A model generated the notes under the pieces. The model did not search any database. It was given only the letters and a program-made list of their open reading frames with translations, and was not told the DNA's origin. Shown here one piece after another: positions 1-64,000 of a DNA stretch of 64,000 bases. Source of the DNA: Mustelus asterias. Taxonomy: Eukaryota. The stretch spans positions 40,114,001 through 40,178,000 of the forward strand of contig NC_135808.1 of NCBI RefSeq assembly GCF_964213995.1. The letters are read 5' to 3'. Position 1 is the first letter of the stretch; each line of letters opens with the position of its first letter. Both the position numbers and the translations under genes were made by a program.

Positions 1-552
1 TTTTCATTCCCTCGGAAGTCTTTCTCTGGGACCTCATTACCGTCTTGGTTGATGTACTCAGGACCTGTCCTCCTGCGGCGACATGTAAGGGCCCGCAGGT
101 CCGACCCGTTGGTCGAACAGGTCCATCTCCTCCACGCCAACCCTCAGTATGCCTATGTGGCATACCCTGATGGGCGAGAGGACACGGTCTCAATTCGAGA
201 CCTGGCGCCAGCAGGGGACGTAGAAACCCCTGTCGCTCCCATACCTCCTGTTAGAGACCCCCCAACTATTGTTTCCCCTCCTGACACGGCGCGGGCAGCA
301 TCGGGACCATTACTTAACCCTTTTACTCCCGTGTACAGCTTGCCTGAGTCCAGGAGATGGTCACCACTTCAGGGCGTGTTGGAAATCAACGGATTATCAT
401 CACCTCGGGGTCAGCCGGCCCGTGAGACTGTGGAGGAACCGTTGGACATCGCCTTGGGGAGAACGCCACCGCGAGTGCCTACTCCGGTGTCATCACCGGT
501 GTTGAGGAGGTCACAACGACGGTGCGGTCCCCCTGACCGTCTGAACTTATAG
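1..552 (+). mobile_element. 3' end of Ty3/Gypsy LTR-retrotransposon pol (integrase C-terminal region)
   Basis: ORF 49-552 has GPVLLRRHVR...V.LLHANPQYAYV.YPDGREDTVS.RDLAP, typical of Gypsy integrase C-termini, and is followed by a PPT and LTR. Confidence 0.8.
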
Positions 553-616
553 ACTGATGACAAATTATTCTGTTTTTTTGTACCCCGCCGGCCTTTGTCT
601 TCAAAGGAGGGGTGAA

Positions 617-950
617 TGTGGTGAACCATCGTTGGTTCCCACTAGGTAGTACTGAGCCAGGGTCTGGCCAGTACTACGAGTATGTATATATGTTGCTGTT
701 GGGGTTAGGGATGGGTTGTTCTACTTGTTGCTGTTGGGGTTAGGGTTGGGCTGTTACACCTGTATTATAGTTATTATGGTACATCCCAGTCGGGCTCCGC
801 CTCCTGGGAGAGGTATAAAGGTCACTGCTCTATCTAGGACCCCTCAGTCTGGGATCGTGTACTATACATGGTAGCTTCGTTGTAATAGTAAATAAAAGCC
901 TTTATTTCCTTGAGCATCTCAAGCCTCGTGTGTGATAACGCGCATCAACA
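617..950 (+). mobile_element. 3' LTR of the Gypsy element
   Basis: Polypurine tract AAAGGAGGGGTGAA (603-616), then TGTGG...TCAACA termini; internal TATAAA (~814) and AATAAA (~890). Confidence 0.8.
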
Positions 951-1035
951 CCCAATAAATCTTTAGCCATGGGACACAGGGGAGGGGGGAGGAGGGGTGT
1001 GAGGGGCGGGGGAGTGCGGTGGTGGGGAGATACAG

Positions 1036-1054
1036 ATAGAGAGAGATAGAGAGA

Positions 1055-1085
<31 letters not shown>
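1036..1085. repeat. (GA)n microsatellite
   Basis: Directly visible. Confidence 0.95.
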
Positions 1086-1086
<1 letters not shown>

Positions 1087-3249
1087 TATGTGCCACACTT
1101 CTTCAGCAAATCAGTCAGTGGAGCAAACATACTACTAAACTTCGACATGAATTTCCTGTAAAAACCACTCAGTCCCATGATGTCTTCTCCTCATCATTAT
1201 GAGGAACTCCCCAATAACCTTTGTTTTCACATCCCATGAGGCCATCTGTCTATGTCCAATTATATGGCTGAGAATGTAATTCGGGCTTTTCCAAACTCAC
1301 TCTTTGCCAAGTTTACCACCACGCCAATCTCCTAAAGTTGATTGAACAATACCGCTAGGTGCTCCAAATGTTCTTCTCATGTCTGACTAAAATACATCAA
1401 TTGTCTGTGCACCACACAATTGAATAATCCTGAAATTACCTTGTTGGTTAATCTTTGAAATGTGGCCGGAACATTTTCCATTCCAAATCGCATAACTTTG
1501 AACTGATACAAACAATTTTATGTCATGAATGCTGAAATCTCCCTCACCCTGTCAGAAAAAAGGTACCTGCCAGTAACATAACAGTATGGCAATGTTGGAG
1601 ATAAAAGTCGCTTGTCCCACCATCTCAATGAAGTGCTCCAACTGAGGAATAGAATAGAAATCTGATTTTGTTACCACATTAACGTTCTTATAGTCCACAC
1701 ACAATCGTTGGATACCATCTGGTTTTGGAACCATCACTATGGTTGAGCTCCACTCGCTGTAATTCACTTCAATCATGTCATTTTTAAGCATGCTTTCAAT
1801 CTTCTTTTCAATATCTGTCAACTTTAAACTGTGATATGTACAAAGATGTTGTTCAATTGGAATAGTATTTTCTACATCGACATCATGTATAACTATTTTA
1901 GTACTTCCCAGCGTATTCCCAGATACCTCTCCATGTGAGCTAAATAACTCATTCAGGTCATTTTAATTTTCCTCCAGCAGGTAACTCAACAGTTTATTCC
2001 AATTTCTGATAACTTCCTCATTATCCAATTTAATATGAGGAATGTCAAATTCAGAGTCATTGGATTTGGTTCTTCACTCTGATTTGTAATCACTAACACA
2101 GCCTGCTTCTGCTTTCTTTCCTTATCAAAACATCGTTTGAGCATATTGACATGACACACTCATTGAGTTTTCCTTACATCTGGCGTTCTTATCAAATAAT
2201 TCACCTCAGTCAATTTCCTTTCCATTTGATAAGGCCCACCGAACCTTACTTTCAAAGGTTCATTCACCACTGGCAGAAATACTAAGACTTGATCTCCATT
2301 AGAAAAATTATGATTTTTAAAAATGTCTTATCTGCTTCCTGTTTCAGCACATGTTGTACCACCTTTAATTGTTGTCGAGCCAACTCACCTACTCTATTCA
2401 ATCTTACCCTACAATTTGACACATAGTCCAATAATGTAGTTTGAGAACGCAGACTCACCAATTTCTCATCAATCAATTTAAGTGGTCCTCTCACCTCATG
2501 ACCAAAAATCAATTGGACGGACTGAAAATAATTCATTAATTCAGTGAATCCTTAATTGCAAAAAGAACAAAAAGATTCCTGTATCCCAATCCTCCAGATA
2601 ATGTTGACAATAATATTGACAAAAAACGGTCAACTTTCTCTTTAAAGTTTGATGCCACTGCATTCATCTCCCTGTGATTCTGGATGGCATGCAGTTGATT
2701 TAAATTGTTTTATTCCTAAGCTTTCCATAACCTCTTTGAATAACTTTGAAGAAAAATTTGATCCTTGATTCTGCAGGTAAACCATACTTCATGAAAAAAA
2801 TAAGTAACTCCTCTACAATCCTTTTAGCTGTCTTATTCTGTGATGGAATGGCTTCTGGAAACCTAATATGCACACCTATTATAGTCAATAGATATTGATT
2901 CCCACTTTTTGTTTTAGGATGGGGTCCTATGCAATCAAGTTAGATCCTTGTTAAAGATCCCTCAAAAGCTGGAATGGGTATTACAGTTTGGTTTTATCAC
3001 TGTTTGAGGTTTCCAAATTACCTGACATGTGTGACATGAGCGGCAAAATTCAACGCTATCTTTGCAGTCCAGGCCAATAAAACATGTTGTTGTGTTTTAG
3101 CTTAAGTTTTCCTTACTCCCAAATGACCTCTTACTGGTACCTCATGTGCTCCCCGAAACAGTTGCTTTCTATAGTCTATCGTAATACCACTTGATGAATC
3201 TCTGCCCATGTGTCATCCGCATGAATATGTAAAGGTCTCCATTTCCTCG

Positions 3250-3795
3250 TAATGAGGAAATTTGGTATGTTTGAACAACTCACCAATCTTTACAGATGCA
3301 CCATAGAAAGCATTCATTCTGGTTGTATCACAGCTTGGTATCGCTCCTGCTCTGTCCAAGACTGCAAGAAACTACAAATGTTTCAACAAACAAGGGTCGT
3401 GAAGAAAGCACAATCCATCACTCAAACCAGCCTCCCATCAATTGACATTTTCTACAATTCCTGCTGCCTCAGAAAAACAGCCAGCATAATCAAGGAACCC
3501 ACACACACCAGACAGACTATTGTCCACCTTCTTCCATTGGAATAAAGAAACAAAAGTCTGAGATCACGTATCAACCGACTCAAAAACGGTTTCTTCCCTG
3601 CCGCCATCAGATTTTTGAATGGCTCTACATCACATTACGTTGATCTTTCTCTACAGCCCAGCTATGATTGTAACACTGCATTCTCCACTCTCTCCTTTCT
3701 TCATCTGTGCACGGCATGCTTTGAGTTTATAATGCGCAAGAAACAATACTTTTCACTGCATACCAACACGTGTCAATCATAAATCAAAACAAAAG
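3250..3795 (+). mobile_element. Rex1/Babar-type LINE 3' fragment
   Basis: RKFGM..LTNLYRCTIESI.SGCITAWY..CS motif and AATAAATCAAA-type tail. Confidence 0.75.
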
Positions 3796-3839
3796 ACATA
3801 ATTTCTAAGGTAATAACATTTCACTATACACTCAGATTA

Positions 3840-4050
3840 TTCTGTGAAGCAGTTGAGGCTACCTCATTGAATGTTTTTAAGGCAAGGATAGATAAATGTT
3901 TGAACAGTAAAGGAATAAGGGTTATGGTCAGCAGGCGGGTAAGTGGAGCTGAGTCCACAAAAAGGTCAGCCATGATTTTATTGAATGACGGAGCAGACTT
4001 GAGGGGCCAGATGGTCTACTCCTGCTCCTAGTTCTTCTGTTCTTTGTGTA
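3840..4050 (+). mobile_element. CR1-type LINE 3' fragment
   Basis: VEATSLNVFKARID-like coding remnant and CR1 3'UTR. Confidence 0.75.
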
Positions 4051-7000
4051 CAACAGTTTTATCCCTACATACTTCTGTTGTTACTCTGCCAACTTTCCTG
4101 AGCTAAAAATATCTACTTCATCTTCCACCTGTTATTGTTCTTTTTCAATCATCTGATCAAAAATAGTTTCTGATAATTGAACTTCTTTACCTTCACTTTT
4201 TGATTTTGTGTCTTGTCTCAACATGTGACTTTGTGACCACACAATCAGGAACAATTAGAAAAACTCCGTTGTTAGATTTTCCACTCTCTTTCAAACACAC
4301 TAGGCTTCACCCCCAACTGTGATACATAAGAACATAAGAACATAAGAAATAGGAGCAGGAGTAGGCATCTGGCACCACGAGCCTGCCCCACCATTCAATG
4401 AGATCATGGCTGATCTGAAGTGGATCAGTTCCACTTCCCCACCTGATCCTTATAATCCCTAATTCCCTTACCGATCAGGAATCCATCTATCCGTGATTTA
4501 AACATATTCAACAAGGTAGCCTCCACCACTTCAGTGGGCAGAGAATTCCAGAGATTCACCACCCTCTGAGAGAAGAAGTTCCTCTTCAACTCTGTCCTAA
4601 ACTGACCCCCCTTTATTTTGAGGCTGTGCCCTCTAGTTCTAGCTTCCTTTCGAAGTGGAAAGAATCTCTCCACCTCTACCCTATCCAGCCCCTTCATTAT
4701 CTTAAAGGTCTCTATAAGATCCCCCCTCAGCCTTCTAAATTCCAACAAGTACAAACCCAATCTGCTCAGTCTCTCCTCATAATCAACACCCCTCATCTAT
4801 GGTATCAACCTGGTGAACTTTCTCTGCACTCCCTCCAAGGCCAATATATCCTTCCGCAAATGAGGGGACCAATACTGCACACAGTATTCCAGCTGCGGTC
4901 TCACCAATGCCCTGTACAGATGCAGAAAGACATCTCTGCTTTTATTTTCTATCCCCCTTGTGATATAGGCCAACATCCCATTTGCCTTCTTGATCACCTG
5001 TTGCACCTGCAGACTGGGTTTTTGCATCTCAAGCACAAGGACCCCCAGGTCCCTTTGCACAGTAGCATGTTGCAATCTTTTTCCATTTAGATAATAATCC
5101 AATTTGCTATTATTTCCTCCAAAGTGAATAACCTCACATTTGTCAACATTATACTCCATCTGCCAGATCCTCGCCCACTCACTCAGCCTGTCCAAATCTC
5201 TCTGCAGACCTTCTACGCCCTCCACATGATTCACTTTTCCACTTATCTTTGTGTCATCTGCAAACTTTGTTACCGTACACTCAGTCCCCTCCTCCAGATC
5301 GTCTATATAAATGGTAAATAGTTGAGGCCCCAGTACCGATCCCTGCGGCACGCCACTAGTTACCATCTGCCAACCAGAAAAGTACCCATTTATTCCGACT
5401 CTCTGCTTCCTGTCGGAGAGCCAAACCCCAATCCACGCTAACACCCGACCCCCAACTCCGTGTGACCCAATCTTCTTCAGCAACCTTTTGTGAGGCACCT
5501 TATCAAACGCCTTTTGGAAATCCAAAATCACCGCATCCACCGGTTCCCCTCCGTCAACCGCACTAGTCACATCTTCATAAAAATCCAACAAGTTCGTCAA
5601 GCACGACTTTCCCCTCACGAATCCATGCTGCGTCTGCTTAATCGAACCATTCTTATCCAAATTGCCTGTTATTTCTTCTTTAATGATGGATTCCAGCATT
5701 TTCCCAACTACAGACGTTAAGCTAATCGGCCTGCAGTTACCCGCCTTTTGTCTATTTCCTTTTTTAAACAGCGGCATAACATTAGCCGTTTTCCAATCCG
5801 CCGGCACTACCCCATAATCCAACGAATTTCGATGAATAACCACTAACGCATCCGCTATTCCCTCTGACATTTCTTTCAGTACCCTGGGATGCATTCCATC
5901 CGGGCCCGGGGACTTGTCCACCTTCACTCCCGTTAGTCTACCAAGCACTGCCTCCCTGGTAACATTAATTGTATTGAGTATCTCTCCTCCTACCAACCCT
6001 CTGTCGTTAATATTCGGTAAACTATTTGTGTCTTCCACCGTGAAGACCGACACAAAAAACTTCTTTAAAGTTTCAGCCATTTCTTCATGTCCCACTATTA
6101 AATCCCCCCTCTCGTCCTCCAAGTTCCAACATTCACTCTTGCCACTCTATTCCTTTTTAAATATTTGTAAAAGCTTTTACTATCATTTTTTACATTTATA
6201 GCTAGCTTAGCTTCATAACCTATCTTTCCTTTCTTGATCACTTTCTTAGTCGTTCTTTGTTGTTTCTTAAAGTTTTCCCAATCTTCCGATTCTCCACTAT
6301 GTTTGGCCACTCTGTACGCATCGGTCTTTAATTCAATACTCTCCTTAATTTCCTTCGTTATCCACGGCTGGCTATCCCTTTTCTTACAGTCCTTCTTTAT
6401 CACTGGAATATATTGTTGCTGAGTACTGAAAAGGATCTGTTTAAAAATCCTCCACTGTTCCTCAGCTGTCCTACTTATCAGTCTGCTCTCCCAGTCCACC
6501 TTAGCCAATTCAGCCCTCATCCTATCGTACTTCCCTCTGTTCAAACAGAGAACACTGGTATGGGACGCTACTTTCTCCTCTTCCATTTGTACCAGAAATT
6601 CGACCGTGATCACTTGACCCAAGAGGGTCCTTCACAAGAACATCCTTAATTCTACCTACCTCGTTACACATTACCAGATTTAAGATAACTTGTTCCCTCG
6701 TCGGTTCTGTCACATACTGTTCAAGGTAACTATCCCGACAGCATTCTAAGAACTCTTCCACCATCCCACCCCTTCCAACTTGAGTTAGCCAATCAATATG
6801 CAGGTTGAAGTCCCCCATGATTATTGCCGTTCCGTTTTTGCACGCATCCATTATTTGCTTGTTTATAGCCCTCCCCACCTCAACATTATTATTTGGGGGC
6901 CTGTAGACCACGCCTACTAGTGTCTTTCTCCCCCTACTATTCCTTATCTCTACCCATAACGATTCCACGTTTTGTTCCTTAGAGCCTATGTCATCCCTCA

Positions 7001-7151
7001 CTACTACCCTGATATTATCTTTTATTAACAGAGCTACCCCACCACCTTTTCCTTCCTGTCTATTCTTCCTAAACGCCTGATACCCCTGGATATTCATCTT
7101 CCAGTCCTGGTCTCTCTGCAGCCACGGTTCTGTAGTGGCCACTAGATCATA

Positions 7152-7947
7152 ATGTGGAGATGCCGGCGTTGGACTGGGGTAAACACAGTAAGAAGTTTAA
7201 CAACACCAGGTTAAAGTCCAACAGGTTTATTTGGTAGCAAAAGCCACACAAGCTTTCGAAGCTCTAAGCCCCTTCTTCAGGTGAGTGGGAATTCTGTTCA
7301 CAAACAGAGCTTATAAAGACACAGACTCAATTTACATGAATAATGGTTGGAATGCGAACACTCACAACCAATAAAGTCTTTAAGAAACAAAACAATGGGA
7401 GTGGAGAGAGCATCAAGACAGGCCAAAAAGATGTGCACTCAATTTACCATAACGGTTACCCGAATATCAGAGGCCGAATGCGGTCACGGGCATTCGGCCT
7501 CTGATATTCGGGTAAGCGTTCTCCAAGGCGGCCTTCGCGACACACGACAGCGCAGAGTCGCTGAGCAGAGACTGATAGCCAAGTTCCGCGGGCACGGGGA
7601 CGGCCTCAACCGGGATGTTGGGTTCATGTCACACGATTTGTAACTCCCGCGGTTGCGTGGACCTGCGGGGTTTCACTGGCTGTCTTGTCTGGAGACAGTG
7701 CACATCTTTTTGGCCTGTCTTGATGCTCTCTCCACTCCCATTGTTTTGTTTCTTAAAGACTTGATTGGTTGTGAGTGTTCGCATTCCAACCATTATTCAT
7801 GTAAATTGAGTCTGTGTCTTTATAAGCTCTGTTTGTGAACAGAATTCCCACTCACCTGAAGAAGGGGCTTAGAGCTTCGAAAGCTTGTGTGGCTTTTGCT
7901 ACCAAATAAACCTGTTGGACTTTAACCTGGTGTTGTTAAACTTCTTA
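7152..7947 (+). mobile_element. Penelope-like element (5'-truncated: GIY-YIG C-terminus + pLTR, with an inverted pLTR) inserted in the CR1
   Basis: GHSASDIRVSVLQGG...EQRLIAKFR..DGLNRD; 7178-7440 is an inverted copy of ~7697-7948; 12-bp TSD CACTAGATCATA at 7140-7151 and 7948-7959. Confidence 0.9.
7853..7889 (+). ncRNA. Minimal hammerhead ribozyme motif in Penelope pLTR (inverted copy at 7247-7283, minus strand)
   Basis: cac-CTGAAGA-a-GGGGC-ttaga-GCTTC-GAAA-GCTT-gtg. Confidence 0.7.
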
Positions 7948-10249
7948 CACTAGATCATACCCATTTGTGCTGATTTGCACCATCAACTCATTAACTTTGT
8001 TCCGAATGCTTCGTGCATTCAAGCAAAGTGTCTTTATTCCAGCTTTTATCTGGACCCGATTTGATGAAACGCTATCAACCTCTCCCTCGCCCACTACTCC
8101 TTTAACTACTTGAATGCCCTCATTCACTTGCACTCGCTCCCTCTCCTCTACCATTGATTTTGTAATTCCTCTTACCTCTGCACCCGCCCCCCCATAAATT
8201 AGTTTAAAGCCCTATCTACAGCCCTAGTGATACGATTCGCTAGGACTCTGGTCCCAGCTATATCAGTGATCCAGCTATATCATTACTAAAGATAAACTGA
8301 ATCCTTCGACAAAATAATTTCTCTATTAGTCCTGCCACCACTTCATCACTTATCAGTGGATTCTCCACCCTTACCTTATACTCCACTTCTCACCCTGAAT
8401 TCCACATATTATCACCTTTTCTCGCAATACTTCTTCCAAACTACGTAACTCATCTCTCACCATCAAAGATTGACTTACCACGGTATCTCCTAAACTTTTA
8501 ATGTCTTTACCTACTCTTCCTGGTTGACATGAGTAAACTTTACCCATACAAGTAAATTCTTGAAAGAGATCTGGCACTTTCTCATGAATCAAACGCAGAT
8601 CAAGTTGTACATTCTTTTGCATCTCTTTAGCTTCAACTATGGTTTCCTTTACCACTTTAACAAACCCCAATCGCTTATCATATTTTATCGCATCTGTCTT
8701 CCCAGTGCTTATCTTAATTTGATTTGATTTATGATTGTCACATGTATTAGCATGCAGTGAAAAGTATTGAAAAGTATTCACCGACCAACACTGCGACCTT
8801 GTGTGCCCTATTTTATTACAGTAAAAATATCTAAGGCTTTTTATTTGTCTTCCACCCTCATGTGTTTCCTTATTAAGTTGAGGTACACTGTCTTTATTAT
8901 CTCCCAAAAGATCCCCTTTACCTTTTTCACCTGAGGATTTCCCTTTTCCCCCAGTTTATTTCCCTCACACGCTGAAACAGATATCAGAAAGCAAACTTTG
9001 ATGATAAACTAATTCATAGTCATCTGCCATTTCAGCTGCAAATCTCTCAGTTTTACCCCTCTGCTCTTTCACATGAGTTCTCACTACTTCGGGAAGTAAA
9101 TTTTTAAAAACTTCCAAAATAATCATTTTTAAAGAGCATAATATGTCTGATCTATTTTCAAAGCCCTATCCACCTATCAAAATTGCTTTGTTTGATCCTT
9201 TCAAATTCTATTTATGTTTCACCAGGTTCATTCCACAGAGAGTGTGGGTGCCTGAAATGCGCTACCGGAAGAGGTGATAGAAGCAGGCAGATTCGCAACA
9301 TTTTTCTATGGGAAAAAAAACTGTTCTCCAGGCATCACCTGACATGTCAATCATTTGCCACCAGGAATTTAAAAAGGGTCATCAGTACCCTCAGGACACT
9401 GCATTGGGCCAGATTTAAAATAAACATTGCTCCAATTATCCTGCTTCAACAACAATAAAAAATATCGGTTACAGACAACATGGCATCAAAATAAAAATGC
9501 CAGGCCTGCTTGAAATACCTTACAGAGAACATGTTTAAAATGCATTTCTGAAAGGCACGGTATTGCCACACTTCACAGCACTAACTCTGTAATTGATCCG
9601 AAGAACCATAGTTTTGGACAAGGAGCTCAGATTGAGATCACATATATTCCACCTGTCAGAAAGGAATACTCGTACATCTCCAAAAAAGATGCTGTCACAT
9701 GAGAACAATATGCAACACTGATTACAATTAATTGTATCAGAATGGCAAGTTAAAAGATTAATATATTTTGGTTACATGATGATTAAACATAACTGGGTCA
9801 CAACATAATTATGAAACATGCTTTTCAACTGCAAAGTACAGAGTAGAAGCTCAGAACAAAGAAGTCCAAATGTGTGCAGGTTAGGTGGATTCGCCATGCT
9901 AAATTGCCCTTTAGTGTCAGGGGGACTAGCTGGGATAAATGTATGACGTTATGGGGGATAGGGCCTGGGTGGGATTGTGGTCGGTGCAGACTCGATGTGC
10001 CGAATAGCCTCCTTCTGCACCAAATGATTCTATGATTCGATCTATGGAACAGACAATGCCAATTGCTTCCGGAACATTATTTCCTCTCTTGTACCTCCAG
10101 TGCTGTAAATACTCATCACATGCATACAATTCTTTCTCTGCTGAAATTCAGGAGTTGCTGACTCTGACTGGATTCAGTGTTGCACCAATATGAGACTCAT
10201 GTATCCATTTGTCGTATGGAATTTCTTTAATGGTTGCCAAATTCTCTTA

Positions 10250-11147
10250 AAAAGAATTTAAAACAGCAAAAATTAATTTCAAAAAGACAATATTTTAGAT
10301 TTAGAAGGCATATTCGGAATTTATTGTTAAAATAATATGAAAGACATACAAGACAAACAAGCCATTAACCTCGGCAGCGGGAATTCTCTGAAGGGTCAAT
10401 CAACATTTGCTGGTGCCAAAAGACCTCTCTGAAGATCTGAGGCACTGAGCACAAATACAATTCAATTGTAGCTTTTGCTTATCTCTGATACTCCTACTAA
10501 TTAGCTCAATTTAATTTCATTTCATGTTAATATATCAATCAACATTATGACAGATTACCTCAGCCAGTTCCGTTATGCTGCTTGTCATGATGATTTACTA
10601 TTTGTCCATTCCCCTTACTGGAACCTCCTCCCCTGGCATGACCCACTTCCTGGTAACCATTATTGCGAAGATTCTTATCATGTGATTATTTTCCCAATGG
10701 CAAACTGTCAAGATAGAGATATGCCAGCCCTGGGCCCAAAGACTGATACCTTCTATGTCTTCACAATATAAACCTCATTGTTTTAAATACATTATGTTGC
10801 AGCCTATATGCCCAAAACTTGAAAATATTACATTCTTGTTAACTCAACCATAGACTTTTGAACCTCAAACATTATTTTCTGCAACATTTGCATTTTGAAC
10901 TGAGGTGATTCCATATTGAAATATTATTAATCTGTTAAAATACAACACTTAGTATTTTGATATTAGCTTAATAGTTTAATACCTAACATTCATATTGTAT
11001 TCATCATTCTTTCATTAATGCACCTATACATGAATAAACCATTATCAGATCCAGTTAGATGTGAATCACTTTAACTCTTTCCTCCCTGGCTATAACTCAA
11101 CCTAAGATTCTGCCTGTGCAGCTAAATAACCTAGAATCCCTTCTACA
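10250..11147 (-). mobile_element. Probable ERV 3' LTR
   Basis: Minus-strand PPT-like AGGAGAGGGGAT (11159-11148) immediately followed by TGTAG; AATAAA at 10325-10320; downstream of env. Distal boundary uncertain. Confidence 0.5.
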
Positions 11148-11331
11148 ATCCCCTCTCCTGGCCAATTGGCTAAAGATAATATAAGGCCACTAAGATGAAT
11201 TGTTTAAATCAACATGATTAGTCTAATTTACTCCTCTCTCCACCTGGATTGTCTCTACTAAAAAGTTAAGTGTAATTGCATCTTACTTGATTCTTCCCTG
11301 ATGCCAATAAATTAAAACTGGTGTTACTTTA

Positions 11332-12636
11332 TCAAAAATAAGTCTTTATGTAGATATTTTCGTAAGCTGGAGCACTTGGTTGCATGGGTGTCATGATTAT
11401 CATCTTCTTCTCCTCGATTGCCGCCATCTCTGCCACCTTCTTAGTTGTAGTAGAACAACAATACTTCATCAGCTGCACAATTATGATGATAATCAAAATA
11501 AAGATAAAAAGATGTGCAACTCGTTGCAGTATATTCATCCCAATCGATTCGATCCAGCCAGTTGTCCAGCTCCCCATTGAAAACTGCCCTGGTTGTTTCA
11601 ACTTTTCGACGTCCTTCCGAATGTGGGTTACCAGATTTGTTATGTTCTCTGAAGTGTCTGGAATATAGGTACAGCACTTTGGTCTGATTGAGGCACATGT
11701 TCCGCCTCTGGCCACTAAAATAAAGTCCAATGCCATACGATTTTGCAACACAACTGTACGCATTGCAACCATCTGGTCGCTGATCTCGGCCAGTGCTGCA
11801 GCTGTATCATTAGCACCTTTTTCTCAAATTGAAGTAATAGCTTCTATTTCCAAAGACAGTTTCATGTGTGAATAGGGTGGCATCATTATACCCAAAAGGT
11901 GGTCCAGTCCCACCAAAGCTCGTCTTCTCCTTTCTTTTGGAAATTGGTTTGTGTAGAAAATATATGGGACCACATATCCCAAATAGCAAGATCCCTTCCA
12001 TCCTGAAGGCAACCATAGGCAGGTTTTGCTTCCACAAATCTAATAAGTTCCATTTAGAGTTGGATAAGTATTTTCCTCTTCAAAACAATATGGAATATTG
12101 CAGACTTTATCATCACTAGGTTGATCCAAACAAATTTTGCTGGTTATATCTACTGAATATCTCCACTTGATAGGCCCTAAATCTATCCCATGTCTCTTCT
12201 TGCTCTCGATGCATACCATTCCCTGGGCCTCTGAGTCTGCCCCATTTAGAATAAGGCTGGGAGCTGGATTGGTGGTGTCAAAAACAGGTGAGTACCTATT
12301 CATGTGACCTGGCACCCCTGTGCAAGATCTATTTCTATAAAAAAAATCTATTCTAACACATTCCTTAATGAATCCTGTCACCGTTGCCCAGTGATCTCTA
12401 AAAGTCTGAGTGAGCTGATCCCACACAATTAAGTCTGCCCACAATATTGGGACCGGTCACAAGGGAATTCCTTCCTCTGCATGAATGGGAATGTGAGTGC
12501 ACATCCAACATTTAGATATGTCATCAGCTGCCTTAGAATATATGTATGCCATTTATAGATAAGTGTTCATATGCAATTCTCGATGGACTGATTGTACTAC
12601 ACATAACTCACTAATACAATTGAATAAAATAGTCAT
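11332..12636 (-). pseudogene. env: Endogenous retroviral env (gamma-type), single frame with 4 premature stops
   Basis: ATG 12636; SU CWMC (CXXC) at 12510-12499; furin site ERRRR/ALVG; ISD LQNRMALD; CASIRPKCC (CX6CC); hydrophobic TM; ORF pieces 12040-12444, 11824-12012 and 11332-11772 are all in one frame. Confidence 0.9.
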
Positions 12637-12924
12637 CTTGTCAATAAATGTCTTGTACTACTTGTTAGCTGTTAAAGAATAAAATATACTTTTTCACAAC
12701 CACACTCCAATCCCATATCTTTATCTTCTAACAGTTCCGGCTTGGCACTCTGTGATGGCTTGATTGATAGTTGTCAATCTTGTTTTTTCTCTCTTCAAAT
12801 TTATTCATTTTGTCTTTGCGTGCATACGGTCCTATAATTGTAAGCAACAAGGTCCTAAGGCCTCACAATTCGTAACTTAATAATTTAATTATTTACATAT
12901 TAATCATGCTGCACTTCTTACAAT

Positions 12925-13960
12925 TCAATGGGTTCTCCCTTATGTGGACTGTCTGATGGAACAGGAATTAATTTCACATGAATTGTCACACATGAATGGT
13001 TTCTCCCTGGTGTAAATGCATTGGTAGCGACTGAAATTTGATGACTGTGTGATTAGTCAGACACCTCACACATGAATGATTTTCCTGTGTGGATCATCAG
13101 ATGGACCAGGAGCTTCAATAACTCTGTGAAGCCCTTGTCACACACGCCACACATGAAAGATTTCTCCCAAGTTTCTACATCGGTGAACACAGAGATAATC
13201 AGACTGCAAGAATGAATTGTCACACATCTCATACTGGAATGGTCCCTCTCCAGTATGAATGCATTGGTGGACATGGAGTGTTGATGACTGTGTGAATGAT
13301 TTGTCACACACCTCATATGTGAATGACCTCTCTCATGTGTGGATTTGTTAATGTACATTTAGGGTGTGATGAGTGAGTGATCGATTCATCACAAACTTCA
13401 CACCTGAACGGTCTCTCTCCTGTGTGTGTAGGGAGACAAAGAGGTCCAATAAATGCAAGAATGATTTATCACATACCTCACATCTGAATAGTTTCTCCCC
13501 AGTGTGAATGCGTCTGGAGGGCTTAAGAGTCTGAGAATGCTTTCTTGCCCACTTCCCACGTAAATGGTTTCTCCCGTATGAGTACATGGTGGACACAGAG
13601 GTCTGATGACTGCAAGAATGATCTGTCATAAACCTCACATGTTAATAGTTTCTCTCCTGTGTGAATGAGATGGTGTCTCAGGAGCTTGGAGGAACTGGTG
13701 AAGCTGCCTCACACACCTCACATGTGAAGGGTTTCTACCCTGTGTGAATCCTCTGATATATTAGGAGGCCTGAAGATTTCTGAAAAGCTTTATCACAAAC
13801 CTCACATTTGAATCGTTTCTCTTCCATTTGGCTGCCCTTGTCAGAAATTGATACAGATGCAAGTCATGTTTCTCTGAATCCTCACACAGTCACACATGAA
13901 TAGTCTCTCACCTGTAGGAATAAGTCAGTGGTTCATGAGGCTCTATGAATGATTGAAGCA
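12925..13960 (-). pseudogene. Tandem C2H2 zinc-finger gene pseudogene
   Basis: Repeated F.CEVCDK.F.....L..H..IHTGEKPF units (e.g. MEEKRFKCEVCDKAF from ~13827) with stops, frameshifts and lost Cys/His. Confidence 0.85.
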
Positions 13961-13974
13961 CCCACCACACCTAC

Positions 13975-15875
13975 CACCTATTGCAGCAACAGGTCCACAG
14001 CAGACACCATCTCCCTGGCCCTCCACTCAAACTTGGAACACGTGGATAGCAAGGACACTTGTTTCAGACTCCTATTAGTTGACTACAGCTGAGCCTTCAA
14101 CACCATTATCCCAATACAACTCAACTCAAAACTCTGTGGCTTAGGGTTCAGCTCCTCCCTCTGCGACTGGATCCTAGACTTCCTCCTCCACAGACCACAA
14201 TCAGTAAGGATAGGTAATGATAAGATAGCTCCTCCACGACTATCCTCAACACCACTGCCCTACAAGGCGGAGTCCTCAGCGCCTTACCCTACTCTTTATA
14301 CACTTATGACTGCATAGCCAAATTCCCCTCCAACTGCATTTTCAAGTTTGCTGATGACACCATTGTAGTGGGTCTGATCTGAGACAATGATGAGTTGGTG
14401 TACAGGAGAGAGATAGATAGTCTGGTGAAATGGTGCAATGACAACAACCTCTCATAAGAACATAAGAACATAAGAAATAGGAGCAGGAGTAGGCCATCTA
14501 GCCCCTCGAGCCTGCCCCGCCATTCAATAAGATCATGGCTGATCTGACGTGGATCAGTACCACTTACCCGCCTGATCCCCATAACCCTTAATTCCCTTAC
14601 CGATCAGGAATCCATCCATCCGCGCTTTAAACATATTCAGCGAGGTAGCCTCCACCACCTCAGTGGGCAGAGAATTCCAGAGATTCACCACCCTCTGGGA
14701 GAAGAAGTTCCTCCTCAACTCTGTCTTAAACCGACCCCCCTTTATTTTGAGGCTGTGTCCTCTAGTTTTAACTTCCTTACTAAGTGGAAAGAATCTCTCC
14801 GCCTCCACCCTATCCAGCCCCCGCATTATCTTATAAGTCTCCATAAGATCCCCCCTCATCCTTCTAAACTCCAACGAGTACAAACCCAATCTCCTCAGCC
14901 TCTCCTCATAATCCAAACCCCTCATCTCCGGTATCAACCTGGTGAACCTTCTCTGCACTCCCTCCAATGCCAATATATCCTTCCTCATATAAGGGGACCA
15001 ATACTGCACACAGTATTCCAGCTGCAGCCTCACCAATGCCCTGTACAGGTGCATCAAGACATCCCTGCTTTTATATTCTATCCCCCTCGCAATATAGGCC
15101 AACATCCCATTTGCCTTCTTGATCACCTGTTGTACCTGCAGACTGGGCTTTTGCGTCTCATGCACAAGGACCCCCAGGTCCCTTTGCACGGTAGCATGTT
15201 TTAATTTGTTTCCATTGAGATAGTAATCCCATTTGTTATTATTTCCTCCAAAGTGTATAACCTCGCATTTCTCAACGTTATACTCCATTTGCCATATCCT
15301 CGCCCACTCACTCAGCCTGTCCAAATCTCTCTCAATGTCAGCAAAATAAAGGAGATAGTCATTGACTTCAGTAAGCATAGGGGAGGGCATGTCCCTGTTA
15401 CATCAGCGATGAAACGGAAATGGTCGAGAGCTTCAAGCTTCTAGGTGTTCAGGTTACCAACAGCATGCCCTGATCCCTCCGGGCTGATGCTGTATTTAAG
15501 AAAGTCCACCAGCATCTCTACTTTCTCAGGAGGCTAAGGAAATTCAACATGTCCGATACGACACCCCAATTCTTACAGATACACCAAAGAAAGCATCCTT
15601 TCAGGATGTATCACAGCTTGGTATGGCTCCTGCTCTGACCAAGACTGTCAGAAATTGCAAAGGGTTGTGAACGTAGCCCAGTTCATTCTCCCATCCATTG
15701 ACTCCGACTACACTTCTTGCTGCCTTGGAAAAGCAGCGAGCACAATCAAGGACCCCAGACACACACTCTTTCACCTTCTACTGTCGGGAAAAAGACACAA
15801 AAGTCTGAGATCACAAACCAACCAACTCAAGAACAGCTTCTTCCCTGCTGTCAGACTTTTGAATGGACCTACCTT
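13975..15875 (+). mobile_element. Rex1/Babar-type LINE RT fragment interrupted by a CR1
   Basis: DYS.AFNTI, PQG.VLS, KFADD remnants 14080-14360; resumes at ~15333 (LNVSK.KEIVIDF) through LKNSFFP. Confidence 0.8.
14453..15332 (-). mobile_element. Young 5'-truncated CR1/HER1 LINE
   Basis: Uninterrupted RT C-terminal ORF (RDLDRLSEWARIWQMEYN...RRNFFSQRVVNLWN) and (TTCTTATG)n tail. Confidence 0.95.
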
Positions 15876-15877
15876 AT

Positions 15878-16223
15878 CATAGAATCATAGAAACCCGACA
15901 GTGCAGAAAGAGGCCATTTGGCCCATCGTGTCTGCACCGACCACAATCCCACCCAGGCCCTACTCCCATATCCCTACACATTTACCCGCTAATCCCTCTA
16001 ACCTACGCATCTCAGGACACTAAGGGACAATTTTAGCATGGCCAATCAACCTAACCCACACATCTTTCGACTGTGGGAGGAAACCGGAGCACCCGAAGGA
16101 AATCCACGCAGACACGAGGAGAATGTGCAAACTCCACACAGACAGTGACCCAAGCCGGGAATCGAACTCAGGTCCCTGGAGCTGTGAAGCAGCAGTACTA
16201 ACCACCGTGCTACCGTGCCGCCC
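15878..16223 (-). mobile_element. HE1-type tRNA-derived SINE
   Basis: GGGCGGCACGGTAGCAC.GTGGTTAG head (A/B boxes), central GGTTTCCTCCCACAGTC core, CTATGATT tail. Confidence 0.9.
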
Positions 16224-17439
16224 ATCAGCTTATATTAAGCTGATTTTTCTCTTCTCCCGATCTGTAATTGCAACACTATATTCTGCACCCTCTCCTTTCC
16301 TTCTCCCTTCTGTACTCTATGAACAGTATATTTTTGTCTGTATAGCGTGCGAGAAACAATACTTTTCACTGTATACCAATATACGTGACAATAATAAATA
16401 CAATAATAAATCAAATCAAATCAAACACTTGGAGCCCATGCACACTTCTTGCCACCCTCACCCCGATTGATCATTCACAGCGGAACCTTCAGAAAGGTTG
16501 GTTCTGATGGAGAATTCCACACCACTGACCAGTTGGCCACTGCCATCAGACTTTAGAATGGACCTACCTTGCATCAATTTGATCTTTCTCTACACCCTAG
16601 CTATGATTGTAACACTACATTCTGCACTCTCTCCTTTCCTTCTCTATGAACTGTATGCTTTGTCCAAATAGCATGCTGCATACGAATGCATGTGACAATA
16701 ATAAATCAAATCAAAATCAGATCTGATGATATGTAAAATCTCCCCTGACCCAACTGATTTCCAGATGATGGTTTCACTGCCCAGCCTTCTCGAGTTGAGT
16801 AAAGTTGTGAAAGGACTGGGTATCTTCCCACAGTTGTGCAGTTGTTCCTTGGGTGATTGTCAGGATCTGTGGTGTCTAGTCTCTCTGTATTCTCTGATGT
16901 AGCATGGTGCAATCCTTCAGTAAAACAGGAAAAGGAAACATGATCTCCTCCAACTCCTTTTCCTCCTTTGCTGAAGGGGCTGACTCCTCAGTTAGAGGCA
17001 GTTCCACAGTGAGTGTCAGTCTGCTATTTCCCTGTGTGGGGATCAGATACAGGTCTTTTCTTTTTTCTTCACTTGATTGTCACACACACTCTGTTTCCAG
17101 CAGGGAGACTGGATAGTGACCAGAAGCAGACAACAGGGCTACTTTCTTTCCCCCGTCCAGGCCCCATCTTCTCAGGCACCATGAAGGCAATGGAAAAGAC
17201 AGTTGGCTGGAGTGTAAAATGGACTATCAGTCACTATGAGTTCAAGTCGTGCTGGCAAAGACCAGTTTTATGCTAAGAGTATGTGTTAAATATAAAAAAG
17301 ACAGGAAAATGCAAGTTCAATGCAGATATTGAAATTTCTCCGTGTTGTGCAAATTATTTTTGGAGAAAACAGACTGGCTAATCTCACAGTTATTTCATAG
17401 GGTCAACTGTCCTGGCACCATTCTGAAAGACATGCTAAT

Positions 17440-17880
17440 TCATAGAACCCTACAGTGCAGAAAGAGGCCATTCGGCCTATCGAGTCTGCACCAACTCCCA
17501 CCTAGGCCCTATCCACATATCCCTACATATTTACCCACTAACCCCTTTAACCTATGCATCGCGGGACACTACGGGGCAATTTAGAATACCCAATCAACCT
17601 CGCCCGCACATCTTTGGACTGTGGGAGGAAACTGGAGCACCCGGAGGAAACCCACGCAGACACGGGGAGAATGTGCAAACTCCACACACACAGCGACCCG
17701 AGCCGGGATTCGAGCTCAGGTCCCTGGAGCTGTGAAGCAGCAGTGCTAACCACTGTGCTACCGTGGCGCCCCGTGCTGGTTAGATGCATTGACCTGAACA
17801 GGCACCAGACTGTGGTTTCACAGTAAATTCATTGCAGTGTTAATGTAAGCCTTACATGTGACTAATAAATAAACTTTAAG
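17440..17880 (-). mobile_element. HE1-type SINE (minus) abutting a plus-strand alternative SINE tail
   Basis: SINE 17440-17771; tail ...CACAGTAA.TTCATTGCAGTGTTAATGTAAG...AATAAATAAAC 17772-17880. Confidence 0.85.
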
Positions 17881-17954
17881 CATATTTAAACCCAGAATCA
17901 CTGCAGGCCAGGAAGTCCATGTTATTCCTCAAGAGTCCTTGAGGGCACATCTTG

Positions 17955-18955
17955 TCAAAGAACAAAGAACAGTACAGCACAGGAAAAAGGCCCCTCAGCC
18001 CTCCAAGCCTGTGCCGCTCATTGGTCCAACTCGACCATTCGTTTGTATCCCTCCATTCCCAGACTGCTTATGTGACTATCCAGGTAAGTCTTAAACGATG
18101 CCAGGGTGTCTGCCTCCACCAGCCTACTTGGCAGCGCATTCCAGGCCCCCTCCACTCTTTGTGTAAAAAACGTCCCTCTGATATCCGAGTTATACCTCGC
18201 CCCTCTCACCTTGAACCCGTGACCCCTCGTGATCGTCACCTCCGACCTGGGAAAAAGCTTCCCACTGTTCACCCTGTCTATACCCTTCATAATTTTGTAC
18301 ACCTCTATTAGGTCTCCCCTCATTCTCCGTCTTTCCAGGGAGAACAAGCCCAGTTTACCCATTCTCTCCTCATAGCTAAGACCCTCCATACCAGGCAACA
18401 TCCTGGTAAACCTTCTCTGCACTCTCTCCAAAGCCTCCACGTCCTTCTGGTAGTGCGGCGACCAGAACTGGATGCAGTACTCCAAATGTGGCCTAACCAG
18501 CATTCTATACAGCTGCAACATCAGACTCCAGCTTTTATACTCTATACCCCGTCCTACAAAGGCAAGCATACCATATGCCTTCTTCACCACCTTCTCCACC
18601 TGTGCTGCCACCTTCAAGGATTTGTGGACTTGCACACCTAGGCCCCTGTGTGTTTCTGTGCTCTTGATGGCTCTGCCATTTATTGTATAACTCCCCCCTA
18701 CATTAGTTCTTCCAAAATGCATCACTTCGCATTTATCTGGATTAAATTCCATCTGCCATTTCTCCGCCCAATTTTCCAGCCTATCTATATCCTGCTGTAT
18801 TGTCCGACAATGTTCATCGCTATCCGCAAGTCCAGCCATCTTCGTGTCATCCGCAAACTTGCTGATAACACCAGTTACACCTTCTTCCAAATCATTTATA
18901 TATATCACAAATAGCAGAGGTCCCAGTACAGAGCACTGCGGAACACCACTGGTCC
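17955..18955 (-). mobile_element. CR1-type LINE 3' fragment
   Basis: ORF 18018-18983 with SGVPQ.SVLGP, KFADD, FFTQRV. Confidence 0.95.
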
Positions 18956-19142
18956 TGGAGAAGCTTGCAGATGCAAGAAGCACATCCTAGGAGAAATGAA
19001 GGTGACTCCAACATTGCCTTTTGCACAGGTCCTTGCTTCTATTGCCCCTGTGAACTAGTGTTGAGCTCTCATCTGGATAAGAGCCATCATTGTTGGCTGA
19101 AGCTTACATCTTCAACACCTTGGTGGATGTGTGAACAGCAAC

Positions 19143-19452
19143 TGGGGCAGCACGGTGGCACAGTGGTTAGCATGCTGCCTTATAGTGCCAGGGACCCAGG
19201 TTTGATACACGGCTTGGGTCATTGTCTGTGTGGAGTCTGAACGTTCTCCCCGTGTCTGCGTTGGTTTCCTCCGGGTACTCCATTTTCCTCCCACAGTCTG
19301 AAAGACGTGCTGGTTTGGTGCATTGGCTATGCTAAATTCTCCCTCAGTGTACCTGAACCGACATCGGAGTGTGGTGACAAGGGGATTTTCACAGTAACTT
19401 CATTGCAGTGTTAATGTAAGTCTACTTCGGACTCAAATAAATAAACTTTAAA
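19143..19452 (+). mobile_element. HE1-like SINE with alternative tail
   Basis: tRNA-like head and core, then CACAGTAACTTCATTGCAG tail. Confidence 0.85.
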
Positions 19453-20159
19453 CTTAAAAAATAACTTTTAAAAACTTGAATCAAAGCACTACATTTAGTA
19501 AGCATGTCCTTTGTAGGTTTCCTTCCATCTCAAAACCAGCAGGTAAGTGTTAAGTTCTTCACCTGTCCTTCAAGGCAACTCCATCCCTTCCAGGTAAAGG
19601 ACATCCTGAAGGAACAGAGAAGAGTTCCTCCTGCTCATAGATGAATGGAGACATTGTTGCTTGACCTAGGTGATTAGAGCCATGTGCAAGATGCCTTTCC
19701 ACTTGTCTCCATTCCCTTGAGGCTCTACCATTGCCTTGGTAACAGAGAGGGACTTGTAGCAGACATGGCCAATCTCCAGGCGGATGAAGCTTTGGAGTCA
19801 GGAGTTTGTTGTCCCCCATCTGTGCCCCTGGGAGGCATCCACCTCCCTCTCTTTCTCTTCATCCTAGTAAGAAATCTCACAACACATCATCTCTTCACCC
19901 TGTCTCTGACTGCAGCCAGTGGCAAGTGGCACACTCCAGACCTTGCTGGATCTTGATGTTTTGAGACCCATGAGCTGGGAAAACGTCTGCTATCATGTGG
20001 ACTTTGCCAGAGAGAGGAGAACACAAGTGAGCATGGCTGACAAAAAATATAGTTGACCTGAGCTTGCTGTGTTTTATATGAGAAAGGAGGCCAGCTCCCA
20101 GTGCCTCCTTCCTTTGCAATGGTCACTATATTTGAGATGGTATATAACTGGAACTTGTA

Positions 20160-20540
20160 ACAGTCTAACCATGGTGGAAAACTAAGAGGTTATCTGCTTT
20201 GGAAGGAGGAACAGATGCACAGAGTATTTCTTACATGGTAAGAGATTTCAAAATTTAAATGTGCAAAGGGACCTGGGTGTCCTCATCAATAAGTCACTGA
20301 AGGCTAACACACACGTACAACGGTTAATTAGTAAGGTTAGTGATATGTTAGCCTTTATTGCAAGAAGTGGCAGGAGTGGCAGAATTTTGTTTCAGCTGTA
20401 TAGGAGTTTAGTTAGATGGCAGCTGGTGTAGTGTGTGCAGTTTTGGTCCCTTTAGCTTGCGAAGGATGTTATTGCCATAGAGGGAGTTCAGCAGATATGT
20501 TTCCAGGGTGGTGGCACTGTCCTATGAAGAGAGACTGGAA
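20160..20540 (+). mobile_element. Degenerate CR1 RT fragment
   Basis: QRDLGVL, LAFIAR, CVQFWS remnants. Confidence 0.7.
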
Positions 20541-20559
20541 TTCATATCAATGTGTTTAT

Positions 20560-20890
20560 TTTTTTTGTCTTTTAGGGCAAACTAAATAAACCAACTCAAA
20601 TGAACTCAGGGACAAAGTAAAAGGGGTAGCTCCCCAAAAGGAGGGGAAACAGCCCAAACAGAAGTACAAAGGAAACTTAAAACATCAAATCATAATGTGA
20701 TTATCGGGGTCTATAATGCACCCCAGCCCCTGCGGTGCCCAACGGGCGCAGAAGGCGTCAACTGCACCCATGGACACCGCATGACCCCTTTCCAGGGACA
20801 CCTGGCTGCGAACGTAGCCGCGGTAGAGGGGCAGACAGTCAGGATGGACGATCCCGTCGATCGCCCGCTGCCTGGACCTGTTAATGGTCA
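20560..20890 (-). mobile_element. Tx1/L1-type LINE 3' end
   Basis: ORF 20685-20891 (CLPLYRGYVRSQVSLE...AF..RWAPQG) resembles a Tx1-type ORF2 C-terminus, followed by an A-rich tail. Confidence 0.55.
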
Positions 20891-21027
20891 AGATGTTTAT
20901 CGTGACAGTGATTTATTGTGATCCCAGTCTCCCTCTTTACACTGGGTAGCTGTTGGGCAACGCCTTTTCATTGTCATTCCAGTTCCTGTTGCCCAGCTTC
21001 AATCTCACTCTGACTCAGTTTGATCTC

Positions 21028-21191
21028 CCTGGTAACTGGTGACAGGCGACTAGTTTGACTTTTCATTGGTTGGTCCTGAAAAAGAAATACCCAATCATTC
21101 ACCCTCTGGCTCTGCGGCTTGCATTCAGGAAATGGTCGCACGTCACGTTTGATGATAAATGGAGTCCTGATAGATTTTTTCGGTCTATAAA
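21028..21191 (+). promoter_or_regulatory. MHC-type proximal promoter: X box, Y box, CCAAT, TATA
   Basis: X-like CCTGGTAACTGGTG 21028-21041, 20-nt spacer, TTCATTGG 21062-21069, CCAATCA 21091-21097, TATAAA 21186-21191, ATG 21245. Confidence 0.75.
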
Positions 21192-21244
21192 CAGCAATTG
21201 TTCTTCCCTGCCACTGATTGGAACAGGGACCGTGGATTTCCAGA

Positions 21245-21296
21245 ATGTTGCGGATCCTTTTCTCCATCTCCTTGTGTTTTTCCTGCGTCTCTTCCG
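21245..21296 (+). CDS. MHC class I-like heavy chain exon 1 (signal peptide MLRILFSISLCFSCVSS)
   Basis: Hydrophobic 17-aa leader ending at a phase-1 G|GTAAGG donor. Confidence 0.85.
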
Positions 21297-21654
21297 GTAA
21301 GGACAGAATTCAGCCTTTCGTTCTCTCTCTGTCACTGCTACATCTCAGGATCTTTGCAGTAAATTCCCTGAGATTTTACGAGGAGTAACAATGCGTGTCA
21401 CAACTGCAATGCGTGTCACAATATTAAACTGATCGAGGTTTTTGTATCTAATTTTCTGTGTCCGTCTCGCTCTGTTCCTCTATCTATTTCTCTCTGTTGC
21501 TTTCTTTCTCTCTCTCTCTCACTCTTCCCCTTTCCTTCTTATTGTCTCTGTGTTTTTCTGTTTCTCTCTGGGGCTTGTGAATGAACTTCACCTGGTCAGG
21601 TGGTGGTGTTTGTAGATGTATATGAACTTGTCTCTTTCATTGTTTTCCATACAG

Positions 21655-21915
21655 ACAGTAATTCCATTACCACGGTGTTTGTGGCAACATCTGGCATTAC
21701 TGAGTTACCTGAGTATTTTGGTGTAAGTATGATCAATGGAGTTCCAGTGACATCTTACGACAGTGATACCCACCAGACAGTCTCCCGGCAGCAGTGGATG
21801 GCAGACTCTTTTGATGGGGAGTACTGGGAATATCTCACAAACCAAGGGAATAAACTTTCTGCCATGGCTAAGGAAAATCTGAGGACAATAATGAAGGGGA
21901 CAAACCAGACATCCG
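21655..21915 (+). CDS. MHC class I-like exon 2 (alpha1 domain)
   Basis: CAG acceptor, 261 nt, DSNSITTVF...PEY..V.MING....YDS...SRQQWM....GEYWE...NQT, G|GTAAG donor, phase 1-1. Confidence 0.95.
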
Positions 21916-22149
21916 GTAAGATTAGTGGCTCTGGATCTCTCATTAACTGCCTGTTTAGCTGATACCAGACATCTACCTAACCACAGTTTTACTGCAGTGT
22001 GTAACACTGTGGTGTACAGTGCTTGGATCATCCTAGCCACATCTGTCATATATGTATAAAACAGGTGCCCACGCACCCAATATGGTGGACAGGCTAATTA
22101 CAAACCAGAAGTGTGGCAACAATGAATCATAGATTGATTGCAACAGAGA

Positions 22150-24450
22150 AGGAAGTCATTCAGCCTGTTGTGTCTGAATCAGCTCGAAGCAAGAACAACT
22201 CTGCTAATTCGCACTCCCTTACCCTTTTGACGTTGTCATGTTGGCCTTTCCTGTTAAGTTAATGATCTGAATTCCTTTTGAAAGCTTTGAATGTATTAGC
22301 CTCCAATATACCCTCAGGAAAACTCAAACCATACACTTCGTAACAAAGTTTTTAAAAAGAAAGATTTGGCACATCAATAGGGATGTTCATGACCACCAGA
22401 TGTTTCAAAGCACGTTACAGCTAATGATGTACTTTTGAAGTGCAGGAAATAAGACAGCCATTGCTGGAATTACTGGCACAGACAACAATGTGATCATGAC
22501 AGATAATCTGTTCATAGATATTGATTCAGGGTTAAATTATGGCCAGGATATTTGGGCTAATTCCCCTGCTCTACTTCAAAATACTGCCATCAGATTTTTA
22601 CATCCACCAGAGTAGGCAGATGAGGACTGGCTTAACATTTCATCCAAAAGAGGTATCTCCAGCAGTGCAGCACACTCTCAGTGCTGGAGTGTCAGCCTGG
22701 ATTTTTGAGCTCAAGCCCCAGAGGGAACTTGAATTCAAAACTTTGTGATTGAAATACAATCAATCTAGCCATGGCTGGCCCAGATTTTTCCTTGTGTTGC
22801 TATTGGTTGCTTTGCCTTAAAATTGGTGTTGGCTGGTCCTCCACCCTTCCACCAATGGAAACACTTTCTCCTTGTGTCTAGACCCCCTCTAGATTTTGTA
22901 CATCTTTATCAAAGCTCAACCTCCTTTTCTCTCATTCTTTTGTGAGGAGGATAAGCCTAATTCACAGAATAATAGAATTGTTCCAGTGCAGAAGGAGATT
23001 ATTTGGCCCATTGTGTAACACCGTCTCTCTAAAGGAGACTCATGACTTAGTGCCATCCCCTGTACCCCTGGACGTTCTTTTTATTCAGATAATCATCTAA
23101 TGCCGCCTTAAATGCCTCAATTGAATCATATCTCCACAACACTTCCAGGCAGTGCATTCCAGACTCCAACCACTTGTTGTATGAAATAGTTTGCTTCTTT
23201 GAAAATCACCTTAAGTCTGTGTACTCTCCTTCTTGACCCTTTTACAAGGGGGAACGGTTTCTCCCTATCTGCTCTGTCCAGCCCCCTCATGGTTTGAATA
23301 TCTCTATCAACTCTCTCTTAGTTTTCTTCTCTCCAAGAAGAACAGTCCCAACCTCTCCAATCTGTCCTCATAACTGAAGTTTCTCATCCCTGGAACCATT
23401 CTTGTAAACCTCTTTTGGAGTCTCCAATGTTTTCACATCATTCCTATAGTATGGCATCCAGAACACAATATTCCAGCTGAGGTGTAACTAATGTCTTGTG
23501 TAAGTTAAGCATAACCCTCTTATTCTTGTACTTCTTGTACTGTATGCTTCTATTAATAAGGCCCAGAATACTGTATATTTTATTAACTGCTCTCATGACT
23601 TATCCTGTCACCTTCAATGATCAATGCATATATATACACCCAGGTCCAATTATTCCATGTGACTGAAAGGAGTATTCTGTAAACATTTTCTGCACCCTCT
23701 CTAATATCTTCACATCTTTCCTAAGATGTGTACCCAGAATTAAACACAGTACTCCAGTTGAGTCTGAATTAGTTATTTTGTAAAGGTTTATCTTTATATT
23801 GCATTGGCACACTATGGCTGGAATTCTTCAGCCGCTCTTACCAGGGGGATCATCTGGTCCTGCCGATGATGAAACCCTGCAGTGGGTTTCCCAATGATGG
23901 GGGTACGTAGAACAGAAAACCCCTTTGCCAGCGGAGGGACCAGAAGATCCTGCTACCAGTCAATGGCGGGCAGCCTCTACCACAGTGAAACATGCTATGT
24001 GGGACGTGGAAAATTGTGTCCTATATCTCGATTTATAAACCCCAGGATCTGAAATGCCTTTTTAACCGGTTTCTCATCCTGACATATCAGCCGAAATGAT
24101 TTTACTCAGATACCCCAGCAATACAGTGGAGTTCCTGGGGTCCTTAGATCATTAATTTTCCTGATATATATTAATGACCTAGGCTTGGGTGCACATGGAA
24201 AACATTTCAAAGTTTGCAGATGACACAAAACTTGGGAGTATTGTGAACAGTGAGGAGGTTCAAGATAGACTTCAAAAGGATAAAGACCAAGGGCCAATGG
24301 AATGGGTGGGCAAATAGCAGATTAAATTTAATGAAGAAAATGTGAGCTGATACATTTTTGGAGAATGAACAACAATATAAAATGAAATGTACAATTATAA
24401 AGAGGGTGCAGGAGCAGAGGAATCTGAGGACCATGTGCAAATGCATCTGT
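22150..24450. mobile_element. Cluster of old CR1-type fragments in MHC intron 2
   Basis: Minus-strand CR1 3' fragments (~22960-23800) and a plus-strand RT remnant with KFADD (~24120-24440). Confidence 0.65.
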
Positions 24451-25714
24451 TGAAGGAGCAGAGGAACCTGGGGACCATGTGTTGATGACAGTACTGGTAG
24501 GTGTGATTATAGTATGATCCTTGTGGAAACCAAGACTGGTATTCATGCTAAGGATATCTTCCACTGTGCTTTATAGTACAACCATTGTGCCAAATGGGAA
24601 AGATCCATGAGGTGCTATGGGCCACCAGCAGTAGAATTGTACTCAATGACAATCTGTAATTTAATGGCCTGGCATAACCCCAGGCTACCAATACCATCAA
24701 GTCATTACTGTAATGGGGAGGCAGTAGTGCAGTACGATTGTCACTCAACTAGTAATGCAGAGACCCAGGGCAATGCTCTGGGGATCCGGATTTGAATCCC
24801 ACCAGGGCAGATGATAAATTTTCTTTAAAAACTCGATAGTACATCATCAACCATTCTCGATTGTCGTAAAATACCACTGGTTCACAAATGTCCTTTAGGG
24901 AAGGAAATCTGCCATCCTTATCTGGTTTGGCCTCGTTGTAATTCCAGACTCACAGCAATGTTGTTAATATTATATAGCCTAGTAAACCTCCTTACTGACA
25001 TTTGGGGGCTACTGCCAAAATTTGAAGACTTGTCCTATAGACCAGTGAAGCAACAGCCTGACAGTCACAGAGTCACACCTTACACACAACCATGACCATT
25101 CCTGGATATGTCCTGTCCCACCAGCAGGACAAATCCAGCAGAGCTGGTGGTGGCACAGTGGTATACAGTCAGGAGGGGTTACCCTGTGAGTCCTCAACAT
25201 TGACTCTGGACCCCATGAAGTCTCATGTTACCAGGTCAAATATGGGCAAGGAGGTGGGGTCAAGTGAGGTAAGTGCGCGAGAGGCTGCATATTTGCAAGT
25301 GCTGGTACACTCATCTTTTAAACCTTTTGTTTTATCCTGATTTCAACACACAATTATTTGATCCTGATGTGTATAATCTGTGCTATGTTCTTGAAAGATC
25401 CTGGCTAAATTTTGGCAATGGGGAGCCAAGTTAAGTCTAGGCATTCCTTGTTTGATTGAGGTAGTAGGAGACAACCAGTGTGGGCTCAGTTTGCAGTGCA
25501 GTTTTGCTGGTGACTGTGTCTGCACTTCAGCAATGCCTTTGGTGACGAGATGATCGCTGCCATTCTGAGGGAATTTGTGGACAATGGTCTAGGCTCCACG
25601 ACAGATTGTTGGTGCTCACGTTGATGAACTGTGAGATATCCAAAAGAGAATGGAGGAAGTGGAGAAGAGAATCTTGTCAGTTGAGAAGGTAGTTTCCTCG
25701 GTGGAGTTTATCTT

Positions 25715-26015
25715 AAAGTTTACTTATTAGTGTCACAAGTAGGCTTACATTGACATCGCAATGAAGTTACTGTGAAAATTCCCTGGTCGCCACACTCTGG
25801 CACCTGTTCGGGTACACTGAGGGAGACTTTAGCACAGCTTATTCACCTAACCTGCAAATCTTTGGACTGTGGGAGGAAACCGGAGCACCCGGAGGAAATC
25901 AACGCAGACACGGGGAGAATGTGCAAACTCCACACAGACAGTGACCCAAGCCAGGAATCGAACCCAGGTCCCTGGCTCTGTGAGACAGCAGTGCTAACCA
26001 CTGTGCCACCGTGCC
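25715..26015 (-). mobile_element. HE1-like SINE (alternative tail)
   Basis: Same head and core as other copies. Confidence 0.85.
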
Positions 26016-26324
26016 ATTATATGTTATTCTGTTGTACTGTGCCAAAAAAATGAGAGTTGTGCGGTATTTACCTATTTTTAATGTGCTGTAATCCTTACTT
26101 TTACACTGAGAGAGTACATTTTTTGTACCCTTCACTTTTTCTATCGATGAGTAATGCTACAGCAGGGTGGCTAGTAGGTGGTTTGGTACAGAGGTGGTTG
26201 GTCTGGCCTGACAAGCCCTCATTGTGGGTGAGGAAAATCCCCATTAGAACTATTACTGTCACATTTTCTTTTGCACTTTTGTTATTTTAGAATTATGGAA
26301 TCATTGCTGGTCTCCAATGAAGGT

Positions 26325-26440
26325 CATGATGTGGAGATGCCGGCGTTGGACTGGGGTAAACACAGTAAGAAGACTAACAACACCAGGTTAAAGTCCAACA
26401 GGTTTATTTGGTAGCAAAAGCCACTCGCAAAAGTAACTGT
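26325..26440 (-). mobile_element. Short Penelope pLTR-only insertion
   Basis: ATGTGGAGATGCCGGCGTTGGACTGGGG... pLTR terminus; 12-bp TSD TCCAATGAAGGT at 26313-26324 and 26441-26452. Confidence 0.85.
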
Positions 26441-28745
26441 TCCAATGAAGGTACAGACAAGTCATGTATCCTGGACAAGACTGGGTTATTTTCTTTCTGT
26501 CATTGGAGTATCTAGAAATGGGGGTACTTTGCTTTGTTCAATGTATAAATAGTGATGTGAGTATCCTTAGCCTGTTGGCCCCTATTCTAATGCATTGCTG
26601 ACCCTAATTTAGTTTGGTTGAGTAAGTTGGGGCAGTAGTAATTGAGCTTATCTGGATCAGGTGGAGGAGTACGTGACCCTCCCATGAGATGTCCCCTTTC
26701 GGGTGCTTCTGGACTACACTCCTTCTGACGATTTGGGCTCCCCTGGGGTGGGGGGGCCGGGGTGGGGTGGTGGTAGTGATGCAATATCCTGTTTCTGATG
26801 AGATTATGCTGTTCGGTTCCTGGTATGCGTTTTGCAATAATGTACACCGTTCAACCATGTCTGGCATCTATTAACTAAGTGCTGTTACATGAGGTGCTAT
26901 TACTGGCTCTGATTTGTTACAGTGATTTGGCTGGGCATGGGTGAAGTCTGTTGTGTTGCAATCTTGGCATGGTGTAAGAATCATTGGCATCTGAACCATT
27001 AGTCTGAGTATTTGCTGGTCTTTTCTGTATGTAAAAGTGGAATAATGATCACTTTATCATGTACTAGGTTTTGGGAATTTCTAAGAGTTCGTGTTAGAGT
27101 TTGTGTTGTTTATAAAAAATGTTAAGATCCTCAATAAAAATATGTTAAAAAACATGGGCAAGGAAACCTCCTACTGATGACCACCCCTCTTTAGCTAATA
27201 AATCAGTTCTCCTTCACTTGGAGGAAGCACTGAGAGTGGCAAGGGGACATAATGTACTCTGGGTGGGTGACTTTAATATGCATCACCAAGAGTGGCTTGG
27301 TAGTACCACCACAGACTGAGCAGGGTGCTAAAGGGCATAACTGATAGACTGGGTCTGCAGCTGGCGATGATGGAACCAACAAAAGGGAAAAACATACTTG
27401 ACCTCAGCCTTGCCAACCTGCCTGCTACAGATGTATGGGTAGGAGTTAAGATCATTCAGTCCCTGTGGAGAAGAAGTCCTGGCTTCACATTGAGTATACT
27501 CTCCATTGGGCTGTGTGGCGCTATCACTAAAAGGGATAAACTTTGAACAGCTCAAAACTGGACATCCGTGAAGTGTTGTGGGCCATCAGCAACTGTACTC
27601 AACCATAATCCATAATCATGGCCCGGCGTATTCCCCGCTCTACCATTACAACCAAGGCAGGGGATCAATTCTGGTCAATGAAGAGTGCAGGAGAGCATTC
27701 CAGGAGCAGCACCAGGCATACCTAAAAATGAGATGCCAACCTGGCGCATCCACAGCTACTTGCATGCCAAACAGCATAAGCAGCAAGTAGTAGACAGATC
27801 CAAGAGATCCCACAATCAATGGATCAGATCTAAGCTCTGCAATCCTGCCACATCCAGTCGCGAATGGTGATGGACAATTAAACAACTCACTGGAGGCTCC
27901 ACAAATATCCTCATCCTCAATGATGAGGAGCACAGCACTTCAGTGCAAAAGATAAGGCTGGAGCATTCGCAATAATCTTCAGCCAGAAGTGCCGAGTGGA
28001 TGATCCATCCCGGCCTTCTGCAGAGGTCTCCAGCATCACAGATATCAGCCTTCAGACAATTCGATTCACTCCACATGATGACAAACAAACCCTAAAGGCA
28101 TTTGATGCTGTAAAAGCTATGGGCCCGGACAACATTCCGGCAATATTATTGAAGACCTGTGCTCCAGAACTTGCCACACCCAAATCTAAGCTGTTCAAAA
28201 TCAGCTTCAGCATTACCCAGCAATGTGGAAAATTGCCCAGCTATGTCCTGTGCACAAGAAACAAGAGAAATCCAACAAAGCAATTATCACCCCATCAGTC
28301 GACTCCTGATCTTCAGTAAAGTAACGGAAGGGGTCATCAACCGTGCTGTCAAGTGGTATTTACTTCCACCAGGGTTACTCAGCTCCTGATCTTATTACAG
28401 CCTTGGTTCAAATATGGACAAAAGAGCTGAACTCCAGAGGTAATATGAGAGTGACTGCCCTTGACATCAAACGACTGAGTATGGCATCAAGGAGCGCTGG
28501 CAAAACTGCAGTCAATGGGAATCGGGGGAAAATCTTCCACTGGTTGGAGTCATATCTGGCACAAAGGAAGATGGTTATGGTGGTTGCAAGTCAATCATCT
28601 CGGTGCCAAAACATCACAGGGTATTGTCCTCAGCCTAACCATCTTCAGCTGCTTCATCAATGACTTTCCTTCCTCCAAAAAGTCAGAAGTGGGAATGTTT
28701 GCTGATGACTGCTCAATGTTCAGTACGATTCATGACTCCTCAGTT

Positions 28746-29348
28746 TGTGATGATACTGTGTCTTTTATATCATGCTTCTTGTAAGGGGTATGTTTAAAAT
28801 CAGCTATATTTTACATAGCACTGATTTGTTTGGGCAACAGGCAGCTCCATTGAGAATGCAGGATAATGACTGATTTTAGCTGACTGTGTTCATCTAAAAG
28901 GAGTTAATGCATTGGCATTTGCTTAGGTTTCCTTTGGGGTTTCAGAGTAGGGTGTTGTTTAGGTTGGCTGACAGAGTCATGTGTTAATGGGGAGAGCTAA
29001 GCTTGCAGGTGAGACGGTGTTTTAAACAGTCAGTTTCTACCTGGTTCTGAAAGAAACAAGAAGTGTCTTTCTATATCTCTCTCTGTCTCTGGAGATTTGC
29101 TGTTTGAGGTTGTCAGAAGACCGATGTCTCTATGTCTCTCTCTCTTCCCCGTCCCCCCCGAATTAATTTGTTATAGTTAAACTGTGTCGTTAAGTAAAGT
29201 TTGTTTTGAAAAATGCTTGCCAGTTTGTCAGTAGAATCACACCTGGAGTGAAACATCATATCACCACACTAATGTCAAAACAGCCAATAGTTGGGGTCCA
29301 GACTAACTTCATAATATATCTTGGGGTTTCTGATCTCATACCCTGACA
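28746..29348 (+). mobile_element. Probable solo LTR
   Basis: TGTGA...TGACA termini; interrupts a LINE coding remnant; imperfect 4-bp TSD (AGTT/AGGT). Confidence 0.5.
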
Positions 29349-29530
29349 AGGTGCTGAAGCAGTTCATGTCCAAATGCAGCAAGATCTAGGCAATATCCCG
29401 GCTTCAGCTGACGAATGACAAATAACATTTGTGTCACGTAAGGGCCAGATAATGACCATCCTCAACAAGAGGGAATCTAACCATCACCCCTTGACAATGA
29501 ATGACATTACCATCACAAATACCACATCAT

Positions 29531-30680
29531 CAGAATGGTTGACGAGGGAAGGGCCGTGGATGTCGTCTATATGGACTTTAGTAAAGCGTTTGACAATGTC
29601 CCTCATGGTAGGTTGGTGCAAAAGGTTGGATCTCATGGGATAAAGGGGGAGGTGGCTAGATGGGTGGAGAACTGGCTTTCCAGCTGGATGCCTGTGACTA
29701 GTGGTGTTCCGCAGGGCCCTGTATTGGGACCTCTGCTGTTTGTGATTTATATAAACGATCTGGAAGAAGGTGTAACTGGGGTGATCAGTAAGTTTGCGGA
29801 CGACACAAAAATGGCTGGACTTGCAGATAGTGAGGAACATTGTCAGAGGCTACAGAAGGATATAGATAGGCTGGAAATTTGGGCTAAGAAATGGCAGATG
29901 GAGTTCAATCCAGATAAATGCGAAGTGATGCATTTTGGTAGAACTAACGTAGGGGGGAGCTATACGATAAATGGCAGAACGCAGAGGGACCTGGGTGTGC
30001 AAGTCCACAGATCCTTGAAGGTGACGTCACAGGTGGAGAAGGTAGTGAATAAGACATATGGCATGCTTGCCTTTATAGGACGGGGCATAGAGTATAAAAG
30101 TTGGGGTCTGATGTTGTAGTTGTATAGAACGTTGGTTCGGCCGCATTTGGAATACTGCACCCAGTTCTGGTCGCCACACTACCAGAAGGACGTGGAGGCT
30201 TTAGAGAGAGTGCAGAGGAGGTTTACCAGGATGTTGCCTGGTATGGAAGGGCTTAGTTATGAGGAGATTGGGTAAACTGGGGTTGTTCTCACTGGAAAGA
30301 CCAAGGATGAGGGGTGGCCTGATAGAGGTGTATAAAATTATGAAAGGCATAGATAGGGTGAACAGTGGGAAGCTTTTTCCCAGGTCGGTGGTGACCTTCA
30401 CGAGGGGTCATAGGTTCAAGGTGAGGGGGGGGGGGGGGGGGGGAGGTTTAACACGTATATCAGAAGGACGTATTTTACACAGAGGGTGGTGGGGGCCTGG
30501 AATGCGCTGCCAGGCAAGGTGGTGGAGGTGGACACACTGGGAACGTTTAAGACTTACCTAGATAGCCACATGAAAGGAGTGGGAATGGAGGGATACAAAA
30601 GAATGGTCTAGTTTGGAGCAGGGAGCGGCACGGGCTTGGAGGGCTGAAGGGCCTGTTCCTGTGCTGTATTGTTCTTTGTA
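29531..30680 (+). mobile_element. CR1-type LINE 3' half
   Basis: ORF 29535-30119 with MDFSKAFD, GVPQG, KFADD; CR1 tail. Confidence 0.95.
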
Positions 30681-31119
30681 TCGAGGACAAAGCAGCCACT
30701 TGATTGCTATTCCTTCCATAAACCTTCCTTCCGTCCATCACCAATGAACAGTAGCAGCTGTGTGTACTGTCTACAAGATGAACTGCAGGAATTCATCAAG
30801 ATTCCTCAGGGAACACCTTCCAAACCCATGACCACTACATCCAGAATGGCAAGGGCAGCAGATACCTGGGAACAACTACCTGGAGGTTCCGCTCCAAGTT
30901 ACTCACCATCCTAACTTGGAAACACATTGCGTTTCTTCACTATCACTGGGTTAAATCCTGGAACTCCCACCCGAACACTACTGTGGGTGTACCTATACTT
31001 CCAGGACTACTGCAGCTCAAGGCGGCAGTCCACTACCACCTACTCAAGAGTAACTCGGGATGGGCAATAAATGCTTGCGCAGCCAGTGATGCCCACATTC
31101 CATAAAGTTAAGAAAAAAA

Positions 31120-31310
31120 TTTATTGAACCCATAGAAAGATCTATTATGTAATACAGAACCCACAAAGATTTATTTCTGTAATACTGAGCTCATGGATGG
31201 ATCTATTGTAATTATGTTGCTGCAGTGCATTTTATTCCTGTAATACTGAGCCCAGAAATGTGTCTAATATTGTAATATATGACAATACTGAACCCATTGA
31301 GAAATCCACT
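31120..31310. repeat. Degenerate ~31-bp minisatellite just upstream of the alpha2 exon
   Basis: Repeated GTAATACTGA(A/G)CCCA...ATCTATT units. Confidence 0.7.
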
Positions 31311-31371
31311 AATGAAATAAGGACTCTTTTCCATGAACAGTCTAATCTTTTTCTCTGTTGATCAATGACAG

Positions 31372-31647
31372 GAGTACACATTCTGCAATGGATAAGGAAC
31401 ATTGAGGTCAGTGAAGATGGCTCCATTAAGAGATCGATGAGTGTTGGATTTGATGGAAAGGACTATATTAGTTTAGAATCAGAGAGAATGAGGTGGGTCG
31501 CAACACATCACAATGCAGTGAAGACTAAGGAGAAATGGGATTCTGATGAATCCTGGAACACGTTTTGGAAATGGTTGATGGAAGTAGAACTTGTTGAACG
31601 TTTAAAATCACGTCTATATTTTGGCAAAAAATATCTCAACAGGAAAG
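31372..31647 (+). CDS. MHC class I-like exon 3 (alpha2 domain, no cysteines)
   Basis: 276 nt, GVHILQ...GFDGKDYISL....RWVA....AVKTKEKWD...; AG/GT boundaries, phase 1-1. Confidence 0.95.
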
Positions 31648-31832
31648 GTATTTATTTCAGTTTTAATCCCACATTCTGATCTAACTTCACTGATCAATGA
31701 AACCATTCTATTTTAGTTCATTTACTAATGTCAGAAGTAGTCTTATATTAACACTTCAGTGAAGTTACTGTGAAAATCCCATTCCATTGAGTATCTATTG
31801 TATTGTTTGTGCTTTCACCCTTTCCATTACAG

Positions 31833-32111
31833 TTCAGCCTGATGTCTTCATCTCCAGAAGTGCGCCCATTGGTCTATATAAGCTGTTCACTCTCTCCTGC
31901 CTGGTTACTGGGTTTTATCCTGCAGACATCGAGGTTACTTGGCTAAGGAATGGAGAGGTAATGTCTGAGACACTATCCTCAGGGGTTCGACCGAACCACG
32001 ATGAGACCCATCAGATCCAGAAAGTGATTGAAATTAATGCTGGGGATGAGGATCAATATTCCTGTCAAATTGAACACAGCAGCCTGGCAGAGTCCAAGAT
32101 CCATCAGTGGG
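31833..32111 (+). CDS. MHC class I-like exon 4 (alpha3 C1-set Ig domain)
   Basis: 279 nt, LSCLVTGFYP.DIEVTWLRNG...RPNHD.T.Q...YSCQIEHSSL...W; AG/GT, phase 1-1. Confidence 0.97.
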
Positions 32112-32837
32112 GTAAGCAATGGTACTGGATGTGTCTGTGCATGTGATGGACAAAGAGAGTGTGAAAGAACATGTAATGACAGAGGGGAGACAACGAAACC
32201 CCAAGGCTGTGTATTTTGCACAGTCCAATTTTGAATTGGAGACCAATTTTGAATAGGTTTATAGTGTTATATAGCTGGTCAAGTAAATTTATCAAACAAG
32301 TGGTTAACTTCACACAGTTCTTTCAGCCACATCAAAGTGCAATGTTTTTCAATCCCATTGCCCCAAATCTTCAATTTGGGAAATGGGATTCTTAATACCA
32401 TGCTGACAAATGCACATTTAATATTACAATGGCTTCAATCCTTCATAAAAGCATGCCTGCTTTTATGAAGGATTGAGGTCATTGTCATATTAGCCTGCTA
32501 GGGGACCCAGCAGTTAGAGGACAGGGTATTTTTGATTGGCATCTCTCGCGGTTAATGAGTGTTCTTTCTCTATTTTCAAGCTCAGAGCCTAAAAATCCTA
32601 TTATATTAATGAATTGGTAACAAATAGTTAACAAATCAAATAAATAACTAAGGTTTGAGAGAAATAGCAGTGTGTGCCTTGACTGCAAAACATGGGACTT
32701 AGTGGGTGAAGGGAAAATTTGAAAGCAAAAGAGAGGAGTTGAGGCAATACAGCAGTGTAGCAATTTGGCTAAAGACAAGCAGGGTTGGACAGAAAGTGAC
32801 ATGCAACAGTGTATAGGCTTCATGTGTAGAATAGTAT

Positions 32838-33861
32838 ATGATGTGGAGATGCCGGTGTTGGACTGGGGTAAACACAGTAAGAAGTTTAACAACACCAGGT
32901 TAAAGTCCAACAGGTTTATTTGGTAGCAAAAGCCACACAAGCTTTCGGAGCTCTAATTACGGCATCTCCTCCGGAGCCTTCAACATGTCATTGATGAAGA
33001 CGAACATCTCGCCAAGGCCATCCCCACACCCCCCACTTCTTGCCTTCAAACAACCGCACAACCTCAAACAGACCATTGTCCGCAGCAAACTACCCAGCCT
33101 TCAGGAGAACAGTGACCATGACACCACACAACCCTGCCACAGCAACCCCTGCAAGACGTGCCGGATCATCGACACAGATGCCATCATCTCACGTGAGAAC
33201 ACCATCCACCAGGTACACGGTACATACTCTTGCAATTCGGCCAACGTTGTCTACCTGATACGCTGCAAGAAAGGATGTCCCGAGGCATGGTACATTGGGG
33301 AAACTATGCAGATGCTGCGACAACGGATGAATGAACACCGCTCAACAATCACCAGGCAAGACTGTTCTCTTCCTGTTGGGGAGCACTTCAGCGGTCACGG
33401 GCATTCGGCCTCTGATATTCGGGTAAGCGTTCTCCAAGGCGGCCTTCGCGACACACGACAGCACAGAGTCGCTGAGCAGAAACTGATAGCCAAGTTCCGC
33501 ACACACGAGGACGGCCTCAACCGGGATATTGGGTTCATGTCACGCTATTTGTAACCCCCACAGTTGACTGGACCTGCAGAGTTTCACTGGCTGTCTTGTC
33601 TGGAGACAATACACATCTTTTTAGCCTGTCTTGATGCTCTCTCCACTTACATTGTTTTGTTTCTTAAAGACTTGATTAGTTGGAAGTATTCGCATTCCAA
33701 CCATTATTCATGTAAATTGAGTTTGTGTCTTTATATGCTCTGTTTGTGAACAGAATTCCCACTCACCTGAAGAAGGGGCTTAGAGCTCCGAAAGCTTGTG
33801 TGGCTTTTGCTACCAAATAAACCTGTTGGACTTTAACCTGGTGTTGTTAAACTTCTTACTC
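32838..33861 (+). mobile_element. Penelope-like element (GIY-YIG endonuclease + pLTR, short inverted pLTR)
   Basis: ORF 32985-33554 with CKTC, NVVYLIRC...WYIGET...RMNEHR...GLN; 9-bp TSD GAATAGTAT at 32829-32837 and 33862-33870. Confidence 0.92.
33764..33800 (+). ncRNA. Minimal hammerhead ribozyme motif in Penelope pLTR
   Basis: cac-CTGAAGA-a-GGGGC-ttaga-GCTCC-GAAA-GCTT-gtg. Confidence 0.75.
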
Positions 33862-34609
33862 GAATAGTATGCACAAAACCTTCATAAAAGGATTGAGGAA
33901 CTAGCGAAACAAATCGAGATAAATGGATTTGATATAATCACAATTATTAAAACATGGTTATCAGATGATCAATATCAGGAAATAAATATTGCATGGTACA
34001 CCATATTTTGAAAAACAGGCAGAATGGAAAAGGAGAAGGAGTAGCCCATATAGTAAAGAATAACAGAGACATGTGAAAGAAAGAAAGAAAGAATCTTGGC
34101 TCAGAATTGGAAGTCGTATGGGGGGAGATTAGGAATAGCAAGAATCAGGGAAGAGCCAATTGGAGATGTTTCTGGGCCCCAAACAAAATTTATATAGTTG
34201 GGCAGATCATTATGATAAAATTTGTAGTCCTGTAACTAAAGCAATGTACTAATCATGGAGGACTTCAATCTTCATATGGACTGAACAAAAGGTCGGAACA
34301 AAGTTGATAGAAAAGTTTTGTGGTGAATTCACATGATTGAGACAAACTCAGGACAGCTTTTTTCAGTTCTCTGGTCAACTATGTCAGTAAACACAGTCGA
34401 TGATTTAGTTTCACACAGATTGTATTTAAACGCCAAAATCTGGATGAAAGAATACAGGAATGGTTTTCCTTCCGGCTTTGGTCTTTTGGTCTTTGAGCAT
34501 CCCTCTGTTTTTTTTCCTCATTTTATTTTGTTTTTGTCTCTGGACAGTCATTCTCAATAGGATGTGAAAAACAAAGTGATGGCTGTGATCCAATTAAACT
34601 CTTCCTATC

Positions 34610-36680
34610 AGAACCCGCTACACAAACCCCATCATAACTCCTTACATAACCCCCATTATCACCCCTTACACTACCCTGTCTAACCCTGTTAGAATTTTAA
34701 AAGTTTCTTTGAGATCCCCTCTCAATCTTCTAAATTCCAGTGATCATAATCCTAACCGATTTTGTGTCTCCTCATATGACATCCTAGGAATCAGCCTGGT
34801 AAACCTTCGCTATTCCCTCTGTATAGCAAGGACATCCTTCCTCAGATAACGATTTCAAATTTGCATACAATACTCCAGATGTGGCCTCATCGATGTCCTA
34901 TACAATTGCAGCAAAACATCTCTATTCCTATACTGAAATCCTCTCCCCAATAAGGCCAACATACCATTTGCCCTCTTTACTGCCTGCTGTACCTGCACGC
35001 TTTCTTTCAGTGACTGACGCATGAGGACACCAAGGTCTCACCGAGTATCCACCTCTCAATTTACACACTTTAAAGTAAACATCTGTCTTCCTATTATTGG
35101 CAATCCCATCAATTTCCCCCAAACCATTTCTCTCCTAATGCTGAATTCCATCAGCTCCTCACTAAAACTTGTTTTTCTCAGAAGTTCTGGTACATTATTC
35201 ATGTCTTCTTTTGTGAAGACAGAAGCAAATTCCAAATTTAGTTCCTCAGCCATTTCTTTGTTCCCCATTATCAATTCTCCCATTTCTGACTGTAAGGGGC
35301 CGACATTTGTTTTTGTCAATCTTTTCTCTGTACATATCTATAGAAACTTTTGCAATCAGTTTTCATGTTCGCCGCTATCTTACTTTCATATTCTATTTTA
35401 CCCTTCTTAATTATGACTCCCATCATCGCCCGCTACACAACCGCATAATAATTTCCTACACTATCTGCATCATCACTCCCTAACCCCATCATCACCCTCT
35501 ACACTCCCCCACCATCACACCAAGTCAACCCCCATCATCACCCCCTAAACTACACCCATCATTGCACCATAAACCACTCCTACTATCATACCCTGCACTC
35601 TACGCCATCATTACCCCATCATCACCCCATCCATCATCACCTACACTACTCCCATGATCACAATCTACATCACCCCCTACACTAAGCCCATCATCACCCA
35701 CTTCATCACCCACGACACAACTCACATCATCACCCTCTACACTAACCCCATCTTACCCTCCATACTAAACCCATCATTTCCCATGACATTACCCCCATCA
35801 TCACCGCTGGGCGGCACGGTAGCACAGTGGTTAGCACTGCTGCTTACAGCTCCAGGGACCTGTGTTTGATTCCCGGCTTGGGTCACTGTCTGTGTGGAGT
35901 TTGCACATTCTCCTCATGTCTGCGCGGGTTTCCTCCGGGTGCTCCGGTTTCCTCCCACAGTCCAAAGATGTGCGGGTTAGGTTGATTGGCCATGCTAAAA
36001 TTGCCCCTTAGTGTCCTGAGATGCTTAGGTTAGAGGGATTAGTGGGTAAATATGTAGGGATATGGGGGTAGGGCCTGGGTGGGATTGTGGTGCAGACTCG
36101 ATGGGCCGAATGGCCTCTTTCTGTACTGTAGGGTTTCTATGATTTCTATGATGATTTCTATGAACCACCCCATCGTCACCCACTGTACAAACACCATCTA
36201 CCCCATCAACACCATCTATGCTACCCCCATTGTCACCATCTACACAGCCCATGTCGTCATCCTACACTACCCTCATCATCACCCCCTACATTACCCACAT
36301 TCTCACCCCCTAAACTGCCCGAATCGTCCCCCCCTGTACTACTCCCATCATCGCACCCTATACTTCCCCATCGTTATCCAACACATTATGCTCATCATCA
36401 AACCTACACGACCCTGATCTAATCCCCAACACTACCCCCATCATCTCCCCCTAAACGACTGTTATCGTCACCCTCTACACAACCCCCATCATCTCCCCCT
36501 ACACTTCCTCATCAGCAGCAGCTACATTACCACCATTACCCTCCACACAAGCCCCATCCTCACCCTCTACACAACCCCCATCCTCACCCTCCACACAACC
36601 CCCATCCTCACCCTCCGCCACACTCGGCACTGGCCCCATCCTCGCCCTCGGCACTGGCCCCATCCTCGCCCTCGGCACAG
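34610..36680. repeat. Degenerate C/A-rich ~24-bp minisatellite (CCCCATCATCACCCTCTACACAA-like) with nested CR1 fragments (34690-35410) and a SINE
   Basis: Directly visible repeats. Confidence 0.8.
35808..36162 (+). mobile_element. HE1-type SINE
   Basis: Full head, core and CTATGATT tail. Confidence 0.92.
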
Positions 36681-36764
36681 ACTCTAACGCCAACAATTGG
36701 CATACCAGTCACTGACACTTATAAGATCTCTGTCTAATTACACTGTTTCATGGTACCCTCTGTT

Positions 36765-39700
36765 AACAGTTCACTCCCCCAGCTTTGATTATGCAGCAGT
36801 ACAGCACTGTCTCAGCATTGACCATTTGACAGTGCAGCTCCCCCTCAGCATTGACTCTGCGAAGGTTCAACACTGCATCATCATGGTTTTTCGGCACTGC
36901 AGCACTCACGCAGCACTGACCCTTTGGCATTGCAGCACTGACCGTCCGGCCACCCCTGACACGAGGCCCAACGTCACCTGTGCCACAGACTCTACCGCCA
37001 ACAACCGGCATACCAGATGTTCACACTTACAAAATCTCTGTCTAATTACACTCTTACATGATATCCTCTGTTAACAGTTCACTCCCTCAGCTTTGACTCT
37101 GCAGCAGTACCGCACTGCCCCAGCATTGACCATCCGGCAGTGCAACATTCTGTCCGAATTGACCCTTTAACAGTGCAACAATCCCTCAGAATTGTGCAAC
37201 GGTTCAACACTGCATCATCATGGTTTCTTTGACAGTGCAGCACTCCCACAGCACTGACCCTTTGACAGTGCAGCACACCCTCAGCATTAATGTTCCCATA
37301 GTGCAGCACACCCTCAGCATTAATGTTCCCATAGTGCAGCTCTCCCTCAGCTTTGACCCTCCCACAGTTCAGCGTACCCTCAGCATTGACTCTCCCACAG
37401 TGCAATATACCCTCAGCATTGACCCTTCGAAGCTGCAGCACTCCATCAGCGTTGATCCCCACATAGTGCAGCACTCCCTCAACTTTGACTCTCCCAGTGC
37501 AGCACTCCCTCAGATTTATCCGCCTACAGTGCAGCACTCCTTCAGCATTGACCCTCCCATAGTGCAGCACTCCCTCAGCATTGACCCTCCCACAATGCAG
37601 CGTACCCTCAGTGTTGACCCTCCAACAGTACAGCACTCCCTCAGCACTGACCCTCCCACAGTGCAGCACGCCATCACAATTGATTTTCCACAGTGGAGAA
37701 CAGCCTTAGCATTGACTCTCCCCGACAGTGCAGCACTCACTCAACATTGACCCGCTGACAATGCAACACCCGCTCAAAATTGTGTCTTCGACATTGTAGC
37801 ATGCCCTCAGCATTGACCCGCGGAGAGTGCATCTTTGACTCTGACAGTGCATTCACCGTCCAACAGTGCAGCCGCTCTCAGCATTGACAGTTTAATATTG
37901 CAGCACTCACTCAGCATTAATTCCCAACTTTGCAGCGCTACCTCAGCATTGCCCTTTTGATGCTCCAACAGTGCAGTACACCCTCAGCACTGACCCTTCA
38001 ATGCTGCAGCACACCCTCAGCATTGACCCTTTGATGCTGCAGCACTCCCTCAGCATTGACCCTCCGAAAGTGTGGTCACTCTCAGCACTGACCCTATGAC
38101 AGTGCAGCACTGACCGTCCGTCAGCAGCAATTCTTCAGAATTGACCTTCCCACAGTGCAGCACTCCCAACGCATTGACCGTCCAACAGTGCAGCACGCCA
38201 TCACAATTGATTTTCCATAGTGGAGAACAGCCTTAGCATTGACTCTCCCCAACAGTGCAGCACTCACTCAACATTGACCCGCTGACAATGCAACACCCGC
38301 TCAAAATTGTGTCTTCGACATTGCAGCATGCCCTCAGCATTGACCCGTGGACAGTGCATCTTTGACTCTGACAGTGCATTGACCTTCCGACAGTGCAGCC
38401 CGCTCTCAGCATTGACCCTCCCACAGTGCAGCACTCCCTCAACATTGATGCTCCCACATTGCAGCACTCCCTCAGCATTGACCCACCGACAGTGCAGCAC
38501 GCCCTCAGCATTCACCTTCTGACAATGCAGCACACCCTTAGCATTGATCATCTAACAGTGCAGCACATCCTCAGCATTGACCCTCTAACAGTGCAGCACT
38601 CCATCAGCATTGATGCTCCCACAGTGTGTGGCACTCCCTCAGCATTGAGTCGTAAAATAGATAGAAAGCTGGTCAGCAGATAGGAAGCAAAGAGTTGGCA
38701 TAAATGGGTCTTTTTCCGCATGGCAGTCAGTGACTAGTGGGGATTCGCAAGGATCTGTGCTAGGGCACGAATTGTTCACATTATATATTAATGATTTGGA
38801 AGAGGGAACTACATGTATTATCTCCAAATTTGCAGATGATACAAAGTTGGGTGGGAGGGTGAACTGTGAGAAGGATGCAGAGATGCTTCAGCGTGATTTG
38901 AACAGGCTGACTGTGTGGGCATAAGCATAGCAGATGCAGTATAATGTGGCAGCAATAATAGGGAGACACATTATTACTTGAATGGGTGTAAATTGAGACA
39001 GGTGGATACTCAGCAAGACCTTGGTGTCCTCATGCATCAGTCGCTGAAAGTAAGCAAGTGGGTACAGTAGGCAGTAAAGAAGGCAAATGGTATGTTGGCC
39101 TTCATAGAGATAGATTTGAGTATGGGGATATTTTGCTGCAATTGTATAGAGTGTTGTTGAGGTCACACCTGGAGTATTGTGTGCCGTTTTGGTGTCCTTA
39201 GAAGGATGTCCTTGCTATAGAGGGAGTACAATGAAGGTTTACCAGGCTGATTCCTGGGCTGTCAGGTCTGTTGTATGAGGAGAGACTAAGTTGGTTAGGA
39301 TTATATTCACTGGAGTTTAGAAGAGTGAGAGGGGATCTTACAGAAACTTATAAAATTCTAACAGGGTTAGACAGGTTAGATTCAGAATGTTCTCAAATGG
39401 GGCAATCCAGAACTAGGGGTCATAGTTTGAGGATAAGGGATAAATCTTTTAGAACTGAGGTGAGGAGAAATTTCTTCACCCAGAGGGTGTTGGATGTGTG
39501 GAATTCCCTACCACAGAATGAGATGAGTTCCAAAAGTTATCTGATTTCAAGAAGAAATCTAGGGGCTAAAGGGATCAAGGGATATGGGAGGAAGAGGGAT
39601 CAGGATATAGAATTTGATGATCAGCCATGATCAAAATGAATGGTGGAGCAGGCTCGAAGGGCCGAATGGCCTACTCCTTGCCTCTCGTTTCTATGTTTCT

Positions 39701-39810
39701 ATTGATGCTCCCACAGTCAGCACTCTCTGTGTTGACCCTGCGACAAGTACAGGACTCCCTCAGTATTGAATCTCTAACAGTGCAGCAGTCCCTCAGCATT
39801 GACTCATGTT
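36765..39810. repeat. ~33-bp minisatellite (CAGTGCAGCACTCCCTCAGCATTGACCCTCCCA) interrupted by a CR1
   Basis: Dozens of tandem degenerate units; internal block duplications (~37650-37880 vs ~38180-38420). Confidence 0.92.
38650..39700 (+). mobile_element. Degenerate CR1 3' fragment
   Basis: SG..QGSVLG, KFADD, RRNFFTQRV. Confidence 0.9.
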
Positions 39811-40158
39811 CCTCTGAGTCGCAGTACAGTGGGAGCCTAGATTCTGCACTCAAGGCTGATGCGTGCCTGTAATGTGCTCATTGCTGCCTGTCAATGGATC
39901 CTGTCATCCTCTTCTCAACCTTTTCCTCCAATCTGAGATCCACAATCACTTTTTAACTTGCTGCAAATGCATAATACCTCCCTTAATTTCAGTGAAAATT
40001 GGGTGTTTTCTGTCAGCAGGTATGAAACACATCAGTGACGCTGACTCCTAAACTTTACTTTTAATCTTGGGACAGAGAATAAAGACAAGAGGTAACCAGA
40101 CTATCATAGAACTGCTAATAAACGAAGACAATACTGATATTATTTCAATGTTTTTCAG

Positions 40159-40320
40159 AAATACCAGAAAGTGGTGGGCACTCACAACTTGGAATTATAG
40201 CTGGATCAATAATCAGTGTACTGGCTGCTATATTCGGAATAATTGCAATAGCCATCTGGAAAAGGCCACAGAGAGGGAAAAAAGAATCAGAGAGTGGAGA
40301 ATCTGGATCTGGGGAATCAG
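40159..40320 (+). CDS. MHC class I-like exon 5 (connecting peptide, TM, proximal cytoplasmic tail)
   Basis: TTTTTCAG acceptor; EIPESGGHSQ-LGIIAGSIISVLAAIFGIIAIAIW-KRPQRGKKESESGESGSGES; G|GTGAGG donor; 162 nt, phase 1-1; not in the ORF track. Confidence 0.9.
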
Positions 40321-42204
40321 GTGAGGAATGGAGAATTTCCAATACTTGGAATATGGAACACAGAGGGGAGAGTGAAAAAGAGGGGAATATAGAACTGAGG
40401 GGGACAGCGTGAATGAGCTGACTCTATTGAATATGAAGGCCAGGATTGTGTGCTCTGTTCTTTGTGATCTAAACAAGGATCTATATTAGTTTAACATAGG
40501 TTCCCAATTTTCAGTTGAGTTTCTCTTAAAATAAACCTGGGTGATTTCATAGAATCACATAATCCCTACAGTGCAGAAGGAGGCCATTCAGCCTATCTAG
40601 TCTGTACTGGCTCTCTGACAGAGTATCTTACCCAGGCCCTCACCCCCTAACCCCACAAATCTACCATGGCTAATCCATCTAACCTAACCTAGAGAGTATC
40701 GAACCATTGCCCTTGACATTCAATGGCATTACCATCGCTGAATCCCCCACTGTCAACATCTTGGGGGTTATCTTTGATCAGAAAATGAACATGGACTAGC
40801 CATTAAATACTGTGGCTCCCAGAGCAGGTCAGAATTTGGGAATTCTGCAGAGAATAACTTTCTCCTGATCCCCCAAAGCCTGTCCACCATCTACAAGGTA
40901 CAAGTCAGGAGTGATGAAAAACTCTTCACTTGCCTAGATGAGTGCAGCTCCACCAAAAATCAAGACACATGATACCACCCAGGACGCACAGTGGCAGCAG
41001 TGTATATCATCGACTAGATATACAGCAGCAACTCACCAAGGTTCCTTCAACAGCACCTTTCAAATCCACAACTTCTACAACCTAGAAGGGCTAGAACACT
41101 GGATGCATGGGAACACCACCACCTACAATTTCCCCTCCAAATCCATCGCCATCCTGACTTGGAACTGTATCGCTGTTCCATCACTGTCACTGGGTCAAGA
41201 TCCTCGAACTCCCTCCTTTTCAGCACTGTGGGTGTAGCTGCACCACATGCAGCGTGTCAAGAAAACAGTTCACCACCATCTTCTTGACGGTAGTTAGTGA
41301 TGGGCAATAAATACTGGTCTGGCCAGCAATGCCACAACCCATGAACATATATATGTTGCTCATGAATGTGATGTGCTTTCTCCAGACACTCTGACCTACA
41401 AAGAAATCCTCGTGTTTGTCAATCTTCTTTCAGTTTCCTGTCATCTGAAAATTCCATACCAAATGCAAATCTTTTATTGATGCAGGTAGAGACCCTTCAG
41501 CAACACCTGAGGCTTAACAATAGGTCATCCACTGTTGAAATTGTTAGACCCATTGCTCTGACCTTGCAAGATAAATACCGGTTAACTTTGAAGTGCAATT
41601 AACTTCAAGCTAGTTTGAAATACATTGACTTCAGGGTTGCTTGCAGTTTCTTAGCCAGGTGCTGCTATTCCTCTACAATTAAACCTTTTAACCACCAACA
41701 TAAAAACTATATTCTGAAAACTAAATGTTATTTTCTGAAGCATCTAAATTATGACCAAATTATTCTTGATGCCTTTAACCCTTACTCTCTGTTTTATTTT
41801 ACTATCCACTCTTCTACTTTACCTTGACTTTACATGCACTGGTCCAAGTCTTGAGATTTCCAAATGTTACATTGGGTGGATTTTACTGAGCAATCTGCTG
41901 CGTGTTTCATGGTGGCAGGAAGTGGTCCACCATTGACGGGCGAATGGATCTTCTGGTTCTGCCCAGGTGTATGGAGTTTCCCGTTGAAAGCACTCTTCAC
42001 TGCCATAAAACCCATGGCAGGGGTGAACCATATGTGGGACCGGAAGAACCTGCTGGTGTGAATGGCCAGAAAATCTTGCCCATCGTATTGAAAACCTTTG
42101 GAAAATTCAAATAGGGCATCACTCTTGTTCACACTTCCCATTACTTCTTCAAAAATGTCAAAAAGATTGACCAGAAATTTACTTTTGCATTTGAAATCCA
42201 TGTT

Positions 42205-43590
42205 AGAAACATCAAAAAACTACAGCACAAAACAGGCGCTTTGGCCCCACAAGTTGTGCCGAACATATCCCTACCTATAACTCTCAATCCTATTAAGTCC
42301 CATGTACTCATCCAGGAGTCTCTTAAAAGACCCTATTGAGTTTGCCTCCACCACCACTGACGGCAGCCGATTCCACTCGCGCACCACCCTCTGTGTGAAA
42401 AACTTCCCCCTAACATTTCCCCTGTATCTACCCCCCAGCACCTTAAACCTGTATCCTCTCGTAGCAGCCATTTCCACCATGGGAAAAAGCCTCTGAGAGT
42501 CACTGTCTGTGTGGAGTTTGCACATTCTCCTCGTGTCTGCGTGGGTTTCCTCCGGGTGCTCCGGTTTCCTCCCACAGTCCAAAGATGTGCGGGTTAGGTT
42601 GATTGGCCAGATTAAAAATTGCCCCTTAGAATCCTAAAATGGGTAGGTTAGAGGGATTAGCGGGTAAATATGTGGGGGTAGGGCCTGGGTGGGATTGTGG
42701 TCGGTGCAGACTCGATGGGCCGAATGGCCTCCTTCTGCACTGTAGGGTTTCTATGATTCTATGATTCTAGTCCACCCGATCTATGCCTCTCAACATCTTG
42801 TATACCTCTATTAGGTCTCCTCTCATCCTACGTCTCTCCAAGGAGAAAAGACCGAGCTCCCTCAATCCATGCCACTCAATCCAGGCAACATCCTTGTAAA
42901 TCTCCTCTGCACCCTTTCAATCTTTTCCACATCCTTCCTGTAATGAGGCGACCAGAACTGAGCACAGTACTCCAAGTGGGGTCTGACGAGGGTCTTATAT
43001 AGCTGCATCATTATCCCCGGACTCCTAAACTCAATCCCTCGATTGATAAAGGCCAGCACACCATACGCCTTCTTAACCACCTCCTCCACCTGTGGGGCCG
43101 ATCTCAGAGTCCTATGGACCCGGAACCCAAGGTCCTTCTGATCCTCTACAGTACTAAGAGTCTTTCCCTTTATATTGTACTCCCTCATCCCATTTGACCT
43201 GCCAAAATGGACCACTACGCATTTATCTGGGTTGAAGTCCATCTGCCACTTCTCCGCCCAGTCTTGCATCCTATCAATGTCCCTCTGTAACTTCTGACAT
43301 CCCTCCAGACTATCCACCACCCCACCAACCTTCGTGTCGTCGGCAAACTTACCAACCCATCCCTCCACTTCCTCATCCAGGTCATTTAAGAAAATGACAA
43401 ACAGCAAGGGTCCCAGAACAGATCCCTGGTGCACACCACTGGTGACCGACCTCCATTTAGAAAAAGACCCATCTATACCCACTCTCTGCCTCCTTTGGGC
43501 AAGCCAGTTCTGGATCCACAGGGCAGCAGCCCCTTGGATCCCATGCCCTCTCACTTTTTCTAGAAGCCTTGCATGGGGGACCTTATCGAA
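42205..43590 (-). mobile_element. CR1 3' fragment with nested 5'-truncated HE1 SINE (42499-42768, plus)
   Basis: ORF 42862-43554 with RT motifs; SINE core and tail flanked by an AGTC duplication. Confidence 0.92.
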
Positions 43591-44879
43591 CGATGTTAAC
43601 TACATGTTTTTTGGTCTGGGATTTTTTTTCTGCTATTGGCAAAGTCTGGTGTCGGGCATGAAAAGTGGTGTTGAGTCTCCTGATGGCAATGGTGACATTT
43701 TCCACCGTACAGTGCAGGACTTTGAAGAATGGAAAGCAGGGGTTCCAAGTTGCATCGCTGGTGGGCAGCCTCTGATTCATCTGCCCCAACATCAACTCAC
43801 CACTTTGATGATCTGGGTGCCATTTCTAAGGGCGACCCAACACATCAAGAGCATACCAAGAATATTCTTCACACAGCTGCACCCCCTGGTACAAAACCAG
43901 TACCTTCTGGCATTACCCTGGCACCTTTAGCTTTACCCTCTCCCAACTGAGCTCTGCACTCATCTCTGAGCTCCCCTTGGAATACCTCTCACCAGGTGCC
44001 CAGTCGTGTACCATGTCATTCTGACATCACGCCGTCATGGATGGATTTTTTTAGACTGGGTGAGGTGGGGGAAGGGGGTATGATTCTAGCATACAGATCC
44101 GAAAATGATATGCAAATATATTAGAATGAAGTTCCCGACATTGAACAATGGGAAAGGCAGCCTCCCACTGACACAATCGCTTCCTGCTTTGACATCAACA
44201 TGAAACATGACTTTGATATTCTTGTAAAATTTTCTGCCAAACCCCTCCTACACGAACGGGAGAAGAAAATCCTGGCTCAGGCATTTTTTTAACCACATCT
44301 TTGAGGAAGGGTTATCTTTACTGTGCCTCATAAACTCACTGTTCCTTCGATCCTTGGACATATTCTGATGCCCTCCTTTATACATTGGAATCATGATAGT
44401 TATCCTTCAATCCTCTGGCACTTTTCCATTTGCTGATGAGTTTTTATGTAATTGTAACAGTGTCTCTGCGATCTTAACTTCTCAGAATATATATGGATAT
44501 AATCCATCCAGACCAGTTTATCCTGAATTTGATTTGTTTACTAATTATTTCCCACCTTTCATCTTCAATGTCTTGATATCTATTTTGATCTTTTCTTCCC
44601 TTTTAATTTCCCTGGTAAACACAGAGACAAAGTAATTATTCAACATTACTGACCCTTAATCATGTATATTCCTGAATGGCCCTTTTCCTATCCTGTCCCT
44701 TTCTTGATTTTCCTTCTGTGATCAATTTCTGAAAAACTTCAAAAATTATTTTTATGTTCTTTGTTAATTTAGTTTCGTAGTTCCCACGTGCCTTCTTTTA
44801 TTGATTGCTTCCTTAATGTCTTCAAATTCCTTTCTGTCATCCTCTTTTTTAATGCCTATGTACTGGGTGTGTGTTTCAG

Positions 44880-45184
44880 CACAACTGTTTTTGGAGACCG
44901 ACCCGTCTCACCATCATCCAGAAACCATGGATAATAATGTGGAACTGGATCTGAGTGAATCTGACCCTCATCTCACCCTGGAGCCTTTTCCGAGCGGGTT
45001 AAAAAGTTCACATGACCCAGTGGAAGGTAACAAAACCACAACTGAACAAGAACAGAGTTCCTTCCAAACAGACACTTCAACTGACCTAAAATGTAATCTA
45101 GATAACAATATTACAGAACAATTAACCAACTACAAGGAAGGAGAAACAATGCAGAATTTACTAAGACATTATGATCGTCATTGA
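44880..45184 (+). CDS. Candidate terminal cytoplasmic exon of the MHC class I-like gene (~101 aa, acidic)
   Basis: TTTCAG acceptor in compatible phase 1; open for ~101 codons in apparently non-repeat AT-rich sequence (AQLFLETDPSHHHPE...QNLLRHYDRH*). Confidence 0.5.
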
Positions 45185-45231
45185 AAAAGCCCTGGAAATA
45201 ACTAGTCAGAGTAGAAAAACTCTGAATGGCC

Positions 45232-47765
45232 CTTTTTAATTTTCCACATATAGATTGGGACTCGCATACTGTTAAAGGTTTAGACGGGGTAGAGTTTGTA
45301 AAATGTGTTCAGGAGAATTTTCTACATCAGTATATAGAGGTGCCAACTAGAGAGGATGCGATATTGGATCTCCTATTGGGAAATGAGTTAGGGCAGGTGA
45401 TGGATGTGAGTGTGAGGGAACACTTTGGATCCAGTGATCATAATGCCATTAGTTTCAACCTGATCATGGATAAGGATAGATCTGGTCCTCGGGTTGAAGT
45501 TCTGAACTGGAAAAAGGCCAAATTTGATGAAATGAGAAGGGATCTGGGAAGTGTGGATTGGCACAGGCTGTTCTCTGGTAAGGATGTAAATGGAAAGTGG
45601 GAGGCCTTCAAAGGAGAAATTTTGAGAGTGCAGAGTTTGTATGTTCCTGTCAGGATTAAAGGCAAAGTAAATAGGAATAAGGAACCTTGGTTCTCGAGGG
45701 AGATTGTAACACTGATTAAGAGGAAGAGAGAGTTGTATGAAATGTACAGGCAGCAAGGAACACATCAGATGCTCGAGGAGTATAAAAAGTGCAAGAAGCT
45801 ACTTAAGAGGGAAATCAGGAGGGCTAAAAGAAGACATGAGGTTGCTTTGGCAGACAGAGTGAAGGAAAATCCAAAGAGCTTCTATAGGTATGTTAGGAGC
45901 AAAAGGATAGTGAGGGATAAAATTGGTCCTCTTGAAGACCAGAGTGGTCGACTGTGTATGGAACCAAAAGAGATGGGGGAGATACTAAATGGTTTTTTTG
46001 CATCCGTATTTACTGAGGAAACGGGCATGGAGTCTACGGAAATAGGGCAAACTGGTAGGGAGGCCATGGAACCTTTACAGATTAAAGGGGAGGAGGTGCT
46101 CGCTGTCTTGAGGCAAATCAAAGTGGATAAATCCCCAGGACCGGACAGGGTATTCCCACGGACCTTGAGGGAAGTTGAACTTGAAGTTGAAGTTGAACTG
46201 GCAGACATATTTAAAATGTCAGTATTCACGGGGGAGGTGCCGGATGATTGGAGGGTGGCTCATGTTGTTCCGTTGTTTAAAAAAGGTTCCAAAAGAAATC
46301 CGGGAAATTATCGGCCAGTAAGTTTGACGTCGGTGGTGGGCAAGTTATTGGAAGGTGTGATAAGGGATAGGATCTACAAATATATGGATAGACAGGGACT
46401 TATTAGGGAGAGTCAGCATGGCTTTGTGCGTGGTAGGTCATGTTTGAGCAATCTTTTAGAGTTTTTCGAGGAGGTTACCAGGAAAGTGGATGAAGGGAAG
46501 GCGGTGCATGTTGTCTACCTGGATTTCAGCAAGGCCTTTGACAAGGTCCCTCATGGGAGGTTAGTTAAGAAGGTTCAGTCGCTAGGTATACATGGGGAGG
46601 TAGTAAATTGGATAAGACACTGGCTCAATGGAAGACATGAGTGAGACTTCTTACTGTGCTTACCCCAGTCCAACGCCGGCATCTCCACATCAATGGAAGA
46701 AGCCAGAGAGTGGTTGTGGAGGATTGCTTCTCTGAGTGGAGGCCTGTGACTAGTGGTGTGCCGCAGGGATCGGTGTTGGGTCCATTGTTGTTTGTCATCT
46801 ATATCAATGATCTGGATGATAATGTGGTCAATTGGATCAGCAAGTTTGCTGATGATACAAAGATTGGAGGTGTAGTGGACAGTGAGGAAGGTTTTCAAAG
46901 CTTGCAGAGGGATTTGGACCAACTAGAAAAATGGGCTGAAAAATGGCAACTGGAATTTAACGCAGACAAGTGTGAGATATTGCACATTGGAAGGACAAAC
47001 CAAAGAAGAATGTACAGAGTAAATGGTAGGACTCTGAAGAGTGCAGTTGAACAGAGGGATCTGGGAATACAGGTACAGAATTCCCTAAAAGTGACGTCAC
47101 AGGTGGATAGGGTCGTAAAGAGTGCCATTGGTACATTGGCCTTTATAAATCGGAGTATCGAGTATAAACGTTGGAGTGTTATGGTAAGGTTATATAAGGC
47201 ATTGGTGAGGCCGAATTTGGAGTATTGTGTACAGTTTTGGTCACCTAGTTACAGGAAGGATGTAAATAAGATTGAAAGAGTGCAGAGAAGGTTCACAAGG
47301 ATGTTGCCGGGACTTGAGAAGCTGAGTTACAGAGAGAGATTGAATAGGTTGGGACTTTATTCCCTGGAGCGTAGAAGATTGAGGGGAGATTTGATAGAGG
47401 TGTATAAGATTTTGATGGTTATAGATAGAGTGAATGCAAGCAGGCTTTTTCCGCTGAGGCTAGGGGAGAAAAAAACCAGAGGGCATGGGTTAAGGGTGAA
47501 AGGAGAAAAGTTTAAAGGGAATATTAGGGGGGGCTTCTTCACGCAGAGAGTGGTGGGAGTGTGGAATGAGCTGCCAGATAAAGTGGTAAATGCGGGGTCA
47601 CTTTTAACATTTAAGAAAAACTTGGACGGGTTCATGGATGAGAGGGGTGTGGAGGGATATGGTCCAAGTGCAGGTCAGTGGGACTAGGCATAAAATGGTT
47701 CGGCACAGACAAGAAGGGCCAAAAGCCTGTTTCTGAGCTGTAATTTTCTATGGTTCTATGGTTCA
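45232..47765 (+). mobile_element. Young CR1 LINE ORF2 (5'-truncated), broken only by a 54-bp Penelope pLTR insertion
   Basis: ORFs 45226-46644 and 46641-47687 with RT motifs; (CTATGGTT)n tail. Confidence 0.96.
46636..46689 (+). mobile_element. Minimal Penelope pLTR-terminus insertion
   Basis: GACTTCTTACTGTGCTTACCCCAGTCCAACGCCGGCATCTCCACA; 11-bp TSD TCAATGGAAGA at 46625-46635 and 46690-46700. Confidence 0.88.
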
Positions 47766-48069
47766 AACTGGCAGTATTTACAAGGAGCATAGGAATTGAG
47801 ATAGATGAAGATGACAAGCTTTGTTCACAAGGGAAAGAAAGATCTGAAAAACTTTTATAATTAAAAGAGAAGCCATTTATCAATATAGAATTGGAAACAT
47901 GCTTTCTTTCAGAGTTCAAATAGTGAGAGGAAAAGAATGAGGAGTGAAAAATGTGAAGCATATGAGGCATAACATCAAAGGCTGTGCTGCTGTTACATTT
48001 GAAGGAGATAGACAGTTTTGATGAGTATTATTGATGTCGAAAACACATTTTGAGAAAGATTGGCTGAAA

Positions 48070-48300
48070 GAATAACCCCATGCATTTATCCTAGCTAGTC
48101 CACCTGACACTAAGGGGCAATTTAGCATGGCCAACCACTTACCCCGCACACCTTTGGACTGAGAGAGGAAACCGGAGCACCCAGAGGAAACTCACACAGA
48201 TATGGGGATAATGTGCAAACTCCACACAGCGACCCAAGCTGGAAATCAAACCCAGGTCCCTGGCGCTGTGAGGCAGCAGTGCTAACCACTGTGCAGCCCC
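48070..48300 (-). mobile_element. Degenerate HE1-type SINE
   Basis: Head and core similarity to other copies. Confidence 0.8.
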
Positions 48301-48591
48301 ATCTCAAGGATATAATTAATACCTCCAAATTATGAGAATTCCATGGCTGGTACTATTCAGGCATTTAAAGAGAGAGACTGGGCGATGAGGTACAGAATCC
48401 ACAGGAGACATCGATACCTGTTATTTTCAGTCCAAACTATTTACTCACAGAACTTTAAACAAGAAATTGAAAGAACTTTAAATAAGAAATTGTAACTTTT
48501 ATCAGTACAAATGATCAGACTGAAAGGATTAAATATTGAAGGAAGGATATTGGTGGGAGAATCACTGCTCTCCCCACAGATCCATCTGGTG

Positions 48592-48882
48592 GGGCGGCGC
48601 GGTAGCACAGTGGTTAGCACTGCTGCCTCACAGTGCTCGGGACCTGGGTTTGATTCCCGGCTTGGGTCACTGTCTGTGTGGAGTTTGCACATTCTCCTCG
48701 TGACTGTGTGGGTTTCCTCAGGGTGCTCCGGATTCCTCCCACATTCCGAGAGATGTGCTAGTGAGGTGCATTGACCCGAACAGGCGCCGGACTGTGGCGA
48801 TGAGGGGAATTTCACAGTAACTTAATTGCAATGTTAATGGAAGCCTTATTTGTGACTAATAAATAAACTTTACTTTACTTTA
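48592..48882 (+). mobile_element. HE1-like SINE (alternative tail) flanked by ~76-bp direct repeats
   Basis: Head GGGCGGCGCGGTAGCACAG, (ACTTT)n end. Confidence 0.9.
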
Positions 48883-49695
48883 CAGACTGAAAGGGTTAAA
48901 TATTGGAGGAAGGATATTGCTGGGAGAATCACTGCTCTCCCCTACTGGTCCGACTGGTGAATTGTACATAATGCTGTGTGGCTGTGGGGTGATGTCCTGT
49001 GCAATGGTACAAACAGGGAGCACTCACAGCACTGTGCTGAATATCATCGGAGCAGAAGACTGAACAAACAGAGAACCACCATTTCTGACAAACCAATGTA
49101 AGAGAATTGTACTACGATGTTGCGAGCAGTATGAATTTCATGAATAAAGACACCAACTGAGTACAAGGACTGCAGAGCTCTCAATAACTGGTACAGATGC
49201 TGGAATAACGTTGCTGAGACCAGCGTCAAAACATGAGCCTTTTGGATTAAAAACAGTAAATTCTGAAAAGGTTGAGAATTGGAAATATATAGCTTTCGGG
49301 AAGACCATGTGGGGGAGGGAGGAAAAGACAAAGGGAAGGTCTGTAACAGAGCAGAAGCAGGAGACATTAAATGACAAAAAAAATTGGTGGGTCAGAGCCG
49401 AATGGAGTCAGAATGGGACAAGTGAAGAAACAAAAGATGGATCCAGAGGAGGTGTGAATGGCAGAATAATGAATAGCCACTGTCTGAAAGATTTTATCCT
49501 GAAATTTGAATCTCACTGTAAAACAATGCTTGAATTTTACTGTTCAACAAAATGAATTTTCTTAAATTGCAACATGTTTCTATATTCCATTAGTCAACTG
49601 TACTTTATCAAGTGTTTTGAAACTGTATAAACTTTATTCAACTATGACCTGTTTGTCAATAAACAAATAGCTTGATCCAGCTTGGTCTCATCCTT

Positions 49696-49990
49696 ATCGC
49701 TTCTCGATCTTATGGCTAAGATCGAGTGTAATTTTTGACGTTGCATCCGGTCTTGGCCAATGAGGTTATAGTGAGGCTTCACTTGAAGCAATTTTTTAAA
49801 AGCCATCTGGGCCTTTTGACTAAGATGAAGCTCAGATCAAGCCCAGGAGGGGGTGTAATGTCTTATCCTGTCAGCTTGGATCTTGTTTGATTGAGCCCAA
49901 GATAGGGGGTATGGCCTGTCTTGTCAGCTTGGATCTGTTTTCAATTGGATTTTTGATTGGGAATAAAGTACCAAAATGTACAAAAAATCA
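49696..49990 (+). mobile_element. U2 snRNA-headed structured element (copy 1)
   Basis: ATCGCTTCTCG.TCTT.TGGCTAAGATC.AGTGTA matches U2 nt 1-35; body homologous to 54361-54652; A-rich end. Confidence 0.7.
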
Positions 49991-51148
49991 ATTAAATGCA
50001 AAGCTGTGCAGCGAATAAGTGATGAGAGAGTAGGTGTCTAACCTGACTGAGTATAATATTATTTTAGTCAAGTTATCCTCTGATACCTTTCACAAGCTTA
50101 GTGTCAGAGATCACTTCATTAGTGACCCTCCCAATCTCTACAAATGAGAGTAAATGAACAATATTTGGTAATGTTACCAGGTTCAGTTACTGAATAAACA
50201 CTGCACCAATCTAATTCTGGTAAAATAAAAGTAAAATACTGCCGATACTGGAAATCTGAAATAACAGAAATTGCTCGAAAATCTCAGCAGGTCTGATAGC
50301 ATCTGTGGGGAGAGAAATGAGAGTTGACATTTTAGCTCTGAATACGAGCCATTTGAACTCAAAATGTTAACTGTTTTCTTTCCCCACATATACTACTTAT
50401 CAGACCCACTGAGTCTTTCCAACACTTTCTACTGTCATGCCGAATTCTGGTCTTCAGCATGTTGTCGCAGCCCCTGCAGTTTGAATTTTTTTGGAATATA
50501 TATCCACCTGGATTTTTATCCTTGAGGTAGCTGGGGAGGGCCGAGAGGGGAAAATTAGAGTCCTTTGCTGATGGAAGCCAGTTGCAAGCTGAGGTCGAAC
50601 CAGCCAACAAGGGGCTGCTGGGTGCAGAGCAGACTGTTCAAAAGGCCTGCCTCAGTGCTGTGGGACACCAGTTAAAGGAAAAGGTCAAAGGTCCTCCACC
50701 CCTCACATGACCTTCACCCTCCAAATATTCCAAATGACCCTCTGTCTCCTCATGCTCCAGTGCCAGGCTCTACCCTCTTTCCTATTTCCCCCTACCTCCA
50801 CCACCACTGGCACCCTCAGTGCATTCTGAATGCTAGGGAAAACAGTGATATCATCCAATAGTTAAACAGCTGTTTGAGGTAACAAAAAAAGCAAATCCAA
50901 GAGCTAGCTTGCAGTTAGCACAGGTAAAGGACCTCCAAGTGAAAGAAATAGAAGTTAAAGAAAAAAAGGGATTAGAAAATCATGGTCCACAGCTTCAACT
51001 TTGTGATTTTGAGTTAGATGTAGATCATACATCTCCATGTTGCGTCATCAGAGCTACACCAGTGTTGAGGCACAAGATCTAAGATGAGAACTAGTAGATT
51101 ATAAAAATAGAACAAAGTTCCTAACTAGGAGTTGAGAGGCGCACTGGG

Positions 51149-52872
51149 TGTTATCAGATAGAACAATTCATGAGAGGAAGTCAGAGGAAAATCATGTTCA
51201 CTGTTGGCTGAAAATATATGAGCTAGAAAAAAGATTAGAAAAGTAAAGAGAGTTATCAGTGCCCTCCCTCCTTTGTCCCTCTCCCTTACAGTCCCTCTCT
51301 CCTGTGCATGTGCTGATGTCACCATCACTACCTTGGATGCTATGGATCTTCCTTGTCAAATTGCTTGTGGCTCAGGTAGTAATACAGATATTATTACTTT
51401 TGTGGTTCTGATTTTTAATTATTGCTGAGATGCTTCTTCTCTAAGTGATTGATAATAGTATAATATTTCTGGGAGTTTTATAAAGGTGAACTGATGCTTA
51501 TGAACTTTCAAGTTAGGCACCTTTTAAATGGTCAGATGGAGTTTCTGTGAGACAATTAACAGTCAAGGTAATTGGGGAACAGGAAAGCAGTTGTTTGTGA
51601 AAAGCTTTGATTCATGAATTTATGACTCCAAATGTGCCAATGGGTTTTTCTGCTTTGAAATAATAGTTAACAGCACTGAACCCAGAATGACATTTTATAT
51701 TTAAATAAATCATTTATTGTTTTAATTGATCTATATGAGAGGGGCTTGGATTAAAATAGGTTGACAAGGTTGGGCGGCACGGTAGCACAGTGGTTAGCAC
51801 TGCTGCTTCACAGCTCCAGGGACCTGGGTTCGATTCCCGGCTTGGGTCACTGTCTGTGTGGAATTTGCACGTTCTCCCCGTGTCTGCGTGGGTTTCCTCC
51901 GGGTGCTCCGGTTTCCTCCCACAGTCCAAAGACGTGCGAGTTAGGTTGATTGGCTATGCTAAAATTGCCCCTTAATGTCCTGGGATGTGTAGGTTAGAGG
52001 GATTAGCGGGTAAATATGTTGGGATATGGGGTAGGGCCTAGGTGGGATTGTGGTCGGCGCAGACTCGATGGGCCAGACGGCCTCTTTCTGCGCTGTAGGC
52101 TTTCTATCATTCTTCTATTTCTAAGAGGATGTGACTTTATTCATTGCTTCTCCGCATCTGGAAGGAAATATGTATTAATTTACAATGGAACTTCTGAGGA
52201 AGTAAGTGACAGAGCTGTGTCTCTGTTTTCAACCAATAACGAAGGGGTGTCACGTGATGATTTGCATCTTATAGTCAATAGGAGGGGTGAATTTAGACTA
52301 TCTCCAAAAAGGAAGTGCTGAACAATGAGGCTGAGGAATAAAAGTTGGAGAATTAGTGTCTTTGTTGGCACAGTTAAAGCTTCTGGGGTACAACTCATCT
52401 GGATGCAGATCAACATCACTTCAAAGACAAAGAGAGGGACATTGGCTGTGCTGACAACACCTAGAACTCCTACGATCTTGAAAATGTGAAATGTGTATGT
52501 TGTCTTCATTGCTTCTTAAGTATCGGGGAAATACTGCTGAATAAGCTCTACTTGATTTGTAAATATCAGTTATTTCGGAACTCTGCGGGAATTCGGTTTC
52601 AGGATGCATTTTGTCACCCGGATCCGATTCCTGTACTCTGCCGCAGAGTGTCTGACGAAGTTAAAGGGTCCCTGACGGCGCCCCTTCGCTTTGGGAGATG
52701 GTGACATCAGAGCACGCACAGGAGAGGGGGACGGTAAGGGAGAACAGTACAAGAGGGAGGGCACTGATAACTGTCTTTACTTTTCTAACCATTTTTCTAG
52801 CTCATATTTTCAGCCAACAGTGAACATGATTTTCCTCTGACTTCCACTCATGAATTGTTCTATCTGATAACA
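51149..52872. repeat. ~177-bp imperfect inverted repeat (51149-51326 / 52697-52872) enclosing a SINE
   Basis: Arms are reverse complements with scattered mismatches. Confidence 0.9.
51772..52122 (+). mobile_element. HE1-type SINE
   Basis: Full head, core and tail. Confidence 0.92.
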
Positions 52873-53514
52873 TCTGTAGGTCAAGCACAGCTGAGGACCC
52901 AAGTGTTAGAAATTAAAATTTCAGACCTTAAGAGTTTTCTTTATTTGATAGGGTTTTATACCTCAAAACCTTACACTGCTTCCTCAGCAAAACCTCTTCC
53001 TTGGTCCCATCCATCTTGATGGTCTCCACATGGACCATGACAACATGATTCTTCCCCTCACCAGCCCCGAGGAGATATCCATAACATTCATCCAGCTTTG
53101 GTTCCTTGCAAAATTCAACTGAAACTAATCCTCACCCACCTTCCATGCAGCCAGTGATGATGTTAGGGTTTTATTTTGGTTAGAGTGCATGTCTGTCTAA
53201 GCTCACCTATCTCAATGACAATATAGCCATCTCTGGCTTATCCTCAAAATGAACTTTAAATGAATTATCCTGAATATCTGATCTGATGAAGGAAATGGGA
53301 TTTCCAGCTTTTTAAGGTTCACTGATTTTAAACTATATAAGCTTCAACTCCCAAAACACACCAATCTTTCTGGAATTATAGATTCATAGAATCTCTGCAC
53401 TGCAGAAGGAGGCCATTCATTCCATCAAGACCAACAACAACCCCACCCAACCTTACATATGCTTCCTTTCCTTTTGACTATGGAGGAATTATTTGATTAT
53501 TTGACTGTGAAGCA

Positions 53515-53852
53515 GCAGTGGTTAGCACTGCTGCTTCACAGCTCCAGGGACCTGGGTTCGATTCCCGGCTTGGGTCACTGTCTGTGTGGAGTTTGCACAT
53601 TCTCCTCATGTCTGCGTGGGTTTCCTCCGGGTGCTCCGGTTTCCTCCCACAGTCCAAAGATGTGCGGGTTAGGTTGATTGGCCATGCTAAAATTGCTCCT
53701 TAGTGTCCTGAGATGCGTAGGTTAGAGGGATTAGTGGGTAAATATGTAGGGATATGGGGGTAGGGCCTGGGTGGGATTGTGGTCGGTGCAGACTCGATGG
53801 GCCAAATGGCCTCTTTCTGTACTGTAGGGTTTCTATGATTTCTTTCTATGAT
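53515..53852 (+). mobile_element. HE1-type SINE, slightly 5'-truncated
   Basis: Core and CTATGATT tail. Confidence 0.9.
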
Positions 53853-54360
53853 GACTAAATTTCACAAGTTTCATTGTCCAAGGGTCCCTTACTTTACCAT
53901 CCTTGTCCTTCCTCCTTACTGGAACATGCTGGCCCTGAACTCTAATCAGGTCTTTAAATAACACCCACCATGTCAAGTCTGGACTCGCCCAATATCGGTT
54001 GCTCCCAATTAACTCTCTCTAGCTCTTGGCTAATACTGCTGTAGTTTGCCCTCCTCCAAGTTAATACTTTCTCGCAAGGTCCTGACTTATCTTTGTTCGT
54101 AACTATCTTAAAACTTAAGGAGTTGCAACCACTATTTCCAAAATGCTCTCCCACCGAAAAGTCGAGTCACCTGACCAGGCTCATTTGCCAATACAAGGTC
54201 CAGTATAGCCCCTCCTCGAGTTGGACTATCAAATACCATTTCAAGAAACGCTCTTGAATGCATCTGACAAATTCTGTCATGTCTCAGCCTCTTGCTCGAG
54301 CGGGGTCCCAGTCAATATTGGGGAAGTTTAACAACACCATGTTAAAGTCCAACAGGTTTA

Positions 54361-54840
54361 TTTTTTTTATACTTTTACAATTCAATCAAATCAAGTCCAA
54401 TTCAGAGTCTCAACAAGTTGAGACATTTCCAATTCAAGCTGACAAGACAGGGTGTGCAACCCCTGTCTTGAGCCTGATCTACATGAGCCAAGCTGATTGG
54501 AGGAGGCACAGGTCTCTCTCCTCCAAGGCTTGATCTCATTTGCATCTCAGCCAAAAAGCCAAGATGCTACTTTAAAAAATTGCTTCATATGAAAATGAAG
54601 CTTAAATGTAACTTAATAACCCCAACCAAGTGCAGCATTCAATCTATACTACTAATACTGCTGTAGTTTGCCCTCCTCCAAGTTAATACTTTCTCGCAAG
54701 GTTCTGACTTATCTTTGTTCGTAACTATCTTAAAACTTAAGGAGTTGCAATCACTATTTCCAAAATGCTCTCCCACCGAAAAGTCAAGTCACCTAGTATA
54801 CAATTGTATACTACACCTGATCTTAGCCAAAAGGCCAAGA
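54361..54840 (-). mobile_element. U2 snRNA-headed structured element (copy 2, rearranged)
   Basis: U2 nt ~7-39 at 54840-54808; body 54652-54361 ending in oligo(A). Confidence 0.7.
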
Positions 54841-54957
54841 GTACTTTAACCTGGTGTTGTTAAACTTCTGACTGTGTTTACCCCAGTCCAATGCCAGCAT
54901 CCCCACAGGATAGTCAGACTGCCTGAACATTAGTGTGGACATTATGCAATGTAATTA

Positions 54958-55214
54958 TTATAAATTCTGCTCCTTCACTCACCATCTCCTCACTTGGTTT
55001 TCAGTCCCTACAGGAAGTGAAGCAGCTGTGAGAGTGGCAAGATTAAAGAAATTCATGTTACTCCAGAAATATTTGGATTGGCTGTGAGAGACGTCAATCA
55101 GAGAGCCCACCCACTCTGCCCATTCCCTCCTCTTCCTCTTTCACAGCTGCTTCACTTCCTGTAGGGACTGAAAACCAAGTGAGGAGATGGTGAGTGAAGG
55201 AGCAGAATTTATAA
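54958..55214. repeat. Perfect 74-bp inverted repeat with 109-bp spacer
   Basis: 54958-55031 is the reverse complement of 55141-55214. Confidence 0.95.
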
Positions 55215-55229
55215 CATACGTTGGAAAGT

Positions 55230-56860
55230 AAGTTCTGAAGACGAGATAGAGAATCAGCAGATAGATGTGAATAGGTTAAATGAGTGGGCAAATGGAGTAT
55301 AATGTGGGAAAATGTGAACTTGCCCATGTCGGCAGGAACAAACACAGCAATATACTTTGGAAATAGAGAGATTACAAAACTCAGTGGCAGAGAGGGATCT
55401 GGGTGTCCTGTTACACAAATCACATAAAGTTAGTCTGCAGGTACAAGTGATTAAGGAGGCAAATAGAATATTGGTGTTTATTGCAAAGGGAATGGAGTAT
55501 TTTTCACTGCAGCTGTACAGGGCTTTGGTGAGGCCACATCTGGACTCGTGTACAGTTTTGGTCTCTTTTTTTAAAAAAGGATACAATTGTGTTAGAAGCA
55601 CTTCAGAGAAGGTTCACTAGACTCATTGCTGGGATGAAGTGTTTATCTCTGAAGAAAGGTTGAATAGGTTGGGCCTACTGGAGTTGAATGTTTCTTTATT
55701 AGTGTCACAAGTAGGCTGATATTAACACTGCAGTGAAGTTACTGTGAAAATCCCCTGATCCCCACTGGCACCTGTTTGGGTACACTGAGAGAATTTAGCA
55801 TAGTCAATGCACGTCTATTAAAAGATCAGCATGTCTTCTGAACTGTGGGAGGAAACCCATGCAGACATGGGGAGAATGTGCAGACTGCACAGAGAGTGAC
55901 CCAAAACAGGAATTGAACCTGGGTCCCTGGCGCTATGAGGCTGCAGTGCTAACTAGTGTGCCACAGTACACAAATGAGAAATTCCCTAACTAGAAATATA
56001 AAGAATGAGAGTTGATTTAATGCAATATAGAAGTTCCTGAGGGGATTTGGCAGAATGGATCATGGGAAGATGTTTTCTCTTGTGGGGGAGTCTAGCATAG
56101 GAGAGACAGGCTTAGAATGAGAGACTCCCTTTAAAGGCAGAGATGAGACTTTTATTTCTCTCTGGAATCTATGGAATTTTCATCTCCAGAAAGCAGAGTT
56201 GGGTCACTGATTTTTATACTGAGTTTGATACATTTTTGATAAAGAACAGAGTCAAGTGTTATGGGAGGCAGACAGGAAAGCCATGATCGTATCAAAAGAC
56301 CTAAGAGCCAAATGGCCTATTTTCCTGTGATGTATCAATTACATAATTTATTCAAGCCTTTGAATTATTTTTAATACAGTGATACAACATGGTTTTGGAG
56401 AGAGTTGCCTGGTATGGAGGGCATTAGCGATGAGGAGAGGCTGGAGAAACTTGGTTTGTTCTCACTGGAACGACAGAGGTTGAGGGGCAACCTGATAGAA
56501 GTGGACAAGATTATGAGAGGCATGGACAGAGCAGATAGTCAGAAGCTTTTTCCCAGCGTGGAAGAGTCAATTACTAGGGGGCATGGATTTAAGGTGCGAG
56601 GAGCAAGATTTAAAGAAAATGTACGAGGCAAGTTTTTTCACATAGAGGGTGGTGGGCGCCTGGAACTCGCTGCCGGGGGAGGTAATGGAAGCAGATATGA
56701 TAGTGAGTTTTAAGGGGCGGCTGGACAAATACACTTATAGGATGGGAATAGAGGGATATGGTCCCTGGAAGGTAGAGGGTTTTAGTTCAGCCAGGCAGCA
56801 TGGTCGGTGCAGGGTTGGAGGGCCGAAGGACCTGTTCCTGTGCTGTAATTTTCTTTGTTC
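55230..56860 (+). mobile_element. Degenerate CR1 fragments with a nested minus-strand SINE (~55690-55965)
   Basis: ERDLGVL, LYRALVRPHL, ERLEKLGLFSLE remnants. Confidence 0.8.
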
Positions 56861-56919
56861 CACAAGTAGGCTTACAGTCGGACTGCAATGAAGTTATTGC
56901 GAAAATTCCCTGGTCACCA

Positions 56920-59772
56920 TAAAGAACAATACAGCACAGGAACAGGCCCTTCGGCCCTCCAAGCCTGCGCCGCTCCCTGGTCCAAACTAGACCATTCTTT
57001 TGTATCCCTCCATTCCCACTCCGTTCATGTGGCTATCTGGGAAAAAGCTTCCCACCGTTCACCCTATCTATGCCTTTCATAATTTTATACACCTCAATTA
57101 GGTCACCCCTCATCCTCCGTCTTTCCATGAGAACAACCCCAGTTTACCCAATCTCTCCTCATAACTAAGCCCTTCCATACCAGGCAACATCCTGGTAAAC
57201 CTCCTCTGCACTCTCTCTGAAGCCTCCACGTCCTTTTGATAGTGTGGCGACCAGAACTGGGCGCAGTATTCCAAATGCGGCCGAACCAACGTTCTATACA
57301 ACCGCAACATCAGACCCCAACTTTTATACTCTATGCCCCGTCCTGTAAAGGCAAGCATGCCATATGCCTTCTTCACTACCTTCTCCATCTGTGCCGTCAC
57401 CTTCAAGGATCTGTGGACTTGCACACCCAGGTCCCTCTGCATATCTACACCCTTTATGGTTCTGCCATTTATCGTATAGCTCCCCCCTACGTTAGTTCTA
57501 CCAAAATGCATCACTTCGCATTTATCTGAATTGAACTCCATCTGCCATTTCTTTGCCCAAATTTCCAGCCTATCTATATCTTTCTGTAGCCGCTGACAAT
57601 GCTCCTCACTATCTGCAAGTCCAGCCATTTTCGTGTCGTCCGCAAACTTACTGATCACCCCAGTCACACCTTCTTCCAGATCATTTATATAAATCACAAA
57701 CAGCAGAGGTCCCAATACAGAGCCCTGCGGAACACCACTAGTCACAGGCATCCAGCTGGAAAAAGACCCTTCCACTACCACCCTCTGTCTTCTGTGACCA
57801 AGCCAGTTCTCTACCCAGCTAGCCACCTCCCCCTTTATCCCATGAGATCCAACCTTTTTCACCAACCTACCATGAGGGACTTTGTCAAACACTTTACTAA
57901 AGTCCATATGGACACATCCATGGCCCTTCCCTCGTCAACCATTCTAGTCACTACTTCAAAAAACTCCACCAGGTTTGTGGAGGTTAGTGAGGCATGAACT
58001 CCCTCTCACAAAACCATGCTGACTATCGTTAATGAGTTTATTCCTTTCTAAATGCGCATACATCCTATCTCTAAAAATCCTCTCCAACAACCTCCCTACC
58101 ACGTACGTCAAGCTCACGTCCAAAGACGTGCGGGTTAGGTTGATTGGCCAGGTTAAAAATTGTCCCTGAGAATCCTGGGATGTGTAGGTTAGAGGGATTA
58201 GCGGGTAAATATGTGGGGGTAGGGCCTGGGTGGGATTGTGGTCGGTGCAGACTCGATGGGCCGAATGGCCTCCTTCTGCACTGTAGGGTTTCTATGATTT
58301 CTATAATTTCCCGGGTTATCCTTCCTACCCTTCTTAAATAACGGGACAACATTAGCTATCCTCCAATCCTCTGGGACCCCACCTGTGTCCAGTGACGAGA
58401 CAAAGATTTGCGTCAGAGGCCCAGCGATTTCATCTCTCGTCTCCCTGAGCAGCCTTGGATAGATTCCATCAGGCCCTGGGGATTTGTGAGTCTTTATATT
58501 CCCTAAAAAACCTAACACTTCCTCCCTTGTAATGGAGATTTTCTCTAATGGATCAACATTCCCCTCCGAGACACTCCCAGACAACACATCCCTCTCCTTT
58601 GTGAATACCGACGCAAAGTATTCATTTAGGATCTCCCCTACTTCTTTGGGCTCTCAGCATAATTCCCCACTTTTGTCCCTGGGAGGTCCGATTTTTTTCC
58701 CTGACAACACTTTTGCTCCTAACGTATGAATAAAATGCCTTGGGATTCTCCTTAATCCTGTCTGCCAAGGATTTTTCGTGATCCCTTTTTGCCCTTCTAA
58801 TTCCTCGTTTGAGTTCTTTCCTACTTCCTTTGTATTCCTGCAGAGCGCCCTCCATTTTTAGCTGCCTGGACCTAACATACGCCACTCTTTTCTTTATGAC
58901 CAATCGCTCAATTTCCCTGGTTATCCACGGTTCTTGAATCCTACCCTTCCTATCCTTTTTTACAAGCACATGCCTAACCTGCAGCCCTAACAACTGTTCC
59001 TTAAAAGACTCCCACATGCCAGGTGTGGATTTACCGTCAAACAGCCTCTCCCAATCAACAGCTGCCAAATTCTGCCTAATCCGGCTTAAGTTAGCCTTCC
59101 CCCAATCCAGCACCTTACCCTTGGGACACCACTTATCCTTTTCCATCACTATCCTAAAGCTAACAGAATTGTGGTCACTATTTGCCACATGTTCCCCTAC
59201 CGAAACTTTGAAGACCTGACCGGGCTCATTCCCCAGTACCAGGTCCAGTATAGCCCCCTCTCTAGTCGGGCTATCTACATATTGTTCCAAAGAACCTTCC
59301 TGTACGCATTTTACAAATGCCTCCCCATTCAAACTCCCAGCCCTACGCGATTTCCAGTCTATACCACGGAAATTGAAGTCTCCCACTACAACAACCCTAT
59401 TTTTCCTGCACCTATCCATTATCTCCTGACATATCCGTTCTTCCACTTCCCTTGGGCTGTTGGGGGGCCTGTAGTATACCCCCAACATAGTGACTGCGCC
59501 CTTCCTGTTTCTGAGCTCCACCCACAGTGACTCGTTACACGACCCCTCTGAATTGTCCTCCCTCTGCACCGCTGTAATATGCTCTCTAACAAATACTGCT
59601 ACTCCCCCACCTCTTTTGGCCCCTCCTCTGTCTCGCCTAAAACACTTGTACCCCGGAATATTTAGCTGCCAGTCCTGTCCCTCTTTCAACCAAGTCTCTG
59701 TCACCGCAACCACATCCAAATTCCTCATCAGCATTAAGGCCCTAAGTTCATCTGTCTTACCTGCTACGCTAC
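56920..59772 (-). mobile_element. CR1 LINE ORF2 (APE + RT), frameshifted, with SINE tail fragment 58119-58305
   Basis: ORFs 58622-59779 (VTETWL, GVYYRPP, GDFN, SDH), 58198-58587, 57110-57907. Confidence 0.95.
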
Positions 59773-60239
59773 CTACCATGCTCTAGTGCCTGTTCGGGTA
59801 CACTGAGGGAGAATTTAGCATGCCCAATGCACCTAACCAGCACATCTTTTGGACTGTGGGAAGAAAGCAGAGCACCCAGAGGAAACTCATGCAGACATGG
59901 GGAGAATGTGGTACTCCACACAGTCACCCAAGGCCGATATTGAACTTTGGTTCCTGGCGCTGCGAAGTTGAAGAAGCCACGACAAAAAATGTGTTATTTG
60001 ACCTTGTGATGTTAATTCAATCAAGACTCATGCCTTCCATTGATTTACTTTAATAAGCCTGACTCTTTTAATTAAAATCTAATTCTAACACCTCAAAACT
60101 ACCAACAGAGAGAGATCAGAAGAGCGAGGAGCATTGTGGGCAGCATGGTGGCACAATAATAGCATTGCTACTTCACAGCACCAGGAACCAAGGTTCAATA
60201 CCAACCTTGGTATTATCAGCAAATCCAGCTAGCTATAGA

Positions 60240-60707
60240 CAATTCTATCATAAGGGGAGACATACGTTTCAGTGGCCACAGACGTGACAATACAATGGTA
60301 TATTGCCTCCCTGGTTCCAGAATCAAGATTGTCACTGAGCAGCTGCAGGACTGAAGGGGGAGGTTGTGACAAGTTGTGGTCCATATTGGTACCAACAACA
60401 CAGCTAACAAGATGGATGAGGTTCTGAAAGGTGAATACAGATAGTTGGGCAATAAATTAAAAGGCAGGACCTTAAATGTAGCCATCTCAGGGATTACACC
60501 CAGTGCCATGTGCTAGCAAATGCAGGAATAGGAGAACAGGCAAAATGAATGTGTGGCTGGAGTGATGGTGGAAGAGGTATGGATTTGGATTCCTGAAGCA
60601 TTGGGACCAATTCTCGGGAAGACGAGACCTATACAAGCTGGATGGGATGCATCCCAAGAGAACTGGGAACAATATCCTTGCAGGGGTATTGCTGGTACTG
60701 TTGGGAG
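60240..60707 (+). mobile_element. Degenerate CR1 ORF1 (SGNH esterase-like) remnant; ORF2 start resumes at ~62500-62830
   Basis: CLPG.RI, VVVHIGTN remnants; later YLNA..IV...L.A, ATTETWL. Confidence 0.6.
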
Positions 60708-61234
60708 TGTTATGAACCCCACTGATGTTAGATGCGAGGGTATCCCTAAACTTGAAAGAAAATCCCTTGCTTTAAAGCACCACCCCATGAAGTGTATTTT
60801 CATAAGCCAAATCCAGCAAATAGTTACCACACAATTGATCTTTATTTCAAAAGCCGCTGCCTTGGATTCAGTGTAGAATCATGCAAGTTTTCAAAACAAC
60901 AGCTTTTGGCACAAACTTGCTCTCATTTCCAGCTGGGCTTGGCTATGATCTTAGCTGTTTAACCTGCTGCTCATCTCCTGCAGTACAAAGCTAATCCTGC
61001 CACTGAAATACTGTTGTTCACCTTTGATGTTATTCTATCCAAAGAACACCTTACAAAACCATGTTTGTAGCATGTAAGTGTGACATGCATTCTTATGTCT
61101 CCACTTTGAACACATCTCATCTATTTTTAACACTTGTAATTCGATAACCTATTGTTCTTCATGTCACTTAAGTGAATATGTTGCCCTGCTGTTAAGCTAA
61201 TTGGTACTGTTAGGAGTGTTATGAACCCCGTGTG

Positions 61235-62354
61235 TTATGAGCATCCACGGATGCTCGGATGAGGAGGATCGCAACAGACACCTCCAGACGCTGAAATATG
61301 CCCTCATAAGAACAGGATATGGCGCTCGACTCATCGATCAACAGTTCCGATGCGCCACAGCGAAAAACCGCACCGACCTCCTCAGAAGACAAACACGGGA
61401 CACGGTGGACAGAGTACCCTTCATCGTCCAGTACTTCCCCGGAGCGGAGAAGCTACGGCATCTCCTCCGGAGCCTTCAACATGTCATTGATGAAGACGAA
61501 CATCTCGCCAAGGCCATCCCCACACTCCCACTTCTTGCCTTCAAACAACCACGCAACCTCAAACAGACCATTGTCCGCAGCAAACTACCCAGCCTTCAGG
61601 AGAACAGTGACCACGAGACCACATAACCCTGCCACAGCAACCTCTGCAAGACGTGCCAGATCATCGACACGGATGCCATCATCTCACGTGAGAACACCAT
61701 CTACCAGGTACACGGTACCTACTCTTGCAACTCGGCCAACGTTGTCTACCTGATACGCTGCAAGAAAGGATGTCCCGAGGCATGGTACATTGGGGAAACC
61801 ATGCAGACGCTACGACAACGGATGAATGAACACCGCTCGACAATCACCAGGCAAGACTGTTCTCTTCCTGTGGGGGAGCAGTTCAGCAGTCATGGGCATT
61901 CAGCCTTGGATCTTCAGGTAAGCGTTCTCCAAGGCGGCCTTCACGACACACGACAGTGCAGAGTCGCTGAGCAGAAACTGATAGCCAAGTTCCGCACACA
62001 TGAGGACGGCCTAAACCGGGATGTTGGATTTATGTCACATTATCAGTAACCCCCACAGCTTGCCTCCTGGACTTGCAGAATTTCACTAGCTGTTCTGTCT
62101 GGAGACAATACACATCTCTTTAACCTGTGTTGAATGCTCCCTCCACCCACATTGTCTGTACATTTAAGACCTGGTTGGCTGTAGAGATTTGCATTCTAAT
62201 CAGTATTCTGTAATTTGATTTCTGTGTCTGTTTGCACTGTTTGAGAACAGATATCCACTCCATCTGACGAAGGAGCTGTGCTCCGAAAGCTTATGGTATT
62301 TGCTACCAAATAAACCTGTTGGACTTTAACCTGGTGTTGTGAGACTTCTTACTG
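61235..62354 (+). mobile_element. Penelope-like element of a second subfamily (RT C-terminus, GIY-YIG, pLTR)
   Basis: CSDEEDRNRHLQTLK.AL.RTGY, RVPFIVQYFPG, VVYLIRC..YIGET; 13-bp TSD TGTTAAGCTAATT at 61190-61202 and 62355-62367. Confidence 0.92.
62260..62296 (+). ncRNA. Minimal hammerhead ribozyme motif in Penelope pLTR
   Basis: ccat-CTGACGA-a-GGAGC-tgt-GCTCC-GAAA-GCTT-atgg, with perfect stems I and II. Confidence 0.8.
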
Positions 62355-63049
62355 TGTTAAGCTAATTTACAGACCAAACCCACCCCCCCATCGAGACAGC
62401 TGCACTCTTTTCAATTCCCACTTTTATCCAATTTTTAAAAACATTACTTTATCCAATACTTCTTTAATCTTCATTTTATTCAAATAAATTGACCTTAGGA
62501 TTTAAACTAGAGTGATGGGAAATGGGAGTCTGCATAGGGAAACACAAGAGAGGGAGGAAAGTTAGAAATGAGCAACAGAAAAACAGAAAAAAGATGTAAT
62601 GAAGAGGAAGCAAGGGCTAGCAGCAAATAGATCTACAATACAAAATATCATGTATAAATTGTTAAAAAGACAAGTCTCATGGCACTGTATCTGAATGCAT
62701 GGAATAGTCACGATAAATAAGGTGGATAATTAACAGCACAAATTGGTATACATGGGTATGATACAATTGCGACGACAGAGACATGGCTTCAGGGTGACCA
62801 AGGTTAGGAACTACATAGTCAAGGTATTCAATATTTAGGAAGTGTAGCAGGGGATGCTGAAACCCCTGCTTATTAAGGGGCTTTTGAAACAAAGTAGACT
62901 GGTCTAAAATAGGGATCATAATGTGCTATATATATACAAAAGGTACCACGATGTGCTTCATACATATGTCATATAAAGATATTGTTTATTGAACACAATA
63001 TAATCAATAGAAGTGAATTTTTAACAAATATTGTGATTTTAAAATAGTT

Positions 63050-64000
63050 TTGAATGTCTTGTCAGCTTTGGCCAAGGGCGGGCTGCCCTGAAAGTATAAT
63101 GGGGAAAAAGCAGAACCAGTCAGGCCAAATTTTCTGGACCAATGAAGTATAGAACTAAATCAGTGAAAGGCTTTGTAAGACCATGCAGCTGTGAGGTACT
63201 AAGATAATGAAATGAATGGAAGGATTCAATTGCTAATTAAAATGAATAGGAGCATTCCACTCCTCACCCTTGGCCTGATAAGGTATAGCTAGTTAGGATA
63301 ACTCCCTGACTCCCTTTTAGTTCTCATAGCATTTGGTGGCAAAGCAAACCTTGAACCTGTCAGACATACAAAGGTAAGGTTTCTAAGCAGCGGGGGGAAA
63401 GACGTCCAATTCCAGTTAACCATTGGGTGCCTAATTATGCGAAGGGGTAGAATGCTGTTGACCAAGATAAATAGTGTGCATTACTGTCAATGGACCACCA
63501 GTTTATATGACAAATTGAGCAGGGAATACAAATCTTTGAAAATAGTATATCAGATGTATTCAGGTGATGTAATTTTAGAGGGAGATTGGAATCCATCGAC
63601 ATCTCTTTCCCAATGCGTGTTGGTCAAATAAAGAACGTCTTTAACTGCATACTGTCTCTCGCAAGTTTTGCATTAACTAAATTTGGCTCAATGCAGGATC
63701 CCCAGAGCGAATCCCCCAGAAAATTGCCCTAAAAATTTGGCGCTGCGAGAAGGGTTCAGTTACTGGCATCTGCACACAAGACCTGTTCCCCAGAAGTGGA
63801 TGAGTACTTTTGTAATTACCACACAGTAGTTAGAGGGTCACACGTCTGGCAGCCATGAGCTGTAAGTTGTGCGATCTGAACTGGGGAAGGGGTGCGGTAC
63901 AGTATGATTGTGTAAAGAAACTGCGCTGAGTACAAAGGGCCAGGAATGGAATGCTGGGGTGCTTTGTTAGTGGAGCAAAGAAAAAGATGCATGGTACATA
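63050..64000 (+). mobile_element. Probable 5' LTR, PBS and leader of an ERV/LTR element
   Basis: AATAAA 63627-63632; TGGCGCTGCGAGAAGGGT at 63738-63755 resembles a tRNA-Ser primer binding site. LTR start uncertain. Confidence 0.5.

What the first reader, a model, noticed from the sequence alone, without database searches (positions are those of the whole stretch)
21245..40320. Intact non-classical MHC class I gene whose alpha2 domain has lost both disulfide cysteines
Seen: five phase-compatible exons without stops. In alpha2, the canonical HTLQxMYGC reads HILQWIRNI (C101->I) and YLEGTCVEWL reads LMEVELVERL (C164->L), by manual alignment to HLA numbering. The alpha3 Cys pair, the N86 glycan site (NQT) and beta2m-contact residues H93/Q96/D119/G120/D122 are kept. 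Established: the C101-C164 bond is near-invariant in class I-family molecules. Inference: paired replacement by two aliphatic residues in an otherwise intact gene suggests a compensated structural variant rather than decay. It may belong to a described shark non-classical lineage (UEA/UCA-like) or be new; I cannot assign it from sequence alone.
Basis: partly seen in the sequence, partly recalled or inferred. Interest (0 to 1): 0.85.

Follow-up and report, generated by a model that had tools for sequence, protein, structure and literature searches.

The report
Shark class I gene without alpha2 disulfide
This is an intact, transcribed non-classical MHC class I gene of the starry smooth-hound shark, and its missing alpha2 disulfide is not a quirk of this gene but an old trait shared by a whole shark-only gene family, probably the family already described as UEA.

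Summary
Five phase-compatible exons (21245-40320, + strand) encode leader, alpha1, alpha2, alpha3 and a transmembrane piece. The alpha2 exon has no cysteine: Ile sits in the Cys101 column and Leu in the Cys164 column. The gene runs further than reported, with a sixth exon at 44880. Each of the five exon translations matches, at 100%, an NCBI protein of Mustelus asterias, P0164. Intron-free contigs in 4 of 4 public runs show the alpha2-alpha3 splice, and one shows alpha1-alpha2.

The reading of a paired, compensated change in this gene is only partly right. In 94 related alpha2 segments from 13 shark species, none of the 91 that cover the Cys101 column has Cys there. The Cys164 column varies, and 9 segments still have Cys. 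The family is one clade with 100/100 support. So Cys101 was lost once, at the base of the family, and Cys164 was replaced many times afterwards.

The family is multicopy, found only in sharks, on the same chromosome as classical class I genes, and distinct from the UAA/UBA-like and UDA-like clades. That fits the published UEA lineage. I could not read the UEA paper, so I cannot say whether the cysteine loss is already in print. Interest is modest.

The parts
21245..21296 (+). Exon 1: start codon and leader peptide (MLRILFSISLCFSCVSS, plus the first base of a split codon)
   Evidence: It is 100% identical to P0164 residues 1-17. The UDA-like proteins P0254 and P0249 carry a near-identical leader: 14 of the first 16 residues.
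21655..21915 (+). Exon 2: alpha1 domain (261 nt), ending with the NQT glycosylation site
   Evidence: Pfam MHC_I, E 1.1e-6. 100% identical to P0164 residues 19-104. The loose end of an X1 contig before 31371 reads the last 30 bases of this exon, which shows the E2-E3 junction.
31372..31647 (+). Exon 3: alpha2 domain (276 nt) with no cysteine. Ile codon ATT at 31401-31403 is in the Cys101 column. Leu codon CTT at 31590-31592 is in the Cys164 column.
   Evidence: Pfam MHC_I, E 2.3e-13. 100% identical to P0164 residues 106-196.
31833..32111 (+). Exon 4: alpha3 C1-set Ig domain (279 nt) with both Ig cysteines
   Evidence: Pfam C1-set, E 1e-16. The joint from 31647 to 31833 (GT..AG) appears in one contig in each of 4 of 4 runs, with no differing letters in X21 and X22.
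40159..40320 (+). Exon 5: connecting peptide, transmembrane helix and start of the cytoplasmic tail
   Evidence: 100% identical to P0164 residues 291-343. The AlphaFold model has a helix at residues 298-324. In X2, a relative's contig continues past 32111 with letters like the start of this exon.
44880..45026 (+). Exon 6: acidic cytoplasmic tail (P0164 residues 344-392). A GT lies at 45027. If that donor is not used, the frame stays open to the stop at 45182-45184.
   Evidence: tblastn of P0164 gives 100% over residues 343-392 at 44876-45025. The read-through frame 44882-45178 is 59% identical to the C-terminus of the Heterodontus protein P0001. I did not locate the exon that gives the last residue and stop codon of P0164.
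31730..31814 (.). Short interspersed repeat inside intron 3. It is not part of the gene product.
   Evidence: Summed contig depth in the thousands to hundreds of thousands in all 4 runs, with many different flanks.

Best explanation
The locus is a working non-classical MHC class I gene of Mustelus asterias with six or more exons spanning about 24 kb, most of it transposon-filled introns. It belongs to a large shark-only multigene family that is most probably the published UEA lineage.

Shown: the family lost Cys101 at its base (now Val; Ile in this gene). The partner Cys164 was then replaced repeatedly. This gene's sublineage fixed Leu164.

Inferred: the protein is a type I membrane glycoprotein that pairs with beta2-microglobulin. 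In place of a covalent bond, an aliphatic side chain on the floor strand (Ile/Val101) packs against Leu164 under the alpha2 helix. Folding of the platform therefore needs no oxidation step. The groove keeps the residues that hold a peptide's C-terminus (T143, K146, W147) but has lost those that hold its N-terminus (Y7 to T, Y159 to L, Y171 to R) and R84 (to G). It probably binds something other than a standard 8-10-mer peptide, such as a ligand open at one end or a hydrophobic ligand, or it serves as a ligand for an innate-type receptor. A long acidic tail conserved with Heterodontus probably controls trafficking.
For: Gene and product:
- Exon model. Pfam domains. Each of exons 1-5 is 100% identical to NCBI protein P0164 of Mustelus asterias; exon 6.
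- The AlphaFold2 model of P0164 built on alignment A1 has pLDDT above 90 across alpha1 and alpha2. Its best Foldseek matches are chicken BF2, shark class I 6lup and MR1, all at E about 1e-26 to 1e-29.

Expression:
- The E3-E4 joint with GT..AG ends appears in 4 of 4 runs. X21 and X22 contigs are identical to the window over 198 + 139 letters.
- Depth is zero at 31200-31363, 31651-31691 and 32143-32400. An E2-E3 loose end is present in X1.

Family trait:
- 0 Cys in 91 covered Cys101 positions of 94 family alpha2 segments. The Cys164 column reads L 30, F 24, Y 11, C 9, S 7, G 4, D 3, and W, H, V, T one each.
- Alignment A1 gives the same picture in 56 family rows, against Cys/Cys in 11 of 11 rows of other shark and chimaera lineages.
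- The family clade has 100/100 support, and this gene's 14-row sublineage has 99/99 and contains both squalomorph and galeomorph sharks. At least 17 changes occurred at column 164 and 2 at column 101.

Constraint on this gene: 9 of 120 conserved columns changed against 49 of 153 variable ones.

UEA label:
- PMC10751288 (section 9 read) describes UEA as multicopy and clustered with single-copy UDA in the MHC.
- PMC12562908 (passages read) says sharks have two expanded class Ib families: UBA, derived from UAA, and the more ancient UEA.
- Here the family has 10 NCBI proteins of M. asterias (9 besides P0164) on a contig of the same length (140,552,254) as the UDA-like and UAA-like proteins. It is sister to the UDA-like clade and separate from the UAA/UBA-like clade.
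Against: - No protein or paper seen here carries the name UEA together with a sequence. The label rests on elimination and on published descriptions, and the UEA and UDA papers were not held.
- The runs used are not on record as RNA ('RNA?' or '?'). I call them transcripts because introns are uncovered, which is an inference.
- The exact contigs of this gene cover E2 to the middle of E4 only. The E4-E5 and E5-E6 junctions rest on the NCBI model and on relatives' contigs.
- The test can overstate constraint, because the 'majority' residue is a poor ancestor in variable columns.
- Beta2-microglobulin pairing, side-chain packing at positions 101/164, the ligand and the role of the tail are all inferred.
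- Column 164 is small or polar (S, G, D, T) in 15 of 94 family segments. So a hydrophobic partner is not needed family-wide, which weakens the 'compensation' idea.
Confidence: 0.82

Rival explanations
1. The gene is a recent pseudogene or a decaying duplicate, and the two lost cysteines are early signs of loss of function.
For: The gene sits on a longer end branch (0.17) than its same-species relative P0156 (0.022). It differs from the sublineage majority at 58 of 273 columns against 16 for P0156. In the same runs, contigs that differ from the window by a few letters have higher depth figures than the contigs identical to it, although contig depth cannot rank genes.
Against: There are no stops or frame breaks in six exons. 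Spliced contigs identical to the window occur in two runs and near-identical ones in two other organisms. The cysteines are missing in every family member from 13 species, so their absence long predates this gene. Its changes avoid conserved columns. Five other sublineage members are as divergent or more, at 54-69 of 273 columns.
Confidence: 0.04
2. The family is a shark class Ib lineage different from UEA: either unnamed, or the UCA lineage, or a mixture of the two. The family-wide loss of the disulfide would then be an undescribed trait.
For: No named UEA sequence turned up in 28 clusters looked up or among 120 listed hits. All family proteins carry only automatic names. The papers that define UEA and UCA could not be read.
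Against: Two open papers say sharks have only two expanded class Ib families, and that UEA is the multicopy one clustered with UDA (PMC10751288 section 9; PMC12562908 passages). This family is expanded, and it is sister to the clade holding the nurse shark 'nonclassical MHC class I antigen' QGX07421.1 and a chimaera protein, which I take to be UDA. The UBA-like clade groups with UAA. As I recall the UEA abstract (not seen here), UEA is shark-only and lacks the invariant peptide-end residues. That matches.
Confidence: 0.12
3. The missing cysteines are an artefact of alignment or exon choice, and the true alpha2 exon or reading frame keeps the disulfide.
Against: The HMMER alignment to PDB class I chains has only one single-residue gap, which lies between the two columns. 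The exon has no Cys in this frame. Spliced contigs use exactly these exon borders. The NCBI protein has the same sequence. tblastn finds no other class I exon in the 64 kb window.
Confidence: 0.01

Closest known systems
Shark non-classical class I lineage UEA (Almeida et al. 2021, J Immunol 207:824; the paper was not held, so known here only through PMC10751288, PMC12562908 and my recall of its abstract)
   Same: It is a multicopy family found in sharks only (13 species, both shark superorders, no ray or chimaera member among the hits). It lies on the same chromosome-sized contig as the classical-like and UDA-like genes. It is not derived from UAA. Most invariant peptide-end residues are replaced.
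   Different: Nothing tested differs. What is missing is a direct comparison with a named UEA sequence, and knowledge of whether the paper reports the lack of the alpha2 cysteines.
Shark and chimaera lineage that I take to be UDA (clade of nurse shark QGX07421.1 = P0254, with a Callorhinchus protein)
   Same: It is the sister clade in the tree, 99/97. The leader peptide is almost the same: 14 of the first 16 residues. It shares the class I domain order.
   Different: The UDA-like proteins keep both Cys101 and Cys164 (5 of 5 rows) and Y7, Y159 and Y171. They are 30-32% identical to P0164, and one is present in a chimaera.
Classical class I: shark UAA (Triakis proteins, PDB 6lup) and chicken BF2
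   Same: They share the fold (Foldseek E about 1e-27), the exon-domain plan, the N86 glycan site, the alpha3 Ig cysteines, the beta2-microglobulin contact residues, and T143, K146 and W147.
   Different: There is no alpha2 disulfide. Y7, R84, Y159 and Y171 are replaced. Identity is 29-38%. The gene has a long acidic tail exon.
Sporadic class I-like proteins lacking one alpha2 cysteine (Naja, Pseudonaja, Corythoichthys, Dallia, Sander and others)
   Same: One cysteine of the pair is replaced, often by V or L at column 101 or by F, Y, S or R at column 164.
   Different: These are single proteins, each still keeping the other cysteine where both columns are covered. They are below 40% identity to this gene and form no family. 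None of the 190 non-family segments lacks both cysteines.

Membership tests
MHC class I heavy chain (Pfam MHC_I + C1-set) | Alpha1 and alpha2 domains match the MHC_I profile, and alpha3 matches C1-set | tested here: met
   MHC_I at E 1.1e-6 (28.8 bits against a cut-off of 28.3, for the alpha1 exon alone) and 2.3e-13 (alpha2). C1-set at 1e-16.
MHC class I heavy chain (Pfam MHC_I + C1-set) | One exon per domain, all in phase 1, in the order leader, alpha1, alpha2, alpha3, transmembrane, cytoplasmic | tested here: met
   Junctions E2-E3 and E3-E4 are seen in contigs.
MHC class I heavy chain (Pfam MHC_I + C1-set) | Class I fold: an eight-strand platform with two helices, plus an Ig domain | tested here: met
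   AlphaFold2 model of P0164. The top 50 Foldseek matches are all class I or MR1 chains.
MHC class I heavy chain (Pfam MHC_I + C1-set) | Cys101-Cys164 disulfide in alpha2 (near-invariant, not strictly defining) | tested here: not met
   Ile and Leu occupy these columns. This departs from the norm, but the domain still scores as MHC_I.
Classical (peptide-presenting) class I | Conserved residues that bind the peptide ends: Y7, Y59, R/Y84, T143, K146, W147, Y159, Y171 | tested here: not met
   the gene has T7, Y59, G84, T143, K146, W147, L159 and R171. Four of the eight are kept.
Shark UEA lineage | Expanded multicopy family in sharks (PMC10751288; PMC12562908) | tested here: met
   about 100 family proteins from 13 shark species, 10 of them from M. 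asterias. Notes s1-892861 and s1-891911 point to similar genes 6.5 and 7.4 Mb away; I did not check those.
Shark UEA lineage | Lies in the MHC, in a class Ib cluster that also holds UDA, flanked by brd2/b2m and hsd17b8/rxrb/slc39a7/col11a2 (PMC10751288) | tested here: inconclusive
   The family, UDA-like and UAA-like proteins of M. asterias all report a contig of 140,552,254 bases. The window holds no flanking gene.
Shark UEA lineage | Older than, and separate from, UAA and the UAA-derived UBA (PMC12562908) | tested here: met
   the family clade has 100/100 support on a stem of 0.76. The UAA/UBA-like rows form a separate clade.
Shark UEA lineage | Groups with named UEA reference sequences | not testable with these tools
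   No named UEA protein was returned, and the paper is not held.

The most novel reading that the evidence does not exclude
The whole shark family may be the only known large, long-lived, expressed class I family that does without the alpha2 disulfide, and this may never have been pointed out or studied. Cys101 was lost once, more than about 300 million years ago by my estimate from the shark superorder split. Its widowed partner then decayed independently at least 17 times. If so, the family is a natural experiment on whether the class I platform, and its quality control by the ERp57/tapasin loading complex, needs that bond.
Probability: 0.3. Interest if true: 0.55.

Novelty: new member of a known kind. 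Interest (0 to 1): 0.3.

Why it matters
The Cys101-Cys164 bond is one of the most constant features of class I-type molecules. From my own knowledge, not from a call: mutating it in classical molecules impairs folding and surface expression.

A family of dozens of expressed genes per shark genome that lacks the bond shows that the fold can be kept without it. The order of events seen here gives a clear evolutionary sequence: the floor cysteine was lost once, then the helix cysteine was replaced many times.

For this single gene the result is mostly a clarification. It is an ordinary member of that family, already annotated automatically, and not a one-off compensated variant.

Tried and rejected
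- I looked for the two J Immunol papers that define UDA and UEA by DOI and PMC id. Neither is held.
- Five paper searches aimed at a printed statement that shark UEA, or any class I lineage, lacks the alpha2 cysteines found none.
- Of the eight papers that cite the UEA paper, I searched the text of three. The word 'cysteine' does not occur in PMC10751288, and 'disulfide'/'disulphide' does not occur in PMC9586880. The passages of PMC12562908 on shark class Ib families say nothing about the bond. This does not show that the trait is unpublished.
- I hoped that cluster look-ups would reveal nurse shark proteins named UEA. 28 clusters gave only automatic names.
- I hoped that two fused whale shark gene models would show UDA next to a family member. 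One (P0270) is two family genes in tandem. The other (P0302) is a UDA-like half joined to a divergent class I half about 30% identical to everything else. Neither gives a link.
From the read table I could classify only the listed differences of one organism-B contig by hand. Three were silent, including the third base of the Leu164 codon, and four changed residues. That is too few, and not all differences are listed.
- I did not predict a complex with beta2-microglobulin, because the tool folds single chains, and I could not measure the 101-164 contact because no coordinates are returned.
- I considered and rejected a second class I gene in the window: tblastn of P0164 finds only this gene's exons.
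Full report
WHAT IS THERE

Reading the + strand between 21245 and 40320 gives five exons with AG/GT borders, all in phase 1 and free of stops:
- leader, 21245-21296
- alpha1, 21655-21915
- alpha2, 31372-31647
- alpha3, 31833-32111
- connecting peptide plus transmembrane helix, 40159-40320

Pfam places MHC_I on the alpha1 and alpha2 exons (E 1.1e-6 and 2.3e-13) and C1-set on alpha3 (1e-16). phmmer of the alpha2 exon against all PDB chains finds 490 sequences at E up to 0.01, and the 60 shown are class I or class I-like chains. It aligns to chicken BF2 with a single one-residue gap between the two columns. Ile (ATT, 31401-31403) stands under Cys101 and Leu (CTT, 31590-31592) under Cys164. Neither the alpha1 nor the alpha2 exon encodes any cysteine. 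The alpha3 cysteines, the NQT site, and H93, Q96, D119, G120 and D122 are present, and they fall in invariant or nearly invariant columns of alignment A1.

THE GENE IS LONGER THAN REPORTED, AND IT IS ALREADY ANNOTATED

Each of the five exons, translated and compared on its own, matches one database protein at 100% and at consecutive positions (residues 1-17, 19-104, 106-196, 198-289, 291-343). That protein is P0164, 393 residues, which NCBI names 'class I histocompatibility antigen, F10 alpha chain-like isoform X2 [Mustelus asterias]'. So the window comes from the starry smooth-hound.

That step was left out. Where a full-length protein was needed I used P0164 by its id.

tblastn of P0164 on the window finds the remaining residues 344-392 at 44880-45026. 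This is a sixth exon behind a cag acceptor, and no other class I exon lies anywhere in the 64 kb. If the donor at 45027 is not used, the frame stays open to a stop at 45182-45184. That 99-residue acidic tail is 59% identical to the C-terminus of a Heterodontus relative, P0001. I did not locate the exon that supplies the last residue and stop codon of isoform X2.

Introns 2 and 4 (9.4 and 8 kb) hold reverse-transcriptase fragments, a weak GIY-YIG match and 24- and 33-base tandem arrays.

EXPRESSION

Four runs were laid on 31200-32400.
- In 4 of 4 runs, one contig jumps from 31647 to 31833 with GT..AG ends.
- In X21 and X22 (organism H) that contig is identical to the window over 198 + 139 letters.
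- In X1 and X2 (organisms A and B) it differs by a few letters.
- All four runs have zero depth over 31200-31363, 31651-31691 and 32143-32400. They hold the spliced form without the introns.

The runs are not on record as RNA, so 'transcript' is my inference from that pattern.

In X1, a contig that ends at 31371 continues upstream with the last 30 bases of exon 2, which shows the E2-E3 junction. Behind 32111, a relative's contig in X2 continues with letters like the start of exon 5. The E4-E5 and E5-E6 junctions of this gene itself rest on the NCBI model.

THE MISSING DISULFIDE IS A FAMILY TRAIT

An exhaustive HMMER search with the alpha2 exon returned 355 proteins at E up to 0.001. A word-indexed search with the relative P0001 (residues 1-290) returned 124 proteins at E up to 1e-20.

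About 100 of these proteins are 50-87% identical to P0001. They come from 13 shark species: Mustelus, two Scyliorhinus, Carcharodon, Cetorhinus, Heterodontus, two Chiloscyllium, Hemiscyllium, Stegostoma, Rhincodon, Heptranchias and Pristiophorus. No ray or chimaera protein is among them.

I read the two columns from BLAST alignments to the window's alpha2 exon.
- Family: 94 segments in 93 proteins, each at least 50% identical over at least 60 residues. Isoforms are included, so these are not 94 genes.
  - Column 101 reads V 84, A 3, I 2, L 2, and is not covered in 3. There is no Cys.
  - Column 164 reads L 30, F 24, Y 11, C 9, S 7, G 4, D 3, and W, H, V, T one each, with one gap and one segment not covered.
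- Other class I proteins: 190 segments below 45% identity. Both Cys are present in 153, one column is not covered in 26, one Cys is missing in 11, and none lacks both. One further segment at 45-50% identity has Cys at column 164 and does not cover column 101.

A MAFFT alignment of 67 proteins gives the same picture. In 56 family rows there is no Cys at column 101 (V 54, I 1, L 1). In 11 rows of other shark and chimaera lineages, all 11 have both Cys.

The sporadic single losses elsewhere are in snakes (Naja, Pseudonaja), teleosts (Corythoichthys, Dallia, Sander, Prochilodus), a sequence filed under Acipenser and flagged as a possible contaminant, and two proteins I did not name, P0011 and P0133.

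TREE

A careful IQ-TREE run on 67 ectodomains puts the family in one clade (100/100, stem 0.76). It is sister (99/97) to a clade that holds the nurse shark 'nonclassical MHC class I antigen' QGX07421.1 and a Callorhinchus protein. It is apart from a clade of Triakis classical class I plus multicopy relatives.

The window's gene lies in a 14-row sublineage (99/99) with one or two genes per species, drawn from both shark superorders. In this sublineage column 164 is Leu in 13 of 14 rows.

The earliest family branch (P0203, P0213) still has Cys164. Within the family the tree needs at least 17 changes at column 164 and 2 at column 101.

Most replacements (F, Y, S, G, W) are one base away from a Cys codon, and the window's CTT is one base from TTT (Phe). 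This is my reading of the genetic code, and only the window's codon was seen.

The simplest history is this: Cys101 became Val once at the family's base, and the unpaired Cys164 was then replaced many times. The 'paired, compensated replacement' is therefore not an event of this gene. Column 164 being small or polar in 15 of 94 segments also argues that a hydrophobic partner is not required family-wide.

IS THIS COPY UNDER CONSTRAINT?

At protein level the gene differs from the majority of its sublineage at 58 of 273 ectodomain columns. Only 9 of the 120 columns conserved at 90% or more in the family are hit, against 49 of the 153 others (Fisher p = 5e-7). Variable columns inflate the second figure, so this is supportive rather than decisive.

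The gene's end branch (0.17) is longer than that of its same-species relative P0156 (0.022). Five other members of the sublineage are as divergent or more (54-69 of 273).

The AlphaFold2 model of P0164 has pLDDT above 90 through alpha1 and alpha2 and a helix at residues 298-324. It matches class I chains at Foldseek E about 1e-27. This shows the fold is expected. It does not show that the protein is stable without the bond.

GROOVE

Against a Triakis classical sequence, the gene keeps Y59, T143, K146, W147 and N86. It has T at position 7, G at 84, L at 159 and R at 171. Y7 is lost in all 56 family rows. R171 is typical of this sublineage (13 of 14), while Y171 is kept in 37 of the other 42 family rows.

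WHICH FAMILY?

Open papers say the following.
- Elasmobranch class Ib genes lie in the MHC, with a large cluster holding single-copy UDA and multicopy UEA, and a separate UBA cluster (PMC10751288, section 9 read).
- Sharks have two expanded families: UBA, derived from UAA, and the more ancient UEA. UDA, UFA and UGA are single-copy (PMC12562908, passages read).

The family here is expanded. It is on a contig of the same length as the UDA-like and UAA-like proteins of M. asterias. It is sister to the UDA-like clade, with which it shares the leader peptide, and it is not the UAA-related multicopy clade.

By elimination it is UEA. My recall of the UEA abstract (shark-only, invariant residues lost, three sublineages) fits. 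I put this at about 0.8-0.85. No named UEA sequence was seen, and the defining paper was not held.

Five searches for a printed statement on the missing cysteines found nothing, but the one paper most likely to state it could not be read.

VERDICT

It is a regular member of a large, old, shark-only class Ib family in which the alpha2 disulfide was abandoned at the outset. It is not a singular compensated variant. Earlier notes s1-892861 and s1-891911 report similar genes 7.4 and 6.5 Mb away in the same genome, so the scan has met this family before. Interest is modest for this gene. The family-level pattern would deserve more attention if it turns out not to be in print.

Noticed in passing
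window 31730-31814 (intron 3): A short element with summed contig depth up to about 278,000 in the transcript-like runs of four organisms, with many different flanks. It is probably an abundant SINE-like repeat that is transcribed as part of many RNAs.
   Followed up: no
window 36261-36613 and 37232-38648 (intron 4): Degenerate tandem arrays of 24-base units (15 copies) and 33-base units (26 and 15 copies) at 65-72% match. They create long false ORFs on both strands.
   Followed up: partly
window 45226-47687 (+), directly behind the gene's last exon: Two abutting ORFs of 472 and 348 residues carry endonuclease and reverse-transcriptase matches. This is a nearly whole LINE-type element starting about 40 bases after the read-through stop codon. 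Similar fragments lie at 4797-7142 (-), 18018-18983 (-), 29535-30119 (+), 42862-43554 (-) and 57110-59779 (-).
   Followed up: partly
window 32985-33554 (+), intron 4: A 189-residue ORF has a weak GIY-YIG match (E 3.6e-4, below the cut-off). As I recall, Penelope-like elements carry this kind of endonuclease domain.
   Followed up: partly
window 44880-45184: There are two possible tail forms. The NCBI isoform uses the donor at 45027. Reading through gives 52 more residues ending ...LLRHYDRH, which are conserved with Heterodontus P0001. P0001 itself joins alpha3 directly to this tail with no transmembrane exon, which keeps the frame and would give a soluble form.
   Followed up: partly
database proteins P0254 and P0249 (UDA-like) against window 21245-21295: The leader peptide of the UDA-like lineage matches the family's leader at 14 of the first 16 residues, although the mature proteins are only about 31% identical. 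This suggests a shared first exon or promoter region, or exchange between neighbouring genes.
   Followed up: no
database protein P0302 (Rhincodon typus, 813 aa): This fused gene model has a first half that is UDA-like (91% to P0254). Its second half is a class I-like protein only about 30% identical to the UDA-like, UAA and family proteins. It may be one of the single-copy lineages (UFA or UGA) lying next to UDA.
   Followed up: no
database proteins P0070, P0125, P0092, P0135, P0028, P0002, P0004: Class I-like proteins of snakes, several teleosts and a sequence filed under a sturgeon lack one of the two alpha2 cysteines. They may be isolated cases of the first step seen in the shark family.
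   Followed up: partly

What the first reader, a model, noticed from the sequence alone, without database searches (positions are those of the whole stretch)
21655..31647. Asymmetric binding groove: N-terminal anchors lost, C-terminal anchors mostly kept
Seen (manual alignment): Y7->T, Y159->L, W167->R, Y171->R and position 84->G are changed, while Y59, Y123, T143, K146 and W147 remain. Bulky aromatics occupy W97, F155, W156 and W158. Inference: a remodelled, basic A-pocket end with a hydrophobic centre could bind a non-peptide or N-terminally modified ligand such as a lipopeptide or phospholipid.
Basis: partly seen in the sequence, partly recalled or inferred. Interest (0 to 1): 0.7.

Follow-up and report, generated by a model that had tools for sequence, protein, structure and literature searches.

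The report
Shark MHC variant with GTPase-derived tail
This is an intact, spliced shark immune gene (nonclassical MHC class I) from a multi-copy family whose groove has lost the residues that grip a peptide's front end, so it likely holds something other than ordinary peptides; its branch of the family also carries a tail that matches part of a nearby GTPase gene and was likely captured from it.

Summary
Every residue call is correct in HLA-A2 register. The gene is intact, spliced in two public runs and under purifying selection (dN/dS about 0.27). The asymmetry is a family trait, not a property of this gene: it belongs to a multicopy, shark-only, cysteine-less family (Y7 and C101 in none of 66 rows) that is most likely the published UEA lineage, whose defining paper I could not read. 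The 'kept' C-terminal anchors are weak evidence: R84 is lost, T143 and Y123 are no better conserved than their block, and K146/W147 persist in lipid-binding UGA and in ULBP3. More distinctive is a branch from 12 shark species in which R99, R167 and R171 are invariant (14 of 14). In the galeomorph species it carries an acidic tail matching the giant exon of a URGCP-type GTPase gene in the family's cluster. Best guess at the ligand: anionic and amphipathic (about 0.4); a closed groove is the main rival. No pocket was measured and no ligand tested.

The parts
21245..21296 (+). Leader (signal peptide) exon
   Evidence: Predicted; identical to residues 1-17 of RefSeq protein P0003
21655..21915 (+). 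Alpha1 exon (T7, G24, Y59, L63, Q66, G67, G84; N86 glycosylation site kept)
   Evidence: Splice sites; 100% match to P0003; alpha1-to-alpha2 join seen as a loose end in runs X3 and X4
31372..31647 (+). Alpha2 exon without the C101-C164 disulfide; W97/M114/W147/W152/W156 cluster
   Evidence: alpha2-to-alpha3 joint GT..AG in X3 and X4, not in the contigs of X1 or X21
31395..31397 (+). Arg99 codon
   Evidence: 14 of 14 branch rows, 22 of 52 other family rows; 0 of 69 outside class I
31599..31613 (+). Arg167 to Arg171 codons
   Evidence: Both in 14 of 14 branch rows; R167 in 5 of 52 and R171 in 1 of 52 other family rows; 1 and 0 of 69 outside
31833..32111 (+). Alpha3 (Ig C1) exon, both cysteines intact
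   Evidence: alpha3-to-TM join as a loose end in X3
40159..40320 (+). Connecting peptide, transmembrane and first cytoplasmic exon
   Evidence: Exact match to P0003 residues 290-343
44880..45184 (+). Acidic cytoplasmic-tail exon matching a URGCP-type GTPase exon. RefSeq splices out at 45026; the frame read through gives 101 residues to a stop at 45184, as in the horn shark and catshark models
   Evidence: its joining to the TM exon was not seen in laid reads

Best explanation
The window holds an intact, spliced shark nonclassical MHC class I gene of a cysteine-less multicopy family (likely UEA), whose groove has lost the peptide amino-terminus anchors and is predicted to hold an anionic, amphipathic non-peptide or modified ligand instead. 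Shown: gene structure, splicing, class I fold, loss of the P1-pocket residues and the alpha2 disulfide, invariant R99/R167/R171 in a 12-species branch, and a tail exon homologous to a GTPase exon. Inferred: the chain pairs with beta2-microglobulin; W97, M114, W147, W152 and W156 form an aromatic wall that may also stand in for the lost disulfide; small residues at 7, 24, 34 and 67 leave a cavity under the A/B end; the arginines bind a phosphate or carboxylate head; the long acidic tail would route the molecule differently from its short-tailed paralogues. Family assignment about 0.85-0.9; ligand class about 0.4.
For: Open frame over six exons and a RefSeq model. Spliced contigs in 2 of 4 runs laid. 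dN 0.149 against dS 0.558 with the 33.55 Mb paralogue. AlphaFold2 mean pLDDT 82.7 with a class I fold; best VIA match nurse shark UGA, Z 27.4, tied within 1 with opossum-type and mouse class I and ZAG. G24, Y59, L63, G67, R99, L164, R167 and R171 in 14 of 14 branch rows. E-pocket residues W-M-W-W-W sum to 1074 cubic A against 868 in the classical-type gene, and the A-pocket residues carry net charge +2 against 0 (pocket lists recalled). Chicken YF1*7.1 binds N-acyl ligands with an aromatic-lined pocket and uses its T143/W147 equivalents (PMC12212280 passages and section 10). Shark UFA and UGA are reported to bind lipids (review PMC12562908, as a personal communication).
Against: No ligand data. 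Model coordinates were not returned, so groove volume and electrostatics were not computed, and the model leans on an alignment rich in ordinary class I. F9 (Y9 in 9 of 14), W97 and R99 crowd the floor where known lipopeptide binders have small or apolar residues. Acidic residues lie beside the arginines. In YF1 the equivalent helix positions form a roof over the pocket, not its lining (offset inferred). The tail's dileucine is already present in a shifted frame of the GTPase exon, so its conservation may be passive; the S. torazame model ends in the other frame.
Confidence: 0.4

Rival explanations
1. Closed or filled groove. The tryptophan cluster and R167/R171/E163 (and R66 in the sister gene) salt bridges seal the cleft, and the molecule acts as a ligand-free surface protein read by an NK-type or other receptor, like ULBP, MIC or HFE.
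For: W147, W156 and M114 in 66 of 66 rows and W152 in 65 of 66; ULBP3 also keeps K146/W147; helix positions near 159-170 form a roof in YF1; invariant surface arginines suit a fixed protein partner.
Against: The model is closer to open-groove class I (Z 26-27) than to MICB or ULBP6 (Z 19.1, partly because those chains lack alpha3; HFE at 26.1 is tied); floor residues G24 and G67 are invariant in the branch, which suggests a kept cavity.
Confidence: 0.27
2. It still binds peptides but in a non-canonical way: anchored at the F end by N77, T143, K146 and W147, open at the A end, favouring long or amino-blocked peptides with acidic residues near the arginines.
For: N77, Y123, T143, K146 and W147 are present in this gene; loss of W167 and of the disulfide would lower the A-end wall; the gene lies 1.1-1.5 Mb from proteasome-subunit exons of the likely class Ia region.
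Against: R84 is lost in 14 of 14 branch rows; T143 and K146 are replaced in the three orectolobiform rows of this gene's subgroup while the arginines stay; the tryptophan cluster fills the middle.
Confidence: 0.2
3. It presents N-myristoylated lipopeptides like Mamu-B*098 or chicken YF1*7.1.
For: F-end residues, W152/W156 and small G24/G67; an R66-E163 pair, which roofs the pocket in Mamu-B*098, is present in 8 of 14 branch rows.
Against: Positions 9, 70, 97 and 99 are bulky or charged; this gene has Q66; both known binders keep Y7.
Confidence: 0.1
4. The changes are drift in a decaying duplicate.
For: 3 of the 17 closest alpha2 copies carry stops; a 95% identical neighbour has lost alpha1 and alpha2; L159, L70 and I101 are private to this gene within the branch.
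Against: dN/dS about 0.27 (averaged over both branches since the duplication); spliced contigs; the same arginines in 12 species.
Confidence: 0.03

Closest known systems
Shark UEA nonclassical class I lineage (Almeida et al. 2021, PMC8454915; not held, so recalled, plus mentions in PMC10751288 and PMC12562908)
   Same: Multicopy, on the MHC chromosome, main cluster beside the single UDA gene, all named hits from sharks; alpha2 about 64% identical (59 of 92, counted by eye) to the nurse shark query in the PMC10751288 supplement, which also lacks both cysteines.
   Different: This copy lies about 7.3 Mb from the main cluster, near the likely class Ia region, and has the arginine triad and the GTPase-derived tail. 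Whether the published sublineages include these traits I could not check. The supplement labels its nurse shark query 'UCA'; no sequence there is labelled UEA.
Dogfish UCA (Squalus acanthias AF515705, as printed in the PMC10751288 supplement)
   Same: No C101 or C164; W152 and W156 present.
   Different: Alpha2 only about 32% identical (29 of 92, by eye); lacks T143, K146 and W147.
Chicken YF1*7.1 (MHC-Y) and rhesus Mamu-B*098, lipopeptide binders
   Same: Class I fold with the A end not used for a peptide amino terminus; F-end contacts kept.
   Different: Both keep Y7; Mamu-B*098 has small residues at 9, 70, 97 and 99; neither is described with R99 in the passages read.
Shark UGA (9CH4) and UFA (8GM8), CD1-like
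   Same: Shark nonclassical class I; UGA is the top structural match (Z 27.4) and keeps K146/W147.
   Different: Separate low-copy lineages that keep the alpha2 cysteines; 33% and 25% identity; a UGA-like alpha1 lies elsewhere in this genome (L055).
MR1
   Same: Aromatic-lined groove with arginines that holds small metabolites (recalled); high sequence score.
   Different: The Schiff-base lysine position aligns to T45 here, and MR1 keeps the disulfide.

Membership tests
Classical MHC class Ia (shark UAA) | Peptide-terminus residues Y7, Y59, R84, T143, K146, W147, Y159, W167, Y171 | tested here: not met
   4 of these 9 kept, plus Y123
Classical MHC class Ia (shark UAA) | Alpha2 disulfide C101-C164 | tested here: not met
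   I101 and L164; both cysteines in 69 of 69 outside representatives
Classical MHC class Ia (shark UAA) | High allelic polymorphism in the groove | tested here: inconclusive
   No listed differences in alpha2 in three samples of one study, which may be one animal
MHC class I superfamily | Leader, alpha1, alpha2, alpha3, TM and tail exons in phase 1; class I fold | tested here: met
Shark UEA lineage | Multicopy family in the MHC, clustered beside UDA | tested here: met
   Of 16 other close alpha2 copies, 14 lie at C8:32.31-32.80 Mb next to a UDA-like gene at 32.28 Mb (L025, L056), one at 33.55 Mb and one at 3.66 Mb (arrangement). This gene itself lies at 40.14 Mb.
Shark UEA lineage | Restricted to sharks (from the paper's title; detail recalled) | tested here: met
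   All named hits are from 13 shark species, one unnamed; no ray or chimaera, within the limits of a word-seeded search
Shark UEA lineage | Grouping in a tree with sequences labelled UEA | not testable with these tools
   Defining papers not held; 'UEA' occurs 0 times in the supplement read
Dogfish UCA | Close identity to AF515705 | tested here: not met
   About 32% in alpha2, by eye
Mamu-B*098-type lipopeptide presenter | Small residues at 9, 70, 97 and 99 | tested here: not met
   F9, L70, W97, R99
Mamu-B*098-type lipopeptide presenter | R66-E163 roof bridge | tested here: not met
   Q66 with E163 in this gene; R66 in 8 of 14 branch rows
MR1 | Lys43 for the Schiff base (recalled) | tested here: not met
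   Aligns to T45
CD1-like shark UFA/UGA | Lipid bound in a deep hydrophobic groove | not testable with these tools
   No coordinates or ligand data; by sequence a separate lineage

The most novel reading that the evidence does not exclude
An old, low-copy branch of shark class Ib genes evolved a dedicated arginine-capped pocket for a phosphorylated or acidic lipid-like antigen, then in galeomorph sharks captured a sorting tail from a neighbouring very-large-GTPase exon. That would be a CD1/MR1-like antigen system built independently, without the alpha2 disulfide.
Probability: 0.25. Interest if true: 0.75.

Novelty: new variant of a known kind. Interest (0 to 1): 0.42.

Why it matters
Shark class Ib lineages are described as of unknown function (PMC10751288). 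Most of this family is a fast-changing cluster, but this branch is conserved across 12 species (65-75% identity over alpha1-alpha2), so it is the natural member to express and elute. It would test what a class I groove binds without its disulfide and P1 pocket. The tail is a datable case of a class I gene taking a new cytoplasmic exon from an unrelated neighbour. A search of the held library for shark, MHC class I, cytoplasmic tail and URGCP/GVIN1 terms found 0 papers, but the UEA paper itself and the thesis are outside that library and may cover these traits.

Tried and rejected
Misalignment as the cause of the lost tyrosines: rejected (gap-free helix). Pseudogene: rejected. A one-residue shift of R170 to 171: rejected, L168, L172 and G175 stay in register. 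Reading the UEA and UDA papers: not held. Pocket volume and electrostatics: the fold tool returns no coordinates, so only side-chain volume sums were made. The run search listed no holder on record as RNA; this is no evidence either way, and the spliced contigs in X3 and X4 are what show RNA. Leader-to-alpha1 and TM-to-tail joins were not examined in reads. The careful tree did not finish: the tree is a quick IQ-TREE run with SH-aLRT only, midpoint-rooted and without an outgroup. The alpha1 numbering was off between 39 and 58 and was corrected. No fused class I-GTPase protein was found among the 226 proteins held and no class I exon in about 23 kb upstream of the GTPase exon. Earlier scan findings: none. 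Paper searches for UCA with disulfide (0 papers) and for UFA/UGA (only the review) gave no description of the cysteine loss, but the printed UCA sequences show it. No complex prediction was run.
Full report
What is there. The finding spans exactly the alpha1 exon (21655-21915) and the alpha2 exon (31372-31647) of an MHC class I-like gene on the + strand. Leader (21245-21296), alpha3 (31833-32111), transmembrane (40159-40320) and tail (from 44880) exons complete an open frame. The protein is identical to RefSeq XP_078074009.1, listed for the shark Mustelus asterias. Contigs of 2 of 4 laid runs join alpha1 to alpha2 and alpha2 to alpha3, and one of them alpha3 to the TM exon, so the gene is transcribed and spliced. 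Against its paralogue at C8:33.55 Mb, dN is 0.149 and dS 0.558. AlphaFold2 on a 121-row alignment gives a class I fold (mean pLDDT 82.7); Foldseek's best matches are bird class I, and VIA-align ranks nurse shark UGA first (Z 27.4) within 1 unit of several others.

Observation. Numbered against the HLA-A2 and UAA rows printed in the supplement of PMC10751288 (parts 97 and 98 read) and a classical-type gene of this genome, all residue calls hold. PMC8236899 (section 18 and passages) lists Y7, Y59, D/E/Q63, Y159, Y171, G26 and W167 as the makers of the P1 pocket and ties W167's position to the disulfide and G100. That whole module is gone except Y59. Among 69 outside class I representatives the strong asymmetry occurs once and both cysteines are present in all 69.

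It is a family trait. The alpha2 exon has 73 matches in the genome, all on the same chromosome; 17, including this one, are at least 55% identical and none of these has C101. Two protein searches gave relatives from 13 shark species and no named ray or chimaera. From 75 extracted alpha1-alpha2 regions, 70 were distinct, and I dropped 4 isoform or partial rows, leaving 66. Y7 and C101 occur in none; W147, W156 and M114 in 66; W152 in 65; K146 in 60; T143 in 53. The strong asymmetry holds in 33 of 66 and a looser form in 60 of 66. The main cluster at 32.31-32.80 Mb lies beside a UDA-like gene, the arrangement reported for UDA and multicopy UEA (PMC10751288 passages). The supplement's nurse shark query labelled 'UCA' is about 64% identical in alpha2 and cysteine-less; dogfish UCA is about 32% identical and cysteine-less (both counted by eye). 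I conclude UEA with about 0.85-0.9 confidence. The defining paper was not held, and my memory that it reports loss of the peptide-anchoring residues and three sublineages is recall only.

Are the C-end anchors kept for a peptide? The evidence is weak. Residues 114-157 are conserved as a block (mean 0.85); T143 (0.80) and Y123 (0.71) fall below that and K146 (0.91) is little above it. R/Y84 is lost in all 14 rows of this gene's branch. K146/W147 persist in UGA, reported to bind lipid (review PMC12562908 passages), and in ULBP3. The invariant residues are tryptophans and M114, which look more like a packed core.

What is distinctive. A quick tree gives a branch (SH-aLRT 99; 17 rows, 14 after dropping isoforms) from 12 species, from the sevengill Heptranchias to whale shark. 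G24, Y59, L63, G67, A74, R99, L164, R167 and R171 are in 14 of 14 and E/D163 in 14 of 14. R171 is in 1 of the other 52 rows, a gene at 32.46 Mb whose alpha2 resembles this branch while its alpha1 does not. Its meaning is open: it may bind an anion, roof the pocket or face a receptor. Comparison with lipopeptide binders cuts both ways. Mamu-B*098 needs small residues at 9, 70, 97 and 99 (PMC4735555 passages), which fails here. YF1*7.1 binds N-acyl ligands among aromatic residues and uses its F-end threonine and tryptophan (PMC12212280 passages and section 10), which fits, and the R66-E163 roof of the macaque molecules is possible in 8 of 14 rows but not in this gene.

The tail. Other family members with a complete model mostly end in a short tail with a YTTA-like motif. 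This gene's last exon reads through for 101 acidic residues. It hits 19 of the 226 proteins held; 18 are named branch members and one is an unnamed representative. The Heptranchias member has the short-type tail. In the genome the exon matches the start of a 1674-residue open frame at C8:32.697 Mb, inside the main cluster, which Pfam calls URGCP plus URGCP GTPase. The DNA match has two parts: 112 of 152 bases in frame at the start, and 72 of 86 bases from about 1 kb further in, inside the URGCP domain, read in a shifted frame that supplies the tail's last residues and its stop. The protein alignment scores 144 against a shuffle mean of 31.6 and a maximum of 52 in 300 shuffles. Because the second piece lies inside the GTPase gene's own domain, the direction is most likely from GTPase to MHC, by duplication and internal deletion. 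The terminal dileucine could act as a sorting signal but came ready-made with the shifted frame. RefSeq's model for this gene splices out at 45026, and I did not see the TM-to-tail join in reads, so which tail is made is open.

Verdict. The groove pattern belongs to a known kind of shark gene. The conserved arginine branch with a captured tail is a variant I did not find described in the searches run, with the caveat that the key paper, its supplements and a thesis were out of reach. Ligand odds: anionic amphipathic ligand 0.4, closed groove 0.27, non-canonical peptide 0.2, N-myristoyl peptide 0.1, drift 0.03. Interest 0.42.

Noticed in passing
G000:C8:39.684-39.70 Mb (L067, L068, L062): A roughly 95% identical duplicate of this gene in which alpha1 and alpha2 are deleted, so the leader sits next to a shortened alpha3 followed by TM and tail exons. 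A loose end in run X1 appears to match the junction, which argues against an assembly error.
   Followed up: partly
G000:C8:32.697 Mb (L064, L074): A URGCP-type very large GTPase open frame of 1674 residues lies inside the class Ib cluster; the genome has 8 URGCP matches, 3 of them on this chromosome.
   Followed up: partly
window 21916-31371 (alpha1-alpha2 intron): RefSeq isoform X1 (P0056) inserts 32 residues between alpha1 and alpha2; the spliced contigs of X3 and X4 skip it. Its exon was not mapped.
   Followed up: no
G000:C8:33.616-33.625 Mb (L070, L071): An alpha1 exon of the same branch with a tail-exon fragment about 8 kb on, and no alpha2, alpha3 or TM match in the 50 kb fetched: another truncated copy.
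   Followed up: partly
G000:C8:32.46 Mb (L036, L002; P0008): Apparent chimera: alpha2 of the arginine branch with an alpha1 and short tail like the main cluster, suggesting exon exchange between paralogues.
   Followed up: partly
G000:C8:41.28-41.68 Mb: Proteasome-subunit exons and a cysteine-bearing class I alpha2 (L023), likely the class Ia region, lie 1.1-1.5 Mb from the window gene.
   Followed up: no
G000:C8:21.6-24.7 Mb: A large array of dozens of UBA-like class I exons, many in repeated identical-scoring sets, suggesting recent block duplication or both haplotypes assembled.
   Followed up: no
window 11332-11823 and 8371-8955 (- strand): Fragments that look like a retroviral envelope transmembrane part and a gag/protease-like stretch (motifs recalled).
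   Followed up: no
window 4797-7196, 14554-15402, 18018-18986, 27300-30560, 42862-43599, 45226-47687, 57110-59782; 32904-33554: Many broken LINE reverse-transcriptase copies, which make up much of the 9.5 kb alpha1-alpha2 intron and the flanks, and one Penelope-like endonuclease fragment in the alpha3-TM intron (recalled likeness).
   Followed up: no
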